The notes below the pieces were generated by a model that searched no databases, had not been told where the DNA came from, and saw nothing but the letters and a program-made list of their open reading frames with translations. The translations under genes and the position numbers were made by a program. From a virus, in the UHGV virus genome UHGV-0076293: DNA of 64,000 nucleotides; one strand, given 5' to 3'. This document shows, piece after piece, positions 1 to 64,000 of the stretch. Every line of letters starts with the position of its first letter. Within the stretch, counting starts at the first letter, position 1.

Positions 1-13
1 CCTTGATAAAGAA

Positions 14-478
14 GTGTTGAAAGTCGGTCGTCGTGAATTTGTGTATAAAGCAGAAATCCAGAACCGTTTACCACAGACCTTTTTAAGCAGCTTGCTTAAA
101 GATGTCAACACCCCAGTTGTCAGCCGAACATTTGACGGGGTGAAATATTACTCTTTTGAAGATTCGCACGTTGCTATCTGTGAAGGCGAGAATAAGTTTT
201 TTACGACCGTTATCTACTTTCGTATTGTTGAACCTACGAAAGAAGAACTGGTTTGCAACACTGCGAACGATGTGGCCGGGATGCGTATGGACGATATCAC
301 CGGTTCACTATCTGGATTAAATGACATACCGCGTATTGTGGAGCGAGTCTTGGAAGGAGACGATTACTTTAAGCTGCTTCCGCTGGTAGCAAGCGAAGAA
401 ACAGAACAGGAAAGCGCTTTCATTCAGGTTAACCTTACCGCTGCGCAGGCGGTAGATCGTTTCTTCGAAGCTTTATAA
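14..478 (+). CDS. hypothetical protein (possibly 5'-truncated at window edge)
   Basis: 154-aa ORF with GTG start; frame stays open to the window edge; intrinsic terminator directly downstream. Confidence 0.55.
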   Translation: MLKVGRREFVYKAEIQNRLPQTFLSSLLKDVNTPVVSRTFDGVKYYSFEDSHVAICEGENKFFTTVIYFRIVEPTKEELVCNTANDVAGMRMDDITGSLSGLNDIPRIVERVLEGDDYFKLLPLVASEETEQESAFIQVNLTAAQAVDRFFEAL

Positions 479-530
479 TCAGAAAGCCCTCTACGGAGGG
501 CTTTATTTTTTCGACCTTTAGGAGATAGAA

Positions 531-1082
531 ATGAACAAATTTAATATCTTAGACGCTAAAGTCGTATCCGAGTCTTCTATTCAGCAAGAAATCTTTCGTG
601 TTCAGTTCGGTGAGAAAGTTCTGAATATTCCGCGCCCAGTTATGATTGGCTTAGCGATATTCGTTAACAACAGCCATTGCAATGGTTCGGCGTTGTCAGT
701 TCTTGAGTACGGTGGCTACCAGTTCTATATTCCAGAGCATCTCGAGTATAACCGTTTTATTGAACTTAAACCGTTCTATAAATTCATGCTTGATGCAGGG
801 TATTCGATTCTAACCAAAACGTATATTCGTGACTACTCGAAGTTAGAATCTTTCTATCGTGCCCGTGGTCTTCGTGTCCCGCAACCGTTTGACGGATACC
901 AGACCCGCGTTGTGTTAACTGCGCCGTTAACGAAAGAACTGGCTTCCTATAAACTGGATATCGAGCAGAAACTACTGCGTGACGACTTACTGAAAATCTA
1001 TAACCAGTTGTCCGTGGTACCTTCTTCAACTGTCTCGAACATTGAACCAGAGTACGGAATAAGACAATACAAGGAAGGTTAA
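531..1082 (+). CDS. hypothetical protein
   Basis: 183-aa ORF, AGGAG RBS 7 nt upstream of ATG. Confidence 0.7.
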   Translation: MNKFNILDAKVVSESSIQQEIFRVQFGEKVLNIPRPVMIGLAIFVNNSHCNGSALSVLEYGGYQFYIPEHLEYNRFIELKPFYKFMLDAGYSILTKTYIRDYSKLESFYRARGLRVPQPFDGYQTRVVLTAPLTKELASYKLDIEQKLLRDDLLKIYNQLSVVPSSTVSNIEPEYGIRQYKEG

Positions 1083-1083
1083 G

Positions 1084-1389
1084 ATGAAACCGAGAGCCGA
1101 CCGAGTAGACGTAATACATTTTGAAGAGTGTGAAACCGAGTATCAGGTTAAACGCACTGATTTACGTTTAGTTATTCCTAAGCTAAACGAACCTGAGTGG
1201 AACGGCGAGCTGATGGTACCGCTTGCCGAACCAATTAAAACGGGGACAGGCGAGATTAATTATCTCCATTTAGAAGCCGCCGGACGCAAAGTAACCGTTT
1301 GGCATCTTGCTGACGGTTACAAAACCAGTCAGCTTACACGTAAAGCATTTATTCGGAAATTAAGAAAGTCGATGGGAGTTGTGAAATGA
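1084..1389 (+). CDS. hypothetical protein
   Basis: 101-aa ORF, tightly coupled to flanking genes (stop/start overlap with DHFR). Confidence 0.65.
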   Translation: MKPRADRVDVIHFEECETEYQVKRTDLRLVIPKLNEPEWNGELMVPLAEPIKTGTGEINYLHLEAAGRKVTVWHLADGYKTSQLTRKAFIRKLRKSMGVVK

Positions 1390-1922
1390 CAGTTACTGTA
1401 TCTTTGATTGCAGCAGCGGGACTTAATAATGAAATAGGGAAAGACAATAAACTCCCTTGGCATATTCCCGATGACTTGAAGAACTTCAAAGCACTTACGT
1501 CAGGTAAGGTTATCGTGATGGGACGTAAGACGTGGGAGTCGTTGGGATATAAACCCTTACCGAACCGTCACCATGTTATCTTAACACGAAAACAAGGCGG
1601 TGTTCCTGACATCGACGGTGTGTTGAACCTTAAAGGTGGCATGGGGTCGGTTATCGAGTTTCTCAAGAAAGAAGTCGTGGAGAAAGATTACCCGAAAGAA
1701 ATCTTTATTATTGGCGGCGCAGAGATTTACCACCAAGCGATGCCTTATGCAGATAAGATTTACTTGTCTCGTGTTGAGGTTAAGGTAGAGGGCGCGGATG
1801 CGTTCTTCCCTGAAATCGATCGCGATGTCTTCAGACTGAATTACAACCTGACACACTATTCGAAACCAGAAAGTGGTATTCCGCGTTGGCATTATCAGAT
1901 TTGGAAAAGAGATGGGCGCTGA
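1386..1922 (+). CDS. frd: dihydrofolate reductase
   Basis: 178 aa; motifs IGKDNKLPW, VIMGRKTWESLG and IIGGAEIY align with the E. coli FolA / T4 Frd family signature (IGMENAMPW, VIMGRHTWESIG, VIGGGRVY). Confidence 0.9.
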   Translation: MTVTVSLIAAAGLNNEIGKDNKLPWHIPDDLKNFKALTSGKVIVMGRKTWESLGYKPLPNRHHVILTRKQGGVPDIDGVLNLKGGMGSVIEFLKKEVVEKDYPKEIFIIGGAEIYHQAMPYADKIYLSRVEVKVEGADAFFPEIDRDVFRLNYNLTHYSKPESGIPRWHYQIWKRDGR

Positions 1923-2208
1923 GTTTGTAACCTTAGAAAAACTCTTTTTAGGCAGCGTCGCTAAAGGGAAGATAGCCCGTTTCACCTGGAACCGTACTCC
2001 CGTAAAATACGCGTTTCTACGTCGTTTACACTACGAGAAAAGCATCAAGCTGGTCTTGGTCGTGTTGTTCGAAAACAAACGCGGATTGTTGATTAATAAT
2101 CGTCGTTTTGCGGCGGAGATCTGGGCGACCACATCTGGCGGCGAGGAAGCATCTGTTGGCTTTGCTAACGATGAGGTTATCTTTGAGGGTATACCTTATC
2201 TGTTATAG
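1912..2208 (+). CDS. hypothetical protein overlapping DHFR 3' end
   Basis: ORF in alternate frame; first ATG at 1912 overlaps DHFR stop; intrinsic terminator follows at ~2222. Confidence 0.45.
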   Translation: MGAEFVTLEKLFLGSVAKGKIARFTWNRTPVKYAFLRRLHYEKSIKLVLVVLFENKRGLLINNRRFAAEIWATTSGGEEASVGFANDEVIFEGIPYLL

Positions 2209-2297
2209 CACAGATAAACATAAAAGGGGACTTCGGTTCCCTTTTATTTTTTTTTCATTTCGCGCCTGTGATATGACTATAACGAAGGAACAAGCCA

Positions 2298-3806
2298 ATG
2301 CAACAGTATTTTGAAATTCCGTCGTTAGACGCGACCATTCGCAAACCGATAATCGATGGCGTTATACAACGTGTACTTAATGAATCAGGTATTGATAAAG
2401 CAGCGGTTGTTTTCCTTGATGAATTCAATAGCGCACATCAACCCGATTCCACGTTAGGCGACGGTACAGAAGTTGAGTACAGCTCGCCTGAAAAGGTGTA
2501 TGTTGAAGTAGAAGAAGAACGTGATGAGTGGGCCAGAATCAATCGTCAGGTTGGTCAGCAAGCCGAACCGTACTTCTTTGAAAACTCCGTCGATCAGGTA
2601 CGCGCCTGGCCCGTTAGAACGATGTATAACGTAACGGTGACGTTACGACGTACCAGTGCTTCTCGCGATGAGTTATTGCGCTGGACAAACCGTTTAGACT
2701 CGTTAGTGGACATGGGTCGGTATTCGACAATGACCGAGTCAGAAGCGTTTTATTATATTCCGAAACCGGCACTGAAGTTGCTGAATGCCTGTTATGTCGC
2801 CGCAGGGACTCGTGTACCGACGTTTGATGATTTTAAAGCCTATCTCAAAGCGTACTTTACACCCGACGTGTTTCGCGCTGCTAACGTTGCCGGTGGACAG
2901 GAATCTATTGCGGTTCGCTATGCACCTACTCGCTTAGAGACTGTATACGACGTTCAGACACCTGCCTGGGATAAAGACGAGAACCACTGGGAAGCTACAT
3001 TCGTCGTGCGTTTCTCTTATCAACGTCCTGAAGAGATTGTGGTTTCGTATCCGTATATCATCAACCAGACACCGCTTCCTGATGAATATTGGCCAGAGAT
3101 AGATCCACCGTGGGTGTCTAACGAAGAACTGGTGTATCGTCATCCGCAACAAAAGAATCTCGATTCAACGTGGTGGATTAACGAAACCCGTCAGTATATT
3201 CGTTTACCGTATCTACTGTCACCGACAGAACAGTTCCACCGTACACATTCCCCGTTAAAAGATAAACTCTTACACGTTTTCGGAACAGACGTTGTATTTG
3301 ATGAAGACAATATGAGCTCACCGAAAGTGTTATCTGTGGAGGATTTACCGTACGAGTGGAATCCAGATTTGTTGCCGTATATCGAACACTGTCGTGCAAT
3401 AGACCCTACCGGACAGACAGGTGTCTTCCGTGTGGAGCTGTTCGAAGAAGGACAAATCATCGAACCGCGTTTCTATCATTGGGAAGACAATACCTTCTTT
3501 TTGAAAGGACGTGATTTAAAAGTTAACAAGAGTTACTACCTAACCGAATCGGTGATGTTCGACTGGCGAGGGATGAACCTGTGGCCACTCCAGCTCTATC
3601 CTAAAGCTGCGAAAGTGTTGATAGAATGGTTATTTCCGAAATGGGATGTACCGGACTGGTGGTGGGATAAACCCGTATTACCGCCTAGTGTTGTCGACGA
3701 CATTAATAAACTGATTCCTAACGTAGAAGCCCGCGTCTTGCTGACGGTGCTGAACTCGACTGTGATTACCATGCGAGGGACAGAGAATGCTCAAAGCGAA
3801 GCGTGA
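2298..3806 (+). CDS. hypothetical protein (502 aa), possible virion component
   Basis: long ORF, AAGGA RBS, first gene of a five-gene translationally coupled block. Confidence 0.75.
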   Translation: MQQYFEIPSLDATIRKPIIDGVIQRVLNESGIDKAAVVFLDEFNSAHQPDSTLGDGTEVEYSSPEKVYVEVEEERDEWARINRQVGQQAEPYFFENSVDQVRAWPVRTMYNVTVTLRRTSASRDELLRWTNRLDSLVDMGRYSTMTESEAFYYIPKPALKLLNACYVAAGTRVPTFDDFKAYLKAYFTPDVFRAANVAGGQESIAVRYAPTRLETVYDVQTPAWDKDENHWEATFVVRFSYQRPEEIVVSYPYIINQTPLPDEYWPEIDPPWVSNEELVYRHPQQKNLDSTWWINETRQYIRLPYLLSPTEQFHRTHSPLKDKLLHVFGTDVVFDEDNMSSPKVLSVEDLPYEWNPDLLPYIEHCRAIDPTGQTGVFRVELFEEGQIIEPRFYHWEDNTFFLKGRDLKVNKSYYLTESVMFDWRGMNLWPLQLYPKAAKVLIEWLFPKWDVPDWWWDKPVLPPSVVDDINKLIPNVEARVLLTVLNSTVITMRGTENAQSEA

Positions 3807-5157
3807 TAAGCCGTCAACATTTGAACCCGTAGACCGGCCTATCCCCGAATTAAATAAACCACAGGACGGTGTAAAAGAAACCACCAATATCGTTACGCAA
3901 CCCACACGTACAACTGTTACTGATTTAGACCGTATTCCAAAGCAATACCTAATGAAGTATCTGGAAGGGTCAGCGTGGACGGTGGACTTCTTTAACTTCC
4001 TGAAAGGAAGAAACGACGCCAAGAAGTTTTTCGATTCGAAAGTGCTTACACCTGACCAACAGGTGGAGAAAATCATCGGGTTGGAGCTGCGTGTAACGAC
4101 ACCGCTCGACCGTAGCCAAGACACCACGAACAAAACGTTCAGCATGTCAGGCGCTGCAACAATTGCAAACTCGATTATCCCTAACGAGGGTTGCTTTTTC
4201 ATCGCCCCTATCGGTGACGGTCGTTTCGCGTTGTTTAACGTTACCAACGTTGTGCGTATGTCGAATAACAAAGTCGCGACGTACAACATTGAATACACGT
4301 TACTTTTCGAAGTTGACCCAGAAACCGCAGAAACGATTCGTCGTTGTACCGTACGTGAATACTACTACGTTGCAGAGCGTGCCTGGACAGGTGGTGATAC
4401 ACTTCTCACACCGAAAGAGTACCGTGCGTTCCTGGAAGTCGTTGACGCGATTGAAGACATTGAACAGACGTATGTAAAACGTTTCTACGACGGTGAAACG
4501 GCCACGTTGTTGTTCCCACACGATCGTCACAGCGACGGTTTGCGTAGCCGTGCTTACTACGACGTGTTCTTAGCGCTGTTTGTGCGCGCGGTGGGGTTAC
4601 GTACCGTAGGTAAGGATATTCAGATTTATCCGCACCCACCGATGAACGTGGAAGACATTGAAACGGTGTGGACAGCGCTGCTGCAACAGTCGCCAACGTT
4701 CTTAGCAGATTACAAACGTGACAGCACGGTGTGGCAAACGAAAACTTTCCGTACGATGCAACATCGTAACTCGGTAACGTGGTCGTTGATCTCTGATACC
4801 CGGTTCTTTACGGAAGAGTTAAAGCCAGGTTACGGGATGGCGCAACGTTTCCCCGGTCAGTGGCCAGAATGGAAACCGTTTGAGCCGGTTGAAGTTGAAA
4901 ACTATCGTGGGAACGAAGGGGAGTCTATTCCGGCCTTCCTACCGCTGTCCTTTAAACCGTATTTGCTGAGCGAGACGTTCTACGACGGTTCTTACAGTTC
5001 GTTGTTGGAATACGGCTTGTACTTGTACCTGCATAAACGTTCGCTACCGTCGGTAATTGCGTTAAAACTGTTTGAGGAAGTTTATAAGCTCCCGAAAGAC
5101 GCACAGTTCTATTACATTCCGATGGTGTATCTGCTTTTAAGATATTCGAGGGATTAA
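3787..5157 (+). CDS. hypothetical protein (456 aa)
   Basis: GAGGGA RBS; start overlaps upstream gene by 20 nt. Confidence 0.75.
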   Translation: MLKAKRDKPSTFEPVDRPIPELNKPQDGVKETTNIVTQPTRTTVTDLDRIPKQYLMKYLEGSAWTVDFFNFLKGRNDAKKFFDSKVLTPDQQVEKIIGLELRVTTPLDRSQDTTNKTFSMSGAATIANSIIPNEGCFFIAPIGDGRFALFNVTNVVRMSNNKVATYNIEYTLLFEVDPETAETIRRCTVREYYYVAERAWTGGDTLLTPKEYRAFLEVVDAIEDIEQTYVKRFYDGETATLLFPHDRHSDGLRSRAYYDVFLALFVRAVGLRTVGKDIQIYPHPPMNVEDIETVWTALLQQSPTFLADYKRDSTVWQTKTFRTMQHRNSVTWSLISDTRFFTEELKPGYGMAQRFPGQWPEWKPFEPVEVENYRGNEGESIPAFLPLSFKPYLLSETFYDGSYSSLLEYGLYLYLHKRSLPSVIALKLFEEVYKLPKDAQFYYIPMVYLLLRYSRD

Positions 5158-5158
5158 T

Positions 5159-5698
5159 GTGTCAGTGAAACGTAGTGCAGCATTTATGCTGTTCCATAAG
5201 TGGGTAGCATGGCGGGTTCCTGAATGGACAACCATCACCCAGTATATGTCGCAAGAACACGGATTGTTCTTGCCGGATGACGAAAAGAAAGCACGAGCGA
5301 TTTTGTTGAATAAGAAAACGGTCTATATGCGGCCATTTGAAGTGGCGGTGTATGCAGAGACCGGTGCTGCGTTAGATGTTCACGATCCGAATGACGGTAT
5401 TATCGTTTACGGATATATCATGGAACACCTAGCAGATTGGTTACATTACATGCAAGAGCCTCATCTGACGACGCGTAAAGTGCCGATAGAAGGACTCCGT
5501 CAGTTCAACGCCTTAGCATGTAAACTCTTTCCCGTTGCTAACCGATACGGTTATTTTAAGAAACCGGAAGTGACGATGGCGACGTCGGTACAAGCGTTAT
5601 TTGGAGAGGTGCGTTTAGAAACGCAGCAACACCGTTTTAACGATACGATAATGCGACGTATAGAAGCGATTTATCGTAAAAGGGGAGGTATACTGTAA
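5159..5698 (+). CDS. hypothetical protein (179 aa)
   Basis: GTG start 2 nt after upstream stop, GAGGG RBS. Confidence 0.7.
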   Translation: MSVKRSAAFMLFHKWVAWRVPEWTTITQYMSQEHGLFLPDDEKKARAILLNKKTVYMRPFEVAVYAETGAALDVHDPNDGIIVYGYIMEHLADWLHYMQEPHLTTRKVPIEGLRQFNALACKLFPVANRYGYFKKPEVTMATSVQALFGEVRLETQQHRFNDTIMRRIEAIYRKRGGIL

Positions 5699-7017
5699 TG
5701 TCGTTTGGTCGGTTACAGAACATAGCAAACGTGCACATTGCACAAGCGGCGGGATTACCGGCCATCGAATACGTACCTATCATTACGGTACGTGGCACAG
5801 TTATCAGCGTATTTAAAACGTTGTCGATAATCCATGCCAGTAACTTCGCACAGGACTTAACGACTATCACCCATCTTACCGTGATGATACCGTTAAGCCA
5901 ACAGCGTGTGTTAACGTCTTCCGCAGACGGGGATTTGTCCGTGAAAATTCTAATGCGGACAATGAACAAGAAAACCGTTGCGAAACTCGACTATCGGGGT
6001 ATCGTCGTGAACAACCACGATCCCGATATGGAATCGCCCACGATGTTCTTAGGTGAGTCTGACCAGAAAGCGTTAGCGGTCGTCACCCTGGAGTTGATGG
6101 ACGAGTCGATGTGGTTCTTACGTTGCCGTCAAGTCGGTGGGATTTATCACGAGACAGATGGTCTTAGTGTTGTTCGTGCACTGCTGGCAGATACGTTACC
6201 TACTGGTGATGCGCCAGAAGGCCAGTTGGTGGGTGTGGAGTACGAGGAAGAGGAGCAACAGCCCTATCGGGATATTTTGATTCCTGACTCGGAAAGTTTC
6301 CTGTCCGTGTTCGATTACCTTCAGAATCGTTACGGGGTTTATAGTCAAGGTCTGGGGGTGTTCCTCTACAAACACCGTTGGTATATTTTCCAACCTTGGG
6401 ATTCTAAGAAGTTTTCATCAGCGAAGAATAAGCTGGTGATTATAAACCTGCCGAAAGAGAAAGCAGCGTATCTGAATAAGACCTGCCACATTGACGGTGA
6501 CGTGATTTACCTGATATGTGGTGGCGATGTCCACACCTTCGAAGATAAAGACTCCTTAGCACTAAACCAAGGTACCGGTTATCGTGTGGGGTCTATCCGT
6601 GCGTTGGATGGCCGTGCGTCTTCTTTCTCGTCAGGCGATGTTTCTGCTACAACGTCAGATTCGTTCGTGTCAGCGGCTGATCCGACGCAATATCCAGGTG
6701 GGGTGGTTAACGCACCAATAGACCCGAACCAACACTTCTCGGACACAGATAAACCGCAACGGTCTAAGTTGGCGGCGGCGAAAGGGACGCTAACAGCAAC
6801 AACCTGGAACGCATCAACGTACGGCTTACTCCGTCCGGGGATGGCAGTAAAATATATTTATGCGAATAACTATGGTGTATACACGCGTTACGGAACATTA
6901 GTTGCAGAAGTTTTCCAAGGTGCAATTGATGGTGGTTCAGCGGCTTCACCACGGTTTAATACCATTAGCCAGTTGACGTTGTGGCTGACTAATGAAAATT
7001 TTACATCCACAACGTAA
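5698..7017 (+). CDS. hypothetical protein (439 aa)
   Basis: TAATG stop/start overlap, AGGGGAGG RBS. Confidence 0.75.
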   Translation: MSFGRLQNIANVHIAQAAGLPAIEYVPIITVRGTVISVFKTLSIIHASNFAQDLTTITHLTVMIPLSQQRVLTSSADGDLSVKILMRTMNKKTVAKLDYRGIVVNNHDPDMESPTMFLGESDQKALAVVTLELMDESMWFLRCRQVGGIYHETDGLSVVRALLADTLPTGDAPEGQLVGVEYEEEEQQPYRDILIPDSESFLSVFDYLQNRYGVYSQGLGVFLYKHRWYIFQPWDSKKFSSAKNKLVIINLPKEKAAYLNKTCHIDGDVIYLICGGDVHTFEDKDSLALNQGTGYRVGSIRALDGRASSFSSGDVSATTSDSFVSAADPTQYPGGVVNAPIDPNQHFSDTDKPQRSKLAAAKGTLTATTWNASTYGLLRPGMAVKYIYANNYGVYTRYGTLVAEVFQGAIDGGSAASPRFNTISQLTLWLTNENFTSTT

Positions 7018-7043
7018 GTTATGTCGACAGCAACCTAAAGGAT

Positions 7044-7850
7044 TTGTTAATGAGCAATTTACTTACTTTCCGCATGTCTGGTCAAACGTTAATGCAGATT
7101 GACGAGTACGAAAAAGAACATTTCGCTAAACCGTCTAAACTGTTAGAACGTTGCTTAAAGGTTATTCCAGGCGGCGAGCATTGTCAGCTAGATTTCGTCA
7201 TGGCGTCTTCTGCTGACAAAACGGTCTCTGTTATCTACACGGTTGACGGAGTACAGGGCCATCGCTTATTACCGATTGAAGAAAAAGGTTCTTTGGGTAA
7301 TTTGTTGTTCTTGCACGCAATCACGACTGCGGTAGTGACGGGAGCACTGGAAGCGCAGTACGGTTTCGCGTATTGTTATTTCTACGCACAGAAGTTGGCG
7401 AATGCGGTAGTTCCAGGAGAACCAGAAACGTATCCGAAGTATATCGAACGTTTGCTTCCGACGCATTTTGCTGAGTCTGACGACTATGAGTTCAATGCTT
7501 TCCGTTTCACGATGGTTGGCGAAGCACGCGATCCTGAAAACACCATTGCGTTACGTGCTGTTGTTCGTTACGCAGTAATTTCGTCTGACAGCGGAATGGC
7601 AAGCAACTTCAACGAAGTGTTCCCGGTTATGCAACTAGGTCCGTATATCACGTTTAATGCGTACGTACCGTTTACTTGTCAGTTAATCGGCCCGCAGGAT
7701 AACGATTCTATCCTCCCGATTACTGAAGAGAAAGGTCTGCATATTCGTGACGCTGTAGAAGTCATCAATGATAAACGTTTTACGATCTCATCAAAAAGCG
7801 GTATTGCTGATGAAGAACTTGCGGTCGTGAACAAAATGCAAGTGATGTAA
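7044..7850 (+). CDS. hypothetical protein (268 aa)
   Basis: ORF followed by a strong intrinsic terminator. Confidence 0.75.
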   Translation: MLMSNLLTFRMSGQTLMQIDEYEKEHFAKPSKLLERCLKVIPGGEHCQLDFVMASSADKTVSVIYTVDGVQGHRLLPIEEKGSLGNLLFLHAITTAVVTGALEAQYGFAYCYFYAQKLANAVVPGEPETYPKYIERLLPTHFAESDDYEFNAFRFTMVGEARDPENTIALRAVVRYAVISSDSGMASNFNEVFPVMQLGPYITFNAYVPFTCQLIGPQDNDSILPITEEKGLHIRDAVEVINDKRFTISSKSGIADEELAVVNKMQVM

Positions 7851-7856
7851 AATTAT

Positions 7857-7896
7857 CCCGTTACCTTTGTGGGTAACGGGATGTCCTTTTATTTAC
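7857..7896 (+). terminator. intrinsic terminator
   Basis: hairpin CCCGTTACC-TTTGT-GGGTAACGGG followed by a T-rich stretch. Confidence 0.7.
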
Positions 7897-8010
7897 TCGT
7901 AAATGCGTCTTAGACGCTGTTTTACACCTTAAGACGATTAATGGTGTTTAAAAAATAAAAGGTCGTCAGAATGCGATACAGCGCGTTTTAGAGGGTGTTT
8001 TAATTAAAAA

Positions 8011-8065
8011 TATTTTCAGATATATATTACTTAGGTGAGAGAATTACGTAATACTCATTTATCGA
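8011..8065 (+). promoter_or_regulatory. phage promoter-like element with downstream 5'-UTR hairpin (copy 1)
   Basis: TTTTCAGATATATATTACTTAGGTGAGAG followed by an imperfect palindrome; about 25 nt upstream of an AGGAG RBS; one of five near-identical copies. Confidence 0.6.
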
Positions 8066-8087
8066 ATACCTAATTAGGAGCTATATC

Positions 8088-8231
8088 ATGATTTCTGTAA
8101 AACACAAAAAAGCTATCTTCGCTGTTGTTATCGCTGTTGTTCTGGGTTGCCTGTACCTGGATATCGATAAAGGCTACGACACTTGCATCGACAACGGTAA
8201 TTCCGTTGCGCAGTGCACTGGTCGTGGTTAA
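8088..8231 (+). CDS. small lipoprotein (47 aa)
   Basis: not in the ORF track; N-terminal K-rich plus hydrophobic signal ending in lipobox VLGC; AGGAG RBS; optimal codons; own promoter motif and terminator. Confidence 0.6.
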   Translation: MISVKHKKAIFAVVIAVVLGCLYLDIDKGYDTCIDNGNSVAQCTGRG

Positions 8232-8236
8232 TGTAT

Positions 8237-8268
8237 AAGGCACCTTCGGGTGCCCTTAATTTTTTTAT
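8237..8268 (+). terminator. intrinsic terminator
   Basis: AAGGCACC-TTCG-GGTGCCCTT hairpin followed by a T-run. Confidence 0.75.
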
Positions 8269-8285
8269 TAATTGGAGCATAAACG

Positions 8286-9101
8286 ATGATTACTATTAAA
8301 GATTATTTTCCGCGTGGGTTGAGCAATGAAAACTTCGTTCCAACTGAAGACATTGCCATCGTTGCAGAGTCCAGCGATAAGTCTTTTAAACTCTACTTGA
8401 GTACGGCAGCAGGAAAATCCACTCTTATCCTTCGTGAACCTGAAGTGATAAGCATCTGCTCGTTTGGGGGTGGTGTAGAAGGAACGATTAACTGGTTGAA
8501 ATCCAGAATGCATCGTTTGCTTATCGTGAATACCGATCCTGTGATTCGTTTACAGCAATTGAAATCGTTGAATGAAATTATCGTCGGATTATTGGAACAT
8601 GAAACGTTTGGTAATGCTGAGATTGCGGAAGCGATTAAATCTGTAGAACTAATCGAGTGGAGCGATATCGAATACGAACGTGCTGGGTTATTCGCAATGT
8701 ACGGTGATGATAATCCCGTTGCGTTTGCACAAACGTTGGATAATGTTACCGTAACAGCGCGCGTATTGTTTGGTTTACAACGTGTTGAGTTTGAACTGAA
8801 ACACGTCTACGTGAGCAATAAACCGGAGATGGTGGAGACATTGATTCGTGCTTTCGCATACCCGTTAGACGGTGAATGGGAACAGCAGATTAATGAAGCG
8901 TTAGAAGCCATGCATTTCCTGGCTGAAACGTTAAGGAAGGATGAGAAATTGAAAGGTCGTGTTTATCCAGAACACGATTTTGTTTGTGAAGAATGTGGAG
9001 CACAGTATCAAATCCGTGTTCCTTTAACCGGCCTAACATTCCCGCAAGCCAACGTGCAATGTAAGGAATGTGGTCATGTTCAATACGTAGCGATTAAATA
9101 A
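8286..9101 (+). CDS. hypothetical protein with C-terminal zinc ribbon
   Basis: 271 aa; C-terminal CEECG...CKECG (CxxC-x-CxxC) motif. Confidence 0.75.
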   Translation: MITIKDYFPRGLSNENFVPTEDIAIVAESSDKSFKLYLSTAAGKSTLILREPEVISICSFGGGVEGTINWLKSRMHRLLIVNTDPVIRLQQLKSLNEIIVGLLEHETFGNAEIAEAIKSVELIEWSDIEYERAGLFAMYGDDNPVAFAQTLDNVTVTARVLFGLQRVEFELKHVYVSNKPEMVETLIRAFAYPLDGEWEQQINEALEAMHFLAETLRKDEKLKGRVYPEHDFVCEECGAQYQIRVPLTGLTFPQANVQCKECGHVQYVAIK

Positions 9102-9107
9102 AAGCAA

Positions 9108-9150
9108 CCCCTAATCCCGAAAAGGATTAGGGGTACACTTTATTTATTTT
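9108..9150 (+). terminator. intrinsic terminator
   Basis: CCCCTAATCC-CGAAAA-GGATTAGGGG hairpin followed by a T-rich stretch. Confidence 0.7.
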
Positions 9151-9173
9151 CGCTCTTAAAAGGAAATTGTGTC

Positions 9174-9329
9174 ATGAGAAATGTTAATGCAATGCTTAAC
9201 CAGGCATTTGTTAACCAACAGCGTTTTCAGGAACGCTTAGCACAACTTAAAACACAACACAGACCACCACAACAAAGAGTGGTTAAGAGCAAGTTCGGCG
9301 AAATGGTTTTCGAAAGAAAATCTTTCTAA
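9174..9329 (+). CDS. small basic protein (51 aa), member a of a tandem trio
   Basis: not in the ORF track; AAGGA RBS; followed by a terminator hairpin; shares FxERL and FERKS-type motifs with the next two small ORFs. Confidence 0.45.
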   Translation: MRNVNAMLNQAFVNQQRFQERLAQLKTQHRPPQQRVVKSKFGEMVFERKSF

Positions 9330-9337
9330 TAACCGTT

Positions 9338-9361
9338 AGGGGTGTGACAGCACCCCTTTTT
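9338..9361 (+). terminator. intrinsic terminator
   Basis: AGGGGTG-TGACAG-CACCCCT hairpin followed by TTTT. Confidence 0.65.
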
Positions 9362-9479
9362 ACGCTTTAACTTTTCCAAAGAGAAGTTAAAGCAGTAAGG
9401 ACTGTTGGCGCAGTCCTTACTTGTCATCGCTATTACAGAAACGTGATAGCACAATTCTAATTTTTAGAGGCGATCAGAA

Positions 9480-9647
9480 ATGTTCGACAGTATTACACAA
9501 ATTTTTAACACTACCGTAAACAATCACGCTCAGCAAGCGAAGTTTAATGAACGATTAAGGGAAGTTCAACAATTAGGATTAAATAAAAGATTAAAATCTT
9601 CCAATAATCCTCGAGTACAGATCTTCACCGAAAGGAGAAGTAACTGA
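9480..9647 (+). CDS. small basic protein (55 aa), member b of a tandem trio
   Basis: not in the ORF track; AGAGG RBS; C-terminal QLGLNKRLKSSNN...QIFTERRS closely matches member c. Confidence 0.5.
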   Translation: MFDSITQIFNTTVNNHAQQAKFNERLREVQQLGLNKRLKSSNNPRVQIFTERRSN

Positions 9648-9656
9648 TAAAAACAA

Positions 9657-9684
9657 GGTGAGCTGTTGGAGCAGCTCACCTTTT
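9657..9684 (+). terminator. intrinsic terminator
   Basis: GGTGAGCTG-TTGGAG-CAGCTCACC hairpin followed by TTTT. Confidence 0.7.
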
Positions 9685-9743
9685 ACAACGCCATTACGTT
9701 TCCGTAATGGATTTCTTTAATCACCCTACAAAGAGGGCTTACC

Positions 9744-9917
9744 ATGAACAATGGTTACTACTTTACTGACAAAATGCTTGCAGAACAATATGCAGCAAAA
9801 ACCAATTTACAGCAACGTATCTACGAGTATAGTCAACTCGGTGCGAATAAACGATTAAAACCATCAACCAACCGTTTCACACAGATAATCACTGAAAAAA
9901 GGAGTGAACGCTACTAA
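9744..9917 (+). CDS. small basic protein (57 aa), member c of a tandem trio
   Basis: not in the ORF track; AGAGGG RBS; QLGANKRLKPSTN...QIITEKRS matches member b. Confidence 0.5.
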   Translation: MNNGYYFTDKMLAEQYAAKTNLQQRIYEYSQLGANKRLKPSTNRFTQIITEKRSERY

Positions 9918-10052
9918 CTAATAAAAGGGGGTGTGCTACCACCCCCTACTTAGTTCAGCAGTTGTCTTTCGTTCATAAATATTAGATGTCTTGTTTTTTT
10001 TTGCTTTTCGGGACGCATAAGGGGTCGTAGGGGGAGCCGAAGCTCCCCAGAC

Positions 10053-11615
10053 TCAAAAGAGTTCGTCACCCATACCGCCTGTAAAGACGTTAATCGACGA
10101 TGCAGTCACTGTTTCTTCTTTATCGCAATCCCAAGGCAGAATGCCAACTTCACGGAAAGGTATTACTGTATAATGGTAAGCTTCTTTAGTATCGATAATT
10201 GTACGGTGTTTACCACGTTGTACTTCTAAGTAACTATGCCCATTGACAACACGTTTGTTAAAATACATCTCACCGTCAGCTTCGTTATCCAAGCTGGAGC
10301 AGTTATCGTAAAGACCGCGACCTGGTAAGTTCTTACAGAAACTTGCTGGGTCTAACGCTTTTAATTTTTTGCCTTCCGGTGAGATTTGGTGTGGCGCTAA
10401 CAAGAAACCACGGTTACGTACTACCTGGATGTTTCGAGCGATACGATAAATTTCTTTAATGTCGCTACCGGCAATCCCGTTACCGTGACCTGCTTTACTG
10501 ATAGTCCCGAAATAGTCTCCGCGAATCCCAGCTACATGATAACCTCGACGCTTTAAGTCCAGTATTAAGTCGTTTAAGTAATGTATTTTAAAATCTGAGT
10601 TTGTGTGTTTCTGAAAGATGTACTCCCAACCGTTAGCCCGCATTTTACTACAGAGGTAGTCCGACATTTTTGTGTTGTGTAAAGCTTTCTCTTCGTCGGT
10701 AGCGTTTTCAGAAGCAACCATAACCGGTGCTTCACCTTCAAAATGACCGTAGAGCGCTTGGTACGCATACGCCAAGTTAACGTCCAGTTCGTTCTCTAAA
10801 CTTAAATCGAGAATAACCGGCTGCAAATCACCTTTAACGTTTTCCATTACTTTTTCAGGCGTATTGAATACCGGAATACTGATAGACAACAACAGACTAA
10901 AAAGCGATTTACAGTTAAAGGGCAATGCAGGCATTAGCCAAAGTTCTTCGGTAATCCCTTTGTTACAACCCAGCATCTGGTTAATGGCTTTCCATCCGGT
11001 ACGTAAACCATTACCCGCTGCTTTCTTACTGATTGAGTCGAACACATGTACGAACGGTGCACGGTTATCCGTAATAAGCTCACCAACTAGTGAGGGAATC
11101 TTATTATGAGAGCGTTCACTGAACGTAGAGAGACTATCTCTGAGGTCGTTGAGCGCCGTTTGTAAATCAACGCGCGTTTCGGTTCCGTTCAGTGCGCCTA
11201 ACGTACGACCTAATTTTTGTTTCAGTTGTACGCCTTGAATAGCTTGACGTAATTGGAAGTAGTATTGTGCTACTTGACGGTTAAGATGCTCGATGCGTGC
11301 TTCTGGTTCTTCTGGAATATCATCTTCCAGGAATTTGGTAATCGTATCGTATAGAGGACGTATTTGCGTAGTGGCCAGTTTCAAACGTTTCATGACGTTT
11401 GTGTGGTCGTAAGGCATACCGCCGTCTATGATGGATGTGATGATATCCTTGATTTCGACGAGGGCGGCACGTTCGTCACCTTCCTCTACGTAATCAGGAA
11501 GCTTAGCCTCTAACAGCACTTTTCTTATGACCTCGTGATCCTTCTCAGGGTCGGTCAGCAGACTTTCAGTGTATAGTGTGGCTAATGCGGTTATCAACAT
11601 CATTTTGTTATTCAT
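10053..11615 (-). CDS. hypothetical protein (520 aa)
   Basis: long minus-strand ORF; AAGGA RBS on the minus strand; start codon lies 13 nt from a divergent + strand gene. Confidence 0.75.
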   Translation of the reverse strand: MNNKMMLITALATLYTESLLTDPEKDHEVIRKVLLEAKLPDYVEEGDERAALVEIKDIITSIIDGGMPYDHTNVMKRLKLATTQIRPLYDTITKFLEDDIPEEPEARIEHLNRQVAQYYFQLRQAIQGVQLKQKLGRTLGALNGTETRVDLQTALNDLRDSLSTFSERSHNKIPSLVGELITDNRAPFVHVFDSISKKAAGNGLRTGWKAINQMLGCNKGITEELWLMPALPFNCKSLFSLLLSISIPVFNTPEKVMENVKGDLQPVILDLSLENELDVNLAYAYQALYGHFEGEAPVMVASENATDEEKALHNTKMSDYLCSKMRANGWEYIFQKHTNSDFKIHYLNDLILDLKRRGYHVAGIRGDYFGTISKAGHGNGIAGSDIKEIYRIARNIQVVRNRGFLLAPHQISPEGKKLKALDPASFCKNLPGRGLYDNCSSLDNEADGEMYFNKRVVNGHSYLEVQRGKHRTIIDTKEAYHYTVIPFREVGILPWDCDKEETVTASSINVFTGGMGDELF

Positions 11616-11628
11616 GGAGCATCCTTAA

Positions 11629-12153
11629 ATGCAAATTCGTTTTAGTCCACCGTGGGAAGTTCAGCCTAACATAGATAAAGGCGCTGCCGTTAAAAGTGTA
11701 GAATTGCTCCAGGCAGGGTTCTTTAACTGGTTATATGACTGTCCGAATGGTTTCAGTTCTATCATCTTACCTGAAGTAAGTCGTTCTGCTATTTATAAAG
11801 CGTTAATGGCTCCGCCTGTACTTCCAGGTAAATATTATGATCAGGTGTTACGTCTGGTCGAATCAGGCGAAAAGGTTTCCCTTGACGATTTATATGGGGA
11901 AACAATTCCTTGTCGCTTACGCTGGGTCTTTACCCAACGTGGTGATACGATTGTGGCGTCATTTGCAGAAGCGAAGTCCGGTTCGGGTTTTTCTTCGGGT
12001 GAAGACCACGCTGCGAAAAAGATGTTCTGCGCAGAACTTTTTAAATATATGCGTACCAAGACTCGCGTCGTGGATGACTGCTTCAGTACCTCAACGCAGT
12101 TTGCCGCTAACGAAGTGCTGACGCAATTATACGCATGTCATTTATCTCATTAA
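11629..12153 (+). CDS. hypothetical protein (174 aa)
   Basis: GGAG RBS; immediately upstream of the highly expressed 761-aa gene. Confidence 0.7.
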   Translation: MQIRFSPPWEVQPNIDKGAAVKSVELLQAGFFNWLYDCPNGFSSIILPEVSRSAIYKALMAPPVLPGKYYDQVLRLVESGEKVSLDDLYGETIPCRLRWVFTQRGDTIVASFAEAKSGSGFSSGEDHAAKKMFCAELFKYMRTKTRVVDDCFSTSTQFAANEVLTQLYACHLSH

Positions 12154-12165
12154 GGTATTAAACAA

Positions 12166-14451
12166 ATGAAAGATACCCGAATCTCTAATTTAGAGAAACT
12201 CGTAGAAGCCGGTACTAGTCTGGCCCAAAACGTCATCGGCAACAACACCGCCAGCGAAATGTGGAAGACGATTGTTGCAGGCGAGTCCGTACGTAGCAAC
12301 GCAAAAGTATTTGGCGCTCTGCGTGACGAAGCATCACAGCACTATGCCAACGCTTTTGGCGGCAAGAAAATGTCTCATGCTGCGACCGTCGCTTCCGCAA
12401 TGATTCTGGGCGTAGCTAACCACGGTAAAGACCTGCAAGAACGTGTTGCCCAGGAATACGCTAAGCCGGAATTCCACACCAAGTATAACCTGGATATTGG
12501 TATCCCTGGTGCGCAAGGTGGTGATTGGGGTCGTGAGCGTATGGTTGTTGCTCAGGAATACTACAGCAACAAAGACTACGACAAAAACCTGGGCCTGACC
12601 TGGACCCTGAACGTACGTGCTCTGGAAACTCAGTCCAAGTTTGCTGAAACACTGTTCCCGACCATTACCGTTGACACCAACGATGTTGGTATTACCGTAC
12701 GTACTAAAGTGACTACCGTTTCTCGCGGTATCATGAACGCGCTGCTGAGCAAAGACGTCGTTGAAGATCATCGTCGTCCGCTGCACAACGCTCTGACTGA
12801 CCACACCGTTCTCCAGGACGAAGCGATCAACATCGTTCCTTACGTAATGGAAACCGGTGAAAACCAGGAATACTTCGTAAGCGAAGATCTGGTTCCGAAC
12901 GAAACCGTTCGCCTGGGCCGTGTACCTCCGTATCCGACTAACTACCTGAGCTTTGCAAACGACACACTGAACCTGTTCCAGCTGTCTGCGCATCCGGGTA
13001 TTGTTCAGGAAGGTTACGATGAAACTGATGAAATCGCACCGGGTTGTGCTCTGGGCAGCCTGCTGATTTCTGTACGTAAACCGGCCGAAGAAGCGAAAGC
13101 GGGTAAATTCATCAAACTGCACGTTCGTGACATGCAGTTCGCAACCTTCCAGCGTCCTGCTGAAGGTGACGGCCGTGAACTGGTTCTGCAATTCCGTCGT
13201 ACCGCGTTCTCTCTGAATGCGAAAACCACTGACTGGAAAGGCGACGCTATTCCGGCACTGCAAGCACTGGGCCAGAACTCCTACACCCTGCGCTACGTTA
13301 TCACCATCACCATGTCCCTGTTCACCAGCGGCCAGTTCGGTGGTAAAGTAGACATTTCCGGCCACAAACTGGAAATCGAAGGTCTGTACGATGCAACTGG
13401 TAACAAAGTTGATACCAAGTCTGGTACCGGTAAAGTTATCCTGGACGGCCTGAAACTCGAGCTGATGGGCTGGCGCTTCGATGGTACTCGTACCAACGAA
13501 AACCGTCGTACCCAGGGTCTGCTGCTTGACCCAATTTGGGAACAGGAAAACTACAAACTGCAATACGGTTCTCCGATTCTGACCAAGTCTCCGGTTGGTG
13601 TTGAATACGACGACACTGAACGTCTGGATGACCTGATCTCTGCGGTGAACATCCGTAACGAACAGCTGGCTATTACTCAGACGCTGTCTTACACTGAAGC
13701 AGTACGTAACGCAGCCGCTGCGATGATCACTCCGTGGGACAAACCGGCTATCCGTGGTCTGGGCCGTCACTGGGTTGCTCCGTGGTTCAAAGAGTCTGAC
13801 TACAAAGTCGATGAAGTTGTTCAGTCTCTGGATACCAAAGAAGCGCTGATCAACGCTCGTCAGGGTCTGTTGCAGCGTATCGGTAGCCAGGTAACTCAGG
13901 CTATCCAGGATTCTCGTTTCATTCCTGCACTGCGCCTGCTGACTGCTGATCCGGACATTCTGCCGAAAGTTATCATCGCAACTGACGAACCGACTGCATC
14001 CATGCTGCTGCTGGTTCAGGGCGACCAACGTCTGCTGGGCGACCGTTATGAATACGAAGTCGTTACCACCAACGATGACCGCTGGCGTATCTACAACGCA
14101 GCTGACGATTCCTGGACTCGTCGTCTGCAATGGTTCCTGAAAGTTCCGACTGCGGACGATGGTTCCTACTGCGTACTGAACTGGGGTAACCACTTCTGGT
14201 CTCCGATCATGGTTACCAACATCAACATCCAGCGTAACGGTTCTACTTCTAAAGAACTGGCTGTACAGCCGCGTAACGCGCATATCTGCCACTGCCCGAT
14301 CACTGGTCTGATTTGGGTTAAAGGCATCACCAAACTGGTTGAAGAAAAACTGGCTTACAACGTTTCTGTAGAACAGAACGGCCAGAAACAAACCGAAGGT
14401 GGTGTAGCAGGTAATGTTGCTGGCGACGGTAAAGACAAAGCTGGTAAATAA
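12166..14451 (+). CDS. abundant virion protein, probable major capsid protein (761 aa)
   Basis: extreme bias to enterobacterial optimal codons (CTG, CGT, GGT, ACC, AAA, GAA); the bias leaves a 685-aa stop-free antisense frame; size fits the ~750-aa major capsid proteins of phiKZ-like phages; no motif-level confirmation possible here. Confidence 0.5.
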   Translation: MKDTRISNLEKLVEAGTSLAQNVIGNNTASEMWKTIVAGESVRSNAKVFGALRDEASQHYANAFGGKKMSHAATVASAMILGVANHGKDLQERVAQEYAKPEFHTKYNLDIGIPGAQGGDWGRERMVVAQEYYSNKDYDKNLGLTWTLNVRALETQSKFAETLFPTITVDTNDVGITVRTKVTTVSRGIMNALLSKDVVEDHRRPLHNALTDHTVLQDEAINIVPYVMETGENQEYFVSEDLVPNETVRLGRVPPYPTNYLSFANDTLNLFQLSAHPGIVQEGYDETDEIAPGCALGSLLISVRKPAEEAKAGKFIKLHVRDMQFATFQRPAEGDGRELVLQFRRTAFSLNAKTTDWKGDAIPALQALGQNSYTLRYVITITMSLFTSGQFGGKVDISGHKLEIEGLYDATGNKVDTKSGTGKVILDGLKLELMGWRFDGTRTNENRRTQGLLLDPIWEQENYKLQYGSPILTKSPVGVEYDDTERLDDLISAVNIRNEQLAITQTLSYTEAVRNAAAAMITPWDKPAIRGLGRHWVAPWFKESDYKVDEVVQSLDTKEALINARQGLLQRIGSQVTQAIQDSRFIPALRLLTADPDILPKVIIATDEPTASMLLLVQGDQRLLGDRYEYEVVTTNDDRWRIYNAADDSWTRRLQWFLKVPTADDGSYCVLNWGNHFWSPIMVTNINIQRNGSTSKELAVQPRNAHICHCPITGLIWVKGITKLVEEKLAYNVSVEQNGQKQTEGGVAGNVAGDGKDKAGK

Positions 14452-14466
14452 TAACGAATAAAAAGT

Positions 14467-14504
14467 GTCTAAGCCCTTCGGGGCTTAGACCTTTTATTTT
14501 TTTC
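14467..14504 (+). terminator. intrinsic terminator
   Basis: GTCTAAGCCC-TTCG-GGGCTTAGAC followed by a T-run. Confidence 0.8.
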
Positions 14505-14568
14505 TTTCTATTATTTTTTGGATAGATATTATCAAAGGGAGACTGTCAGTTGGTTTAAAGGAGACTTT

Positions 14569-14619
14569 ATGGAAAAAATACAGTTAAGACTAAAGATATG
14601 TACCATTATTAAAACTTAA
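14569..14619 (+). CDS. possible 16-codon upstream ORF / leader peptide
   Basis: ATG with AGGAG RBS 7 nt upstream; encodes MEKIQLRLKICTIIKT; stop lies 12 nt before the SD-less start of the next gene, in the same frame. Confidence 0.3.
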   Translation: MEKIQLRLKICTIIKT

Positions 14620-14631
14620 TCTGGCCCTTAC

Positions 14632-15642
14632 ATGAACCGTCTTGATATTGATGTGGTACCCAGTATTACTGACCGCTCGTTGTATCAAAAGTCAGGACTA
14701 CAAAAACTCATCACTTTTGAGAATAATACTGGTGTGCCAATTTACGTCACTGAAACCAGTGGCGGTAGCTTTATTTTAACTCCGTCCAAAAGCCCGGCTG
14801 ATGAGCATGGGGTTGTTGTTTATGTAACGTATCAATCATTCGGAAATCTGGCTAACCTGAACGGGTTTGCAGAAGTCTTACCAGAAAAACAATTCACTAA
14901 ATTTTGTGCAGATTTAAAGGAGAAAGGAGAGGTCACACTCCGATACGTGGTTGACGATATCGGTGCTTTATTACGTGGGGACTTGGTTGTATTGAAGCAG
15001 CTAGGATTCGCATTTTCAATTACACCAGTTCGATTAGAAAGTACGCCACCGAGCGTAAGACCAGGAGGTGAGAGAACTGAATTTACATTAGGTGTTATTG
15101 TTGTGCAGCGTTACGACGATCCCGAACTATATCGTTGGATTAGATTCTACGGAACGCGCATGGAAGTACAACCGGTACTATCACGGTATTACGAACCGGG
15201 TGTGTACATGGTAATAGGAGGAGGAGACAAAGTAGAAGGGAGCAGGATGATTCACTTTGAGTTCGATGACTTATTGTCACCGTTCCGTGTTTTTAAAGAT
15301 AAAGAAACAGCCACTGCGTTTCGATGGCAAGAAACGTTACCGGATATTCACGAGATAAAGGAAAAGCTGGAAAGTCAATACAGAGAAAAATTAGAAAGTT
15401 TGGATTCGGCAAAAGACAAACTGGAATTAGAACACAAAAAACAACTACAGAATTTGGCTTTAGAAAAGGAGCGTTTGACTCTAGCGTATAAACAACAAGA
15501 ACTAGAAGCAAAGTCTCGGGCAGAGGCACGAAAAGAATTCTACGAGACTCGTTCTTACATTCGTAAAGATGGGTCAGACCTATTTAAATCAGTCCCTGCG
15601 TATCTGGCGGCGGGTGTCGCATTTATAGGGATGCTAAAGTAA
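14632..15642 (+). CDS. hypothetical protein with coiled-coil region and C-terminal hydrophobic segment
   Basis: 336 aa; heptad-like charged region EKLESQYREKLESLDSAKDKLELEHKKQLQNLALEKERL; C-terminal AYLAAGVAFIGML. Confidence 0.7.
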   Translation: MNRLDIDVVPSITDRSLYQKSGLQKLITFENNTGVPIYVTETSGGSFILTPSKSPADEHGVVVYVTYQSFGNLANLNGFAEVLPEKQFTKFCADLKEKGEVTLRYVVDDIGALLRGDLVVLKQLGFAFSITPVRLESTPPSVRPGGERTEFTLGVIVVQRYDDPELYRWIRFYGTRMEVQPVLSRYYEPGVYMVIGGGDKVEGSRMIHFEFDDLLSPFRVFKDKETATAFRWQETLPDIHEIKEKLESQYREKLESLDSAKDKLELEHKKQLQNLALEKERLTLAYKQQELEAKSRAEARKEFYETRSYIRKDGSDLFKSVPAYLAAGVAFIGMLK

Positions 15643-15652
15643 GGAGCGTGGC

Positions 15653-17428
15653 GTGTTTAAAGATGCAATCAGAAAGCTTAAAGAGGATGGCAAAATAGTA
15701 CCCTTTAACCGAGCGATTGCGGAAGGTGTCGGTTATACCCAGGCCAAAGATGGTATACACGAACGTGTTCAGATTATCTTGAAACGTGAGCTGGATTATC
15801 ATCCTGTTGATAATCCGCGTGTTCCTGAAGGGCTGGCTGTATTAGGTGTACGGTTAATGTCGCCGTTTGAAACGTTCATCTATAAGCTGTCTCGTTCTGA
15901 GAGCAGCAGAATGGATAGACGCCGTGGTGTGATGTCCATTGCGAACACCGATGCGTATATGGTCATGTCAACATTCCGTATTCCAGGAGATTCTCGACCG
16001 ATCTCAAGACCGATTAACTTACCCTTTATCCGTCGTGGTGGTTTAATGAACTATTACGGTACGACGTATCACGTTGCGCCGGTTATTCACCAGCCAGGTA
16101 TCTGTCGCGAACACGGTGGGGTATTTGTTAACTTTGACTTTAAACGTAAAGCCTCGTTGAAATTCTGTAAGCAACCTGTCCGTGTGTTAGTCAACGGTAA
16201 AAAAGAGGAGCTATTCTTACCAGGAACCAAAAACCTGTTCAAAGCGAAGAACGCAACACATCCCGATACTGACGAGAAACCGTTAATGTATTGGTTGTTC
16301 GGACGTTACGGATTTAAAGAAGCGATTAAACGCTATACTGGTGTTGACGTAGAAATTTATCCATCGTTTAAGATCCCAGAACTCGATCTCAACGAGAAAG
16401 TTGTAATCAGTTCCGGTGAATCGAAATATAACCGTTCGATAATGTACGCGGTTGTCGTACCCGCAGAAGCATTGCCGAACGTGGATAAAGTCGGTTGGGA
16501 TCAAAACGAGCATTTATTGCTGGCTGCAATTGCTGCGTTCTTCAAAGCTGCTCACTACTATTGCAGTAAACAATCTATTAAGAACGGTAACGTCACACCG
16601 CTGCCGCCGCTGTTTACCGCAATTAACGAGTTAGCGATGGAAGACGATATTGCTAATCTGAACTCTGCTCCGATTTGGCGTGAGATTCTGGGAAGAAGTA
16701 TCGTAGGACTGAAACCTTCCGATATTGAGTTAGCGCACAGTATGGCGAAACACTATACTGAATGTGATCGCTATGTTAACTCAACGTTCCGTGCAGAACT
16801 GAAGATGACCGATCCCGACATTCCAGACGATATGGATATGTTTGATTTCTTCTGGTATGCAACGAAACTGATGGTACGTACCCGTTTGACCAAACAGGGC
16901 GACATTCCGTCGATGTACGGAAAACGTTTAACCGTAACTGACTACTTACTGTTAGGTGACCGTGGGTTTACACCAACGGTAGCGGCTATTCGTTTCCAGC
17001 TGGGACAAACGGAGAACCGTTCGCCGGAATCCTGCGCGAATATGATTCGTAGCGCACTCAATAAAGAAATTGTCACGAGTCTGGTACTGCGTAATATCAC
17101 CGGTAATGGCGGTGTAAGTTATTTTAACGCATCAACAGAATCCATGGTGTTAGGAGTATCCACACACGCGATCAGTCAAACTGAAACGGAATCTAAACGC
17201 AACAGCAAGGGCGGTAAAACGGTTAACCTTAACGACCGTACGAAACACGCTTCTGCATCGCATCTGGAGTGCGGTAACGTTTATTATATTCCGAAATCGT
17301 CCCCGTTCAAATGGGGTGTCCTTAACCCGTATATGAAAACTAACCGTCAGTTAGTGATGGTTCGTAATCCAAAACTTGACGAGTTAATCCAAGCAACTGA
17401 AGAAGACATTGCGAAGATTGGCCGTTAA
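15653..17428 (+). CDS. hypothetical protein (591 aa)
   Basis: GTG start 6 nt after AAGGAG. Confidence 0.75.
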   Translation: MFKDAIRKLKEDGKIVPFNRAIAEGVGYTQAKDGIHERVQIILKRELDYHPVDNPRVPEGLAVLGVRLMSPFETFIYKLSRSESSRMDRRRGVMSIANTDAYMVMSTFRIPGDSRPISRPINLPFIRRGGLMNYYGTTYHVAPVIHQPGICREHGGVFVNFDFKRKASLKFCKQPVRVLVNGKKEELFLPGTKNLFKAKNATHPDTDEKPLMYWLFGRYGFKEAIKRYTGVDVEIYPSFKIPELDLNEKVVISSGESKYNRSIMYAVVVPAEALPNVDKVGWDQNEHLLLAAIAAFFKAAHYYCSKQSIKNGNVTPLPPLFTAINELAMEDDIANLNSAPIWREILGRSIVGLKPSDIELAHSMAKHYTECDRYVNSTFRAELKMTDPDIPDDMDMFDFFWYATKLMVRTRLTKQGDIPSMYGKRLTVTDYLLLGDRGFTPTVAAIRFQLGQTENRSPESCANMIRSALNKEIVTSLVLRNITGNGGVSYFNASTESMVLGVSTHAISQTETESKRNSKGGKTVNLNDRTKHASASHLECGNVYYIPKSSPFKWGVLNPYMKTNRQLVMVRNPKLDELIQATEEDIAKIGR

Positions 17429-17467
17429 CCACGAAAGACGTATTAAGACCTATTAGGAGAATTAAGA

Positions 17468-19078
17468 ATGGCAAGCTACAGCGAAACTCGTGAATTTATC
17501 TTGAAAGTTGTAATGGCTAAACAGGATCAGCTGTTGAACTATCTCGTCGATGCGATGAATGCGAAAGGGATAAAAGAAGATCCGTTTGTTAATGCAGCGT
17601 GCATTGTAGGTAACTGGTATCTGCAAAACCGTCGTCCTAACGACCAGACTAACGTTGCGGTTATCGAAACCTTTAAGGCAACGCTGTATAGCCGTCTGTT
17701 AGGTTTAGGCCTGACGCCGTTGCAGCCGGACATTCATAGCGCGTTAGAGAAAGCGTTTGTGCTGGCGAATCAACTTGCAGAAGAAGCTCGTCGTGCCGGG
17801 CAGGGTGGATTCGGTGTACGTACTGAACCAGTTAACTTCGGTATTCAGAATTCACAGAATGCGCAACCAACCGCACCGATTCAGGGTTCTTCTGTACCAA
17901 TGGCCAGCTATACTCCGGCAGGTGTAACAGTGCAACCTGTACAACCCGCTCCGGTATTCGGCGGTACTCCGCAACCTCAACCTCAGCCGCAATCGCAGCC
18001 TGCTATTATTCAGCCGGCTGTTCCGCAGGAAGTGATGAACAAAAGCAAGCCTGTGGATATGAATAAGGAAACGATGGATGATATCATTCAACGTGCTAAC
18101 CGTCCTCACCATGACATTTTGCGGGTAGAAATTGTGGAAGACTATTTAGATCACGAGCTGAAAGAAAAGATTCAGCAAAACGTTGTTTCGCCGAAAGAAG
18201 CTAACACACGCGTCAAGAATTCTGTGTATGCAGAACATCGTGACTGGGGTGATAAGGTTAGTGAACTGGTTGAAGATAACGACAAACAATATTGCTCGTA
18301 TGACGATGCGGGTATCATGGTGAAAGTCGAAAGCGAATATCGTCTGTATCCGATGGCACAGACTGAAACTTCTGCGGTGTATCTCCAGGAGTTTTATAGT
18401 TCGGTTCGCCAGATTATCGACGATCTCGATACCGTACGTGATATTGACGATATTGAAAAGCTGATGGAGCGTGTTTCTAATGACGTCTTCAGACTGCGTG
18501 ACCTTGCACAACGTTTGTTAATGTACTTCCTCACCAAATCTGATGAGAATGAAACGTATCGTAGCGAATGTTCAATGTTTACTCGTCGTTTCATTGCAAC
18601 ATTAACTGTGCTGGTTCACAACGCCATCTCCGTGGCATCTGCTTACGGTAAAGACGTTCCGGGTACGAAATTCGTACAGTTGGAATGCTGCCTGGATGAC
18701 ATGACCTACTTTAAAGAGACAGTGTATGGTCGTACCATCGGTGAAAATGGTGTGAGCAAGTCTGCGGATTATTTCCGTGAAATGTTCCTGCTGATCGCGC
18801 GTTCTCTGCGTAAGCTGCACATTCGTCTGACCTGCGATAATAAAGCCATTGAACTGTCTCAGGTAACGTACACGATTTCTCTGCAAGCAGATTATCAATC
18901 CGCTAACGATCGACATATCGTGGAAATCTCTTCGTTCGGTAACAGCTTCGAACCGATTGTTTCAATCTACGAAGTCATTAACCAGAAAGCACCAGAAGCG
19001 TTCATTAAACTTAAGACTCCGTCTCATGTTTACTCGCTGCTGAGCACAGGTGACGTTACTGCACCAGTTCGTTATTAA
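17468..19078 (+). CDS. hypothetical protein with Pro/Gln-rich linker
   Basis: 536 aa; low-complexity PQPQPQPQSQP segment between two domains. Confidence 0.75.
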   Translation: MASYSETREFILKVVMAKQDQLLNYLVDAMNAKGIKEDPFVNAACIVGNWYLQNRRPNDQTNVAVIETFKATLYSRLLGLGLTPLQPDIHSALEKAFVLANQLAEEARRAGQGGFGVRTEPVNFGIQNSQNAQPTAPIQGSSVPMASYTPAGVTVQPVQPAPVFGGTPQPQPQPQSQPAIIQPAVPQEVMNKSKPVDMNKETMDDIIQRANRPHHDILRVEIVEDYLDHELKEKIQQNVVSPKEANTRVKNSVYAEHRDWGDKVSELVEDNDKQYCSYDDAGIMVKVESEYRLYPMAQTETSAVYLQEFYSSVRQIIDDLDTVRDIDDIEKLMERVSNDVFRLRDLAQRLLMYFLTKSDENETYRSECSMFTRRFIATLTVLVHNAISVASAYGKDVPGTKFVQLECCLDDMTYFKETVYGRTIGENGVSKSADYFREMFLLIARSLRKLHIRLTCDNKAIELSQVTYTISLQADYQSANDRHIVEISSFGNSFEPIVSIYEVINQKAPEAFIKLKTPSHVYSLLSTGDVTAPVRY

Positions 19079-19115
19079 GTTTGGATTGGGGGTGGAAACA
19101 TCCCCATTTTAAGGA

Positions 19116-19370
19116 GTGCGTATGGCCGCTTATGTTGATTACAGTAAAGCCAAGATAGAGCTAAACGTAATTGATACCGTAGAGCGTTTAAAGCAACAAC
19201 TTTCTTTGGAGTTATATCAACTTCGCGTCCGTATTCACGAGCGTGAACAACTTATTGAGAAACATCCATTATTTATCGACGAGAAGCAGGTAAAACTTAT
19301 CACTGCGGAGTTAGAAGTTATGGCCGCAGAGAAACTGTTACTCGAAGAACGTATCGCTGCTATTGGTTAA
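19116..19370 (+). CDS. hypothetical small coiled-coil protein
   Basis: 84 aa, AAGGAG RBS, terminator follows. Confidence 0.65.
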   Translation: MRMAAYVDYSKAKIELNVIDTVERLKQQLSLELYQLRVRIHEREQLIEKHPLFIDEKQVKLITAELEVMAAEKLLLEERIAAIG

Positions 19371-19378
19371 TCACCACG

Positions 19379-19412
19379 CAAGGAGAGCTTCGGCTCTCCT
19401 CCTTTATTTTTA
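19379..19412 (+). terminator. intrinsic terminator
   Basis: AGGAGAGC-TTCG-GCTCTCCT followed by a T-rich stretch. Confidence 0.75.
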
Positions 19413-19458
19413 TTCCCCAATTTATTATAGCTGCCCACTATAGTGAGGGAATGAGGAA

Positions 19459-19764
19459 ATGATTAAATATGTTGTTATTAATGTAAACTACGAACGTAGT
19501 CCACGTTTTCGCTTCGAATTACCTGAAACCGAAGCAACCATGGAGTTTAATCGCTACTTTTTACAGCATTCAAACACCAAAGTCAATCGCGGTAGATACT
19601 GGCTTATCTACTATAATGCACGTAATGAGTTATTGGAAGCCGTTAAGAAATCAGGTCAGTCAGAACTGTTAGCGAAACTGATGGCGTTTGATAACGATCC
19701 TTTAGCGATAGGAATTATGTTAGACCTTGTTATTAATAAAGACCATATAGCATGGTCCGATTAA
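19459..19764 (+). CDS. hypothetical protein (101 aa)
   Basis: GAGGGAATGAGG RBS region; preceded by a degenerate copy of the promoter motif. Confidence 0.65.
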   Translation: MIKYVVINVNYERSPRFRFELPETEATMEFNRYFLQHSNTKVNRGRYWLIYYNARNELLEAVKKSGQSELLAKLMAFDNDPLAIGIMLDLVINKDHIAWSD

Positions 19765-19783
19765 AGAAAAGCTACTCCGACCC

Positions 19784-19822
19784 CAGAAGGGTCGGAGTAA
19801 GCTCGAATTAATTTTTTTTTTG
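19784..19822. terminator. bidirectional intrinsic terminator between convergent genes
   Basis: CTCCGACC-CCAGAAGG-GTCGGAG hairpin flanked by an A-rich stretch on the left and T10 on the right. Confidence 0.65.
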
Positions 19823-19826
19823 CTAT

Positions 19827-22544
19827 TTAGAGAGTTTCATCGGTGTTGTCATCTGCACCGGTATCCGTCTCGTCTGTGCCTTCAGTTGAAACGTCTTCTT
19901 CCGTTGTCGTATCGGTTTCCGTCGTTTCGTCATCAGTCATGTCCAAGTCTTCATCACCGCCCAGATCGTCACCACCTAAGTCCTCATCGCCTCCTAAGCC
20001 GCCGTCGTCTTCAGAGCCGCCACCGAAGTCGCTACCCCCGCCGAAGTTATTGGCGTCCTCAGGATTCAGATCAGCTGCTTTTGCCAATGTTTCGACTTTC
20101 CCTGTTACACGTTTTGCTAACTGAATCAATGTCTTAGACGCAGAAGCAATTTCGTCAGAGATCATCTTCACATTTTCACCGCGTTTCTCTTCATCGTAAA
20201 TCAGGTCGAACATATCGTTCTCAATGCCCTGATTACGTAGCCAGTGGCGCGCGTAGAAGGTCTTAACCATCGTCTTGAGGTCATCAGGCGACATTTCAAT
20301 ACCTTCGTTCTGAAGCATATTAGCAATGTCATCCGTGACCACCAGATCTGCAAGTTTCTCGATAAATTCATAGCGTTTATCGAAGAGATCAGCTTGAGAT
20401 GCTGTTGCAGAAGTATCAGGCGGTGGCAAGGTGACCTTCATACCGTTGATAAACTTCGCCATATACTCTGACGTTTGTTTTGTCATCTCTTCGCTAGATA
20501 CATTCGGATTCTGCTCACGGATATACTCAACGATAATACGGATGAGTTCTGCTTGCAGTTTCGGTGAAGCTTGCAGACTGTTTGTAACGTAGCGCGTAAG
20601 CGGGGTTGAGAGGATTTCCTGTTTCTTCACAATCTGTTGAGTAACCAACAGCGATTTAGAATAAATCTGAGAAGCAAACTCCAGGTTCTCCGGGGTAAGT
20701 ACAAGGTCAGGATCAACACACGCGATGTGACACGTACGGCGTAACAGGTTCTCGTCAATTTGTTGATCAGGAACTTTATACTCCGGCGTGGTATCAGACA
20801 CAGACACTTTGTGGCTGGCGTAGTAATCGTTACCCGTTACGTTAAAGGCAATCCCCGCGTTAGCTCCCATTGCCCAAGCATCGTTAATATCCCCCCACAT
20901 CGGTAAACGACGGTTGTAGGAGTTAAGGATATCCGATTTGGTTTGGTCGACAGTTTTTTGACCGTTTGCATCATCTGGTGATAGCTCAATGTCGTACTGC
21001 ATGTGACGTGCCGAGTTCAGTACAGATGAGTTCATTGTCGCAAACAACAGCGCCATCCTGACGGTGGAGATGATAAAGGAGCGTTCAGTGATAGAAACCC
21101 CGATACCGTCTTCGTTAAAATCCGTTGCAAAATAGCATAGGTTATTAACCGGAATGTAAACCACCTGAGTATGACGTTTTGCGAGATGACGCGCTAACAG
21201 AATACGACCGAATGTTTCGGTAATATTCATGCTGATTTCTGCGCCACCTAGTGCCTGACTTAATGCGCGGGCAAATTCGTTTTCAGCGATTTCACCGCAA
21301 CGTGTACTTAAACGGTTGGCGATTTCCGGGGTAATGCGAGAAGTGTTCCCTAGGCCCAGATTAGAACGGTTAATGATGCTGTCCGTCATCCCGTCGTTAT
21401 TCAGGTAGTTCATAAAGTTCGCATCGCCGTACAGCGAGGAGCGAGCATTGATGAAGTTACCCATGTCATCTACGATGGTCAGATAACCGATAGGGTTACG
21501 AACGTCATCGCCAATTACCAGTGGCAGCGTTGACTCTGCGGGCAGTAAACGTTCGATGTATTCGATTTTGTTATTCTCATCCATTGAGATAATAGGAATA
21601 TCACCGTACGTTTGTGTTTTCGGTGTTGACTTATACGCCTCGTTTAAATCACCCAAGTTAATGAACCCTTTTTCAGCGGCGTCACGCTGACGGTCATCGA
21701 AAGATTGGTTAGGGTCGAACGGACTGCCACCGTTTGGTGTAGACGGCTTTTCATATGCGGCTTGCTCTAATTGCCCGTACAATCCCGTACGTGCGTTCTC
21801 ATGCGCAATACGACGATACAAATCTGGCAGCATGGTAATGCGCGGGTTATCGGTAATCGTGATTTCCATCTGGAATTTATCCGAGAACATCGAATCGTGC
21901 TTACCGAAATCGATTTTCAACGTCTGAGGACCAGTAACGGCTCCGTGTAAACGGTTGAGAATTGATTCCACACCAACTCGCTGCCCTTCTTTCGGCGCAT
22001 TAATAGGCCCGAGAATACCAAGCTGTTGTTCGAAGAACGCCGTTTGGGAACGACGAACAGATTCAGTAGCGACCTTTGTATTCAGACCGAATAATTGGTC
22101 GAAGCCGGTATCCGAGATTATCATCACTGGACTTGCGCCTTTGGTTTTTAACGCATCGTAAATCCACTGATATAATTTCTTAGGTAGCTGACGAATGTTA
22201 TCGTGATAATCACGGGTCGGTGTCAGTAGTGCGTTACGCAGATCGATGGGGATGTCCGCGATGTTGTCGTAAATCAACGTCGTGTTGATTAAGTCTTTTG
22301 TTGATAGCAGGCTCGAAGTTGCAATAGTAACGATTGTTTCGAGTTCAGGTAACGCATCAAAGATACGTTCCGCATTTTTGATAGTACGAATACGTGAACT
22401 CGCAATTGCCGTGAGTTCTTGACGTGTTGGCGTAGAACCACCCTCGCTACGCGTACCGCGTTGTTGCTGAGGTGCTGGGCCCGTAGTTTTACGAAGAATT
22501 GCAGCTACGGCGGGGTCGCCCGTTAATTTACTAATATCGTCCAT
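19827..22544 (-). CDS. large protein (905 aa) with acidic Gly-rich C-terminal tail; possible head/portal-class protein
   Basis: long minus-strand ORF; C-terminal ~80 aa are FGGGSD/DLGGDED repeats plus a D/E/T-rich tail; functional class not verifiable from sequence. Confidence 0.7.
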   Translation of the reverse strand: MDDISKLTGDPAVAAILRKTTGPAPQQQRGTRSEGGSTPTRQELTAIASSRIRTIKNAERIFDALPELETIVTIATSSLLSTKDLINTTLIYDNIADIPIDLRNALLTPTRDYHDNIRQLPKKLYQWIYDALKTKGASPVMIISDTGFDQLFGLNTKVATESVRRSQTAFFEQQLGILGPINAPKEGQRVGVESILNRLHGAVTGPQTLKIDFGKHDSMFSDKFQMEITITDNPRITMLPDLYRRIAHENARTGLYGQLEQAAYEKPSTPNGGSPFDPNQSFDDRQRDAAEKGFINLGDLNEAYKSTPKTQTYGDIPIISMDENNKIEYIERLLPAESTLPLVIGDDVRNPIGYLTIVDDMGNFINARSSLYGDANFMNYLNNDGMTDSIINRSNLGLGNTSRITPEIANRLSTRCGEIAENEFARALSQALGGAEISMNITETFGRILLARHLAKRHTQVVYIPVNNLCYFATDFNEDGIGVSITERSFIISTVRMALLFATMNSSVLNSARHMQYDIELSPDDANGQKTVDQTKSDILNSYNRRLPMWGDINDAWAMGANAGIAFNVTGNDYYASHKVSVSDTTPEYKVPDQQIDENLLRRTCHIACVDPDLVLTPENLEFASQIYSKSLLVTQQIVKKQEILSTPLTRYVTNSLQASPKLQAELIRIIVEYIREQNPNVSSEEMTKQTSEYMAKFINGMKVTLPPPDTSATASQADLFDKRYEFIEKLADLVVTDDIANMLQNEGIEMSPDDLKTMVKTFYARHWLRNQGIENDMFDLIYDEEKRGENVKMISDEIASASKTLIQLAKRVTGKVETLAKAADLNPEDANNFGGGSDFGGGSEDDGGLGGDEDLGGDDLGGDEDLDMTDDETTETDTTTEEDVSTEGTDETDTGADDNTDETL

Positions 22545-22555
22545 TGGGGTCTCCG

Positions 22556-24739
22556 ATGCAGAGATTTAACATATTTCGTGAACAGAACATCGCGTTGGCG
22601 AAATCACTGATTATTAAATCAGAATCAATCGCACAACAGATGAATCTGGCAATAACCGAGAACGGCGGTTTCGTTTCCGATAACCGAAGTACGTGGCGAT
22701 ACTACCTGCATTTAGCAGGACAACGTCACGAATGGGATAAGCCCATTTACATAACGTCGCTCGACACGCAAGAGCAGATAGAATTAACGACAGCCAACCT
22801 GTCCCGTCATAAAAAGACCTCAAACGTATTTCGTTCGAACGGCGAGTACATTGAGGAGCTGATCAGAACGTATCCTGACTACGCGATTTATATCCGAGGT
22901 GTGTTTAATCCGGTGGATATAAACTACGCCATCCGTGTGGCTGATTGTTCTATTCTCTATTACGACAGTTCATTAGTGGAGTCGCAAGAGACGTCACTGA
23001 TGTCGAGATTGGAAGACAGAATAAGGGCAGCTCACGTTCGCTATATGTCAGAAGGGTGGAAAGTTCACAACGATGCGTTCGTGTTAGCATTCTACTGTAT
23101 TCTGTATCCGCAGCTACCCGGCATTATCGGCTATATCCGTTCTTCTTTACAGCATACCACGGAAACACACTCGTTTTACGTGACAGAGTTCTTAGCATCG
23201 CACCAAGAACTTCACGAGTTTATGCCGTATCTGACCCAGAAACAGAAATTCATTCTTTATCGGAACATTCGTTACTGGGAACGTAACTCAGGGAAAGAGG
23301 AGATTTTCGACTGGCAGATTGATGCTTTGCTGACAGGTTGGGGGATGCCTGCGGTTGGGTATAATGTTGCACAACAGATACACGAACCGAAGGATGATGA
23401 CGACTCCACGTTAACACCGTTACCGATTGGTTATCAGCAATCGCTTAACTATACGGAAAAGGATTCTGGTCGAGACCTTGACATTGTAACGACGACGGAC
23501 ATTATCCAGAAGGAAGTCGCGTTAGCGTACAATAACCCGGCGTACGAACCGGAGTATCAGGAAGACTTAGATACCCGTTTAAGTTTAACGCAATACCCTA
23601 ACCTGAAAACCAAACTCATTGAAGTTACAGCAGTCGACCCAGAAGCGATTGAGCGCTTCGAGTATCTGCATAACCTCTTTAACGAATGGGTACATCTCGT
23701 CGCGAAAGGGAAATACAACATTTACCACGAGATTCTTAACCCAACAAACGGGGATACCCTAAAGCTTAGCTCAAAAGAGTTACTGGCGCTGTTCTTGTAC
23801 GCGGCGTATAAAGGGTATTCTGACGTTGCGTTAGAAGAGATTCCTGTGTTCAACGTGTTCGGGGTGTTAATCAAACGCTGGGTTTCGTTCGATGAAATGG
23901 AACAACATTTAATTCCGAGTTGGGAAAACCGTTTCGATGCGTTGATTAACTATTATACCGATACACACACAGAAGTCGTCGGAACGATTCTTAGTGCTGA
24001 TGAACTTTACGACACGGTTAATGAAATCATTACCCAGAAACGTCGTCGTTGGCGTTATAGTCAAAACCGACGTAAGATTCCTGACCGTGCAGCGGGCTTG
24101 ATGCTGTTTAACTACCATTACCGTGATTATCGTTGCGATTTAAAACTGAACTATCGTAATTACGATGAGTTCTTTAAAACGTTTGGGTTAGATTATACGT
24201 TGGTTTCGGCGGAGACGTGGCAAGATATTGCTATTGACGCATTTAACACCGCAACTAACCTGGAAACCCGCGCAACGATTTCACAGTCTGAGATTCAGCG
24301 TGCGATGGTACGTCTGATGACGAAGTTGTCATCCTACACCGTACATTTTGCTGCACGAATGGGGTCAGATTCTTACGACGTTATGGACCCGCTCTGTCCT
24401 ATCTTAGGGGATATCCCTATGAGTGGGGAGGGGTCGGTTACCATTATTGAACCCCTCTTAGGCGTACAGCAAGTTACGCGTCACCAGTATATATCCACCG
24501 ACACTGTGTTACCGGCAGCGCCTGTTATTAAAGAACTGTCGATGCCGCAGCACATCAAACTCAGGATGAACATTTACATGGGCATCCGAGTGAAAGTAAC
24601 ACAGCAGGTTGTGGTGGATATTAACGAGCCGACTACCGGGGTTGTTAAAGTGAAATCTTCGCTTGACGATTGGACGTTAAACGAACAGGTGAAAATTAAC
24701 GATCTTGACGGCTTCACGCTTGACCAGCTACCTAAGTGA
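22556..24739 (+). CDS. hypothetical protein (about 727 aa)
   Basis: ORF track starts at a TTG at 22544; the first ATG is at 22556; start lies 12 nt from the divergent minus-strand gene start. Confidence 0.7.
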   Translation: MQRFNIFREQNIALAKSLIIKSESIAQQMNLAITENGGFVSDNRSTWRYYLHLAGQRHEWDKPIYITSLDTQEQIELTTANLSRHKKTSNVFRSNGEYIEELIRTYPDYAIYIRGVFNPVDINYAIRVADCSILYYDSSLVESQETSLMSRLEDRIRAAHVRYMSEGWKVHNDAFVLAFYCILYPQLPGIIGYIRSSLQHTTETHSFYVTEFLASHQELHEFMPYLTQKQKFILYRNIRYWERNSGKEEIFDWQIDALLTGWGMPAVGYNVAQQIHEPKDDDDSTLTPLPIGYQQSLNYTEKDSGRDLDIVTTTDIIQKEVALAYNNPAYEPEYQEDLDTRLSLTQYPNLKTKLIEVTAVDPEAIERFEYLHNLFNEWVHLVAKGKYNIYHEILNPTNGDTLKLSSKELLALFLYAAYKGYSDVALEEIPVFNVFGVLIKRWVSFDEMEQHLIPSWENRFDALINYYTDTHTEVVGTILSADELYDTVNEIITQKRRRWRYSQNRRKIPDRAAGLMLFNYHYRDYRCDLKLNYRNYDEFFKTFGLDYTLVSAETWQDIAIDAFNTATNLETRATISQSEIQRAMVRLMTKLSSYTVHFAARMGSDSYDVMDPLCPILGDIPMSGEGSVTIIEPLLGVQQVTRHQYISTDTVLPAAPVIKELSMPQHIKLRMNIYMGIRVKVTQQVVVDINEPTTGVVKVKSSLDDWTLNEQVKINDLDGFTLDQLPK

Positions 24740-24746
24740 GAAAACC

Positions 24747-25274
24747 ATGGCATATCGCGTCGACTTAACGAAAACTCCGAAACAAATTCTGGTAGATCGT
24801 ATTAACTACGTTTTCGGGGTATCCTATACCACTGACAACATCGATTTTAACGATAAAGGTGTGCAACCACTGACAAAAGATGAAGCCCGTCGTTACGGAC
24901 TGGAATCGAAAGTGGCTGCTGACTTTAAAAACGGTGTTGCAGGGAACCAGGAATTTATCTTAACCCGTGTTGACCTGGCAACGTTCTTAGCTGACGAACC
25001 GGTTACGGTACCGAAAGGCGAAGTAACCAGCAGCCAAGAACTGGCAGACTATATCGTTGCTCAGACCGGTATTGATTTGACTGAAGACGACATTATGATC
25101 GAGCCTATCAGTGAGGAACTCGATTCTTATGATGTTCGCTTAGTCCCGAATCACTTATCTTTTAAAGGAACGATTCCGGTCGTATTTACTGACCCCACAC
25201 CACGTACGTTGGCGTCTCTCGTGACGAAACTTGCGCTGGACGGGTTCCGCCCTGGAGAATTAATCAATGTCTAA
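24747..25274 (+). CDS. hypothetical protein (175 aa)
   Basis: first ATG of the ORF, 8 nt after the upstream stop. Confidence 0.65.
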   Translation: MAYRVDLTKTPKQILVDRINYVFGVSYTTDNIDFNDKGVQPLTKDEARRYGLESKVAADFKNGVAGNQEFILTRVDLATFLADEPVTVPKGEVTSSQELADYIVAQTGIDLTEDDIMIEPISEELDSYDVRLVPNHLSFKGTIPVVFTDPTPRTLASLVTKLALDGFRPGELINV

Positions 25275-26154
25275 TGTCAAAGTTTACGACGGTAAACTCT
25301 CGACGGTAACACTTAATGCGATGCGTCTGGCTACCGCATTAATTACCGGTGCCGATGTGCAATACCCACAGAAGTCCACACTGAATGAGTTTTATAAGCT
25401 CATGCAAACTCCAGTGCCGGACGGTAAAGCACGTCCCCATTTGCAGTACATGGCGATTGGTAACCGTGGCCACATGGTCGACACATCAGATGTTGTTGCT
25501 GATGTTGTTCCTGTAGCTAAAGAACCTATCGCGTCCGGGATGTTTTCACGCGTTCCGTTTGTCCTGCGTACTAAAGACAACGATTTGTCTGATGAACAGC
25601 GTAAGAACTACGCTTTCCGTACTCTGGAAACCATCAACAAACGTGAGTATTGGGCGTACTATTTAAAACGCATTGACATGCGTGCAGTAAAAACTACCGA
25701 CTACGACATTAAGCGTGAGAACGGTGTTGAAACTGTAGAAGACTTTGTTTATACGGATACTGAACTGAACCCGGTACCGAAAGTGTTGCCGGACTACGAT
25801 TACGACGATGACGGTACCGTTGCAATTCCTGATGGCCGTTATGTGGAATCAGGCGCAGACCTGGTTATTCCGTGGACGGACTTTGACGTTCAGGAGTACA
25901 TGAACGTGACCAGCATTATGCGCGGTAGCCCTCGTAGTTCGATTATCTCTGAACTGGCACTGTGCTCTGGTTTAGACCAGGTAACGTCCGGTGACTCTGC
26001 CACAGGTTCGAAGTTCAGCTACACTGAAGCTATCGGTGTACAAGCCCTGTATTACATTTCGATGTTTACTAACCTGGCGCAGACGAACGATAAGCTGTCA
26101 CTGACAATCCGTATCGGTCAACCTGCACCGTTCTTCTTAGGGACAGCGAATTAA
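25267..26154 (+). CDS. hypothetical protein (295 aa)
   Basis: overlaps upstream stop; TAATG overlap with the downstream gene. Confidence 0.7.
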   Translation: MSNVKVYDGKLSTVTLNAMRLATALITGADVQYPQKSTLNEFYKLMQTPVPDGKARPHLQYMAIGNRGHMVDTSDVVADVVPVAKEPIASGMFSRVPFVLRTKDNDLSDEQRKNYAFRTLETINKREYWAYYLKRIDMRAVKTTDYDIKRENGVETVEDFVYTDTELNPVPKVLPDYDYDDDGTVAIPDGRYVESGADLVIPWTDFDVQEYMNVTSIMRGSPRSSIISELALCSGLDQVTSGDSATGSKFSYTEAIGVQALYYISMFTNLAQTNDKLSLTIRIGQPAPFFLGTAN

Positions 26155-26798
26155 TGTTGATTCCTGAGCCGAGACTTCCCGATAAGATGGTCAGGATCGC
26201 GGCGATAGACCCCGGTACGAGCCATCTCGGGATGGCGGTGCTGGATTGGGAATATGGCAGCGACCAAGCCGAAGTGGTGTGGGCTGATACCATGCACGTA
26301 TTAGACCCAACACATCCAAGTGCGTTTGCAGAGTGTGTCGGTAAACGCGACGATCGCTTAGTAAAACTCGAAGCGTGCTACCGTGAGTTTCTTCGGATTG
26401 CGCGTCCGACGTTTGTTGCAACAGAAACGCCGTTTATGCGGCGGGCAAAACTCTCCGCGTACGAATCTGGCGTAGAGTTACAGCTGATGTTAAGACGAGC
26501 GTTATGGGACGTGTTTCCAGAGAAGGTGCTACACGGGTTCAATCCGATTATTGTAAAATCATTCGTTGGTGTGGAAGCGAAAGGAACGGACAAAACAGAT
26601 ATGTTTCGTGCCGTAACGAAGTTGTATCGCGACCACGCGTTGTTTGACATTACAACGTTGGATGAGCACAGTATCGATGCCGTGGCGGTGGGGAATATCT
26701 TTGTCAGGGTAAACCTGTTAAACTTGAATAGTCTCCTACCGCCAAAACAAAAGTCTGCTAAGACAGCAAAACGGCGGAGAAGACGTCGGAGGAAATAG
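26154..26798 (+). CDS. RuvC-like Holliday junction resolvase with poly-Arg tail
   Basis: motifs IAAIDPGTSHLG, ATETPFM and DEHSIDAVAVG align with the RuvC catalytic motifs (GIDPG, AIEQVFM, DAADALAIA); C-terminal KRRRRRRRK. Confidence 0.7.
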   Translation: MLIPEPRLPDKMVRIAAIDPGTSHLGMAVLDWEYGSDQAEVVWADTMHVLDPTHPSAFAECVGKRDDRLVKLEACYREFLRIARPTFVATETPFMRRAKLSAYESGVELQLMLRRALWDVFPEKVLHGFNPIIVKSFVGVEAKGTDKTDMFRAVTKLYRDHALFDITTLDEHSIDAVAVGNIFVRVNLLNLNSLLPPKQKSAKTAKRRRRRRRK

Positions 26799-26800
26799 CG

Positions 26801-27379
26801 ATGTCGCAACCAACACAAGACGTGTCAGCAGCAATTCTTGACATTCTTATCCAAGCAGGGAACAGAAAGTTAAGTAAAGAGCAGTCCGAAGAACTGTCTA
26901 AGATTCTCAAAGACAACTTCGGTGACGAAGTCTCTGTAGACGTAACACGGTCGGGTACAAAGATTCTGTCGGAGTTACGTCCAACGCTTCTTGAGAACCT
27001 TGGAAAGATGGCGGAAAACTTTCAGCAGCAAGCCACAAATGCTGTAGAGAGTTTAGGTGACGAAGTAAGCAAAGAAACGATGTTGACACTGTGGCCGAAA
27101 CTTGCTGGCGCACAGAAGTTCATTATTGTTCTGCTTGCATTCGCCACTGTTGTCGTGACAGGCTTCTTAGCGTACGACACTCATCAGAACTTTCCAAAAG
27201 ACAGCATGGAAGTGTTGTTTGTATCCTTACTTCCGCTGTTCGGATTGGTAGTGTTCGCAACGTGGCCAATTAAAACATTGGCTTACAAGTCGTTGGAGAT
27301 TGCTACCAAAGTTGTCGAGAAGAAACTTGAGAAATCAGGTCAGGTCATCGCGAAGACAGAAACAAAGACAACGAAATAA
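26801..27379 (+). CDS. membrane protein, two predicted TM helices
   Basis: hydrophobic segments FIIVLLAFATVVVTGFLAY and VLFVSLLPLFGLVVFATWPI. Confidence 0.7.
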   Translation: MSQPTQDVSAAILDILIQAGNRKLSKEQSEELSKILKDNFGDEVSVDVTRSGTKILSELRPTLLENLGKMAENFQQQATNAVESLGDEVSKETMLTLWPKLAGAQKFIIVLLAFATVVVTGFLAYDTHQNFPKDSMEVLFVSLLPLFGLVVFATWPIKTLAYKSLEIATKVVEKKLEKSGQVIAKTETKTTK

Positions 27380-27383
27380 AACC

Positions 27384-27420
27384 AACCTCTACCTTCGGGT
27401 AGAGGTTTTCTTCTTTTTAT
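27384..27420 (+). terminator. intrinsic terminator
   Basis: ACCTCTACC-TTCG-GGTAGAGGT followed by a T-rich stretch. Confidence 0.75.
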
Positions 27421-27467
27421 TTTACAATTTTTGATCATACTGTGAGACTTCTAGCGAGGAGATTTAG

Positions 27468-28154
27468 ATGAAGGAATTGCAATTAAGAAAGCGTACTACT
27501 CTTATCCCCCTTAAGGAACTAAAACAGTGTCCCGTTTTCTACTCACCGAAAGATCACCTAGATTTATCTAAAGAGAAAAAGATTATTATTTCTGCCTTCC
27601 GAGAAGTAATCAATCTTCGTTATTTCGCGGCACCAATGGATTGTGCTATCGAACATGCTATGTTGGATGGAAGAACGTCGCTTACAGTTTACGATTTGTT
27701 AGAAGAAAAGAATATCGGTATTGAAACTGGTATACTGAGAGTAAACAAAAATGAGTTATTAGAAAGTCAAAAACAACTAATGACAGGTGTTCAATTACTC
27801 TTAGAGCAATATGGCTTCTATTCGGAAAAACCAACTTCTGCGGTATCTACGCAACCCATCATCTGTGACCATGGGTTTGAGGTAGAATGGAAAACAATTC
27901 GAGGGCAAGATTTTATTTTAATACATTGGTTCGTTCCCTATCTTTGGAAAGAGCGTACCACAGTTTATGCTTTACTTGAATTCGCTGTCTACTGGAGCAT
28001 TTATAAAAAAGAACGTGCTACTGCAATGAAAACGGTAATGACCACGCCGTTAAATCAACTTTTTACCTCTGGGTTAGAAACAGATTTTAACGAACTATGT
28101 ACAACTATTTTCAAGATGGAGTATGGCTATGCACCAGTTGGATATAACCGCTGA
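27468..28154 (+). CDS. hypothetical protein (228 aa)
   Basis: GAGGAG RBS. Confidence 0.7.
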   Translation: MKELQLRKRTTLIPLKELKQCPVFYSPKDHLDLSKEKKIIISAFREVINLRYFAAPMDCAIEHAMLDGRTSLTVYDLLEEKNIGIETGILRVNKNELLESQKQLMTGVQLLLEQYGFYSEKPTSAVSTQPIICDHGFEVEWKTIRGQDFILIHWFVPYLWKERTTVYALLEFAVYWSIYKKERATAMKTVMTTPLNQLFTSGLETDFNELCTTIFKMEYGYAPVGYNR

Positions 28155-28605
28155 TAAAATCTCCGCTAAATTTCCACAATTACGTGAATACATCAACGAC
28201 TTAAATTCAATTCGGGAAACACCGGTTAGAATTACGTTAGCAGTTGAAGATGATATTACTCACGGTATTGCGATCTGGGAGCCGGGTAATCTTATTTATC
28301 TGGTGGTGGCGGAAGGTTCTCGACGTTTCGGTGTTGGTTCGTTTTTATTGCAATACGTTCAATTGAATTCCGATCGTCAAATGGTGACGTGCCGTGTCCA
28401 CCCTTCGAACATTGACGGCCTGTGTTTCTTTTCGAAAAAGGGCTACCAGATTGACCGTTGGTATATCGCCAGCGACTCTCGTCGGTATTTTCGTATGACG
28501 AACGGTAACGTTGTTTCGTCATACGCCCCGCCGGAAGAAGGATATTTGGTGGATTTTATCGAAAACACGCCCATCTTTCTCTCTGTTGCGGATAAAATTT
28601 ATTAA
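28123..28605 (+). CDS. GNAT-fold acetyltransferase-like protein
   Basis: acetyl-CoA binding motif-like RRFGVGSFLL; start may be the in-frame ATG at 28129. Confidence 0.5.
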   Translation: MAMHQLDITADKISAKFPQLREYINDLNSIRETPVRITLAVEDDITHGIAIWEPGNLIYLVVAEGSRRFGVGSFLLQYVQLNSDRQMVTCRVHPSNIDGLCFFSKKGYQIDRWYIASDSRRYFRMTNGNVVSSYAPPEEGYLVDFIENTPIFLSVADKIY

Positions 28606-28621
28606 CCGTTGAGAGTCTAAA

Positions 28622-29098
28622 ATGATACGTGTCGAATATGAGACGCGGTGCTTAGAAGACAATCGAGCAAAAGCATTACGTTGTGTTGAAATCGTCCCCG
28701 CACACGAACTGGATATTCAAGCTGGTAAGGTTCGGGGCGTTCCGGTTAAGATCGTACAACACAGCCATTGTTCGCAATATAAAGAGAAAGCTGTCCCAGT
28801 AGTACGTTCCAGTAAACGAGAAGACTTTTCAGAACTCCGTAAGTGTTTTCAACGACACTACCGCCGGAGTAAATGGAAGGTGTTGGTATTAATGTTAGTC
28901 GACGATTTCATTAAAGACCTGGTTTGGGAAGAAGTGCTTAAAGAGCGTGGTTTTCAACCCAAACCGTTCTCGTATCACTGGGAACGTTTCAAAAAGAAAT
29001 ACCACGAGTCATTGCGTTGGTCTCCGAACACACGGAATATGATGCCACGTTTGGAATCAATGCCTTGGCTTCGTGTTTATCTCGATGAGGTAAACTGA
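28622..29098 (+). CDS. hypothetical protein (158 aa)
   Basis: ORF with ATGA-type coupling to the downstream gene. Confidence 0.65.
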   Translation: MIRVEYETRCLEDNRAKALRCVEIVPAHELDIQAGKVRGVPVKIVQHSHCSQYKEKAVPVVRSSKREDFSELRKCFQRHYRRSKWKVLVLMLVDDFIKDLVWEEVLKERGFQPKPFSYHWERFKKKYHESLRWSPNTRNMMPRLESMPWLRVYLDEVN

Positions 29099-29487
29099 TG
29101 AAACGTTTTATTACTCCCTTTCTAATGTTACTTTCGTTTTCCGTATTAGCGGATTTTAAACCTTACGATATCAGTCGTTACGAACCCGCTGTTCCTGGCG
29201 ATAAACCGGTTGTGTTTAAAGCAGGTGACCAACCCGTCACTGTGGTTCAAAACGATGAGTTTGCAGTGGTGAACTACGGCAAAACGGAGTTATGCCCTGC
29301 GGGTGGATTTTATCTGGTGAACATCAAACGTCGGACTTACCAGTTTGTTGATCCGGGTAGCTGCTCTGCAACGGTTAAGGTAACGTTAGAAACCGTACCT
29401 TACACGAATAAAAACATTAATATACAACGTTTAACCTTTTATGCGGGTGATGAAATCACAGCACGTTATCCGTTATACGGGTATTAG
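29098..29487 (+). CDS. secreted/periplasmic protein with signal peptide
   Basis: N-terminal MKRFITPFLMLLSFSVLA signal-peptide-like segment. Confidence 0.65.
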   Translation: MKRFITPFLMLLSFSVLADFKPYDISRYEPAVPGDKPVVFKAGDQPVTVVQNDEFAVVNYGKTELCPAGGFYLVNIKRRTYQFVDPGSCSATVKVTLETVPYTNKNINIQRLTFYAGDEITARYPLYGY

Positions 29488-29510
29488 TGATTAGCCCCCA
29501 CGGAGTTCGT

Positions 29511-30149
29511 ATGTCTTTTGTAATTGATTTCGACGTTGGCCACAGACAGAACTTACTTAATCTCGTTAGTTATTGTAACAGCGACAGTGTACGGAAAAAG
29601 CTTTCGGCTGAAAAGGTAGACGTTACGCTCGTCGGTGCCCCAACACCTGAAGGGCGCTATAAGGTAAAGTTAACGAACCGTAACGACATAAACGATGCGG
29701 TACTGATTACCTACACAAAGCTTCAACTGAACGACTTCCTTGAGATTCCCGCCAAGTATCTGGATTGGTTTGATTTCGAAAACGGTCAACCTAAGAACTA
29801 CGATACGTGGGCAGCTTCCGCTAAAGTCGCTGTAGAGAAAATGTGCCAAGACCGAGGTATGGTGTTATCGCGCGCTTGGGACACCGGTTCACAGTGTCAT
29901 GTTGAGTTTGACGAGTCTATCGAACGGTATGTGGTTGTTTACGAGTGCGACTCTTTTATTTATAGTGCGAGAAACCGATTCATCTTACCTCTACACTTAG
30001 GGCAGGTGATTAACGACACGACATTAGACGGTCTTAATTACAATAACGAACTGAACAAGAAACCATTGGCGGATTTGGACGGTGAGTTAGAAGTGTGGAT
30101 GGGTCAGGCGTTGGCTGAGACAGTAGTCTTAAGCGGCCTGGAAGTGTAA
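29511..30149 (+). CDS. hypothetical protein
   Basis: ATG with GGAG RBS; ORF track extends to a GTG at 29487. Confidence 0.65.
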   Translation: MSFVIDFDVGHRQNLLNLVSYCNSDSVRKKLSAEKVDVTLVGAPTPEGRYKVKLTNRNDINDAVLITYTKLQLNDFLEIPAKYLDWFDFENGQPKNYDTWAASAKVAVEKMCQDRGMVLSRAWDTGSQCHVEFDESIERYVVVYECDSFIYSARNRFILPLHLGQVINDTTLDGLNYNNELNKKPLADLDGELEVWMGQALAETVVLSGLEV

Positions 30150-30161
30150 TAGTAACGGTGT

Positions 30162-30205
30162 GTAGAGAGAGCTTTCGGGCTCTCTCTACTTTTCTTTTTT
30201 TTTTC
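30162..30205 (+). terminator. intrinsic terminator
   Basis: GTAGAGAGAGC-TTTCG-GGCTCTCTCTAC followed by T10. Confidence 0.85.
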
Positions 30206-30233
30206 ATTATCGACGGTCTTTATGGAGGTGACT

Positions 30234-30788
30234 ATGAAAGAATATAGAATTGCGATCATCGGGTCTCGAGAAACACCGGAAGACGTTATGCAGGAAATGT
30301 TAGAAACGTTACGGGAAGGGTTTCGAATCTTACGAAAGAAAGGCTACACGATTACCACCCGTTCTGGAGGGTGTTATAAAGGCCCAGACCAACTTCAGTT
30401 TATGATAGCACGTACCGAGGACGTTAAGAGCGTTTGTTATCTGCCGGATGAAAAGAAAATGTGGTTAGGGAAAATACACCCTAAGGTAGAGTTTCGTTAT
30501 ATCCCACAAGACGTTCAGTATCGTGCAGTTGTTGCTTCACTCCACCCAAACCCAGATAAGCTCTCACCGATTGCCTGGGCGTTACACGGTCGTAATCTGA
30601 ACATCATCGCAGGTGACCGCTTAGACGAACCGGTAGACGCAGTATATTACTTTAGCGACCACGACAAACACGGAAACGCAAAGGGTGGTACTGCGATGGG
30701 TGTAAAATACGCGAAGTCAATCGACGTTCCTTGTTACTATCATACCGCCGATCGAGATAAGTGGTTGGAAAGTCTTCGTTTATTATGA
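30234..30788 (+). CDS. Rossmann-fold SLOG-like (DprA/LOG-like) protein
   Basis: N-terminal YRIAIIGSRE followed by a Gly-rich segment resembles DprA/Smf and LOG-family nucleotide-binding folds; GGAGGT RBS. Confidence 0.4.
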   Translation: MKEYRIAIIGSRETPEDVMQEMLETLREGFRILRKKGYTITTRSGGCYKGPDQLQFMIARTEDVKSVCYLPDEKKMWLGKIHPKVEFRYIPQDVQYRAVVASLHPNPDKLSPIAWALHGRNLNIIAGDRLDEPVDAVYYFSDHDKHGNAKGGTAMGVKYAKSIDVPCYYHTADRDKWLESLRLL

Positions 30789-30911
30789 ACTTGACTTTAA
30801 CCGCGTAGTTGAGTTCAGCGATTCACCGTGTGATGGGAACAGAAGTTACTGCGTATCCGTTAGCAGGGTGAACTGGGTAAAAGTAAGATCAAAGCAAACG
30901 AGTAAATTATC

Positions 30912-32045
30912 ATGTCAACGTTAGATAGCGACTTAGAAGTGCTTTGTGACGATTACGACCGACTCGTAGCGTTAGAATCCATTGGAGTAAAAGACAATTA
31001 TCCGGCTATCGTTGCTATCCGTAAACGTTGGCTTTTGGATGATGTGGTTGTTGCGTCAGAGTCTGCGGCCATGATGCATCGTGCGCAGTTTTTGTCAGAC
31101 ACGGAACCTGATAAAGGGATTGGCAAAGCGGCGGCGCGACTCACCGGTCGTGCGGTTCGTGGCGTAAGTCGGGTAGCAGGACGTGCTGCCAGTGCAGGTG
31201 CAAAAGCATCAGCGAACTTTGCAGGTAAACATTCCAAACAACTTGCTTTACGTTTTGTGGATTTTGCTGAGGCTGCCGGTAAAGAAGTCATTAAGGAATT
31301 AAAAGAAGCGACGTCTAAAACGACGACCTTAGAACGCAAACTGCAAAAGTTAACCGCACGTCTAAGTTTAATCGGTGACAAAGACACTTTAAAACCGGTT
31401 GACTGCGACACGGGAAGTTGGACGACCAAAGTCTGTTTAGAAGACAAACCTAACGTAAAAGCATGTATTGAGTTCAGTAAGAACCTGAACGCAATGGATG
31501 CGATGGTCAACGAGTATACCGTTAAAACACGCACCATTATCGGTAAGAGCAAGAAAGTTACCGAGAGTGGTTTGGAGAAAGTAGGCCGGTCAACGAACTG
31601 GGCGATTAAACGTAGCGCAGGATTGTTCGGTATTATTGATCCGTTTAAAACGGTGAAAGCATATCCGTGGCCAGGTAACGTGGTGGTCGTTGAACACGAC
31701 AGCGGTAAGATTGAGTGGGCGATTGCCCGTGATGGTGATTTTGGCCACACAATCAAATCGCTGAACTTACACGAAATCGGTTCAGCACTCGATGCCGTTA
31801 GAAACATTATCCGTGCTTTACGTCAGCGTGGTACGAAACGACGTAGCGTTGGTTATACCGGTATTTACGATGAAATTCAGCGAATGAAAAAAGAACTGAA
31901 ATCGTTAGACGGTCGTGAGTTACGTGACGCTACCGTTCGGTATAAGAACGCACTGCGTTTAGAAGATGCGTTTACTACCTCGTTAGTGCGTGTTGCGGAA
32001 GGCTTACTGGAATGGTGCAGGTTGTCGCTGATTGAGGTTAAATAA
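30912..32045 (+). CDS. hypothetical protein (377 aa)
   Basis: long ORF with Ala/Arg-rich N-terminal region; the antisense 269-aa ORF inside it is rejected. Confidence 0.7.
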   Translation: MSTLDSDLEVLCDDYDRLVALESIGVKDNYPAIVAIRKRWLLDDVVVASESAAMMHRAQFLSDTEPDKGIGKAAARLTGRAVRGVSRVAGRAASAGAKASANFAGKHSKQLALRFVDFAEAAGKEVIKELKEATSKTTTLERKLQKLTARLSLIGDKDTLKPVDCDTGSWTTKVCLEDKPNVKACIEFSKNLNAMDAMVNEYTVKTRTIIGKSKKVTESGLEKVGRSTNWAIKRSAGLFGIIDPFKTVKAYPWPGNVVVVEHDSGKIEWAIARDGDFGHTIKSLNLHEIGSALDAVRNIIRALRQRGTKRRSVGYTGIYDEIQRMKKELKSLDGRELRDATVRYKNALRLEDAFTTSLVRVAEGLLEWCRLSLIEVK

Positions 32046-32512
32046 TGCGTATCACTATTATTCTCAAACCCGACAGTAAATACGGAAAGTTATACGGCGA
32101 CCAGGTACTCAAACTGCACAACATGCTGTTCGCAGAAGAGAAAGTGCGTATTAGTCAGTTAACCGGCCGTGACACGTTCAACCCCATCGAACGTTTAGAA
32201 GAGATTTGGCCTCAAGATTATCTCTGTGCGTGTGCGGTAGGTGACAACGAACAGCTTCTGGGATTTATGACGTTCTCATTGGGTTCTTGCTCAAAAGACA
32301 CGTTTGTTTACATCGGGAATTACTATGTGATTCCTGAAGCACGTTCTCAAGGGGTAGGGCGTGCGCTTATGGACAAAGTCCGTGAATACGGAAAGTCCAA
32401 AGGTTGTGGTTGGATGAGTCTGGATGTGTTAGACAACAACGTTAAAGCTATCTCCTTGTATGAGAAAATGGGATTCCGTACCGAATGCAGGGAAATGATA
32501 AAGGAAATCTAA
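32045..32512 (+). CDS. GNAT family N-acetyltransferase
   Basis: motif A-like RSQGVGRALMDKV and C-terminal LYEKMGF. Confidence 0.7.
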   Translation: MRITIILKPDSKYGKLYGDQVLKLHNMLFAEEKVRISQLTGRDTFNPIERLEEIWPQDYLCACAVGDNEQLLGFMTFSLGSCSKDTFVYIGNYYVIPEARSQGVGRALMDKVREYGKSKGCGWMSLDVLDNNVKAISLYEKMGFRTECREMIKEI

Positions 32513-32513
32513 A

Positions 32514-33146
32514 ATGGCTGCAAGATTCGTACCGTTTCACGACGGGTCTAGATATACTTTTGGTGTAGAGCGTTACGCTGTGGGTTTTCGTCCTGGTTGG
32601 AGAGTGGTACGAATCGATAAAACGTGTTGGTGTTTACCGACCAGCATTTTTGATTACTTTACACCTGAAGCTTTAACGCGGTTTGTTTCTCTGGGTTCAC
32701 CCACGCAACGTGCTGCGTGGGAAAAGAATATTCGTTGCCGTTATTTGGGTAAAACACGAAACGCGACGGTACGTGGTGTTTATCATGTAGGGAGTCGTTG
32801 GTTACACGTTGAGCCAACACATCCCCGTTGTGCCGTCACGCCCTTTAACGGTGAATATCATGGTCAGGTGTATACGGGGTTACATTTTGCGTTCCCGGAT
32901 AACCCTGACCTTAATTATTTTCTGGCTACCCCGAAAGACGTTACATTAGCCACGTTCTATAAATACCTTTTGTTCTATCCTGCCTACGTCGTTGCAGAAT
33001 ACGAACACAAAGCATTTCCTCTGCCTTACGGTAGAGACAGGAGATTAGCAGGATGTTCTATCGAGAACTTCAGCAATACACCGACGCTCTCCGAAAAGCG
33101 ACCATTGATGCTCACAACAACCTCAGAGATGTCGTTAGCGTTATAG
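32514..33146 (+). CDS. hypothetical protein (210 aa)
   Basis: ORF directly after the GNAT gene. Confidence 0.65.
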   Translation: MAARFVPFHDGSRYTFGVERYAVGFRPGWRVVRIDKTCWCLPTSIFDYFTPEALTRFVSLGSPTQRAAWEKNIRCRYLGKTRNATVRGVYHVGSRWLHVEPTHPRCAVTPFNGEYHGQVYTGLHFAFPDNPDLNYFLATPKDVTLATFYKYLLFYPAYVVAEYEHKAFPLPYGRDRRLAGCSIENFSNTPTLSEKRPLMLTTTSEMSLAL

Positions 33147-33424
33147 AACAGTGTTCGGATGTATTGTATGCGGAAACGATTGAAACGCCAACCCACGACG
33201 GTGTGAAATCGCTCCAGCTACACGTTTGTAGTAAACACGGCAGTCTGTCGTTAAACTTCCGTGTAGGTTTAGATTATTACATGGTTCGTAAGAGCTATTT
33301 AAGTTGTGACGGTGACCTCTATCCGGTTGTCTGGAACAACGATTATTCTAAGTTTGTTTATCCACTTGAAGAACACCGACGCACGGTTTATGAATTTGTG
33401 AAAGCTGTTCTCGAGGGGTTCTAA
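33053..33424 (+). CDS. hypothetical protein (123 aa), overlaps upstream gene by 94 nt
   Basis: alternate-frame ORF; unusually long overlap, so one of the two boundaries may be wrong. Confidence 0.4.
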   Translation: MFYRELQQYTDALRKATIDAHNNLRDVVSVIEQCSDVLYAETIETPTHDGVKSLQLHVCSKHGSLSLNFRVGLDYYMVRKSYLSCDGDLYPVVWNNDYSKFVYPLEEHRRTVYEFVKAVLEGF

Positions 33425-33434
33425 AGAGGGTATT

Positions 33435-34043
33435 GTGATGTCAGAGATGATTCTCGACTCATTACTGCTGATTACGGTGGCGTATATCAACAAAACCGGT
33501 AAGCTACCAAAGCGTGGGGTGACGATTGAACGGGAGGGGTTTAAGCACCGCTACCCGTTAACGAAAGTTCTCGATTTGGCAGCGCGGTTAGCGAAGATGC
33601 GTAGACCGACGTCAGACGCAGCACCGAAGTACGTATTAGTGGTACTTCAACGTGCGATTTCTGAAGTTCGTCGTGCGCGTCGTCGTGCCTCGTTTCGCTT
33701 TTATCCAAACTCTACGCAACAGGTTGTGGGGGTCTATAACGAAATGGTTGTTGATTTACGTACCGAACACTGTAACGTTACGGGACTTGCGTATAACCGC
33801 CTCAAACGCATTCTGGACAACTCAGACGCGTTTACCACACCGCAAGAAGGCCAAGCGGCTTTAGCGCTTCTACGTGGCGCTGAGCTCGTTATTGTGGACA
33901 CCGCAGTACAGGCCGCAAGAATGCAGCACTATCTTGCTAAGCAAGGGTTAGTTATACTGTGTGTACCGTCTGCACAGGCTGCTAATCTTACCGCACCGGA
34001 AACGTCAGAAGTGTGGAGTGGTCCGATTGTTGACCATCAATAA
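33435..34043 (+). CDS. hypothetical protein (202 aa)
   Basis: ORF followed by a terminator. Confidence 0.65.
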   Translation: MMSEMILDSLLLITVAYINKTGKLPKRGVTIEREGFKHRYPLTKVLDLAARLAKMRRPTSDAAPKYVLVVLQRAISEVRRARRRASFRFYPNSTQQVVGVYNEMVVDLRTEHCNVTGLAYNRLKRILDNSDAFTTPQEGQAALALLRGAELVIVDTAVQAARMQHYLAKQGLVILCVPSAQAANLTAPETSEVWSGPIVDHQ

Positions 34044-34050
34044 AACCTTA

Positions 34051-34088
34051 CCCCTACCGTTAGGTAGGGGCGGGTTTCTTTTTTATCC
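34051..34088 (+). terminator. intrinsic terminator (repeat-family hairpin)
   Basis: CCTTACCCCTACC-GTTA-GGTAGGGG followed by a T-rich stretch; near-identical hairpin recurs at 34813. Confidence 0.75.
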
Positions 34089-34181
34089 TAAAATTTATTA
34101 CAACCAATAGCTATTATGTGAACGCCGGTATGGAATAAAGAAGTATCGGTTTAAATTTTTGTGCGTAAAGGTAAAACAATA

Positions 34182-34805
34182 ATGCTTAAGACAGTGTCTA
34201 TTGATGGCCCTGACTTTTCTGGGAAATCGACGTTGTGCAAAATAGTAAAAGGTATGCTGGAATCTGCGGGGTTAAAGGTCTGCATCCGTAATCACCCTAC
34301 GACGGAGACCGAAGCGGGTATCCGCGCACGCAGTTTAGTCGTTCAGTCCGCAGCAAAAGCAAAAATTGCTGAAGCGATGTGCGACGATTTCCTCCACACG
34401 CTAGACCATGTTGTTGACGATTACGATGTTGTTATTTTCGACAGGTTCTGTCCCTCTACAATCGTTTACCAGGGCGTCGACGGTAAAGACGAAGTTTTCC
34501 GACGCAAGCTAACGCGTCATTTCCACGCGCCAGATTTATACGTTTGGACAGATGTGGATTACGACGGCGCAGTAGCACGCTTTAAGAAACGAGTAGAAGA
34601 ACAAGGTAAGAATTGGGACGATGAAGTTCTTACCGTTAAGTATTTAAAAGACAACCAAAGCTGGGAAGCGTTACGTGACCACTACCGTTTCGCCCACCAC
34701 ATTCTCACTGAAGGCGGTTGTCTACATCGTTTATTGCCTGTGAAACAAGACGACGACTACCGTTTAAAAGCGGCGGAAATCGTTGCTTGTATTTTAGAGA
34801 ATTAA
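34182..34805 (+). CDS. tmk: thymidylate kinase-like nucleoside monophosphate kinase
   Basis: P-loop IDGPDFSGKST and DRF...STIVYQG align with the E. coli Tmk motifs (IEGLEGAGKTT, DRH...STQAYQG); ATG at 34182 with AAAGG RBS (track starts at a GTG at 34161). Confidence 0.65.
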   Translation: MLKTVSIDGPDFSGKSTLCKIVKGMLESAGLKVCIRNHPTTETEAGIRARSLVVQSAAKAKIAEAMCDDFLHTLDHVVDDYDVVIFDRFCPSTIVYQGVDGKDEVFRRKLTRHFHAPDLYVWTDVDYDGAVARFKKRVEEQGKNWDDEVLTVKYLKDNQSWEALRDHYRFAHHILTEGGCLHRLLPVKQDDDYRLKAAEIVACILEN

Positions 34806-34812
34806 TCCCTTA

Positions 34813-34848
34813 CCCCCTACCTTCGGGTAGGGGTTATTTAATTTTTTC
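34813..34848 (+). terminator. intrinsic terminator (repeat-family hairpin)
   Basis: CCCTTACCCCCTACC-TTCG-GGTAGGGG followed by a T-rich stretch. Confidence 0.75.
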
Positions 34849-34890
34849 TCAGATATATATTACCTTAGTGAGATTACACAGTAATCACTT
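34843..34890 (+). promoter_or_regulatory. phage promoter-like element with downstream 5'-UTR hairpin (copy 2)
   Basis: TTTTTTCTCAGATATATATTACCTTAGTGAGA followed by an inverted repeat (TTAC...GTAATCAC). Confidence 0.6.
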
Positions 34891-34923
34891 TACGACTTGT
34901 TCTACAGATTAGGATTAATTATC

Positions 34924-35283
34924 ATGGCTTACAATCACAACTCTATTGTTTTAGCAAAACGTAAATTCGGTCTTCATCTTTCTTACGTGATTCGTCATTT
35001 GACAGCGAAAGACATTACGCAGCGTGAACTTGCCCAGCTTGCGAAAGTTTCACAACCGGTTATCTCATCTATTAAGAACGATCGCAGCGAACGCCTGAGT
35101 CTCCCAATAATGATGAAGGTTGCTGATGCGATTCGTCTGAAATATCAGATTACGTTTAATTCTGTTAAAGGGCGTTGCTCAGTAACGGTTCACGTAGAGT
35201 CTGCGTTGGACTACGTTGCAAATACGTCCCTTAAACGTACAGCGAAGAATATTCGTTTTGTTACTAACAGCGCAACACACTAA
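34924..35283 (+). CDS. XRE-family helix-turn-helix DNA-binding protein
   Basis: ITQRELAQLAKVSQPVISSIKN is a canonical HTH; first ATG (track starts at a TTG at 34897); directly downstream of promoter motif copy 2. Confidence 0.65.
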   Translation: MAYNHNSIVLAKRKFGLHLSYVIRHLTAKDITQRELAQLAKVSQPVISSIKNDRSERLSLPIMMKVADAIRLKYQITFNSVKGRCSVTVHVESALDYVANTSLKRTAKNIRFVTNSATH

Positions 35284-35304
35284 TCAACCTAAAGGAGTAT
35301 TATC

Positions 35305-35988
35305 ATGGCACCGAAAACTAAGAAAACTGAAGTTAAAGAAACTGTAGAAAAACCGGTTGATGCTAAGGAAGCAGAAGTTAAGCAGACTGAGCCTAGCAAG
35401 AAGCTTGCGCTTATGCCGCCTGCCACAGAAATACACGGGGATAAAATCTTAAGTTACACTCCGCGTGCGAGTTTAACGATCGATATTTACCATTACCCGG
35501 TATTCGACTTGTACACGCTTGTCTGTCGACTCGACGATGAGGTACTGGCAGTCGTTCCTGGTATCCACAAAGAAAAACTGCTTACGGGTTCAGTCATTAG
35601 CGAGATTTTCCTGCGCTTGATGTTTAAATCAGACGATAAGAGGATCAGCCAGATTGCTAGTAAATTGGCTGACTTCTTTGTTGAGGCTTCAACGTGGTTA
35701 GGCTTTCACCCAACGGCTTATTTCATTTTCGACACCAAAATGTTGTATGCTGAAATGGGCGATAGTGTTAAGTATCCTATCTTACTTAATGAAGAAGTCG
35801 TTCCGTTTTCCCTTTCCAGTCCTAACAAACATCTTCGCTTTCATCCGGCGTTAGAAAGCCTGATCGAATACCAACGGTTGGAAAAATATTACGCTTATCA
35901 TCGCATGTTCTTTGAGCTTCTGCGTGATAAATTAAGAGGCAAAGTTCCAGATTCTAGTGTATCGTTCACTAGTTCTAAGCTTTGGTAG
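35305..35988 (+). CDS. hypothetical protein (227 aa)
   Basis: AAGGAG RBS; Lys/Glu-rich N-terminus. Confidence 0.7.
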   Translation: MAPKTKKTEVKETVEKPVDAKEAEVKQTEPSKKLALMPPATEIHGDKILSYTPRASLTIDIYHYPVFDLYTLVCRLDDEVLAVVPGIHKEKLLTGSVISEIFLRLMFKSDDKRISQIASKLADFFVEASTWLGFHPTAYFIFDTKMLYAEMGDSVKYPILLNEEVVPFSLSSPNKHLRFHPALESLIEYQRLEKYYAYHRMFFELLRDKLRGKVPDSSVSFTSSKLW

Positions 35989-35997
35989 TTTGTAACA

Positions 35998-36028
35998 AAC
36001 AGGGAGCTTCGGCTCCCTTTTTCTTTTT
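35998..36028 (+). terminator. intrinsic terminator
   Basis: AGGGAGC-TTCG-GCTCCCT followed by a T-rich stretch. Confidence 0.8.
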
Positions 36029-36074
36029 ACAACTTTTTCTTTTGTTGTGAGGAAAGCCGATAAGGAGTATTAAA

Positions 36075-37061
36075 ATGGTATATCGTAAAACGATAGAAAG
36101 AACCTCTTCTGATTTAACAGTAGGACGCTTAGCCCGTAGAGATATTCGCAATCCTCAACTTCAGGCATGTTTAATGGGTCCTAACGGTGCGGTGATTCGT
36201 GAAGCACTGTGTAATACCGAGCTGAATACGTTCTCTTTACAAAAAGGAAAAACAATCCAAGGGTTTATCATCACAAAACACATTTACGGTGATCCAACGT
36301 TACACTGCTTGTATATGCACGAAATTGTACCAGGCTGTTTGAACAAACTGAGTCTTCTATTGGTACTTGACTATACGGGTTTTACGTACCTTAACCGAAT
36401 TGCCAGAGGCGTGGAAGAAATTGCTGAGCTTAACGATTTAGGGTTTAGACATACCCACACAGCATATCGTTTAGGTACACGTACGCTATCGGATGTCACT
36501 TTACCGACGAACGTGAAGAACGTCTCCGGCGACTTCTATAAAGACTTAACCGGAGCACAACGTGAGCAGCTCATGACATTGTTTGGCACTAGTGTCGTTG
36601 AAAATATCAATGCTGACCCTGTAACGCGTTCTCGACAAATAATGCCGCAAGTTGAAACATTGGTGGAGTTAGTGCGGCACGTCAATCACTACACTTACGT
36701 TTGGATGGGCGGTAATGACGTTGTGGGTGTGGTGCAAGTTAAATCACGTAATCTTAGTGAGTGCGAACTAAAAGCCATTGCGGTAAGTGAATCACACCGG
36801 GGCCGTGGGATTGGGCGTGCGTTGCTGTATCGTGCTTTACAGATTGCATCGACAACAGCGGCACCATTAGAAATAGGGTGTTACAATAACAATTCAGCAT
36901 TTAGACACCTGGCTGTAGATTTGTTTAAATTCCGTCCCTACGAGTACGAATTTGTTTTAGTGCGCGACGACGATGTCGTCAGTTGGGAGCGTCGGAAAAA
37001 CCGCGTCGCGTTAGTGTTAGGCGACGAAATGTCAACGTTACAAGGCGGAATTAATGCATAA
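36075..37061 (+). CDS. two-domain protein with C-terminal GNAT acetyltransferase fold
   Basis: C-terminal AVSESHRGRGIGRALLYRAL (GNAT motif A); about 200-aa N-terminal domain of unknown function; overlaps the Dam start. Confidence 0.6.
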   Translation: MVYRKTIERTSSDLTVGRLARRDIRNPQLQACLMGPNGAVIREALCNTELNTFSLQKGKTIQGFIITKHIYGDPTLHCLYMHEIVPGCLNKLSLLLVLDYTGFTYLNRIARGVEEIAELNDLGFRHTHTAYRLGTRTLSDVTLPTNVKNVSGDFYKDLTGAQREQLMTLFGTSVVENINADPVTRSRQIMPQVETLVELVRHVNHYTYVWMGGNDVVGVVQVKSRNLSECELKAIAVSESHRGRGIGRALLYRALQIASTTAAPLEIGCYNNNSAFRHLAVDLFKFRPYEYEFVLVRDDDVVSWERRKNRVALVLGDEMSTLQGGINA

Positions 37062-37869
37062 ACCAATTATAAAGTGGATGGGTGGCAAATCGCGGATCAT
37101 CGACACCTTACTACAAGTCTTACCTGAACGTACAACATTCGTTGAACCGTTTGTTGGTGCAGGGTCGGTGTTTTTGAACACACGTTATAAACGTTACATT
37201 CTTGCTGACTCTAACCCTGACTTAATACAGTTGCTGAACGTGGCGAAAGACCAACCTGAAGAACTTATCTTAAAGTCGAAACCGCTATTCGAAGACGGTA
37301 ACGATTGTATTAAGTATATGGAGAGACGAGAACTGTTTAATCGCGAAACGGATATGGCTCCGTTAGACCGTGCTGCAATGTTTCTGTACTTAATGCGTCA
37401 CGGTTTTAACGGGATGTGTCGTTACAACGGCAGCGGGGGGTTTAACGTTCCGTTTGGTCGCTATCCTAACGGTGTGTATTACCCGTTAGAAGAGATTCGT
37501 GGTTGGGCTAAACGTTGTCAAGAACCGGAATACTTAGAAATTGTTTGTGAAGATTTCCGAACAGTTTTAGAGCGTACACCGGAAGACAGCGTGATTTACG
37601 CAGACCCACCTTATATACCGCTCTCAGAGACCGCTAAACACGCCCAATACCATCGGAAGGAGTTTTCCCAGGCTGACCATCGGGAACTCGCCAGAGCGCT
37701 GTTTAAGCAGGTTGAGAAGGGGAATAGCGTTGTGTTGTCCAATGCAGATACGTTACTAACGCGTGAGATTTATTACGGGTTCGAATGGCGTTCTGTGGAA
37801 GTAGGGCGGTATATGGGTGCATCGGGCGCTGCTCGTAAAACGGTAACGGAATTGTTAGGAGTGCTCTAA
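37054..37869 (+). CDS. dam: Dam-type DNA N6-adenine methyltransferase
   Basis: KWMGGK, VEPFVGAGSVFLNT, YILADSN and catalytic DPPY motifs match E. coli/T4 Dam almost residue for residue. Confidence 0.9.
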   Translation: MHKPIIKWMGGKSRIIDTLLQVLPERTTFVEPFVGAGSVFLNTRYKRYILADSNPDLIQLLNVAKDQPEELILKSKPLFEDGNDCIKYMERRELFNRETDMAPLDRAAMFLYLMRHGFNGMCRYNGSGGFNVPFGRYPNGVYYPLEEIRGWAKRCQEPEYLEIVCEDFRTVLERTPEDSVIYADPPYIPLSETAKHAQYHRKEFSQADHRELARALFKQVEKGNSVVLSNADTLLTREIYYGFEWRSVEVGRYMGASGAARKTVTELLGVL

Positions 37870-38642
37870 TGCGTATAGTGGATATCCACGATTATCGTAA
37901 TGACCATTTAGCGATTGGTGTAGAAGGTAAAATGGTTTCGTTAACCCGTGTACGTAAAGGGTTAATGGAAAAGGAAATCATTCGGGAATCTGAAGACCCT
38001 ACCTTTATCATCCTTTCGAATACTAACCAGTTACAGGGCATCTTTTCAGGGCGTGCAGACGGTAAGATTTTCTATATGTCCGCGATCGTTGTGTTTGCGA
38101 AGAAGAACATCAACTTCGCCCAACTCAAACGTTTGTTAAACGTGAAGATGTTCGATGTCACGTACCCTGCTAACGACCTAAAACGTCGTAATCAATTAAT
38201 GACGTTTTTAGGTATGCAACCAACGTCTATCGATTATGACCTTACGATTACTGAAAAGCCGGAAGTGCGCACTGACTTACCTGACGTAGACGATGTTGAA
38301 TCCTTAACGTTAGAAGAGACGTTTACGATTCCTAAGGTTGTTAATGTCAACCTGGACACGCACTGTTTAGGGTTGTTAGCCGTAGGTGCAGCAGAAGGGT
38401 TGTGTTGTCGTAAAGACGGTAAGGTTGAAGGTATCTTAGTCTATTCGAAAATCAACGAAAAGACATTTGCCACCGAAGGCTTTTTCTATAACGATTGCAC
38501 TTACGGAAACGCTCTACTAACCACGTATTTCCGTATTGCTTATCTGAAAGGCGCAACTGTACGCCTCACGTTTCCATACACAGCTCCACCGTCTATGGGT
38601 GGAGTTGAGGTAGAAGCATTAACCGGTCACTTTATCTTTTAA
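37869..38642 (+). CDS. hypothetical protein (257 aa), third gene of the GNAT-Dam operon
   Basis: TAATG overlap with dam. Confidence 0.65.
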   Translation: MRIVDIHDYRNDHLAIGVEGKMVSLTRVRKGLMEKEIIRESEDPTFIILSNTNQLQGIFSGRADGKIFYMSAIVVFAKKNINFAQLKRLLNVKMFDVTYPANDLKRRNQLMTFLGMQPTSIDYDLTITEKPEVRTDLPDVDDVESLTLEETFTIPKVVNVNLDTHCLGLLAVGAAEGLCCRKDGKVEGILVYSKINEKTFATEGFFYNDCTYGNALLTTYFRIAYLKGATVRLTFPYTAPPSMGGVEVEALTGHFIF

Positions 38643-38651
38643 GGATGATGA

Positions 38652-38879
38652 ATGGAAATCAAACGTATTGTAACCAAAAACAAACAGATTGTTTACGTCG
38701 CAGGTGATAACGAATTCTCGGCGGTAATTAACAGCGAAAATGCGCTCATTATCGGTTATCCGGGTAAAGTTATTACGCGCAGTCACCAACGTGCGATTGA
38801 CAAACTTATCGCGAAAGCGAAAGCGCGCGACGGTGTTGGTTCAGTACAAACCCACACAGGGTTAACGCTGACCCTCTAG
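38652..38879 (+). CDS. hypothetical small protein (75 aa)
   Basis: AGGATGATGAATGG RBS region. Confidence 0.6.
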   Translation: MEIKRIVTKNKQIVYVAGDNEFSAVINSENALIIGYPGKVITRSHQRAIDKLIAKAKARDGVGSVQTHTGLTLTL

Positions 38880-38918
38880 TCAGCAGGTAATATGACCTCT
38901 TAACTGGAGACTTTAATA

Positions 38919-39425
38919 ATGAGTGAGACTCTGGATTTTAATCAGCTCGAACAACACGATTTCGATCTCGGTGTTCGTGATATCGATGCTGATCATGAAA
39001 CACGTTGTAAAGAGCTGTTTAACCGTTACGGTCAGCTCATCACCGGTGCCTCTGATGACACCGAATTCAGTTTAGATGAGTTTGAAAAAGTTTTGTCGTG
39101 TTTTATCACCGATTGCCTGGCGAAGAAAGCGTTACTGGTAGAACTGAACTTAGACTCCGTCGAACCTACCGATGCCCACGCGGTGTTGAAAGAATCCATT
39201 ATCCCAACTGATGAGATTATGGACACGGTAGCAGGTATTCGTGGTACGTTTGAAACCGCTGTAGATGAATACACGGAACAGCTTCGTGAGTCAGGACTGA
39301 CGTTGTGTGCGCCAGCAGGCGAGCAATTACCGTCCGACGCAGAAACTGAAGAAGCGCGTAGCCGCTTAGCACGTTATGTTATCACGTCTATCTTGGTAGA
39401 TGATCGCGAAGAGAATCTGCTGTAA
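38919..39425 (+). CDS. strongly acidic small protein
   Basis: 168 aa with very high Asp/Glu content and few basic residues. Confidence 0.65.
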   Translation: MSETLDFNQLEQHDFDLGVRDIDADHETRCKELFNRYGQLITGASDDTEFSLDEFEKVLSCFITDCLAKKALLVELNLDSVEPTDAHAVLKESIIPTDEIMDTVAGIRGTFETAVDEYTEQLRESGLTLCAPAGEQLPSDAETEEARSRLARYVITSILVDDREENLL

Positions 39426-39428
39426 GCT

Positions 39429-39466
39429 GCCCCCTCTCTCCAGACGGAGAGAGGGTGTATTTTTTA
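39429..39466 (+). terminator. intrinsic terminator (repeat-family hairpin)
   Basis: CCCCCTCTCTCC-AGAC-GGAGAGAGGG followed by a T-rich stretch; near-identical hairpin at 40214. Confidence 0.8.
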
Positions 39467-39520
39467 CGCGTATAGCCGTAGTTATGCACAAGTAAACAAA
39501 ATTAATTGAGGAACAATCTG

Positions 39521-39838
39521 ATGTGGTTAAGTGCTATTCATCGCGATTTACCGAAAACGGCAGTGAGTTTTGCTAAGAAAACTCCTGTTCCTAACGTTGG
39601 TGTTGCTAAATTTGAACGAGTGGAAGAGGGGCAATTCGTTGTAACGGATCATAAAGAAAACGAATTTATGTTGTATCATCCAGAAGTGGATACCTCTGAA
39701 ATTTGTGAGGGTGTTTTTTTATTGTCCTGGCAAGACCCTGAAACTAAAGAGTGGAAGTGGTGCACCGCTAAACCATTAAAAGAAATCGAAAACGGTTATG
39801 GGATTGGAGAGATTTATGTCGAACCAGAACCACACTAA
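39521..39838 (+). CDS. hypothetical protein (105 aa)
   Basis: first ATG with GAGGA RBS (track starts at a TTG at 39506). Confidence 0.6.
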   Translation: MWLSAIHRDLPKTAVSFAKKTPVPNVGVAKFERVEEGQFVVTDHKENEFMLYHPEVDTSEICEGVFLLSWQDPETKEWKWCTAKPLKEIENGYGIGEIYVEPEPH

Positions 39839-39879
39839 TTTCGATATAACTTCAGCATTGTGTTGTTAACGGTCTAAAA

Positions 39880-39920
39880 AATTTAAGATATATTTCATCT
39901 ATGTGAGAATTCTCACTTAA
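39880..39920 (+). promoter_or_regulatory. phage promoter-like element with downstream 5'-UTR hairpin (copy 3, variant)
   Basis: AAGATATATTTCATCTATGTGAGAATTCTCAC; perfect GTGAGAA/TTCTCAC palindrome. Confidence 0.5.
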
Positions 39921-39939
39921 CTAAATGGAGTAATCTAAA

Positions 39940-40209
39940 ATGGCTAAGATTTACATTGTTGAAAAACGTTCAGGTAATGTTCTTTCTTATCACGAAGAAG
40001 GCAAACCCGAAAGAGTTAAAACGCTCAAGCTTGAAGGTTTTGATGTGAAAAGCCTGCGTAAAGGCGTGAAGATTACTTTCAAAGGTTTGATTCGTGCAAG
40101 TAACTTACACATCATTAAAACGGACGGAACGATGGTTGCATTAGCACCGGCTACCGCTGCGAAAACGACAGCCGGTCGGGGTTGCTACGGCAGCAGTCGT
40201 AAGATTTAA
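39940..40209 (+). CDS. hypothetical small protein (89 aa)
   Basis: GGAG RBS, downstream of promoter motif copy 3. Confidence 0.6.
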   Translation: MAKIYIVEKRSGNVLSYHEEGKPERVKTLKLEGFDVKSLRKGVKITFKGLIRASNLHIIKTDGTMVALAPATAAKTTAGRGCYGSSRKI

Positions 40210-40213
40210 GCAG

Positions 40214-40254
40214 TGCCCCTCTCTCCTAGCGGAGAGAGGGTACTTTTATTTTTC
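40214..40254 (+). terminator. intrinsic terminator (repeat-family hairpin)
   Basis: CCCCTCTCTCC-TAGC-GGAGAGAGGG followed by a T-rich stretch. Confidence 0.8.
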
Positions 40255-40264
40255 TTCGAGGTGT

Positions 40265-40756
40265 GTGATGACAACGGTATTAGTAACAAAGGATTACATT
40301 TTAGCTGATCGTTTAGTGGAATATAGTGGAACAGTTAAAGAATTGCCCAAACTACACAAACACAAAAACAAGTTTGTTTTCTACACGGGGGAACGTGTAC
40401 TGGACACCGAGTTTTGGAAAATGTCGATGACCGTTACTATAGAAAAATATTTAGACGAGGATAAACGCAAGAAAGTTGAGCCGTTGCTTGTGGAACTTTT
40501 CGAAAAAGAGCAATTGTTTGATCAAATCGTCATTTTTACGGTCAGAGAAACCTATTGGCTAGGATTAGTATCAGATAAGTTTAAAACGTTTGTAATAAAT
40601 AAAAATGCGGTCTGGACGACGGGATCTGGTGGCGGCTTTGCGCGGGCAGCTTGGGCAACAGGAATATCAGAAAAGAAAATTATGCCATTGGTAGGATCAA
40701 TTGATACAGCATCATCACAAACGTACGACTTGTTTTACAGGAAGCATTTACGATGA
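40265..40756 (+). CDS. hypothetical protein (163 aa)
   Basis: GAGGTG RBS. Confidence 0.65.
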   Translation: MMTTVLVTKDYILADRLVEYSGTVKELPKLHKHKNKFVFYTGERVLDTEFWKMSMTVTIEKYLDEDKRKKVEPLLVELFEKEQLFDQIVIFTVRETYWLGLVSDKFKTFVINKNAVWTTGSGGGFARAAWATGISEKKIMPLVGSIDTASSQTYDLFYRKHLR

Positions 40757-41274
40757 AAATAAATGCGGTTTTAATTGGCGATGAAATATTCGTTAATACA
40801 AAAACACAATATATGTGTTACGAAGGTATTACTGTAATAGACGATTATTACGGTAAATACGGTTGGTGGGTTCCGTCTCCTAATTCTTTACGATTAGAAG
40901 AGGCATTAACTGCCGAAGAGAACAAACTGGATGACGAATGGACTTATATCAGCTCCGTAATTGACGTCAGTGGACGAATTAAAGACGTCTTCTGGGCTAA
41001 AGATATAGGGTGGCGTGTTACACTACACCAACCAACCCCGGTAAGATTGCTCTACGACCACGCCGATACTTCAGAGTTAGCGTTTACCATTGAGACGCTC
41101 TCGGTACGTAAAGATTTAGATAACGTAGGTAAAGGGAAGTGGTCTATTGAACGCGTAGAGGAAATTCTTAGTCACTTTAAAGCCAACAACAAATTTAAAC
41201 GTTGGTGCACGTTACCTGAATTAGTAGAGGAGTTGAAAAAGCGGGATTGCAAGCCGCTACCTTTTAATCCGTAA
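40753..41274 (+). CDS. hypothetical protein (173 aa)
   Basis: ATGA overlap with upstream gene. Confidence 0.65.
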   Translation: MKINAVLIGDEIFVNTKTQYMCYEGITVIDDYYGKYGWWVPSPNSLRLEEALTAEENKLDDEWTYISSVIDVSGRIKDVFWAKDIGWRVTLHQPTPVRLLYDHADTSELAFTIETLSVRKDLDNVGKGKWSIERVEEILSHFKANNKFKRWCTLPELVEELKKRDCKPLPFNP

Positions 41275-41318
41275 CTTTTTACGAATGTAGCTATTTTAAT
41301 GATTAGGAGAATATAGAG

Positions 41319-41714
41319 ATGACAGCAATACTAGGTGTAATGACAAGAAAAGCCGATGCCATTGAAACGTTTATTGAACAATACAACAACTCACCGTATA
41401 CGCGTTTTAGATTGCATAAACCGAAGAATAGTACAGAATGGGTTCGTTGGTTTAGGATTTGGGATAAAACAATAAGTAAAATTGATCCGTTATTTAGAAT
41501 AACGGTTGAACCTGCTTATTGGATAGTAATGGAAATTTCGCTATTGCGTATTATCGAAAAACGTCCTATTGACACAAAGACGATGTTTGGGAATGATACG
41601 TATAAAATGTTGACTAACGGTTTTGTAGGTAATGGAGAACACACTTTGTATCAGGCGATGCTGGAAATGTGTTTGTTCGATTTAGTTACATACGAATTGG
41701 AGATTTCAAAATGA
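41319..41714 (+). CDS. hypothetical protein (131 aa)
   Basis: AGGAGA RBS. Confidence 0.65.
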   Translation: MTAILGVMTRKADAIETFIEQYNNSPYTRFRLHKPKNSTEWVRWFRIWDKTISKIDPLFRITVEPAYWIVMEISLLRIIEKRPIDTKTMFGNDTYKMLTNGFVGNGEHTLYQAMLEMCLFDLVTYELEISK

Positions 41715-42175
41715 ATTGCTTCGAATCTAAAGAAATTGTTGAGTTGTTTAAACAGCGTGAGAAAACCTCTTTCCGTGACTTGTACGATTCTGATTATCGT
41801 CCACTATTTGCGGTATTGTTGAAACTGGATAAAGAACCCGAAATCGCGTTAGCAGAAGTCCAGCATCATCACGTGAGTTTCGTGTTAACTGAAAACAAGG
41901 AACGTTGGGTAGATGACATACTGAACCGTATCGCGCTTTTGGAAACGCCGCATCGCTGGGAAGTGGTTATTCAGAAATCGTTGTTCCCGCGTGAAGACAT
42001 TTTCAACAACTATCGTCCGAAACAGTATTACAACCACGACGGGTCGCCAAAACGTGCTTTCCTGGCACCCCAGCATTTCGTAACCTACGTAACGTTGCGT
42101 TACAAAGACACCGTGGTGCCGTTTGACACCTACCTGGAAATGCGCGAGATAATTTTAGGGAAGAATCCGTCATGA
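41711..42175 (+). CDS. hypothetical protein (154 aa)
   Basis: ATGA overlap with upstream stop; track lists a longer ORF from 41669. Confidence 0.6.
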   Translation: MNCFESKEIVELFKQREKTSFRDLYDSDYRPLFAVLLKLDKEPEIALAEVQHHHVSFVLTENKERWVDDILNRIALLETPHRWEVVIQKSLFPREDIFNNYRPKQYYNHDGSPKRAFLAPQHFVTYVTLRYKDTVVPFDTYLEMREIILGKNPS

Positions 42176-42654
42176 TTCAATTTTCTGTTGACGCAGAAAG
42201 ACTGGCGTCATTTAAAGAGCGTGCTCAGTCTGCAATCAAAAACGGTTACATTGAGAAAGGTGTTCGTGATACTTGTAAACTAATCAACGACCATCCGCAT
42301 GTTGTTTCGATCTGGTCTTGTGAAGGACATGGTACTTATTCAAAGTCTCCAGGGCATCTCCGTATTATCTTTGCAACGCACGCTGTTGGAAACCAGATAC
42401 CGATGCGGCTAATGAACGAACTTGCAAAAAGCGACTTAGCCAACTTTTGGAATCTTAGTTTGTGTCGTCTTCATTTACCAGAAGTGGATTCAGAATTATT
42501 ATATCCTGAACCTGACTACGGGTTGAACACAGACGACACGTCTTACTGGGCATGGCAAATCGGGTACATGTGCTTGATTAATCGCCCTGCGTTAATTGAG
42601 ACACGTCAAGCTCTTTATAAAGCATTTCACACAGTATTAGTTGAGAATAAATAA
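42172..42654 (+). CDS. hypothetical protein (160 aa)
   Basis: ATGA overlap. Confidence 0.65.
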   Translation: MIQFSVDAERLASFKERAQSAIKNGYIEKGVRDTCKLINDHPHVVSIWSCEGHGTYSKSPGHLRIIFATHAVGNQIPMRLMNELAKSDLANFWNLSLCRLHLPEVDSELLYPEPDYGLNTDDTSYWAWQIGYMCLINRPALIETRQALYKAFHTVLVENK

Positions 42655-43346
42655 TGGCTACCAAACAAAAGAAACCTCGTAACAAAAAGTATAACCCGAA
42701 AGCGGCTGCTAACCGTACTGCACACACCATTGCTGAAAATGCGCTAAACCGCATTACTTTCGTCGGTAGCTCTATTCGTCCCATCGGTCCGTACGCGGGC
42801 CGTGGTTTCCAGTTTACAACGTCGCCGCGTATGCGCATGGCAGCCACCGACATGTTAATCGGTGGTTTGTTTGACGAACCGCGTAACTGGAAACTTTGGG
42901 TTGCGCATCTGTACGAAACAGATGACGGTGTACAAGCAGAAACCATCGTTGCAACGCTTGACGACTACACGTTAAGTGACTTCTGTCAGCATGGTGATAA
43001 AATCATCAAGTCGCTACGTGAGACGGAAGAAAACTATTTCGGTTACGCTTTCGTTGCTGCACCTAACGAACGTTATGATTTCGACCAGGGAGAAGAACGC
43101 TTACTGGAAAACTTCATGCATTCGGGTCTGTTAGACAAATCCTTACACTTACCTGAAGAAGAACTGATGGTTACGCGTAAGGATATGGTAACGTTGCTAC
43201 TAGCCGATCGTGGTCGTTTTGATATTACTGAACCCCATGTACGTAAAGTACAGAAACTCGTGGATAAAGTAGACGAAACTGACCTGGACACTAACGAAGT
43301 CGCAACACGACTTCAGTCTGTGGTAAACCAGATTGAGGATTACTAA
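42654..43346 (+). CDS. hypothetical protein (230 aa)
   Basis: TAATG overlap; basic N-terminus. Confidence 0.65.
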   Translation: MATKQKKPRNKKYNPKAAANRTAHTIAENALNRITFVGSSIRPIGPYAGRGFQFTTSPRMRMAATDMLIGGLFDEPRNWKLWVAHLYETDDGVQAETIVATLDDYTLSDFCQHGDKIIKSLRETEENYFGYAFVAAPNERYDFDQGEERLLENFMHSGLLDKSLHLPEEELMVTRKDMVTLLLADRGRFDITEPHVRKVQKLVDKVDETDLDTNEVATRLQSVVNQIEDY

Positions 43347-43348
43347 AC

Positions 43349-43879
43349 GTGATAGCGAGACTTATGAGTTGGTTTAAGCAATGTCGGGCAAAGGCGGTCG
43401 AATGGCCGCCTATTACGCACGATGAAAAGGTGGTTGCTTTTCTGAATTATAACAAAGACTTGAAGAGATTAGGCGAGTTAATGCGCTTAACGGAATGTCA
43501 GGTTTTTGCTAAGATTTCAAGTAGTGCTTTACGTAAACAGGTAATTCCCTACCTATCCTTTTCAGGGCAGGTTTATGCAATAACAGCAGAAGAATTTTTA
43601 TCGATGGTGGGCAATGAAACCCCACGTATACGGTACTCGGTTGCGGGTTCATCTGATGCGGTCGGTACAGTTGATTTCGGACGGTTGTATCAGAGCATTA
43701 AAAGTGTGGGGCATATACATGTTAAGCGATTATCAGAAACTTCTGTAGTGATTTATCATCGCACTGAGCACGATTTGTTAGGGTGTGTTATAAGGCTAAC
43801 AAATTTACATAGTTTTTACGTTGATTTACTTACAGAGTTTTATCCAGAATCATGGTGCTATATAGATGAAAATAAATGA
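43349..43879 (+). CDS. hypothetical protein (176 aa)
   Basis: GTG start after GAGGA. Confidence 0.6.
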   Translation: MIARLMSWFKQCRAKAVEWPPITHDEKVVAFLNYNKDLKRLGELMRLTECQVFAKISSSALRKQVIPYLSFSGQVYAITAEEFLSMVGNETPRIRYSVAGSSDAVGTVDFGRLYQSIKSVGHIHVKRLSETSVVIYHRTEHDLLGCVIRLTNLHSFYVDLLTEFYPESWCYIDENK

Positions 43880-44078
43880 CGGATATATCATCTCAGCAAT
43901 TGTTTCAACTGCGTTGATTGTAGCGATGTTGATGTTCTACGTTAAGACGTCCGACGAATCACGTAGAGAGTCCCTTTATCGTGAATGTATGTCAGGTACT
44001 ACTGTAGATAACCCACGTTACGCTGAATTAGTAATGGCGTGTACGGAATACGCTAAACGAATGGGAGGCGGACGATGA
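43866..44078 (+). CDS. small single-pass membrane protein (70 aa)
   Basis: N-terminal TM helix YIISAIVSTALIVAMLMFYV, two Cys in the soluble part; architecture matches the next gene. Confidence 0.55.
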   Translation: MKINDGYIISAIVSTALIVAMLMFYVKTSDESRRESLYRECMSGTTVDNPRYAELVMACTEYAKRMGGGR

Positions 44079-44272
44079 AAATTTGGTTGCCGATTGTAGT
44101 TTTTATCCTTATCGCAGGGGCACTAGCGAACGCCGAGTACGAGAGTCGTGTTTTAGAAACGAAACGCATGTTGTATCTGAATTGTATAAAGGATTATACA
44201 CCAGGCACAGAGCTTCATGCACAGGCTGTAAAAAGCTGTGCATTGATGGCTGAATCACAGACTCGCTCCTAA
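44075..44272 (+). CDS. small single-pass membrane protein (65 aa)
   Basis: N-terminal TM helix IWLPIVVFILIAGALA, ESR motif and two Cys; ATGA overlap. Confidence 0.55.
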   Translation: MKIWLPIVVFILIAGALANAEYESRVLETKRMLYLNCIKDYTPGTELHAQAVKSCALMAESQTRS

Positions 44273-44646
44273 TGCGTATCTGGACGCTACAACTTGCTAA
44301 GTGGCGGTTAGCTAAGCAGAAAGGATTTCACGCAGTGGATATTACTGTGAAGTCAGGGCGAAAGGAACTCGCCCCCGACTGGGATTTCCTAATGGCGTAT
44401 AAAGTTTCTGCCCAGGACGCTACCGCTGAACGTGAGTACACGATAAAGTATTTGTACAAACTCGAACAACTGTTAGATACTGATGCCGAAGTTTTAGTGT
44501 CGTTACTCAGGCACGATGACTTGGTTTTGATGTGTTATTGTCCCGCAGGTAAGTTTTGTCATCGTTACTTACTGGCGAACAAACTTCAAGAAGTAGGAAT
44601 GATATTCGGTATCGACGTTGAGTTATGTGGAGAATTAACCGAATGA
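44272..44646 (+). CDS. hypothetical protein with Cys-x-Cys...CHR motif (DUF488-like)
   Basis: C-terminal LMCYCPAGKFCHRYLLA resembles the conserved CHR signature of the DUF488 family; assignment from memory of the family signature. Confidence 0.35.
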   Translation: MRIWTLQLAKWRLAKQKGFHAVDITVKSGRKELAPDWDFLMAYKVSAQDATAEREYTIKYLYKLEQLLDTDAEVLVSLLRHDDLVLMCYCPAGKFCHRYLLANKLQEVGMIFGIDVELCGELTE

Positions 44647-45080
44647 AAGTAAAAGCAGCAGTAGAAGTTATTCCCAAAAAAGAAATCGTAGTGTGTTCCG
44701 GTTTAGTATTCGAGCTGCCGCGCACTGAATGTTATAATAGCACCAATCCTGAAACGATAATTAGACGCCTTTCAAGACATTGCCTAAACTACTGTCAAGT
44801 TGTTACACCGACAAAGGATGGCGATATAGTCCAAGAACATTTGATTATTAATGAACTCGTGGGCGGTGTCCTTAACGGAATGGAGCTTGAAGAAGTGAAT
44901 GGTTCGTTAAAGCTTTATGCCAACTTTCGTCCATGTGGACCACTGGGCAATAAAGTAAATGAATTTATTCAGTCACACGGGTATGTAAAGCTTAAACCAC
45001 GTTTACACTATATCGATTCTAAAGTAGCTATGATTTCAGCTATCGATATTGACCTATCAAAACCTTCTGAAAATCACTAA
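44643..45080 (+). CDS. hypothetical protein (145 aa)
   Basis: ATGA overlap with upstream stop. Confidence 0.6.
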   Translation: MKVKAAVEVIPKKEIVVCSGLVFELPRTECYNSTNPETIIRRLSRHCLNYCQVVTPTKDGDIVQEHLIINELVGGVLNGMELEEVNGSLKLYANFRPCGPLGNKVNEFIQSHGYVKLKPRLHYIDSKVAMISAIDIDLSKPSENH

Positions 45081-45111
45081 CCGTCCTTGATTTTCAGCTA
45101 CAGATTAGTTT

Positions 45112-45156
45112 CCTACCGCCCGATTCTATGGGCGGTAGGTGTTTTATTTTTTTTTG
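45112..45156 (+). terminator. intrinsic terminator
   Basis: CCTACCGCCC-GATTCTAT-GGGCGGTAGG followed by T9. Confidence 0.8.
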
Positions 45157-45171
45157 ATCTTGGAGGGTTAA

Positions 45172-45735
45172 GTGGCCACATCTTACGTACCTGATTTGAG
45201 TCTGACCTCAGCAGAGCTAGTGGTCGCTTTAATCAATCATGATAACGGGTTACAGCTTACGCTAAACGAAATCCGTATTAGCGGAACCGTAACAAACCCA
45301 TCACCAACAACTTCGCGTCGTAACACCATCACCGAAATCAGTAAAATCAGAAAACCGGATGGTGCGTCTGTTGTGGTCTACTACGACAGACTTGACGCCG
45401 ATGAGGTATTAACGTCTGAACCTATTTTGATTTCGTTAGACGGTACCGAAGCGATTATCCGTGACGTTCTGAGTGTTGTAAATGAACACTGCGGTACGAA
45501 CTTACAGCCTGAAGACTTACGCGTTTCTGATATTACTTCAGGTAACGATCCTATTGCCGTTAACGTTGCCGACGATTCACCTGCGTGGATGAATGCGTTT
45601 ATGGTGACGTTATTTGATAAAACTGAGCGTGCGTTAGCGAACGAAGAAGATGAAATCTTCTGCATCGGTGACGATAGCGTTCTTACCTTTGAGGTTCCAG
45701 ATGACGACTCAGCTGAAGAAAACCCGACTACATGA
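45172..45735 (+). CDS. fibre-associated protein, paralog A1 of a four-member family
   Basis: GTG start after GGAGGG; shares PDLSLTS...NHD...YYDRLDA...CGTNLQ...CIGDDSVLTF with the gene at 51471; sits directly upstream of a tail fibre gene. Confidence 0.6.
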   Translation: MATSYVPDLSLTSAELVVALINHDNGLQLTLNEIRISGTVTNPSPTTSRRNTITEISKIRKPDGASVVVYYDRLDADEVLTSEPILISLDGTEAIIRDVLSVVNEHCGTNLQPEDLRVSDITSGNDPIAVNVADDSPAWMNAFMVTLFDKTERALANEEDEIFCIGDDSVLTFEVPDDDSAEENPTT

Positions 45736-45940
45736 ACTTGATGATTTTTACCGGTAATGGAGGACAAAGCAAACTTTTATCAAGACTTAGCAAACCAAAA
45801 TCATGAAAACGCGAAATTGAACATCGCTTTCACGTTAGAAGATGATGTATTAAAACCAGGGCAATAGTAACCCGCTTATAAAAAATTGGGGGGTAAACTA
45901 CTCTCCTGATCTTTTAGCTCCCGATAGAGAATTAAATATC

Positions 45941-48900
45941 ATGGCTAAAGCGGTAAAGAAAATTCGTTTACACGATTTACGTCCATACACCGGTGATATC
46001 GGTGAAGGCGTTTTACTTTTCTCCAAGGATGAGAAAGATTATAAGTTACCAGTCCGTGAGGTTATTGCAGATATTGACACCGTACGTAATGCGGTGGCTG
46101 ATGCACAAACAGCAGCAGCACAATCACAAGAAGCTGCAACTCAGGCTACGCAAGCAAAAGTTTTAGCAGAAGCAGCAAAACAACAAACTGACACAGTTGC
46201 GGCAACGGTTGCACAACAAGCGCAAACCGTAACCGAAAAAGCAACAGAAGTCAGTACAAAACACACCGAAGTGTTAGCCGCGAAAACGGCGGTAGACGCT
46301 CAGGCTGTGTCCATTAATGAGAAAGCACAAGCGGTAGCGACAAGTGAGGCAAACGTCACACAAGCAGAAACTACCGTTACGAAGAAAGCAGAAACTGTTG
46401 CCACACAAGCCGGGCGGGTCGAACAGTCACTTACGGCAGTTAACGAAGCTGTTGCGTCGGTAGAGTCGTCGAAAGCTGCCGTAGAAGCTAAAGCAACACA
46501 AGTTACTTCAGACAAAGAAACCGCAGAGAATGCGGCAACTCGTTCTGAGGCAGCCGCTAAGCGTGCGGAAGAAATCGTTGCTCAAGGTACTGTTGATGCA
46601 ACAACGACCAGTAAAGGTGTCGTTAAACTTAATAATACCTTAACCAGTGACTCTGTTACTGAAGCGGCTACACCGTCAACGGTTAAGCAGTTAAATGATG
46701 AATTGCAGTTAAAAGCAAACCGTCACAACCCAACTTTTACCGGTGTGGTAAAAGCACCGACTCCTGCTTCGGATTCTAACGACACGAGCGTCTCAACGAC
46801 TGCATGGGTACGGCAAGCGATTGCTGAATTAGTGGACTCTTCACCCGAGACGTTAGATACGTTATCAGAAATTGCAGCCGCGTTAGGAAACGATCCTAAC
46901 TTTGCGACAACGATAACGAACCAACTAGCGGGTAAACAGCCGTTAAGTCCGTTACTGACAGCGATTGCCGCAGTCACCACCGCTGCAAACAAACTCCCTT
47001 ACTTTACCGGTAGTAATCAGGTAGGGTTAGCGGATTTCACCTCGACTGCTCGCGAATTATTAGCGAAAGGGTCGACGGCCGATATCATCAGCTTCCTGGG
47101 GTTGAAAACCACCGTTGATAAAGCTGCGGGCGCTATGCAACGTAGTTCTAACGGTGCCGATATTCCCGATAAAGCCACCTTCGCGAAGAACATCGGGTTG
47201 TCAGCAGAGACGTACCTGAAGTTTAATGGGGAGATGCCAGTAGATGCAGACATCAACACCTTCGGCCCGGTTGAAGCGTTTATGGGCGTTTGGTCTAAAG
47301 CCACGTCTACGAACGCAACAGTTGCAAAGAATTTTCCAGAAGAAAACGCAGTTGGTTGTTTAGAAGTTTTCAAAGCGGGTAACTACAGCGGAAGTCAACG
47401 TTTTACTGTACGTAACGGTAACATCTATACACGTCATCTTACTGCTGCATGGAATGGGACAAACGGTCCTTGGTCAGAATGGCGTAATGTTGCTGGTTCC
47501 GCCAGAACGTTGAACGAACAAAATAATCTGAATGACTTGGGTGGTGAGGCCGCACTAGGTGTTTGGAGAAACAGTTCGAGTACATTAGCAACAACCGCGC
47601 TGAATTATCCTGAAGAAGGCTCTTTTGCCCAGGGCGTATTAGAAGTTCTCAAAGGTGGCAACTATAGTTACACACAACGCTACACTACCCGCAGAGGCAA
47701 TGTATACGTTCGTTGTCTACAAGCCACGTGGGACGCTTCAAACCCGCAATGGGAAGAATGGCGCTGTGTTGGTCATCAATCTGTCAGCACATATTTCGAA
47801 GGCGATCTCGACACGTTAACTTCGCCTAACCGTTATAGCATTACTGATAAAGCGACAAACGTTCCTTTAATCGACGGTACTAAAATTATCGGTATCTTGG
47901 ACGTCAGTCGTCGTTTTGATAACATTAGTGTCGAACAAAAATTCACCTCGTTTGGTTCTGGGAGCAAAACTACAGGGCGTATTTTCACACGTGTATTCTC
48001 CGGTCAATCAAACGGTAAATGGAGTGAGTGGCGAGAGGTTTTCACCTCGTATTCACTTCCGTTAGTTTTAGGTATCGGTGGGGTTGCAGCTAAGGTTGAC
48101 CCGTTAGACTGGCAAACCTACGACTTCGTTCCTGGACAGATGTTAACGACGCCGTTGAACACCATGAAAAACATTCCTGCAGGAATGGATTGGGGTACTA
48201 TTGACGGTAACTTAGTTAACATCCTTGTAGGGCCGTCTGACGACACCGGTACTGGTCGGAGTATGCTGGTTTGGCGTAGCACAGTGTCTGTTGCTAACTA
48301 TCGCTTCTTTGCGGTACGTATCGCTGGTGAGAAGGGTAGTCGTACGATTACGCCGCGTCAGATGCCTGTGTTGAACGCAGCGCACACCTGGGCAGAGAAA
48401 CAAACGTTCTCTAAAGGTTTAGCGGGTGAATTAACCGGTAATGCTTCTTCAGCAACGAAACTTCAAACAGCCCGTTTAATCGGCGGCGTAAGTTTCGACG
48501 GCACCAAGGACATTGCACTCCCTGGCGTTAACGCACAAGGTACGCAGAACACCACTGGGAATGCGGCTACCGCAACCAAATTACAAACGGCTAGAAATAT
48601 CAACGGTGTGAAATTCGATGGCTCTGGAGACATCAATATCAACACCTTAGTAGGTCGTGGACGTGTCACTGCTCTGGCTGGATCAAACAAAGGTACACCT
48701 GGTATCCAGATGTACGAGGTTTACAATAACGGTTATCCGACCGCGTATGGTAATTTACTGCATTTAGGTGGTGCTACTGCCGTAGGTGAAGGTGAACTAC
48801 TGATCGGTTGGTCTGGTACCAGTGGCGCACACGCACCTGTTTATATCCGTAGTCGTCGAGACACTACAGATGCGCCGTGGTCAGAATGGGCGCAAGTTTA

Positions 48901-50257
48901 TACTGCACGAGACAGCATTCCGGGTGTCAACACCACAGGTAATCAGGATACGACCGGAAACGCAGCTACCGCTACAAAACTTAAAACCACACGTAAAATA
49001 GGCGGGGTTAATTTTGACGGAACGGGTGATATTAACCTACCAGGTGTAAACCAGCAGGGCAACCAGAACACAACAGGTAACGCTGCGACAGCGACTAAAC
49101 TCCAGACTGCCCGAAATATTGGTGGTGTGGCTTTCGATGGTACTAAAGACATCAGTTTACCTGGGGTAAACCAAACAGGGAATCAGTCAACTACGGGGAA
49201 CGCTGCTACTGCAACGAAGTTGCAGACAGCAAGAAGTATCAACAACGTACCATTCGATGGTTCGAAAGATATTACTCTAACGCCAAGTAATATCGGTGCG
49301 GCTGCCTCCTCAATGACTTGGTTAAATACCGGGGATAATGGTGCAGCGCTTAGTACAGATTCTTTTATTACTTTGTTGCAAAATAACGGGGCTTTTAATT
49401 CCAGAACTTGGATAGCCCGATGCTCTTGGGCGTATGCTCAAAATGGCGTGATTCCAGATAGTGAAACAAAGTGCGGTACTATTCCACTTGCAGGCTCAGT
49501 TATTGAAGTTGTAAGTTTTGGGATGACCAACTACACCATTCGTATCACAACCCCTACGACGACATCGGTTAGCGGAGCAAAAACCAACTCTGAGTTTATT
49601 TATTGCTATAATGGTAAAGATTATTCTCCAGGTTGGCGACGGCAGTATAACACTGTTAATAAACCGTCTGCTAGTGACGTTGGCGCTCTACCAACTGGTG
49701 GCGGTACTGTCAGTGGCGATTTGACGGTTAATGGTAAACTGGTTACGAAAAATGCCGATTTTCGAATTGCTTACGGTAGTTACGGTTTCATTTTACGTAA
49801 CGATGGCAATAGCACCTATTTCTTAGTAACAGCATCTGGTCAAGCTGCAACGGGTTCCTGGAACAACTTACGACCGATGTACTTTAGCAATTCTACCGGT
49901 CAAGTAACCTTCGGACACAACATTACCGGTAACGGCAACGGTTCGTTTAACGACGTACAGATTCGTTCTGACCGTCGTAACAAACGTAATCTGGTGAAAC
50001 TGGATAATGCATTAGACCGTTTAGAACTCCTTACCGGGTATCTGTACGAAGTTCAACATCCTGACGATGGATGGAATACTTCGGTAGGCTTAATTGCCCA
50101 GGATGCATTAGTTGCGTTACCTGAATTGGTTACTGAAGACGATGACGCTATTTCTGGTGAAAAACGTTTACGTTTGAACTATAATGGTGTTATTGCGTTG
50201 TTGGTAGAGGGTATTAAAGACCTTCGTCGTGAGCTTAAGGAACTCAAGGGGAAATAA
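45941..50257 (+). CDS. long tail fibre, T5 pb1-like (1438 aa)
   Basis: Ala/Gln/Thr-rich coiled-coil N-terminal region; five tandem GNAATATKLQTARNIGGVxFDGTKDI repeats (phage tail-fibre repeat class); C-terminal peptidase S74-type intramolecular chaperone with SDRRNK Ser-Lys motif. Confidence 0.85.
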   Translation: MAKAVKKIRLHDLRPYTGDIGEGVLLFSKDEKDYKLPVREVIADIDTVRNAVADAQTAAAQSQEAATQATQAKVLAEAAKQQTDTVAATVAQQAQTVTEKATEVSTKHTEVLAAKTAVDAQAVSINEKAQAVATSEANVTQAETTVTKKAETVATQAGRVEQSLTAVNEAVASVESSKAAVEAKATQVTSDKETAENAATRSEAAAKRAEEIVAQGTVDATTTSKGVVKLNNTLTSDSVTEAATPSTVKQLNDELQLKANRHNPTFTGVVKAPTPASDSNDTSVSTTAWVRQAIAELVDSSPETLDTLSEIAAALGNDPNFATTITNQLAGKQPLSPLLTAIAAVTTAANKLPYFTGSNQVGLADFTSTARELLAKGSTADIISFLGLKTTVDKAAGAMQRSSNGADIPDKATFAKNIGLSAETYLKFNGEMPVDADINTFGPVEAFMGVWSKATSTNATVAKNFPEENAVGCLEVFKAGNYSGSQRFTVRNGNIYTRHLTAAWNGTNGPWSEWRNVAGSARTLNEQNNLNDLGGEAALGVWRNSSSTLATTALNYPEEGSFAQGVLEVLKGGNYSYTQRYTTRRGNVYVRCLQATWDASNPQWEEWRCVGHQSVSTYFEGDLDTLTSPNRYSITDKATNVPLIDGTKIIGILDVSRRFDNISVEQKFTSFGSGSKTTGRIFTRVFSGQSNGKWSEWREVFTSYSLPLVLGIGGVAAKVDPLDWQTYDFVPGQMLTTPLNTMKNIPAGMDWGTIDGNLVNILVGPSDDTGTGRSMLVWRSTVSVANYRFFAVRIAGEKGSRTITPRQMPVLNAAHTWAEKQTFSKGLAGELTGNASSATKLQTARLIGGVSFDGTKDIALPGVNAQGTQNTTGNAATATKLQTARNINGVKFDGSGDININTLVGRGRVTALAGSNKGTPGIQMYEVYNNGYPTAYGNLLHLGGATAVGEGELLIGWSGTSGAHAPVYIRSRRDTTDAPWSEWAQVYTARDSIPGVNTTGNQDTTGNAATATKLKTTRKIGGVNFDGTGDINLPGVNQQGNQNTTGNAATATKLQTARNIGGVAFDGTKDISLPGVNQTGNQSTTGNAATATKLQTARSINNVPFDGSKDITLTPSNIGAAASSMTWLNTGDNGAALSTDSFITLLQNNGAFNSRTWIARCSWAYAQNGVIPDSETKCGTIPLAGSVIEVVSFGMTNYTIRITTPTTTSVSGAKTNSEFIYCYNGKDYSPGWRRQYNTVNKPSASDVGALPTGGGTVSGDLTVNGKLVTKNADFRIAYGSYGFILRNDGNSTYFLVTASGQAATGSWNNLRPMYFSNSTGQVTFGHNITGNGNGSFNDVQIRSDRRNKRNLVKLDNALDRLELLTGYLYEVQHPDDGWNTSVGLIAQDALVALPELVTEDDDAISGEKRLRLNYNGVIALLVEGIKDLRRELKELKGK
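48425..49295 (+). repeat. five tandem ~37-aa tail-fibre repeats inside the fibre gene
   Basis: repeated TGNAATATKLQTAR-x-IGGV-x-FDG-x-DI-x-LPGVNQ-x-GNQ units, recoded with synonymous codons between copies. Confidence 0.8.
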
Positions 50258-50260
50258 AGG

Positions 50261-50803
50261 ATGGCAGTTGTTGAAGTTCCAGGTTATATCGGTTCTTCTG
50301 CAAAGGAAGTTACTGGCGAAGAGATGATGTCTGAAGCGATGACCGAACTCGGCGTTGTCGTACCAGGGATGATGTCTGAAATGGCAGGTCTGTCAATGGG
50401 TTGCTATGTAACGTTTGAGGAGTGGACTACCGTTGAAGATGGCCTTGATGTTCGATGGATCGGTGCGTCTACTTCCGAGTGGACAGACGGCTACGGCAAA
50501 CCGGTCGTTAAAGGAAAAATATCCGGGGCGAAGATGTTTGGTTTGAATGTCGAAGCGGAGCTGATCGGAATGCACTATAAAAAGCATCCGCGATTCCCTT
50601 GGTCAGTCGAACTAAAATGTCGCTGCGAAAAAGGTAGCAATTTCAGTTATACGTTAGACGGTGTAAGCGGTTCTGTATCGAGTGATGGTACCGGTACAAC
50701 CGGAATGCAAATTCGTACATTCAAATTTAACAATTTCAGTGCAGCATTTAAGGAAAAGATAGAGCAAGTTGGTGTCAAGATGCCAACATCACGTAAATAT
50801 TAA
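50261..50803 (+). CDS. hypothetical protein, paralog X1
   Basis: N-terminal GSSAKEVTGEEMMSEA...MMSEMAGLSMGC motif shared with the gene at 50865. Confidence 0.65.
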   Translation: MAVVEVPGYIGSSAKEVTGEEMMSEAMTELGVVVPGMMSEMAGLSMGCYVTFEEWTTVEDGLDVRWIGASTSEWTDGYGKPVVKGKISGAKMFGLNVEAELIGMHYKKHPRFPWSVELKCRCEKGSNFSYTLDGVSGSVSSDGTGTTGMQIRTFKFNNFSAAFKEKIEQVGVKMPTSRKY

Positions 50804-50815
50804 AAGAGTAGCGTA

Positions 50816-50825
50816 GGGGGGGGGG
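50816..50825. repeat. poly-G tract (G10) inside a GC hairpin
   Basis: homopolymer GGGGGGGGGG pairing with a downstream C6 run. Confidence 0.9.
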
Positions 50826-50853
50826 AGGTCACCCCCCTACGCGAATCTTAACA

Positions 50854-50862
50854 GGGGGGGGG
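50854..50862. repeat. poly-G tract (G9) forming the ribosome-binding region of the gene at 50865
   Basis: GGGGGGGGG ends 2 nt before the ATG. Confidence 0.9.
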
Positions 50863-50864
50863 TA

Positions 50865-51368
50865 ATGGCGGTTAACTCGGGTTGGGTCGGTTCTTCGGCT
50901 AAGAGCGAAACGGGCGAACAGTGGATGAGCGCTGCGGGTGCCAAATTGGGATTGGGTAAACCTTTTATGATGAGTCAAATGGTGGGACGATCTATGGGCT
51001 GTAAAATTTCAACTGCTGCATATAGTGATTCTTTAGGTAAGAAATGGGGTGCTGTGGGATCAAGTTGGCCATTAACTCAGAAAAATCAGGGAACCATTCA
51101 AAACGCGGGTAACTGCGGGGTGGGAACTTTAGTAGGTATAGAGTTACAATTAACGACGGTAGTTGCCAACGCAACGCCTACTCTAGCGGTCTATTTACAA
51201 GGCGGCAGGGCCTCTAACATCACTGCAAATCTAGGCGGTAACACTTGTGCGCTGACCTATCAGCAGGTTATTAATGGCCAACATTATTACTGGACCAATA
51301 ACATTAGTGCCGCGTTCCAAAACGTGATGAAATCGACCGGTACACTAAGAGATTTCAAAATTAGTTAA
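50865..51368 (+). CDS. hypothetical protein, paralog X2
   Basis: GSSAKSETGEQWMSAA...MMSQMVGRSMGC; flanked by poly-G tracts. Confidence 0.65.
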   Translation: MAVNSGWVGSSAKSETGEQWMSAAGAKLGLGKPFMMSQMVGRSMGCKISTAAYSDSLGKKWGAVGSSWPLTQKNQGTIQNAGNCGVGTLVGIELQLTTVVANATPTLAVYLQGGRASNITANLGGNTCALTYQQVINGQHYYWTNNISAAFQNVMKSTGTLRDFKIS

Positions 51369-51405
51369 TTATTTTTCAAACGAATGTGTTTGAAAACGTA
51401 ATCGA

Positions 51406-51415
51406 GGGGGGGGGG
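51406..51415. repeat. poly-G tract (G10)
   Basis: homopolymer about 55 nt upstream of the gene at 51471. Confidence 0.9.
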
Positions 51416-51470
51416 TGAAGTGTTTTTAGCCAACATTTTATGTCTCCCCAACCGTAGGAGGTAAATATAC

Positions 51471-51983
51471 GTGGAACAATTCACGCCAGATTTGTCGTTA
51501 ACTTCACTTAACATGGTTATTTCACTGGTTAACCATGACCTCCAACTTGACTTGCAAGAGAATGAGGTCGAAGTCAGTGACGTAAAGACCAGTGACGAAA
51601 TGGAACGTGACACCACTGCTGTTGTAAAGATAAAACGTTCTGGTAACAGAACGTTACAAATCTACTACAACCGTTTAACTGCAGAGCGGTGGTTAAACCG
51701 ACAACCTGTACTTGTAAAAGTAACAGGCGAAGGGTTTAATGCGCACGATCTAATCGAATCCATCAACACCGTTTGTGGTGCTAACTTACAAACCGACGAT
51801 TTAACCGACCAGTCGTTCACGGTGGGTAAAGACGCGGTAATATTTAGCATCGCTCCGAGTTCCCTCGGCTACAAAGGTCAGTTCTCCGTGGTGGTTTTCG
51901 GTCCAGATGAAACACCGTGTGGTATCGGTGACGATTCTGTCGTGCTAACGTTTGACAATAAAATCTTAACCTTTGGAGAGTAA
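51471..51983 (+). CDS. fibre-associated protein, paralog A2
   Basis: GTG start after AGGAGG; paralog of the gene at 45172; directly upstream of the second fibre gene. Confidence 0.6.
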   Translation: MEQFTPDLSLTSLNMVISLVNHDLQLDLQENEVEVSDVKTSDEMERDTTAVVKIKRSGNRTLQIYYNRLTAERWLNRQPVLVKVTGEGFNAHDLIESINTVCGANLQTDDLTDQSFTVGKDAVIFSIAPSSLGYKGQFSVVVFGPDETPCGIGDDSVVLTFDNKILTFGE

Positions 51984-51986
51984 TAG

Positions 51987-54119
51987 ATGAGTCAGCCAAT
52001 TGGAAAGAAGCGTATTCATGAGCTGGAAACATTTGAAGGTGAATTAGCAGGAGTCGTTCTGCTGATGTCCAAAGACGACAAAGAATATAAACTTGACGCA
52101 TCTCGTTTACAAAACGATAAGCTGTATCTAGCTTGCGGTACACCTTTTCCTAAACTAGTATTCCAAAACGATAAAACACATTACAATATTAATCCGTACA
52201 GTGACTACGACACTTATGAAGTTTCTGCAAATAAAGGTCGGGTATCTAAAGTTACTCGTGCCACATTTAGCGTGATGGCTGGGTCTTTATCGGTTGGCGA
52301 GAAAATACAACTTACAGTTACGCGCAATGGCGTACCATTTCAATTTGAAGTTACCGTATCGGGACCGCGTATCACTACTCCCACTTGGACACTTCCAGTT
52401 AATGGCGGTAAATTGAGCGTAACGCCAACCTTTGAAGTAACTGACTATCAAGCCTATCCATATACCAACACCGGTAATCAACAGACCGCTGCCAGTTGGG
52501 AAATTTCCACTAGTGAAGATTTCTCAACTACAGTTTTCCAATCACTGAACGACACCGTCAACAAAACAACCATCAGTATCCCAGAAGGTAAGTTAGAACC
52601 AGGTCAAACTTACTACGCACGTGTTCGCTTCCATAACGCAGTAACCGAAAGTGATTGGTCCGTTGTTCAATTCTCAGTCGGCGAAGCATTTATTCAGCGT
52701 CCTGCACTGATCGAACCCACCGTAGACATGGTGTTAAGCGCATCGAATATTACACTTAAAACTGATGTTTTTAAATGGGTCGGTGACGAACCTGCGGAGA
52801 CCCACGTATCGACTGACTGGCAGGTTACTTACGGTAGCAACGATTTTGACGAAATGAATAATCTCGTTAACCAATTAGAAGATGCGATTAACCTGACGTC
52901 GCTTAAATTACCGTCTGATCGGGTTTACGTTAATAACAGTTATCGTGCACGCGTGCGTTTTCGTGGTGAGAGAAGCGTCAGTGATTGGTCTGAACCTTTA
53001 ACGTTCCGTGTAAGTCGCGGGAACGTACCAACAAGTGAATTCCAGTCAATTTCTGCTTCTGGATTTACAGGTAATTCAATCGGTGCTGAGTTGGCATGTA
53101 CTGACGACGGTTTGCTGTTTGCTGCTACTGGCGTTGCACAGAAAGCGAAATTCTTACATATCTTTAAGAAAGACTTCCCGTCTTACAACAAAGTTGCCTC
53201 TTTAACAGCTGCTACTGAGGTTGACGCAGACAGAGATGGTCGCTGTCCGGTCAGTATGTCAGCCGACGGTAAGATTATTGTTGTCGGTGTTAGCGCATCT
53301 AAAGCTAACGAAGACCACGGCGAAGTTATCGTTTACCGTAACCCAGATAACGCTGAGTGGAGTACAATCAACGGAATAACTTTAGCGGGATTACCCACAG
53401 AAGGGTTCCATGGCCTTGCAGTAAAACTGTCAAAAGACGGCAATCGTTTGATTGTGGGTAACGGTACGAAAGTGCTGTCTATGTATTCCAATACCGATCA
53501 ATTTGCTACACGTACGGCTGTGTCGCCGACACTAAGTGCCGAAGACGCCACTTGTGGTGGTATTGGTAGCATTGCAATGTCTGAAGACGGTAACGGTTTA
53601 GTGCTTGGCGAAACTAACGGAACGAAATTCCACGTACTGGCTTGGGAATCGGATAGTTGGGTGTCTAAGGCATCTATTACACCAAAAGACTTGACTGAGA
53701 AAGCAACGATTAAAGTCGCTGCTTCTTCTGACTTGTCTACGATTCTTGTTTCTGTAGTTGAGACACACAAATACTACGTTTACAAGAAAACCGGTGATAG
53801 TTGGTCTCTGTTCCAAACCTTGGATTATACCGAACTGGATTACTCCATTACTTCTACCCGTTACCCGACGGGAGACATTAATGTTGCGCCTTCCGGAAGC
53901 TGGTTAATTTTCGGTATGGTGGGTTCGTTGGGTTCTATTTTCGAATTTCGTAATAGTACCTACCAACGACAAAATAGCATTTACGGCAGTAGTCTTAGCG
54001 ATCCTGAGAATTACCACTTCTATACGTCACAAGCCATCAGTGCACAAAACGATTTGTTCGTCGGTGCTGATGTTAAAGAAAGTGCTTCGTACTTCCCACA
54101 AATCAAAGTTTACATGTAA
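51987..54119 (+). CDS. second tail fibre / receptor-binding protein (710 aa)
   Basis: N-terminus KKRIHELETFEGELAGVVLLMSKDDKEYKL is homologous to the N-terminus of the 1438-aa fibre; two FN3-like units (YYARVRF...SDWS, YRARVRF...SDWS); C-terminal repeated S-x-DG-x-x-(I/L)-(V/I)-x-G beta-propeller-like blades. Confidence 0.7.
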   Translation: MSQPIGKKRIHELETFEGELAGVVLLMSKDDKEYKLDASRLQNDKLYLACGTPFPKLVFQNDKTHYNINPYSDYDTYEVSANKGRVSKVTRATFSVMAGSLSVGEKIQLTVTRNGVPFQFEVTVSGPRITTPTWTLPVNGGKLSVTPTFEVTDYQAYPYTNTGNQQTAASWEISTSEDFSTTVFQSLNDTVNKTTISIPEGKLEPGQTYYARVRFHNAVTESDWSVVQFSVGEAFIQRPALIEPTVDMVLSASNITLKTDVFKWVGDEPAETHVSTDWQVTYGSNDFDEMNNLVNQLEDAINLTSLKLPSDRVYVNNSYRARVRFRGERSVSDWSEPLTFRVSRGNVPTSEFQSISASGFTGNSIGAELACTDDGLLFAATGVAQKAKFLHIFKKDFPSYNKVASLTAATEVDADRDGRCPVSMSADGKIIVVGVSASKANEDHGEVIVYRNPDNAEWSTINGITLAGLPTEGFHGLAVKLSKDGNRLIVGNGTKVLSMYSNTDQFATRTAVSPTLSAEDATCGGIGSIAMSEDGNGLVLGETNGTKFHVLAWESDSWVSKASITPKDLTEKATIKVAASSDLSTILVSVVETHKYYVYKKTGDSWSLFQTLDYTELDYSITSTRYPTGDINVAPSGSWLIFGMVGSLGSIFEFRNSTYQRQNSIYGSSLSDPENYHFYTSQAISAQNDLFVGADVKESASYFPQIKVYM

Positions 54120-54128
54120 GGAAACGCG

Positions 54129-54689
54129 ATGAAATATGCTTATTTAAAAGACGGTAATGTGATCGACTGGAATGTTACCGAAGACATGATTGCTTTGCGT
54201 GGCCACACTGTAGATATTTATACGCCTGTAGTAGAATCTGCTAAACCGGTTGTTAACCCTGATTGTTATATCGTGTTCGAAACAACACCAAAACTGGTAA
54301 AAGGCAAGCTGGTTCAACAGTGGGTGACTGAAGCGCTGCCTAAAGAAACGGTAGTACGTAACCAGAAGGCACGTTTAGCGGAAATTCGTTATGCGAAAGA
54401 AACTGCCGGGATTACGTTTAAAGACCAAACTATTCCTACGACACGTGATGTACGTTATCAGTTAATTCAGTCTAAACACGTTGATTCTACGCAACCTATT
54501 AACTGGAAGCTAGGCGATACGTGGCTAAGTCTTACTCAGGAAGACATTGATGCGCTGCTGGTTGCAATCGCAACTTATGTTGAGAAATGCTACGCGGCAG
54601 AACGCACAGTCTCCGAGAAAATCACTAAGGTGAAAGCACCTGAAAAACTGGATGTAGAAACCTTATTTAACGACGCTTTCGCAGCGTAA
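54129..54689 (+). CDS. possible tail-fibre assembly/chaperone-like protein
   Basis: position immediately after a fibre gene; ARLAEIRYAKETAGITFKD...WKLGDTWLSLTQEDIDALL resembles tail-fibre assembly proteins; weak. Confidence 0.4.
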   Translation: MKYAYLKDGNVIDWNVTEDMIALRGHTVDIYTPVVESAKPVVNPDCYIVFETTPKLVKGKLVQQWVTEALPKETVVRNQKARLAEIRYAKETAGITFKDQTIPTTRDVRYQLIQSKHVDSTQPINWKLGDTWLSLTQEDIDALLVAIATYVEKCYAAERTVSEKITKVKAPEKLDVETLFNDAFAA

Positions 54690-54692
54690 CAC

Positions 54693-54736
54693 GGTAGCAG
54701 GGGCTTAGCCCCTGCTACCTTTTTCTTTATTTTTTC
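54693..54736 (+). terminator. intrinsic terminator
   Basis: GGTAGCAGGGGC-TTA-GCCCCTGCTACC followed by a T-rich stretch. Confidence 0.85.
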
Positions 54737-54782
54737 TCAGATATATATTACCTAGAGGAGAGTGAAATTTACATTCACTCCA
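54731..54782 (+). promoter_or_regulatory. phage promoter-like element with downstream 5'-UTR hairpin (copy 4)
   Basis: TTTTTTCTCAGATATATATTACCTAGAGGAGAGTGAA followed by an inverted repeat ending TTCACTCC. Confidence 0.6.
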
Positions 54783-54809
54783 TTAGTTATAGCCGAAAAG
54801 GAGGATTAG

Positions 54810-55661
54810 ATGTATCACCCGTATTATCTCCCGCACATTCTAGCAAATAGAGACCCTGGTTATTACTACGAACAAACAAAAGGATCTTTTAATCGGCTCT
54901 ACATTCGCGAATTTAATACTGATGAAATGACCGATGACCAGTATCTGGAGTATCTAAAAGACCTCTACGGTTTTTCAAAATCGAATAAAGGTGGCTTTGG
55001 ACGTTCCGCAGTTATTAGAGTTGGTGAATATCGTCATTTGGCTAAGCCCGTTACGTATCCTATTGTTACACGCGCTTATACATCGGATAGGCAATATATT
55101 GCTGAACTAAAATTTCCTTTACGGATAGACGGGCCACAAATTAGCGCTATAGAAGTAGAAATTCAACCAATTGCTGAAGACTATATTGAAGTCTACTTCA
55201 AGAAAGCTAAAGAGGTACTCGAGGAGGGTTTAAGCTACTATGAAGAAGGAACGATTTGTCTTCTTTCGTTACTCACGAAGGCTTATGTCACAGCAAATTT
55301 CCGTATCTCCGACTCCAGTGACTATAACACATTTACCCCCTCTAAGGCAAAACCTGTTTATTGGGACGATCAGTTAGTCGACAGACAACGCTGGCTTACT
55401 ATCTTAGATAAAGTAAAATTCGAACCCCCTAAACACACTGAAGACAACTTTATTCTATTCCACAACTTCGAACCGATCTATATTCCGACGCATTTTGAGC
55501 AAGCCTTACGTCATCGATTGAAGTATGTGTTGGAATTACGGTACGGGAAGATAAATGGGCTAACTTGTTCTGGTGAATTGAGTGAAGAAGAACGCGAGAA
55601 GATAAAAATCGTGTTTGATAAGTTGGTTGAAGATTACATTAAGAAGGAAGGACAGTTATGA
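54810..55661 (+). CDS. hypothetical protein (283 aa)
   Basis: AAGGAGGA RBS; first gene after the promoter motif. Confidence 0.7.
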   Translation: MYHPYYLPHILANRDPGYYYEQTKGSFNRLYIREFNTDEMTDDQYLEYLKDLYGFSKSNKGGFGRSAVIRVGEYRHLAKPVTYPIVTRAYTSDRQYIAELKFPLRIDGPQISAIEVEIQPIAEDYIEVYFKKAKEVLEEGLSYYEEGTICLLSLLTKAYVTANFRISDSSDYNTFTPSKAKPVYWDDQLVDRQRWLTILDKVKFEPPKHTEDNFILFHNFEPIYIPTHFEQALRHRLKYVLELRYGKINGLTCSGELSEEEREKIKIVFDKLVEDYIKKEGQL

Positions 55662-56101
55662 AACCAAATACTACTAACGGCATTATGTTACTTTGTGATT
55701 CTGAAACGTTAGCAAACCGTATTCGTGGTTTGATGCAAGTACGTTGGCAGCAAAAGGTTCGCGTGGATTATGCTGCTCCGTTTGTTCACGTTAGTTGGTT
55801 GCCAGAAGCTAACGATTTCAAAGAAAATATCACCACGAAAAGAATTAAAAATTGGTTAATGGCAATCATTAACAAACAGATTACCGTTATCAATTTCCAG
55901 TTGTTCGGTAGTAAAGAGGAACATGATACCTTAAAACGCTGTTTAAGGGGATTGGATCTTGCCTTTTCTGTTCGTGGAAATTGTTACACAGCGTTCTTCA
56001 TCGGTTCTCTCGAGTTATTTCAGGGAACATTAAACATTCAACTAAAAGAAGATTACGGGATTGTAAATAAGATTGATTTCGAATTCCCAGCAATGATTTA
56101 A
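55658..56101 (+). CDS. hypothetical protein (147 aa)
   Basis: ATGA overlap. Confidence 0.65.
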   Translation: MKPNTTNGIMLLCDSETLANRIRGLMQVRWQQKVRVDYAAPFVHVSWLPEANDFKENITTKRIKNWLMAIINKQITVINFQLFGSKEEHDTLKRCLRGLDLAFSVRGNCYTAFFIGSLELFQGTLNIQLKEDYGIVNKIDFEFPAMI

Positions 56102-56112
56102 GGAGTAGTAGC

Positions 56113-56940
56113 ATGTTACAGTTCGAACTCACCGAAGAAAGAAAAGTCGTTAACGAGTTTAAAATTTCCCCTATCCCTACCGAAAAACAAATTAAAGAAA
56201 TCGCTGAGTTACAAAATAAGTACAGCTTTTACTATAAAGTTAAATCGGAAACATTTAATATTTTCTGGACCGAAGACGAGGTCAATTTCCCTAACAAACT
56301 CATTAATGCGGCTCTAGATATTTTAGTACGGCCTGTTGAGACGTCTAAAGATCCAGAACAAACCACTTGTAGGTTGAAAGTCGAGCGCCCAGCGAAGGAT
56401 GTTGCTTACTTCACAGACGAGATTCTACTTACCTCCAAACAGGCAGGTAAAATTGGATCAATATTATACCTTTTTTACAGCGACAAATTCACTTATCTGG
56501 TTGAAAACAGCGTACTTAAAGTGAACTATGAATATGCTAGTTATCGTGTTCTTTTAAATCAACTATTGGAAGACATAGAGGGAGAAAATGTTCTGGTATT
56601 TACAGTTGAATATATTAGCAAAGCCGATGCTGTCGAGTTTATCCGCCGCGTGAAAGATGAACTCGAAGACCGTGAATTTATGATTTATCAAAGCAAATAT
56701 CTTGAAGGTAACTTGAATCTCTTGATCAGAAACGAATCATGGATTCTTAAAGTTTTGGAATCCCATGCGCAGAAAATTAAGAGAGGCAGTGATTGTTTTA
56801 AACAAATTTTCGAGAAATACGAAACGGAAATTAGACAACGGCTTGCATCCCACTGGGCCGTAGATCAGGATGTGGAATACGCCCAGCTATTTGATAAGTT
56901 TTATAACGAGATGAGGAGGGTTTGGGATCTTAAACAATAG
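56113..56940 (+). CDS. hypothetical protein (275 aa)
   Basis: AGGAG RBS. Confidence 0.7.
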   Translation: MLQFELTEERKVVNEFKISPIPTEKQIKEIAELQNKYSFYYKVKSETFNIFWTEDEVNFPNKLINAALDILVRPVETSKDPEQTTCRLKVERPAKDVAYFTDEILLTSKQAGKIGSILYLFYSDKFTYLVENSVLKVNYEYASYRVLLNQLLEDIEGENVLVFTVEYISKADAVEFIRRVKDELEDREFMIYQSKYLEGNLNLLIRNESWILKVLESHAQKIKRGSDCFKQIFEKYETEIRQRLASHWAVDQDVEYAQLFDKFYNEMRRVWDLKQ

Positions 56941-57020
56941 GCCGAAGATCATTTCCGTAAGTATTAAACAGGGGGATTTACGTCCCCTCAACACAGAGCA
57001 AACCCCTAAAGGAGCATTAA

Positions 57021-57536
57021 ATGTCAGTAAATATTAACATGAATCTTTATACTAAACGTGAACGTCAGATTCTGGCGAATCAACCCGGTGTTACGACTAT
57101 TGACGGTAAACCCATTGACCGTTTAAAAGTTATCGTTGCGCGAAATTGCCATGAACGCGATTGGGACATTACCTACTTCCGTTGTTGTTCGGTCGCAAAC
57201 GCGCTTACCCAACTCTCCAACTACCACCCAGGGCCGTTATTAAAAGACTGGGTTTGGTTAGTACCCAAAACACCTTCGGCGATTGAATACCCCTCAGGGT
57301 TAGTCTATATTCGCCCTGTTGCTTATCCAGAGCGTCTGAAAGAGTATCTTGAAGTTATCTGGAACCGTCCTCGTAAAGAGCTGCTGACGATTATTAATTT
57401 ACTGCAACAGATCGATATCCCCGGTGTTTCGAATTTGAAACTCACGTCTCGCGATATTAACCAGGCTTACTGGGAACTAGAGTGGACAGAACCGAAATTC
57501 GAAAACACTAACCGTATTTTCTTGCACCGGGGGTAA
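57021..57536 (+). CDS. hypothetical protein (171 aa)
   Basis: AAGGAG RBS. Confidence 0.65.
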   Translation: MSVNINMNLYTKRERQILANQPGVTTIDGKPIDRLKVIVARNCHERDWDITYFRCCSVANALTQLSNYHPGPLLKDWVWLVPKTPSAIEYPSGLVYIRPVAYPERLKEYLEVIWNRPRKELLTIINLLQQIDIPGVSNLKLTSRDINQAYWELEWTEPKFENTNRIFLHRG

Positions 57537-57538
57537 AA

Positions 57539-57820
57539 ATGTTAAATTGGTTGTTGGGTTTAATTAACTCACGTCAACAGGAGCTTTATAAAGAAAACAC
57601 ACGATTACGGCAGGAACTTAATAACAATCGTCAGACCAAACGACAATTAATTCGGATGGTAAAACAACAGGCGCGTTGTATACGGGATATCGATTATCAG
57701 TATCACCGTCTGAATACCTTAGACCCAACAACAAAAGCTTTAGGTAGTACGATTGGACACGCACGTAAAGTCAGTCACGATGCGTTAGTTCGAATCGATA
57801 CAATAGAAGAGAAACTGTGA
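57539..57820 (+). CDS. hypothetical coiled-coil protein (93 aa)
   Basis: start 2 nt after upstream stop. Confidence 0.6.
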   Translation: MLNWLLGLINSRQQELYKENTRLRQELNNNRQTKRQLIRMVKQQARCIRDIDYQYHRLNTLDPTTKALGSTIGHARKVSHDALVRIDTIEEKL

Positions 57821-57863
57821 TTAGCACTCCCTCGGTTTTCCCGAGGGAGATAAGGTGTTTTGC

Positions 57864-58253
57864 ATGAAGCGTTTATCTTACTTAAAAAGACGTTTGTTAC
57901 TAAAGGTCCAATTATTCATCAATGGGAAAGTTAAAAACTGGCTATGTGGTGAAAGGGTACAACGTATCGTCAGTGAGGGCGACTGGTATACGGAAATCGT
58001 GGTTTCCCCAAATGGCGAGCTTATAAACGTTACCATTCGTGACGTTTTGGTTAAGATTGGCAGGGAAGGTGGTTTGCTGTTTGAATCGGAAACTACAAAA
58101 GTCGTTGCTAAACAATTGAAAGAAGGTCGGATTATATTCAACGTTGCTGCCCAAAAATACTACGACAATTTATTCGAATGTCAACGAGCAATAGGCAGAA
58201 TGACTCGTGAGATGCGAAGAATGCACATCACGGAGATCACTATAGGAGTTTAA
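57864..58253 (+). CDS. hypothetical protein
   Basis: first ATG (track begins at a GTG at 57855); preceded by a GAGGGAG-containing hairpin. Confidence 0.6.
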   Translation: MKRLSYLKRRLLLKVQLFINGKVKNWLCGERVQRIVSEGDWYTEIVVSPNGELINVTIRDVLVKIGREGGLLFESETTKVVAKQLKEGRIIFNVAAQKYYDNLFECQRAIGRMTREMRRMHITEITIGV

Positions 58254-58255
58254 CG

Positions 58256-58564
58256 ATGGAAAATAAAATCGCAAACACAACGGCACCTGAGAACATCGTC
58301 AACTATATTCTCAGTGGCGGGTTATTAGAAGACAACAAAGAAACGTGCGATAAACTCGTTTCACAACTACTGCCTATTCGTTCAGAATACTGCGAAATCG
58401 TTATCTTAGGTTCTGAGTATTGCGTACGTTCTTACTGTCGTCGTTTCGAAGCCTTACGCGTTCCACGTACGTTAGGTGGCGTGATACTCTTAGTCTCTAA
58501 CTTTCACAGTGCACACGTTCGTGTTGCAACCTGGATTGCAAACGGTGGCGATAATGGTTTTTAA
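58256..58564 (+). CDS. hypothetical protein (102 aa)
   Basis: tight coupling to neighbours. Confidence 0.6.
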   Translation: MENKIANTTAPENIVNYILSGGLLEDNKETCDKLVSQLLPIRSEYCEIVILGSEYCVRSYCRRFEALRVPRTLGGVILLVSNFHSAHVRVATWIANGGDNGF

Positions 58565-58841
58565 TTTATTTAAACGTAAGGAATGTCTTGTCTGCGAAAC
58601 CTGCGAAAAAATTATCTCTACGCAAGATGAGCTAATCAAACAGCAAGATAAGTTGCTCACTGAAATGGGCGAACTCTATTTTAAACTTTGTGCTATTACC
58701 GAACTGGTTAGTGAAGGTGTGTTAACGAAAGACGGTGGATTAGAGTTGGTCAAGAAGGCAACGATTCACTGTCGTCCTGAAGTAGAAAAATATAAACTTG
58801 AAGTGAAACGTGAAATGTGGGAGATTATTAATGAAGCGTGA
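58554..58841 (+). CDS. hypothetical protein (about 95 aa) with CxxC motif
   Basis: internal ATG of the track ORF 58509-58841; 11-nt overlap with upstream gene; CLVCETC motif. Confidence 0.5.
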   Translation: MVFNLFKRKECLVCETCEKIISTQDELIKQQDKLLTEMGELYFKLCAITELVSEGVLTKDGGLELVKKATIHCRPEVEKYKLEVKREMWEIINEA

Positions 58842-59112
58842 AACAGTTGTATTTCGTAGTAATGGTGATGTGGTTTTGTATCGTGGTAAGAAACGTATTC
58901 GTACGTTAGAATACCGTGAAGCAAAACGTTTTGTTGAAGAGTGTGCATGGTTAATGCATTACGAAGGGAACTATCGTGCTATCTTAGAAGCTCCGCGTTT
59001 AGAACGTGCGGTTGCACAGATGGCAATAGGTAATCCTAAGAACTGTTACCTGGCCCGTAAGCCAAAATACTTACAGCGTCTTTCGTTAGGCAGCTTTATT
59101 GCTGGATTTTAA
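58831..59112 (+). CDS. hypothetical protein (about 93 aa)
   Basis: internal ATG of the track ORF 58810-59112 with GGAG RBS. Confidence 0.5.
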   Translation: MKRETVVFRSNGDVVLYRGKKRIRTLEYREAKRFVEECAWLMHYEGNYRAILEAPRLERAVAQMAIGNPKNCYLARKPKYLQRLSLGSFIAGF

Positions 59113-59118
59113 TAAAAA

Positions 59119-59170
59119 TAATTTCAGATATATATTACCTAGGTGAGAGTTCAGTTACTCTCACTTAACC
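59119..59170 (+). promoter_or_regulatory. phage promoter-like element with downstream 5'-UTR hairpin (copy 5)
   Basis: ATTTCAGATATATATTACCTAGGTGAGAGT-TCAGT-TACTCTCAC; clean 8-bp stem. Confidence 0.65.
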
Positions 59171-59194
59171 AAAACCATTTTAGGAGCATATACC

Positions 59195-59689
59195 ATGAAC
59201 TTCACTAGACTTGACTACACTAACGAATTAGTCGACAAAGAAAAATACAAATTCACCGTTGACTTGGGTTACGGATTACTGGACGTAGAAAAAGACGTCC
59301 TGCACAAAGAATTCCGTGAACAGTTCGGTGCTCTGTTCTGCGCAGGTTTCCGCAGAAACACTATCGATATCGGTTATAGCGCAACAGCGTATACCGACGA
59401 AGAAATGTTTAAGCTGGTAACACAGATTATCGGTACGCGTGGAGCCAAACGACTCAACTATTCCAACGAACTTGTTTCGAAAGAACATTACAAGTTCACC
59501 GTTAGACTACCTGTTCCCCTCACAGAAGAGGATAAGAACATCCTCTATAAAGCCCTTCAAACCGAATTCGGTAAAACGCTCAAAGTAGGGTTCCGTAATC
59601 GTAGTATCGATATCGGAATTAGTGTGGACGTGTGTAGTGACGACGACCTTTACGAATTAGTTTCGGAAGTTATCGAAAAACATCTCTAA
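59195..59689 (+). CDS. hypothetical protein with internal tandem duplication
   Basis: two ~80-aa halves: RLDYTNELVDKEKYKFTVDL...GFRRNTIDIGYS versus RLNYSNELVSKEHYKFTVRL...GFRNRSIDIGIS. Confidence 0.7.
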   Translation: MNFTRLDYTNELVDKEKYKFTVDLGYGLLDVEKDVLHKEFREQFGALFCAGFRRNTIDIGYSATAYTDEEMFKLVTQIIGTRGAKRLNYSNELVSKEHYKFTVRLPVPLTEEDKNILYKALQTEFGKTLKVGFRNRSIDIGISVDVCSDDDLYELVSEVIEKHL

Positions 59690-59735
59690 ACCTAAATTAA
59701 CACTTCGACTTGTAAATCTAAAAGGAAAAATAAAA

Positions 59736-60500
59736 ATGAAAACTATCGAATTCAAAAACAGCAACGTACGCGAGCAAGGACACATTATCACGAGCTTCCT
59801 GAAAAATTCTACACCGCATTTAGCTTATCAATTCTACGGGAACGAACTTAAGATTGCCGGTTTTGATGAAGTTGAATTAAATAAGGCAAACGAATTCATT
59901 ACCGACGTTATTGCCGACGAAGCTACCTGTTTAGTTCTGAACTTCGTTAAACCTGGAGAAGACATAAAGTCTGCCGAGAAGTTATTTATGGCAGTTTCTG
60001 AGAAACTATACGGTATCGTTGAGGTTGATAGCAATAACTATATTGTTTATTTTAAGCATTCTCCAAAGAAAAACCTCGCTAAAATCAGAGAGTTTTTTGA
60101 ACACAACCCTTCATACTGCGTAGATCTTTACACCCTCGCCTACGACGGAAAAGCACATCCTAACAACCTTATTCGTTATGACCATATTCCGCATGTACCG
60201 GGAAGATTCGAGGCTACGGAATGGTTCTTATTACACAAAGATCGGATTGCTTATTACAATTACGAAGAGATCAAAGGGATTGTAGACAAAATCAATGATG
60301 ACTACTTACAAACTCGTGAAATGTTTTGCGTGACTGTAAGAGCTAATGGTTTAACTTCATTCACTTGTGACAACCGCGTCGGTCGTCGGGTCTACGATCT
60401 GTTAATAAAGGAACTTGACAAACTTACTCCGGTAAAAGTTGGTGTTAACTATTTAAATTGGATAAAGGCGGGTTTAATTGATGAAAACTCTAAATTCTGA
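59736..60500 (+). CDS. hypothetical protein (254 aa)
   Basis: AAGGAAAA RBS. Confidence 0.7.
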   Translation: MKTIEFKNSNVREQGHIITSFLKNSTPHLAYQFYGNELKIAGFDEVELNKANEFITDVIADEATCLVLNFVKPGEDIKSAEKLFMAVSEKLYGIVEVDSNNYIVYFKHSPKKNLAKIREFFEHNPSYCVDLYTLAYDGKAHPNNLIRYDHIPHVPGRFEATEWFLLHKDRIAYYNYEEIKGIVDKINDDYLQTREMFCVTVRANGLTSFTCDNRVGRRVYDLLIKELDKLTPVKVGVNYLNWIKAGLIDENSKF

Positions 60501-60909
60501 TTTGCGTGATTACATTCGTAAATACCCAGCCAGTATTCCGGTACTGGCTTCACTCTCTTTATCGGGTATGGACCTTAATACCTTAACGGTAGAAAAATTC
60601 CACGAAGTAGTAAAATCGTCGTATCAAATTGTTACCGATATGTCAGTGCGGAAACGTGCTGACTACCCAGACGGTGATTTCGGTACAGAGATGTTCACAG
60701 ACTACGCAGTTGCGTATCTGATGGGACGTCACTTTATCGATAAACTCAATACGGCTGTAGAAGGAGAAACAGTCACGGAAATTGTCAATGCTTGGCAGCA
60801 ACGTATTGTGAGTGACGCTTACTGTCGTCAAGCCTTAAAGAAAATGTCGGCGGTAGCATTAACCAATGACCAACGTGCTTTAGAGTTCCTTAAGCACAAT
60901 TACGAATAA
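60481..60909 (+). CDS. hypothetical protein, paralog of the gene at 62097
   Basis: ATG 3 nt after a TTG used by the track; shares DLRDYIRKYP...EYPxGDFG...VxEWxxRIxSD with the gene at 62097. Confidence 0.65.
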   Translation: MKTLNSDLRDYIRKYPASIPVLASLSLSGMDLNTLTVEKFHEVVKSSYQIVTDMSVRKRADYPDGDFGTEMFTDYAVAYLMGRHFIDKLNTAVEGETVTEIVNAWQQRIVSDAYCRQALKKMSAVALTNDQRALEFLKHNYE

Positions 60910-60930
60910 TTTACCAAAAGGAAAAGTACC

Positions 60931-62034
60931 ATGTTTAATATCGAGATTACACCGCTCGTTAAAACTGAAATCCGTCCGGTTCCTGAAGCACAGTTACTCG
61001 ATCAACTTTATCGTATATTCCTGGATAAAGGTGTACATTTCCGTGCAGAACAGGTCAACGATGAAAGCATCGTGTTCTACTGGACTCACTGCAACGATTA
61101 TCTTTGCGACACTATTGCGGTGGAAATCGGTGAGTTACTCAACCCGGTAGAAACGGCCGAGACTGAACAACCGAAAGTCGATGAACAGCAGAAAGACGAA
61201 CCGCTCGTCCTCTGGTACGAAGGCGAAAAGATTAAGGATATTAAAGAGGCGTTAGAGACCTTCTATCCCGGTGATTTAGGCATTTACTGGGATAACAGCA
61301 AGCTCGTCGTTCGATTGAAGAAAGACGATCGTAACCTCATGGAAGAAGTACGTTCTATCGCCGAACTGTTCGATAACGACGCAGTTCGTCTTATTTCGTT
61401 TCATGATATCGGAAAAGAAGACGCAGATGATATCATGCGTGGTGCTGTACACGAACACAAGGGGAAAATTCGCCAGTCTAATTATGTTGACAGCACTCTA
61501 ACTGTGCTTGTTGATAATGATCCTGACGTTATTAAATGGTTCGAAGAACCGTATTCCTTTACTTACACTGGCCCAGAGGCCGAAGCGATTAATGATACCT
61601 TGACAGCTTTCTATCCTACCAAAGTAGAGACTAAACTCGAAGGTGAAAAACTCACCATTAAATGGAAATGGTGGGACGCTGCTCTCGACGAAGAAATTCA
61701 TAGTCTCATTAAAGAGATTGTTGGCAATCGTCTACGTCTTCTAACAATCACTACTATTGGGAAAGAAGATGCCGACACGCTTATGCGTGGTATCACTCGT
61801 TGGTTTCCTGAGAAAGTCCGTCAGTGGACTTACACAAACGATACACTTACCATTCTACTCAACTATGAACCCGGTATTATTGGAAAGTTAAAAACTCATC
61901 TGCGTGACTTGTGGTCAGTTCGTTTTCTTAATAATAACGAGCACTTACTCGACACGTACTTTAGAGAAATATCTTCTGGCGTAGGTTGCAACTGCCCTAA
62001 CTGTCAAAAACGTCGTCAATTAACGACTTTCTAA
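60931..62034 (+). CDS. hypothetical protein with internal tandem duplication (367 aa)
   Basis: two ~115-aa repeats, each containing IGKEDAD(D/T)(I/L)MRG. Confidence 0.7.
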   Translation: MFNIEITPLVKTEIRPVPEAQLLDQLYRIFLDKGVHFRAEQVNDESIVFYWTHCNDYLCDTIAVEIGELLNPVETAETEQPKVDEQQKDEPLVLWYEGEKIKDIKEALETFYPGDLGIYWDNSKLVVRLKKDDRNLMEEVRSIAELFDNDAVRLISFHDIGKEDADDIMRGAVHEHKGKIRQSNYVDSTLTVLVDNDPDVIKWFEEPYSFTYTGPEAEAINDTLTAFYPTKVETKLEGEKLTIKWKWWDAALDEEIHSLIKEIVGNRLRLLTITTIGKEDADTLMRGITRWFPEKVRQWTYTNDTLTILLNYEPGIIGKLKTHLRDLWSVRFLNNNEHLLDTYFREISSGVGCNCPNCQKRRQLTTF

Positions 62035-62042
62035 ATTCATCT

Positions 62043-62078
62043 AGAGGGGTGGTAAACCACCCCTCTATTATTGTATTT
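62043..62078 (+). terminator. intrinsic terminator
   Basis: AGAGGGGTGG-TAAA-CCACCCCTCT followed by a T-rich stretch. Confidence 0.75.
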
Positions 62079-62096
62079 ACCTAAAGGAGTATTAAA

Positions 62097-62528
62097 ATGT
62101 TTTTCGTATTAAAAGATGATATCCGTAACTACATTCGTAACAACCCGATTGCTCTGACTGTTTTAATAGGTTTCTGCCGCCCGAATACTGGCTTCGATTT
62201 ACTTAAGTTAGAGGAATACCAAGAGATTGTAAACACTGCCTATATGGAGATTTGCAGCTGCGGTAAACGTCCTCGTGAAGAGTATCCCGCAGGTGAATTA
62301 GGCGACTCTATGCATCGTGACCAGAATCTGATGCAGGAATTCGTTGAATACACACTGGAAAATCTTAACTATCCACTCCTGGTCGACACTGTACCAGAAA
62401 TGGTTGACGAATGGTTAAAACGTATTTATAGCGATCCTACTGCCAACAAGTTACTGAGCCAGATGTCGCAAACTTCTCGTGACATCGACACTCGTAGCCT
62501 GATGTACTTAGCACACAACGTTCGCTAA
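62097..62528 (+). CDS. hypothetical protein, paralog of the gene at 60481
   Basis: AAGGAG RBS; DIRNYIRNNP...EYPAGELG...VDEWLKRIYSD. Confidence 0.65.
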   Translation: MFFVLKDDIRNYIRNNPIALTVLIGFCRPNTGFDLLKLEEYQEIVNTAYMEICSCGKRPREEYPAGELGDSMHRDQNLMQEFVEYTLENLNYPLLVDTVPEMVDEWLKRIYSDPTANKLLSQMSQTSRDIDTRSLMYLAHNVR

Positions 62529-62535
62529 CCACTCT

Positions 62536-62580
62536 CCGCTATAGGCTTCGGTCTATAGCGGAATTAATTTTCTTTCCCTT
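62536..62580 (+). terminator. intrinsic terminator
   Basis: CCGCTATAGGC-TTCG-GTCTATAGCGG followed by a long T-rich stretch. Confidence 0.8.
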
Positions 62581-62694
62581 TTCTTTTTTGTTATTTTGAC
62601 ACCACCTTACTTACACCCTACCCGACTATTCCTATGCTGGCTGAGGGATGTAAAACGACCTCTTAAACCTTTTTACTTACTGTGAGTTAACGCG

Positions 62695-63543
62695 ATGTCT
62701 CTTACGTCAAAACAGAAACTGCTAAAACTCATCAACACTGAAAACAATATTAGTCCGCCGTTGACCTTCAGTGATGTTGATATCGGAGAGCCTACTGGTA
62801 CTGGGGTTGATACCCAGGTGGTTCTGACCTCTAAACTCAAAGGCGATGAGTCTACTACTTTAACAGTGACTTACCACCGTCGTAACTTACCTGACTACCT
62901 AACCGGTGAGTTGGTATTCGGTAACGACAGTGTGGTAACCGCATCAGATTTGCTTAATGCGATTAACGCAAAATACAACCTAAATATTTTACCCTCGGAT
63001 ATCGTTGACGCAAAAGTTGAAGGCGAAACCCATCAGCTTACCGCTAACGAGAAATCTTACGAGTGGTGCGGTGTAGTAACACTTACGCTGCGTGATCCTA
63101 TTGACCTGACTGAACTGTTACCAGTTACTCAATTAGAGAATCTGGTAGAGTATCCGTCCACTAAGAAAGGTAACGCTGCGGTTTATTCTCACCCGATCGA
63201 TTTCACCGCAGAAAAAGATTACCTTGACCCGATTACTATCAACGACACCGTAGACTTGGTCGAGTTAGCCGCTAAACTGGATGGCGTCGTTGACGAGAAA
63301 TGGGTAAGTGTGCCTAAGAACGCGACTAACAACCTGTACGGTGCGAAGGTTATTTACGATGGCCCAACCGCAGGTTACGAAGGCGCAAATACGAAGTTCA
63401 CTCGTGTGTTGGTGCTGACGCTCAGCCCGCTGTGTTCTAACCTGACAGGTAATCTGTTAATCCACTTTAACGGTACCGATCGTCCGAAGTCGAAGATTGA
63501 ATTAGCACAGACTAATCCGGTCTTACCGGGATTCTTAGATTAA
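62695..63543 (+). CDS. hypothetical protein, paralog B1 of the fibre-associated family
   Basis: N-terminal MSLTSKQKLLKLIN...TVTYHRRNL...SDLLNAINAKYNLNI aligns with the genes at 45172 and 51471. Confidence 0.65.
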   Translation: MSLTSKQKLLKLINTENNISPPLTFSDVDIGEPTGTGVDTQVVLTSKLKGDESTTLTVTYHRRNLPDYLTGELVFGNDSVVTASDLLNAINAKYNLNILPSDIVDAKVEGETHQLTANEKSYEWCGVVTLTLRDPIDLTELLPVTQLENLVEYPSTKKGNAAVYSHPIDFTAEKDYLDPITINDTVDLVELAAKLDGVVDEKWVSVPKNATNNLYGAKVIYDGPTAGYEGANTKFTRVLVLTLSPLCSNLTGNLLIHFNGTDRPKSKIELAQTNPVLPGFLD

Positions 63544-63556
63544 GAGGATTACAGTA

Positions 63557-63997
63557 ATGACCAATCAAGAAACTATCTTCGACCTTATTAAAAAGGCTAA
63601 CCCAGACGCTGAGTTCGACACCACCAAAGTCACACTGGGTGACCCGGTCGTAACCACCGGTACGTACAATACCGAAATCACAGTTGCGTCAATTAAGAAT
63701 CTCGGTTATACTAACGAACAAACGTTCCAGTATAACCGGATCGACGCAGGTTTGTATTTCCTGAACGTATTACCGAAACTGTTGGTGGAATCGGCAACAA
63801 CGACCGCTGACTTACTGCCTGTCATTAACGAGCAGTACAGCCTAACCCTTACAGAAGACGATGTATGGGTAGAGCAGGTTGGTGAGTTACCGTTAGACGG
63901 AAGCGCAATCGAACACGGTATTTTCTTCCGTCCTGAGTGTCTGACCTGGGTTGGCGGTTTTACAGTGCGAGTTGCGCGTAAACCGGCTGGGCAGTAG
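63557..63997 (+). CDS. hypothetical protein, paralog B2 of the fibre-associated family
   Basis: TFQYNRIDA...ADLLPVINEQYSLTL matches the same conserved core. Confidence 0.65.
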   Translation: MTNQETIFDLIKKANPDAEFDTTKVTLGDPVVTTGTYNTEITVASIKNLGYTNEQTFQYNRIDAGLYFLNVLPKLLVESATTTADLLPVINEQYSLTLTEDDVWVEQVGELPLDGSAIEHGIFFRPECLTWVGGFTVRVARKPAGQ

Positions 63998-64000
63998 CTA

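Follow-up and report, generated by a model that had tools for sequence, protein, structure and literature searches.

A two-gene DUF7941 locus in a giant phage related to SPN3US and its possible role in a baseplate-linked chain

The B1/B2 locus and its phage

Two adjacent plus-strand genes, B1 (62695-63543) and B2 (63557-63997), are located at the end of a 64,000-nucleotide stretch of the virus genome UHGV-0076293 (the window). Both encode members of the DUF7941 family and are best read as structural, virion-associated proteins with a link to the baseplate, in which B1 would pair with B2 and B2 would end the chain. We assign this reading a probability of roughly 55%. The family itself is already known from a Pfam entry, from the description of SPN3US in 2016-17 and from a structural study in 2026, and B1 and B2 are new members of it. 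DUF7941 corresponds to the "Paralog family B" of SPN3US (PMC5105663, PMC5694885) and to the "DUF7941 fibre cloud" family of the Goslar preprint (10.64898/2026.04.21.720040), and comprises virion proteins of giant nucleus-forming phages.

The window ends where the metagenome contig ends. The contig derives from a ~222-kb giant phage of enterobacteria that is related to Salmonella phage SPN3US. Its major capsid protein shares 76-80% identity with the Seoulvirus and Erwinia giant-phage counterparts, and the window encodes homologues of the PhiKZ wedge protein gp128 (22544-24739) and spoke protein gp139 (25267-26154). Cultured E. coli and Enterobacter also carry the lineage, in the form of a 222-kb circular element. 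A megablast search of positions 60000-64000 against the phage collection gave no match, the lineage being absent there at the DNA level, and the same positions contain no Rfam family and no notable repeats.

Family membership

The gathering score of the Pfam entry PF25613 (DUF7941) is 27 bits, which is independently exceeded by B1 (176.1 bits, E 1.4e-51), B2 (99.1 bits, E 4e-28), the two A-type genes A1 (68.5 bits, E 8e-19) and A2 (51.4 bits, E 1.4e-13), and a fifth gene (51.4 bits, E 1.4e-13). B1, B2, A1, and A2 all match PHROGs 1037 and 2935, annotated as "virion structural protein." In HMM-HMM comparison with hhalign, the A-type alignment matches the B1 alignment over 135 columns (probability 97.7%, E 1.4e-12) and B1 matches B2 (95.8%, E 6.9e-9), while the direct comparison of A-type and B2, made from very shallow alignments, is weak (42.7%, E 2.5e-4). 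The four proteins thus share a common family far beyond chance, and their grouping as paralogs in the preliminary description stands on Pfam, PHROG, and hhalign alike, including the HMM-HMM comparison by which it was to be judged. The core motifs quoted there are all present in B1 (MSLTS..LLKLIN, VTYHRR, DLLNAINAKYNL); B2 carries FQYNR and DLLPVINEQYSL but lacks "LSLTS." Two similar motif sets occur because the N-terminal domain is internally duplicated (half against half, hhalign probability 82.8%, E 9.4e-6).

The number of paralogs in the window, previously given as four, has to be raised to five clear members and a probable sixth. The fifth (24747-25274, plus strand, 175 aa) consists of the N-terminal domain and the linker motif (..LALDGFRPGELINV). 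It is the gene after the gp128 homologue and sits between the wedge and spoke homologues, which is the position of gp83 in SPN3US. The sixth (29487-30149, plus strand, 220 aa, containing ..VINDTTLDGLNY..) is strongly diverged. The family HMM detects it in two collinear segments at E 8e-4, and hhalign aligns it collinearly over 149 columns but with E 0.0056 and a probability of only 6.6%; it has no Pfam match, and its membership is probable rather than established. The DUF7941 module is not strictly confined to phages, since Spiroplasma proteins carry it and Mollicutes-like repeat proteins match half-modules.

Structure of B1 and B2

B1 is a full-length DUF7941 protein of 282 aa that covers positions 5-275 of the 276 positions in the PF25613 profile. 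Its best match is SPN3US gp138, with 46% identity across the full length, and it is the orthologue of that protein. The protein is built from four segments. The N-terminal globular domain (62695-63099, residues 1-135, AF2 pLDDT ~85) is a duplicated ~60-aa unit of a helix plus strands, and its only significant Foldseek match is the N-terminal domain of PhiKZ gp127 (PDB 9xqd_0, E 1.2e-6, target-normalized TM 0.66). It is followed by a disordered linker (63100-63186, residues 136-164, pLDDT <50) with a degenerate motif (LTELLPVTQLENLVEYP) that aligns to the linker motif L-x-G-L/F-x-Y-P seen in SPN3US and Goslar members. The C-terminal globular domain (63187-63474, residues 165-260, pLDDT 60-75) matches residues 131-290 of PhiKZ gp127 in phmmer (E 6.3e-6). 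A C-terminal tail (63475-63540, residues 261-282, ..RPKSKIELAQTNPVLPGFLD), predicted to be disordered, completes the protein. The tail is conserved in every strain of the lineage, with 20 of 23 positions identical even in the strain with an overall B1 identity of 81%. SPN3US gp138 differs in lacking this 22-aa tail.

B2 (146 aa as read) consists of the N-terminal domain only. It has neither a C-terminal domain nor the linker motif, and the latter is missing in all six of the strains read. Its AF2 model is a complete and confident domain, and the models of both B1 and B2 structurally match only PhiKZ gp127. B2 is most closely related to the N-terminal domain of SPN3US gp141, itself a full-length protein. 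The alignments used as input for structure prediction were shallow because the single-sequence and profile searches were swamped by near-identical relatives.

Transcription unit and co-inheritance

B1 and B2 are separated by 13 nt, and the pair is kept in five relatives. It forms its own unit with terminator-like hairpins on both flanks. The upstream hairpin (62535-62562, plus strand), located by a pattern scan, has a 12-bp stem and a UUCG loop followed by a T-rich tract. Its predicted fold has an energy of -20.2 kcal/mol (z -4.96), none of 200 shuffled sequences folds as well, and the hairpin is conserved in a relative (L005, 8978-9005). The hairpin closes the upstream gene, and B1 therefore opens a new transcription unit. 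A pattern scan of the plus strand upstream of B1 found no sigma-70-like promoter, which says little because such phages use their own RNA polymerases. A GAGG Shine-Dalgarno-like sequence is located 9 nt upstream of the B2 start codon, and the strand opposite B1 and B2 has no overlapping ORF of at least 60 aa.

Both genes are under purifying selection. Overall dN/dS values range from 0.015 to 0.11, with 0.06-0.11 for B1 between strains and 0.015-0.09 for B2. Across strains the identities of B1 and B2 move in parallel (97.5/98.6%, 91.5/90.9%, and 81.2/81.1%), and the upstream gene shows a different pattern.

Comparison with SPN3US, PhiKZ, and Goslar

The locus is syntenic with that of SPN3US gp138, which is similarly flanked by a ~143-aa gene upstream and by genes (gp156-gp164) whose counterparts lie downstream here. 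In the present lineage B2 is followed by a GH108 endolysin, a DUF1353 gene, a 171-aa gene, a minus-strand gene, the gp160-like DUF7941 gene(s), a DUF4376 gene, and two radical-SAM genes. The two loci differ in size, as SPN3US has 17 consecutive paralogs (gp138-154) where the present lineage has B1 and B2, and the SPN3US array contains no N-terminal-domain-only member comparable to B2. An extended run of tandem paralogs after B2 like that of SPN3US was considered and rejected, as the complete relatives carry only B1, B2, and then the endolysin. In SPN3US virions gp138 was detected with 13 unique peptides at low abundance, its mass-adjusted spectral count of 1.20 being near that of the 12-copy portal (PMC5105663, PMC5694885). 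By analogy, B1 is probably a low-copy rather than an abundant protein.

A close parallel in architecture is the PhiKZ pair gp127/gp126 (290/147 aa, compared with 282/146 aa for B1/B2), in which a full-length member is likewise followed by an adjacent, co-directional, N-terminal-domain-only member. PhiKZ gp127, resolved at the outer peripheral baseplate (PDB 9XQD), shares the N-terminal fold of B1, and its C-terminal domain is homologous to that of B1 by sequence. B1 and gp127 are reciprocal matches (E ~1e-9), B1 is the only window protein matching gp127, and the family profile finds gp127 with E 2.5e-30. The identity of the pairs is only 15-20%, and B2 has no match to gp126 at E values up to 1. 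The two pairs also differ in position. PhiKZ gp127/gp126 directly follow the wedge gene gp128, whereas B1/B2 are next to the endolysin, 38 kb from the gp128 homologue, whose place-holding neighbor is the fifth member and neither B1 nor B2. A DUF7941-type "plug" (..INDLDGFTLDQLPK) at the end of the gp128-like wedge protein, by which the product of the next gene would be anchored, was considered and rejected as unsupported: the linker HMM gives E 0.8, the four-residue core occurs eight times in 19,361 aa, and PhiKZ gp128 lacks the core.

In Goslar the DUF7941 proteins gp22 (297 aa) and gp23 (180 aa) are encoded beside a COG3926/GH108-type endolysin, gp24, in an arrangement that resembles B1, B2, and the GH108 endolysin. 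Both are abundant. The correspondence is incomplete, as gp23 retains the linker motif and has its counterparts here in the two gp160-like genes rather than in B2, and the best Goslar match of B1 is gp33 and not gp22.

Proposed mechanism

The unit of the family is the ~140-aa N-terminal domain, which would act as a "socket." Most members add a flexible linker with the L-x-G-L/F-x-Y-P "plug," and full-length members additionally have a C-terminal domain. In the published models one subunit uses its linker, alone or together with its C-terminal domain, to dock on the N-terminal domain of the following one, so that subunits would string head to tail from the baseplate rim. In these terms B1 is a full-length subunit (socket, linker, C-terminal domain, and conserved extra tail) and B2 a socket only, and the two would be made together from the two-gene transcription unit. 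B1 may bind B2 in the way PhiKZ gp127 is modeled to bind gp126. B2 could then be bound but could not recruit a further subunit, and for this reason would end the chain.

Several published observations fit this scheme. In the cryo-EM structure of PhiKZ each gp139 band carries a single gp127 at its outer end (PMC13250141), and an AlphaFold head-to-tail dimer of gp127 and gp126 was fitted into unassigned PhiKZ density in the Goslar preprint (10.64898/2026.04.21.720040). Purified Goslar gp22 self-assembles into long filaments in vitro (10.64898/2026.04.21.720040). At least two modules per polypeptide are found in 72 of the 150 best-scoring family representatives, and in P0196 (three modules) and P0200 (two modules) successive N-terminal domains have the linker motif between them. 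Such natural tandem proteins lend indirect support to head-to-tail chaining. In purified virions the family is known from SPN3US gp138, by mass spectrometry, and from Goslar and PhiKZ members. The virion association of B1/B2 is taken by analogy from the literature on the orthologue gp138, and a baseplate position likewise from PhiKZ gp127; pairing, chain termination, and baseplate location in the present phage are what we infer from these parallels. Several observations count against the chain model: the SPN3US head assignment of family B, gp138 included; the baseplate maps of Goslar, in which no DUF7941 density was seen, the "fibre cloud" being a model of the preprint (10.64898/2026.04.21.720040); the lack of specific gp126 similarity in B2 and of a wedge gene beside the pair; and the degenerate linker motif of B1 itself.

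More speculatively, N-terminal-domain-only members such as B2 and PhiKZ gp126 might be dedicated chain terminators that set the length of DUF7941 assemblies, with the extra C-terminal peptide of B1 (..NPVLPGFLD) as a second "plug"; we would not count on this extension.

Four architectural classes can be distinguished in the family. B1 represents the full-length class and B2 the class with nothing but the N-terminal domain; in the other two, this domain is followed either by the linker motif or by an A-type tail, and the A-type-tail class is tied to exchangeable receptor-binding genes. Each class suggests a testable role in plug-and-socket assembly. The family is small in the lineage, with eight clear genes genome-wide and two at the locus where SPN3US has 17, which hints at its core members. 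As a discovery the locus carries little weight, and its detail is useful to specialists.

Head or baseplate

The published locations of the family conflict, with a head assignment in SPN3US and a baseplate assignment in PhiKZ and Goslar, and the matter is disputed. Following the SPN3US proposal ("Head," "Head ejection?"), B1 and B2 would belong to the head, where they would be exposed on the capsid or neck or else be packaged and ejected. All SPN3US family B members, including gp138, were classed as head proteins on the strength of their presence in tailless 64_112(am27) particles; gp138-154, gp83, gp160, and gp237 were all present in such CsCl-purified preparations (PMC5105663, PMC5694885). 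A short Lys/Arg-rich tail, in which B2 ends in four of the five relatives read, could moreover bind DNA. Against this, the sole family member in a solved virion structure, PhiKZ gp127, is on the outer baseplate, and the family members show no prohead-protease processing, unlike other head proteins in SPN3US Table 1. The same criterion also assigned gp83 to the head, though it is encoded between the genes for wedge and spoke. Goslar gp22 forms long filaments, and the Goslar preparation also held phage-nucleus and PhuZ material, which makes co-purification with tailless heads plausible. A head location is considered unlikely, and the baseplate-linked reading is preferred. With two genes where SPN3US has 17, and with its circular 222-kb form in cultured enterobacteria (E. 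coli, Enterobacter), the lineage would offer a minimal tractable system for the head-or-baseplate question.

A-type members and the fibre genes

The two A-type genes are adjacent to fibre genes, as the preliminary description had recognized. A1 (45172-45735, plus strand) has the DUF7941 N-terminal domain and an A-type tail (..CIGDDSVLTF..), is the orthologue of SPN3US gp122, and precedes fibre gene 1 (45941-50257). A2 (51471-51983, plus strand) precedes fibre gene 2 (51987-54119), its stop codon being 3 nt before the start of that gene. Both fibres begin with an N-terminal anchor module (45941-46111 and 51987-52157, plus strand), which measures ~57 aa in fibre 1. Of the 411 window ORFs, the two fibres are the only ones matched by the HMM of this module (E 4e-26 and 1e-26), and its matches in relatives are restricted to genes that immediately follow an A-type gene. 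At every locus examined, the gene right after the A-type gene begins with the same module, of ~45 aa, and the rest of the protein varies. SPN3US gp122 was undetected in virions in which the downstream gp123 and gp124 were detected (PMC5105663, PMC5694885), so an assembly-factor role is possible for the A-type proteins.

The earlier suggestion of a fibre adaptor or assembly factor is accordingly reasonable for the A1/A2 subtype and does not carry over to B1 and B2. A fibre-related role of B1/B2 would agree with the family they share with A1 and A2, with the fusion of the module to carbohydrate-binding, glycosidase, or LRR domains in some Goslar members, with module-bearing representatives that reach 2908 aa, and with PHROGs 30606 and 3589, which are long proteins with the module at the N-terminus. 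It is nevertheless improbable. The anchor module is confined to genes directly downstream of A-type genes, the gene after B1/B2 lacks it, and in the complete relatives this gene is always the GH108 endolysin and never a fibre gene. Both proteins lack the A-type tail (..GDD.VLTF), and the window has separate fibre accessory genes, two for Gp38_N (50261-50803 and 50865-51368) and one for DUF4376 (54129-54689). Nor is the pair 10 kb from the fibre locus, as had been stated; B1 starts 8.6 kb past the end of the second fibre gene. The other role suggested earlier, an adhesin scaffold that evolves separately, comes near the filament model in the literature. Within the family, solved structures place only PhiKZ gp127, at the baseplate periphery.

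The classical tail-fibre chaperones and adaptors, T4 gp38 and gp57A and the Mu/P2 Tfa proteins with DUF4376, are a loose analogy that applies to A1/A2 only, in that a small gene lies beside a fibre gene. These proteins have no sequence or fold similarity to DUF7941, and the window holds its own Gp38_N and DUF4376 genes.

The C-terminus of B2 and the region beyond the contig

Only 3 nt separate the B2 stop codon from the contig end, and its reading is unreliable. It lies within the last 11 nt of the window (63990-64000), which match none of five relatives, so that the C-terminus of B2 as read is provisional. In relatives the counterparts are 148-165 aa long and run on into a hypervariable Ala/Pro/Lys-rich tail, with a short Lys/Arg-rich tail at the end in four of the five read. 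That B2 is a functionless decaying remnant of a full-length paralog or a contig-end artefact, as these end features, the hypervariable sequence past the domain, and the full-length state of gp141 could suggest, is largely refuted by the N-terminal-domain-only gene that all complete relatives have at this position, the low dN/dS, the complete predicted domain, and the identical architecture of PhiKZ gp126.

The content of the region downstream of 63997, a point raised in the preliminary description, could be read from the complete relatives. After the endolysin, two short gp160-like DUF7941 genes are located ~3 kb beyond the contig end.

Family membership of B1 and B2

B1 (62695-63543) and B2 (63557-63997) are closely spaced plus-strand ORFs of 282 and 146 aa, with no overlapping ORF of at least 60 aa on the opposite strand. 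A strong terminator-like hairpin with a T-rich tract (62535-62562, -20.2 kcal/mol, z -4.96) lies between the upstream gene and the pair. Strong purifying selection acts on both genes (dN/dS 0.015-0.11 in the strain comparison), which diverge in parallel across strains; the upstream gene behaves otherwise.

The preliminary description had placed them in one paralogous family with A1 (45172-45735, 187 aa) and A2 (51471-51983, 170 aa), which, as it stated, directly precede the fibre genes at 45941-50257 (1438 aa) and 51987-54119 (710 aa). HMM-HMM comparison bore this grouping out, with probabilities of 97.7% for A-type versus B1-type profiles (E 1.4e-12) and 95.8% for B1 versus B2 (E 6.9e-9); the direct match of A to B2 is weak (42.7%, E 2.5e-4), the alignments being very shallow. 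Each of the four proteins scores above the gathering threshold for DUF7941 (PF25613; E 1.4e-51, 4.1e-28, 8.4e-19, and 1.4e-13 for B1, B2, A1, and A2, respectively) and matches PHROG 1037 as well as PHROG 2935, both annotated “virion structural protein”. The similarity among the four is confirmed as real and statistically sound. The family had been described before, and B1 and B2 join it as new members that are informative in architecture and context.

The total of four proved too low. A local HMM scan of 411 six-frame ORFs recovered a fifth member at 24747-25274 (Pfam E 1.4e-13). The ORF at 29487-30149 (220 aa, PHROG 10571) is marginal with a richer family HMM (E 8e-4) and aligns collinearly with the N-terminal domain in hhalign at a probability of only 6.6%, but carries the canonical linker motif VINDTTLDGLNY; with scores that are only borderline, it probably represents a family member that has diverged strongly. 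The N-terminal domain itself is an internal duplication (half 1 versus half 2, probability 82.8%, E 9.4e-6), which is why the motif sets “..LIN” and “DLL..IN” look alike.

Architecture and proposed B1-B2 pairing

In the AF2 model of B1, residues 1-135 form a confident N-terminal domain (pLDDT about 85) and residues 165-260 a C-terminal domain of moderate confidence; the linker between them (136-164) and the tail (261-282) are disordered. The sole significant PDB neighbor of the model is 9xqd_0 (E 1.2e-6, TM 0.66), the N-terminal domain of PhiKZ gp127 from the outer peripheral baseplate. The C-terminal domain of B1 also matches gp127 in sequence, and no other window protein matches gp127. The family profile as a whole hits gp127 at E 2.5e-30.

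Alignment with SPN3US and Goslar members reveals a linker motif, L-x-G-L/F-x-Y/F-P, conserved after the N-terminal domain, from which four architectural classes follow in this lineage: full length (B1); N-terminal domain plus linker motif (the fifth member, two gp160-like genes, and a gp237-like gene); N-terminal domain plus an A-type tail, ..GDD.VLTF (A1 and A2); and N-terminal domain only (B2).

PhiKZ gp127 and gp126 (290 and 147 aa) correspond to B1 and B2 in size, order, and architecture. The favored proposal is that B1 and B2 would form a plug-and-socket pair. The linker and C-terminal domain of B1 (the plug) would bind the N-terminal domain of B2 (the socket), and B2, having no plug of its own, would end the chain. 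Tandem-module proteins lend independent, if indirect, support to chaining. A full-library profile search returned 3173 DUF7941 clusters (E up to 1e-3), and among the 150 top-ranked representatives 72 have at least two modules per polypeptide, in a total-score ranking that favors multi-module proteins; in both multi-module proteins examined, the linker motif sits between successive N-terminal domains.

The fifth member lies between homologs of the PhiKZ wedge protein gp128 (22544-24739, 731 aa, E 1e-81) and spoke protein gp139 (25267-26154, 295 aa, E 3e-34), an order that makes it the best positional candidate for a baseplate-anchored subunit. The end of the wedge protein, ..INDLDGFTLDQLPK, resembles the family linker motif without statistical significance.

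Location of the family in the virion

In SPN3US the family was named “Paralog family B”, and its members were detected in virions (PMC5105663, PMC5694885). There, gp141 and gp160 reach very high abundance, the B1 ortholog gp138 yielded 13 unique peptides with an abundance index near that of the 12-copy portal, and the family as a whole was assigned to the head because it is present in tailless particles. In PhiKZ, cryo-EM places one gp127 per gp139 baseplate band, at the outer end (PMC13250141). For Goslar, a preprint (10.64898/2026.04.21.720040) reports that each virion holds gp22 in about 580 and gp23 in about 2140 copies, that purified gp22 forms filaments, that AlphaFold predicts head-to-tail docking of one subunit’s linker on the next N-terminal domain, and that a gp127-gp126 dimer fits previously unassigned PhiKZ density; its authors propose a “DUF7941 fibre cloud”. 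The location is thus in real dispute. Hypothetically, the two views could be reconciled if filaments assembled by themselves and co-purified with tailless heads.

The library representatives P0202 and P0216 are long, Asn/Lys-rich proteins with about ten repeats of ~73 aa that match half of the N-terminal domain, and P0202 has a hydrophobic stretch at its N-terminus. Together with the DUF7941 reported in Spiroplasma Spaid-like proteins (PMC13375240), these repeats make the preprint’s restriction of the module to chimalliviruses too strong.

A-type genes and putative exchangeable receptor-binding proteins

The suggestion that the family acts as a fibre adaptor or assembly factor suits A1 and A2, whose adjoining downstream genes carry an anchor module, but not for B1 and B2. 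Within the window, this N-terminal module of ~45 aa (..KK.R.H.L......G......L..SKD.KEYKLP..) is confined to the two fibre proteins, and in SPN3US, JN03, pEa_SNUABM_29, and the related phage L005 only in the gene directly 3′ of the A-type gene. The body of the protein encoded there is freely exchanged between strains, variants including a 1438-aa T4-like fibre and a 161-aa protein. After A2, the window and L010 encode a 710-aa Ig-plus-propeller protein, L005 a 206-aa protein, and L012 a 706-aa SASA/DUF6645 esterase, read here downstream of its N-terminus; the Escherichia coli 98232 record has no gene in this slot. This looks like a receptor-binding cassette swapped behind a conserved A-type gene, the pattern expected for an adaptor or chaperone with exchangeable receptor-binding proteins. 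The SPN3US A-type ortholog gp122 is undetected in virion mass spectra, in which gp123 and gp124 are present, a result compatible with both an adaptor and an assembly factor.

Fibre 1 (45941-50257) contains a T4 Gp34 trimerisation domain and a C-terminal Peptidase_S74 intramolecular chaperone, and is followed by two genes with a T4 Gp38 adhesin N-terminal domain (50261-50803 and 50865-51368). T4-type long-fibre parts are thus grafted onto a PhiKZ-like phage.

Lineage, gene order, and the B2 C-terminus

The source phage is related to SPN3US and, like it, a giant phage; its major capsid protein shares 76-80% identity with the capsid proteins of Seoulvirus and Erwinia giant phages, and it has the wedge and spoke homologs given above. 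The exact B2 sequence occurs in one ENA metagenome contig (93,365 bp) that ends where the window ends. Megablast of 60000-64000 against the phage collection gave no match to this lineage.

The sequence 3′ of 63997, which the preliminary description proposed to inspect, was read from relatives, and an endolysin comes next rather than a long array. L005, L010, L012, and the E. coli record, four relatives that are complete or long, share one gene order: B1 (282 aa) and B2 (148-165 aa), then a terminator-like hairpin and a GH108/PG_binding_3 endolysin, followed by a DUF1353 gene, a 171-aa gene, and a minus-strand gene; next come two short DUF7941 genes of 176-180 aa, and then minus-strand DUF4376 and two radical-SAM genes. 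The genes 3′ of B2 are collinear with SPN3US gp156-gp164, and the position of the SPN3US array gp138-gp154 is taken by B1 and B2. Both short DUF7941 genes match Goslar gp23 and are orthologous to SPN3US gp160 (E 2e-40). When the complete E. coli record was scanned by HMM, eight clear DUF7941 genes and a marginal ninth emerged; SPN3US has 20-21, Goslar 10, and PhiKZ 3.

Agreement of the window with its relatives extends to 63989 (..VRVARKPA); the final 11 nt, TAG stop included, match none of them. The B2 tail after the domain is hypervariable and of low complexity (5-22 residues, Ala/Pro/Lys-rich, in five relatives; 4-22 residues across six distinct versions including the window’s own). The length of 146 aa may thus reflect genuine variation or an artefact of the contig end; with either C-terminus, B2 consists of the N-terminal domain only, without linker motif or C-terminal domain. 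Strain heterogeneity is probably why the metagenome contig breaks exactly at the start of the tail.

Gut metagenomes commonly contain near-identical genomes of 218-228 kb, as do isolate assemblies of Salmonella, E. coli, and Shigella. Two complete circular “plasmid” records also hold the lineage, one of 221,873 bp from the urine isolate E. coli 98232 (NZ_CP173450.1) and one of ~222 kb from Enterobacter ludwigii (NZ_CP134650.1). These records and the many isolate contigs suggest stable carriage of this PhiKZ-like lineage, as a carrier state or pseudolysogeny.
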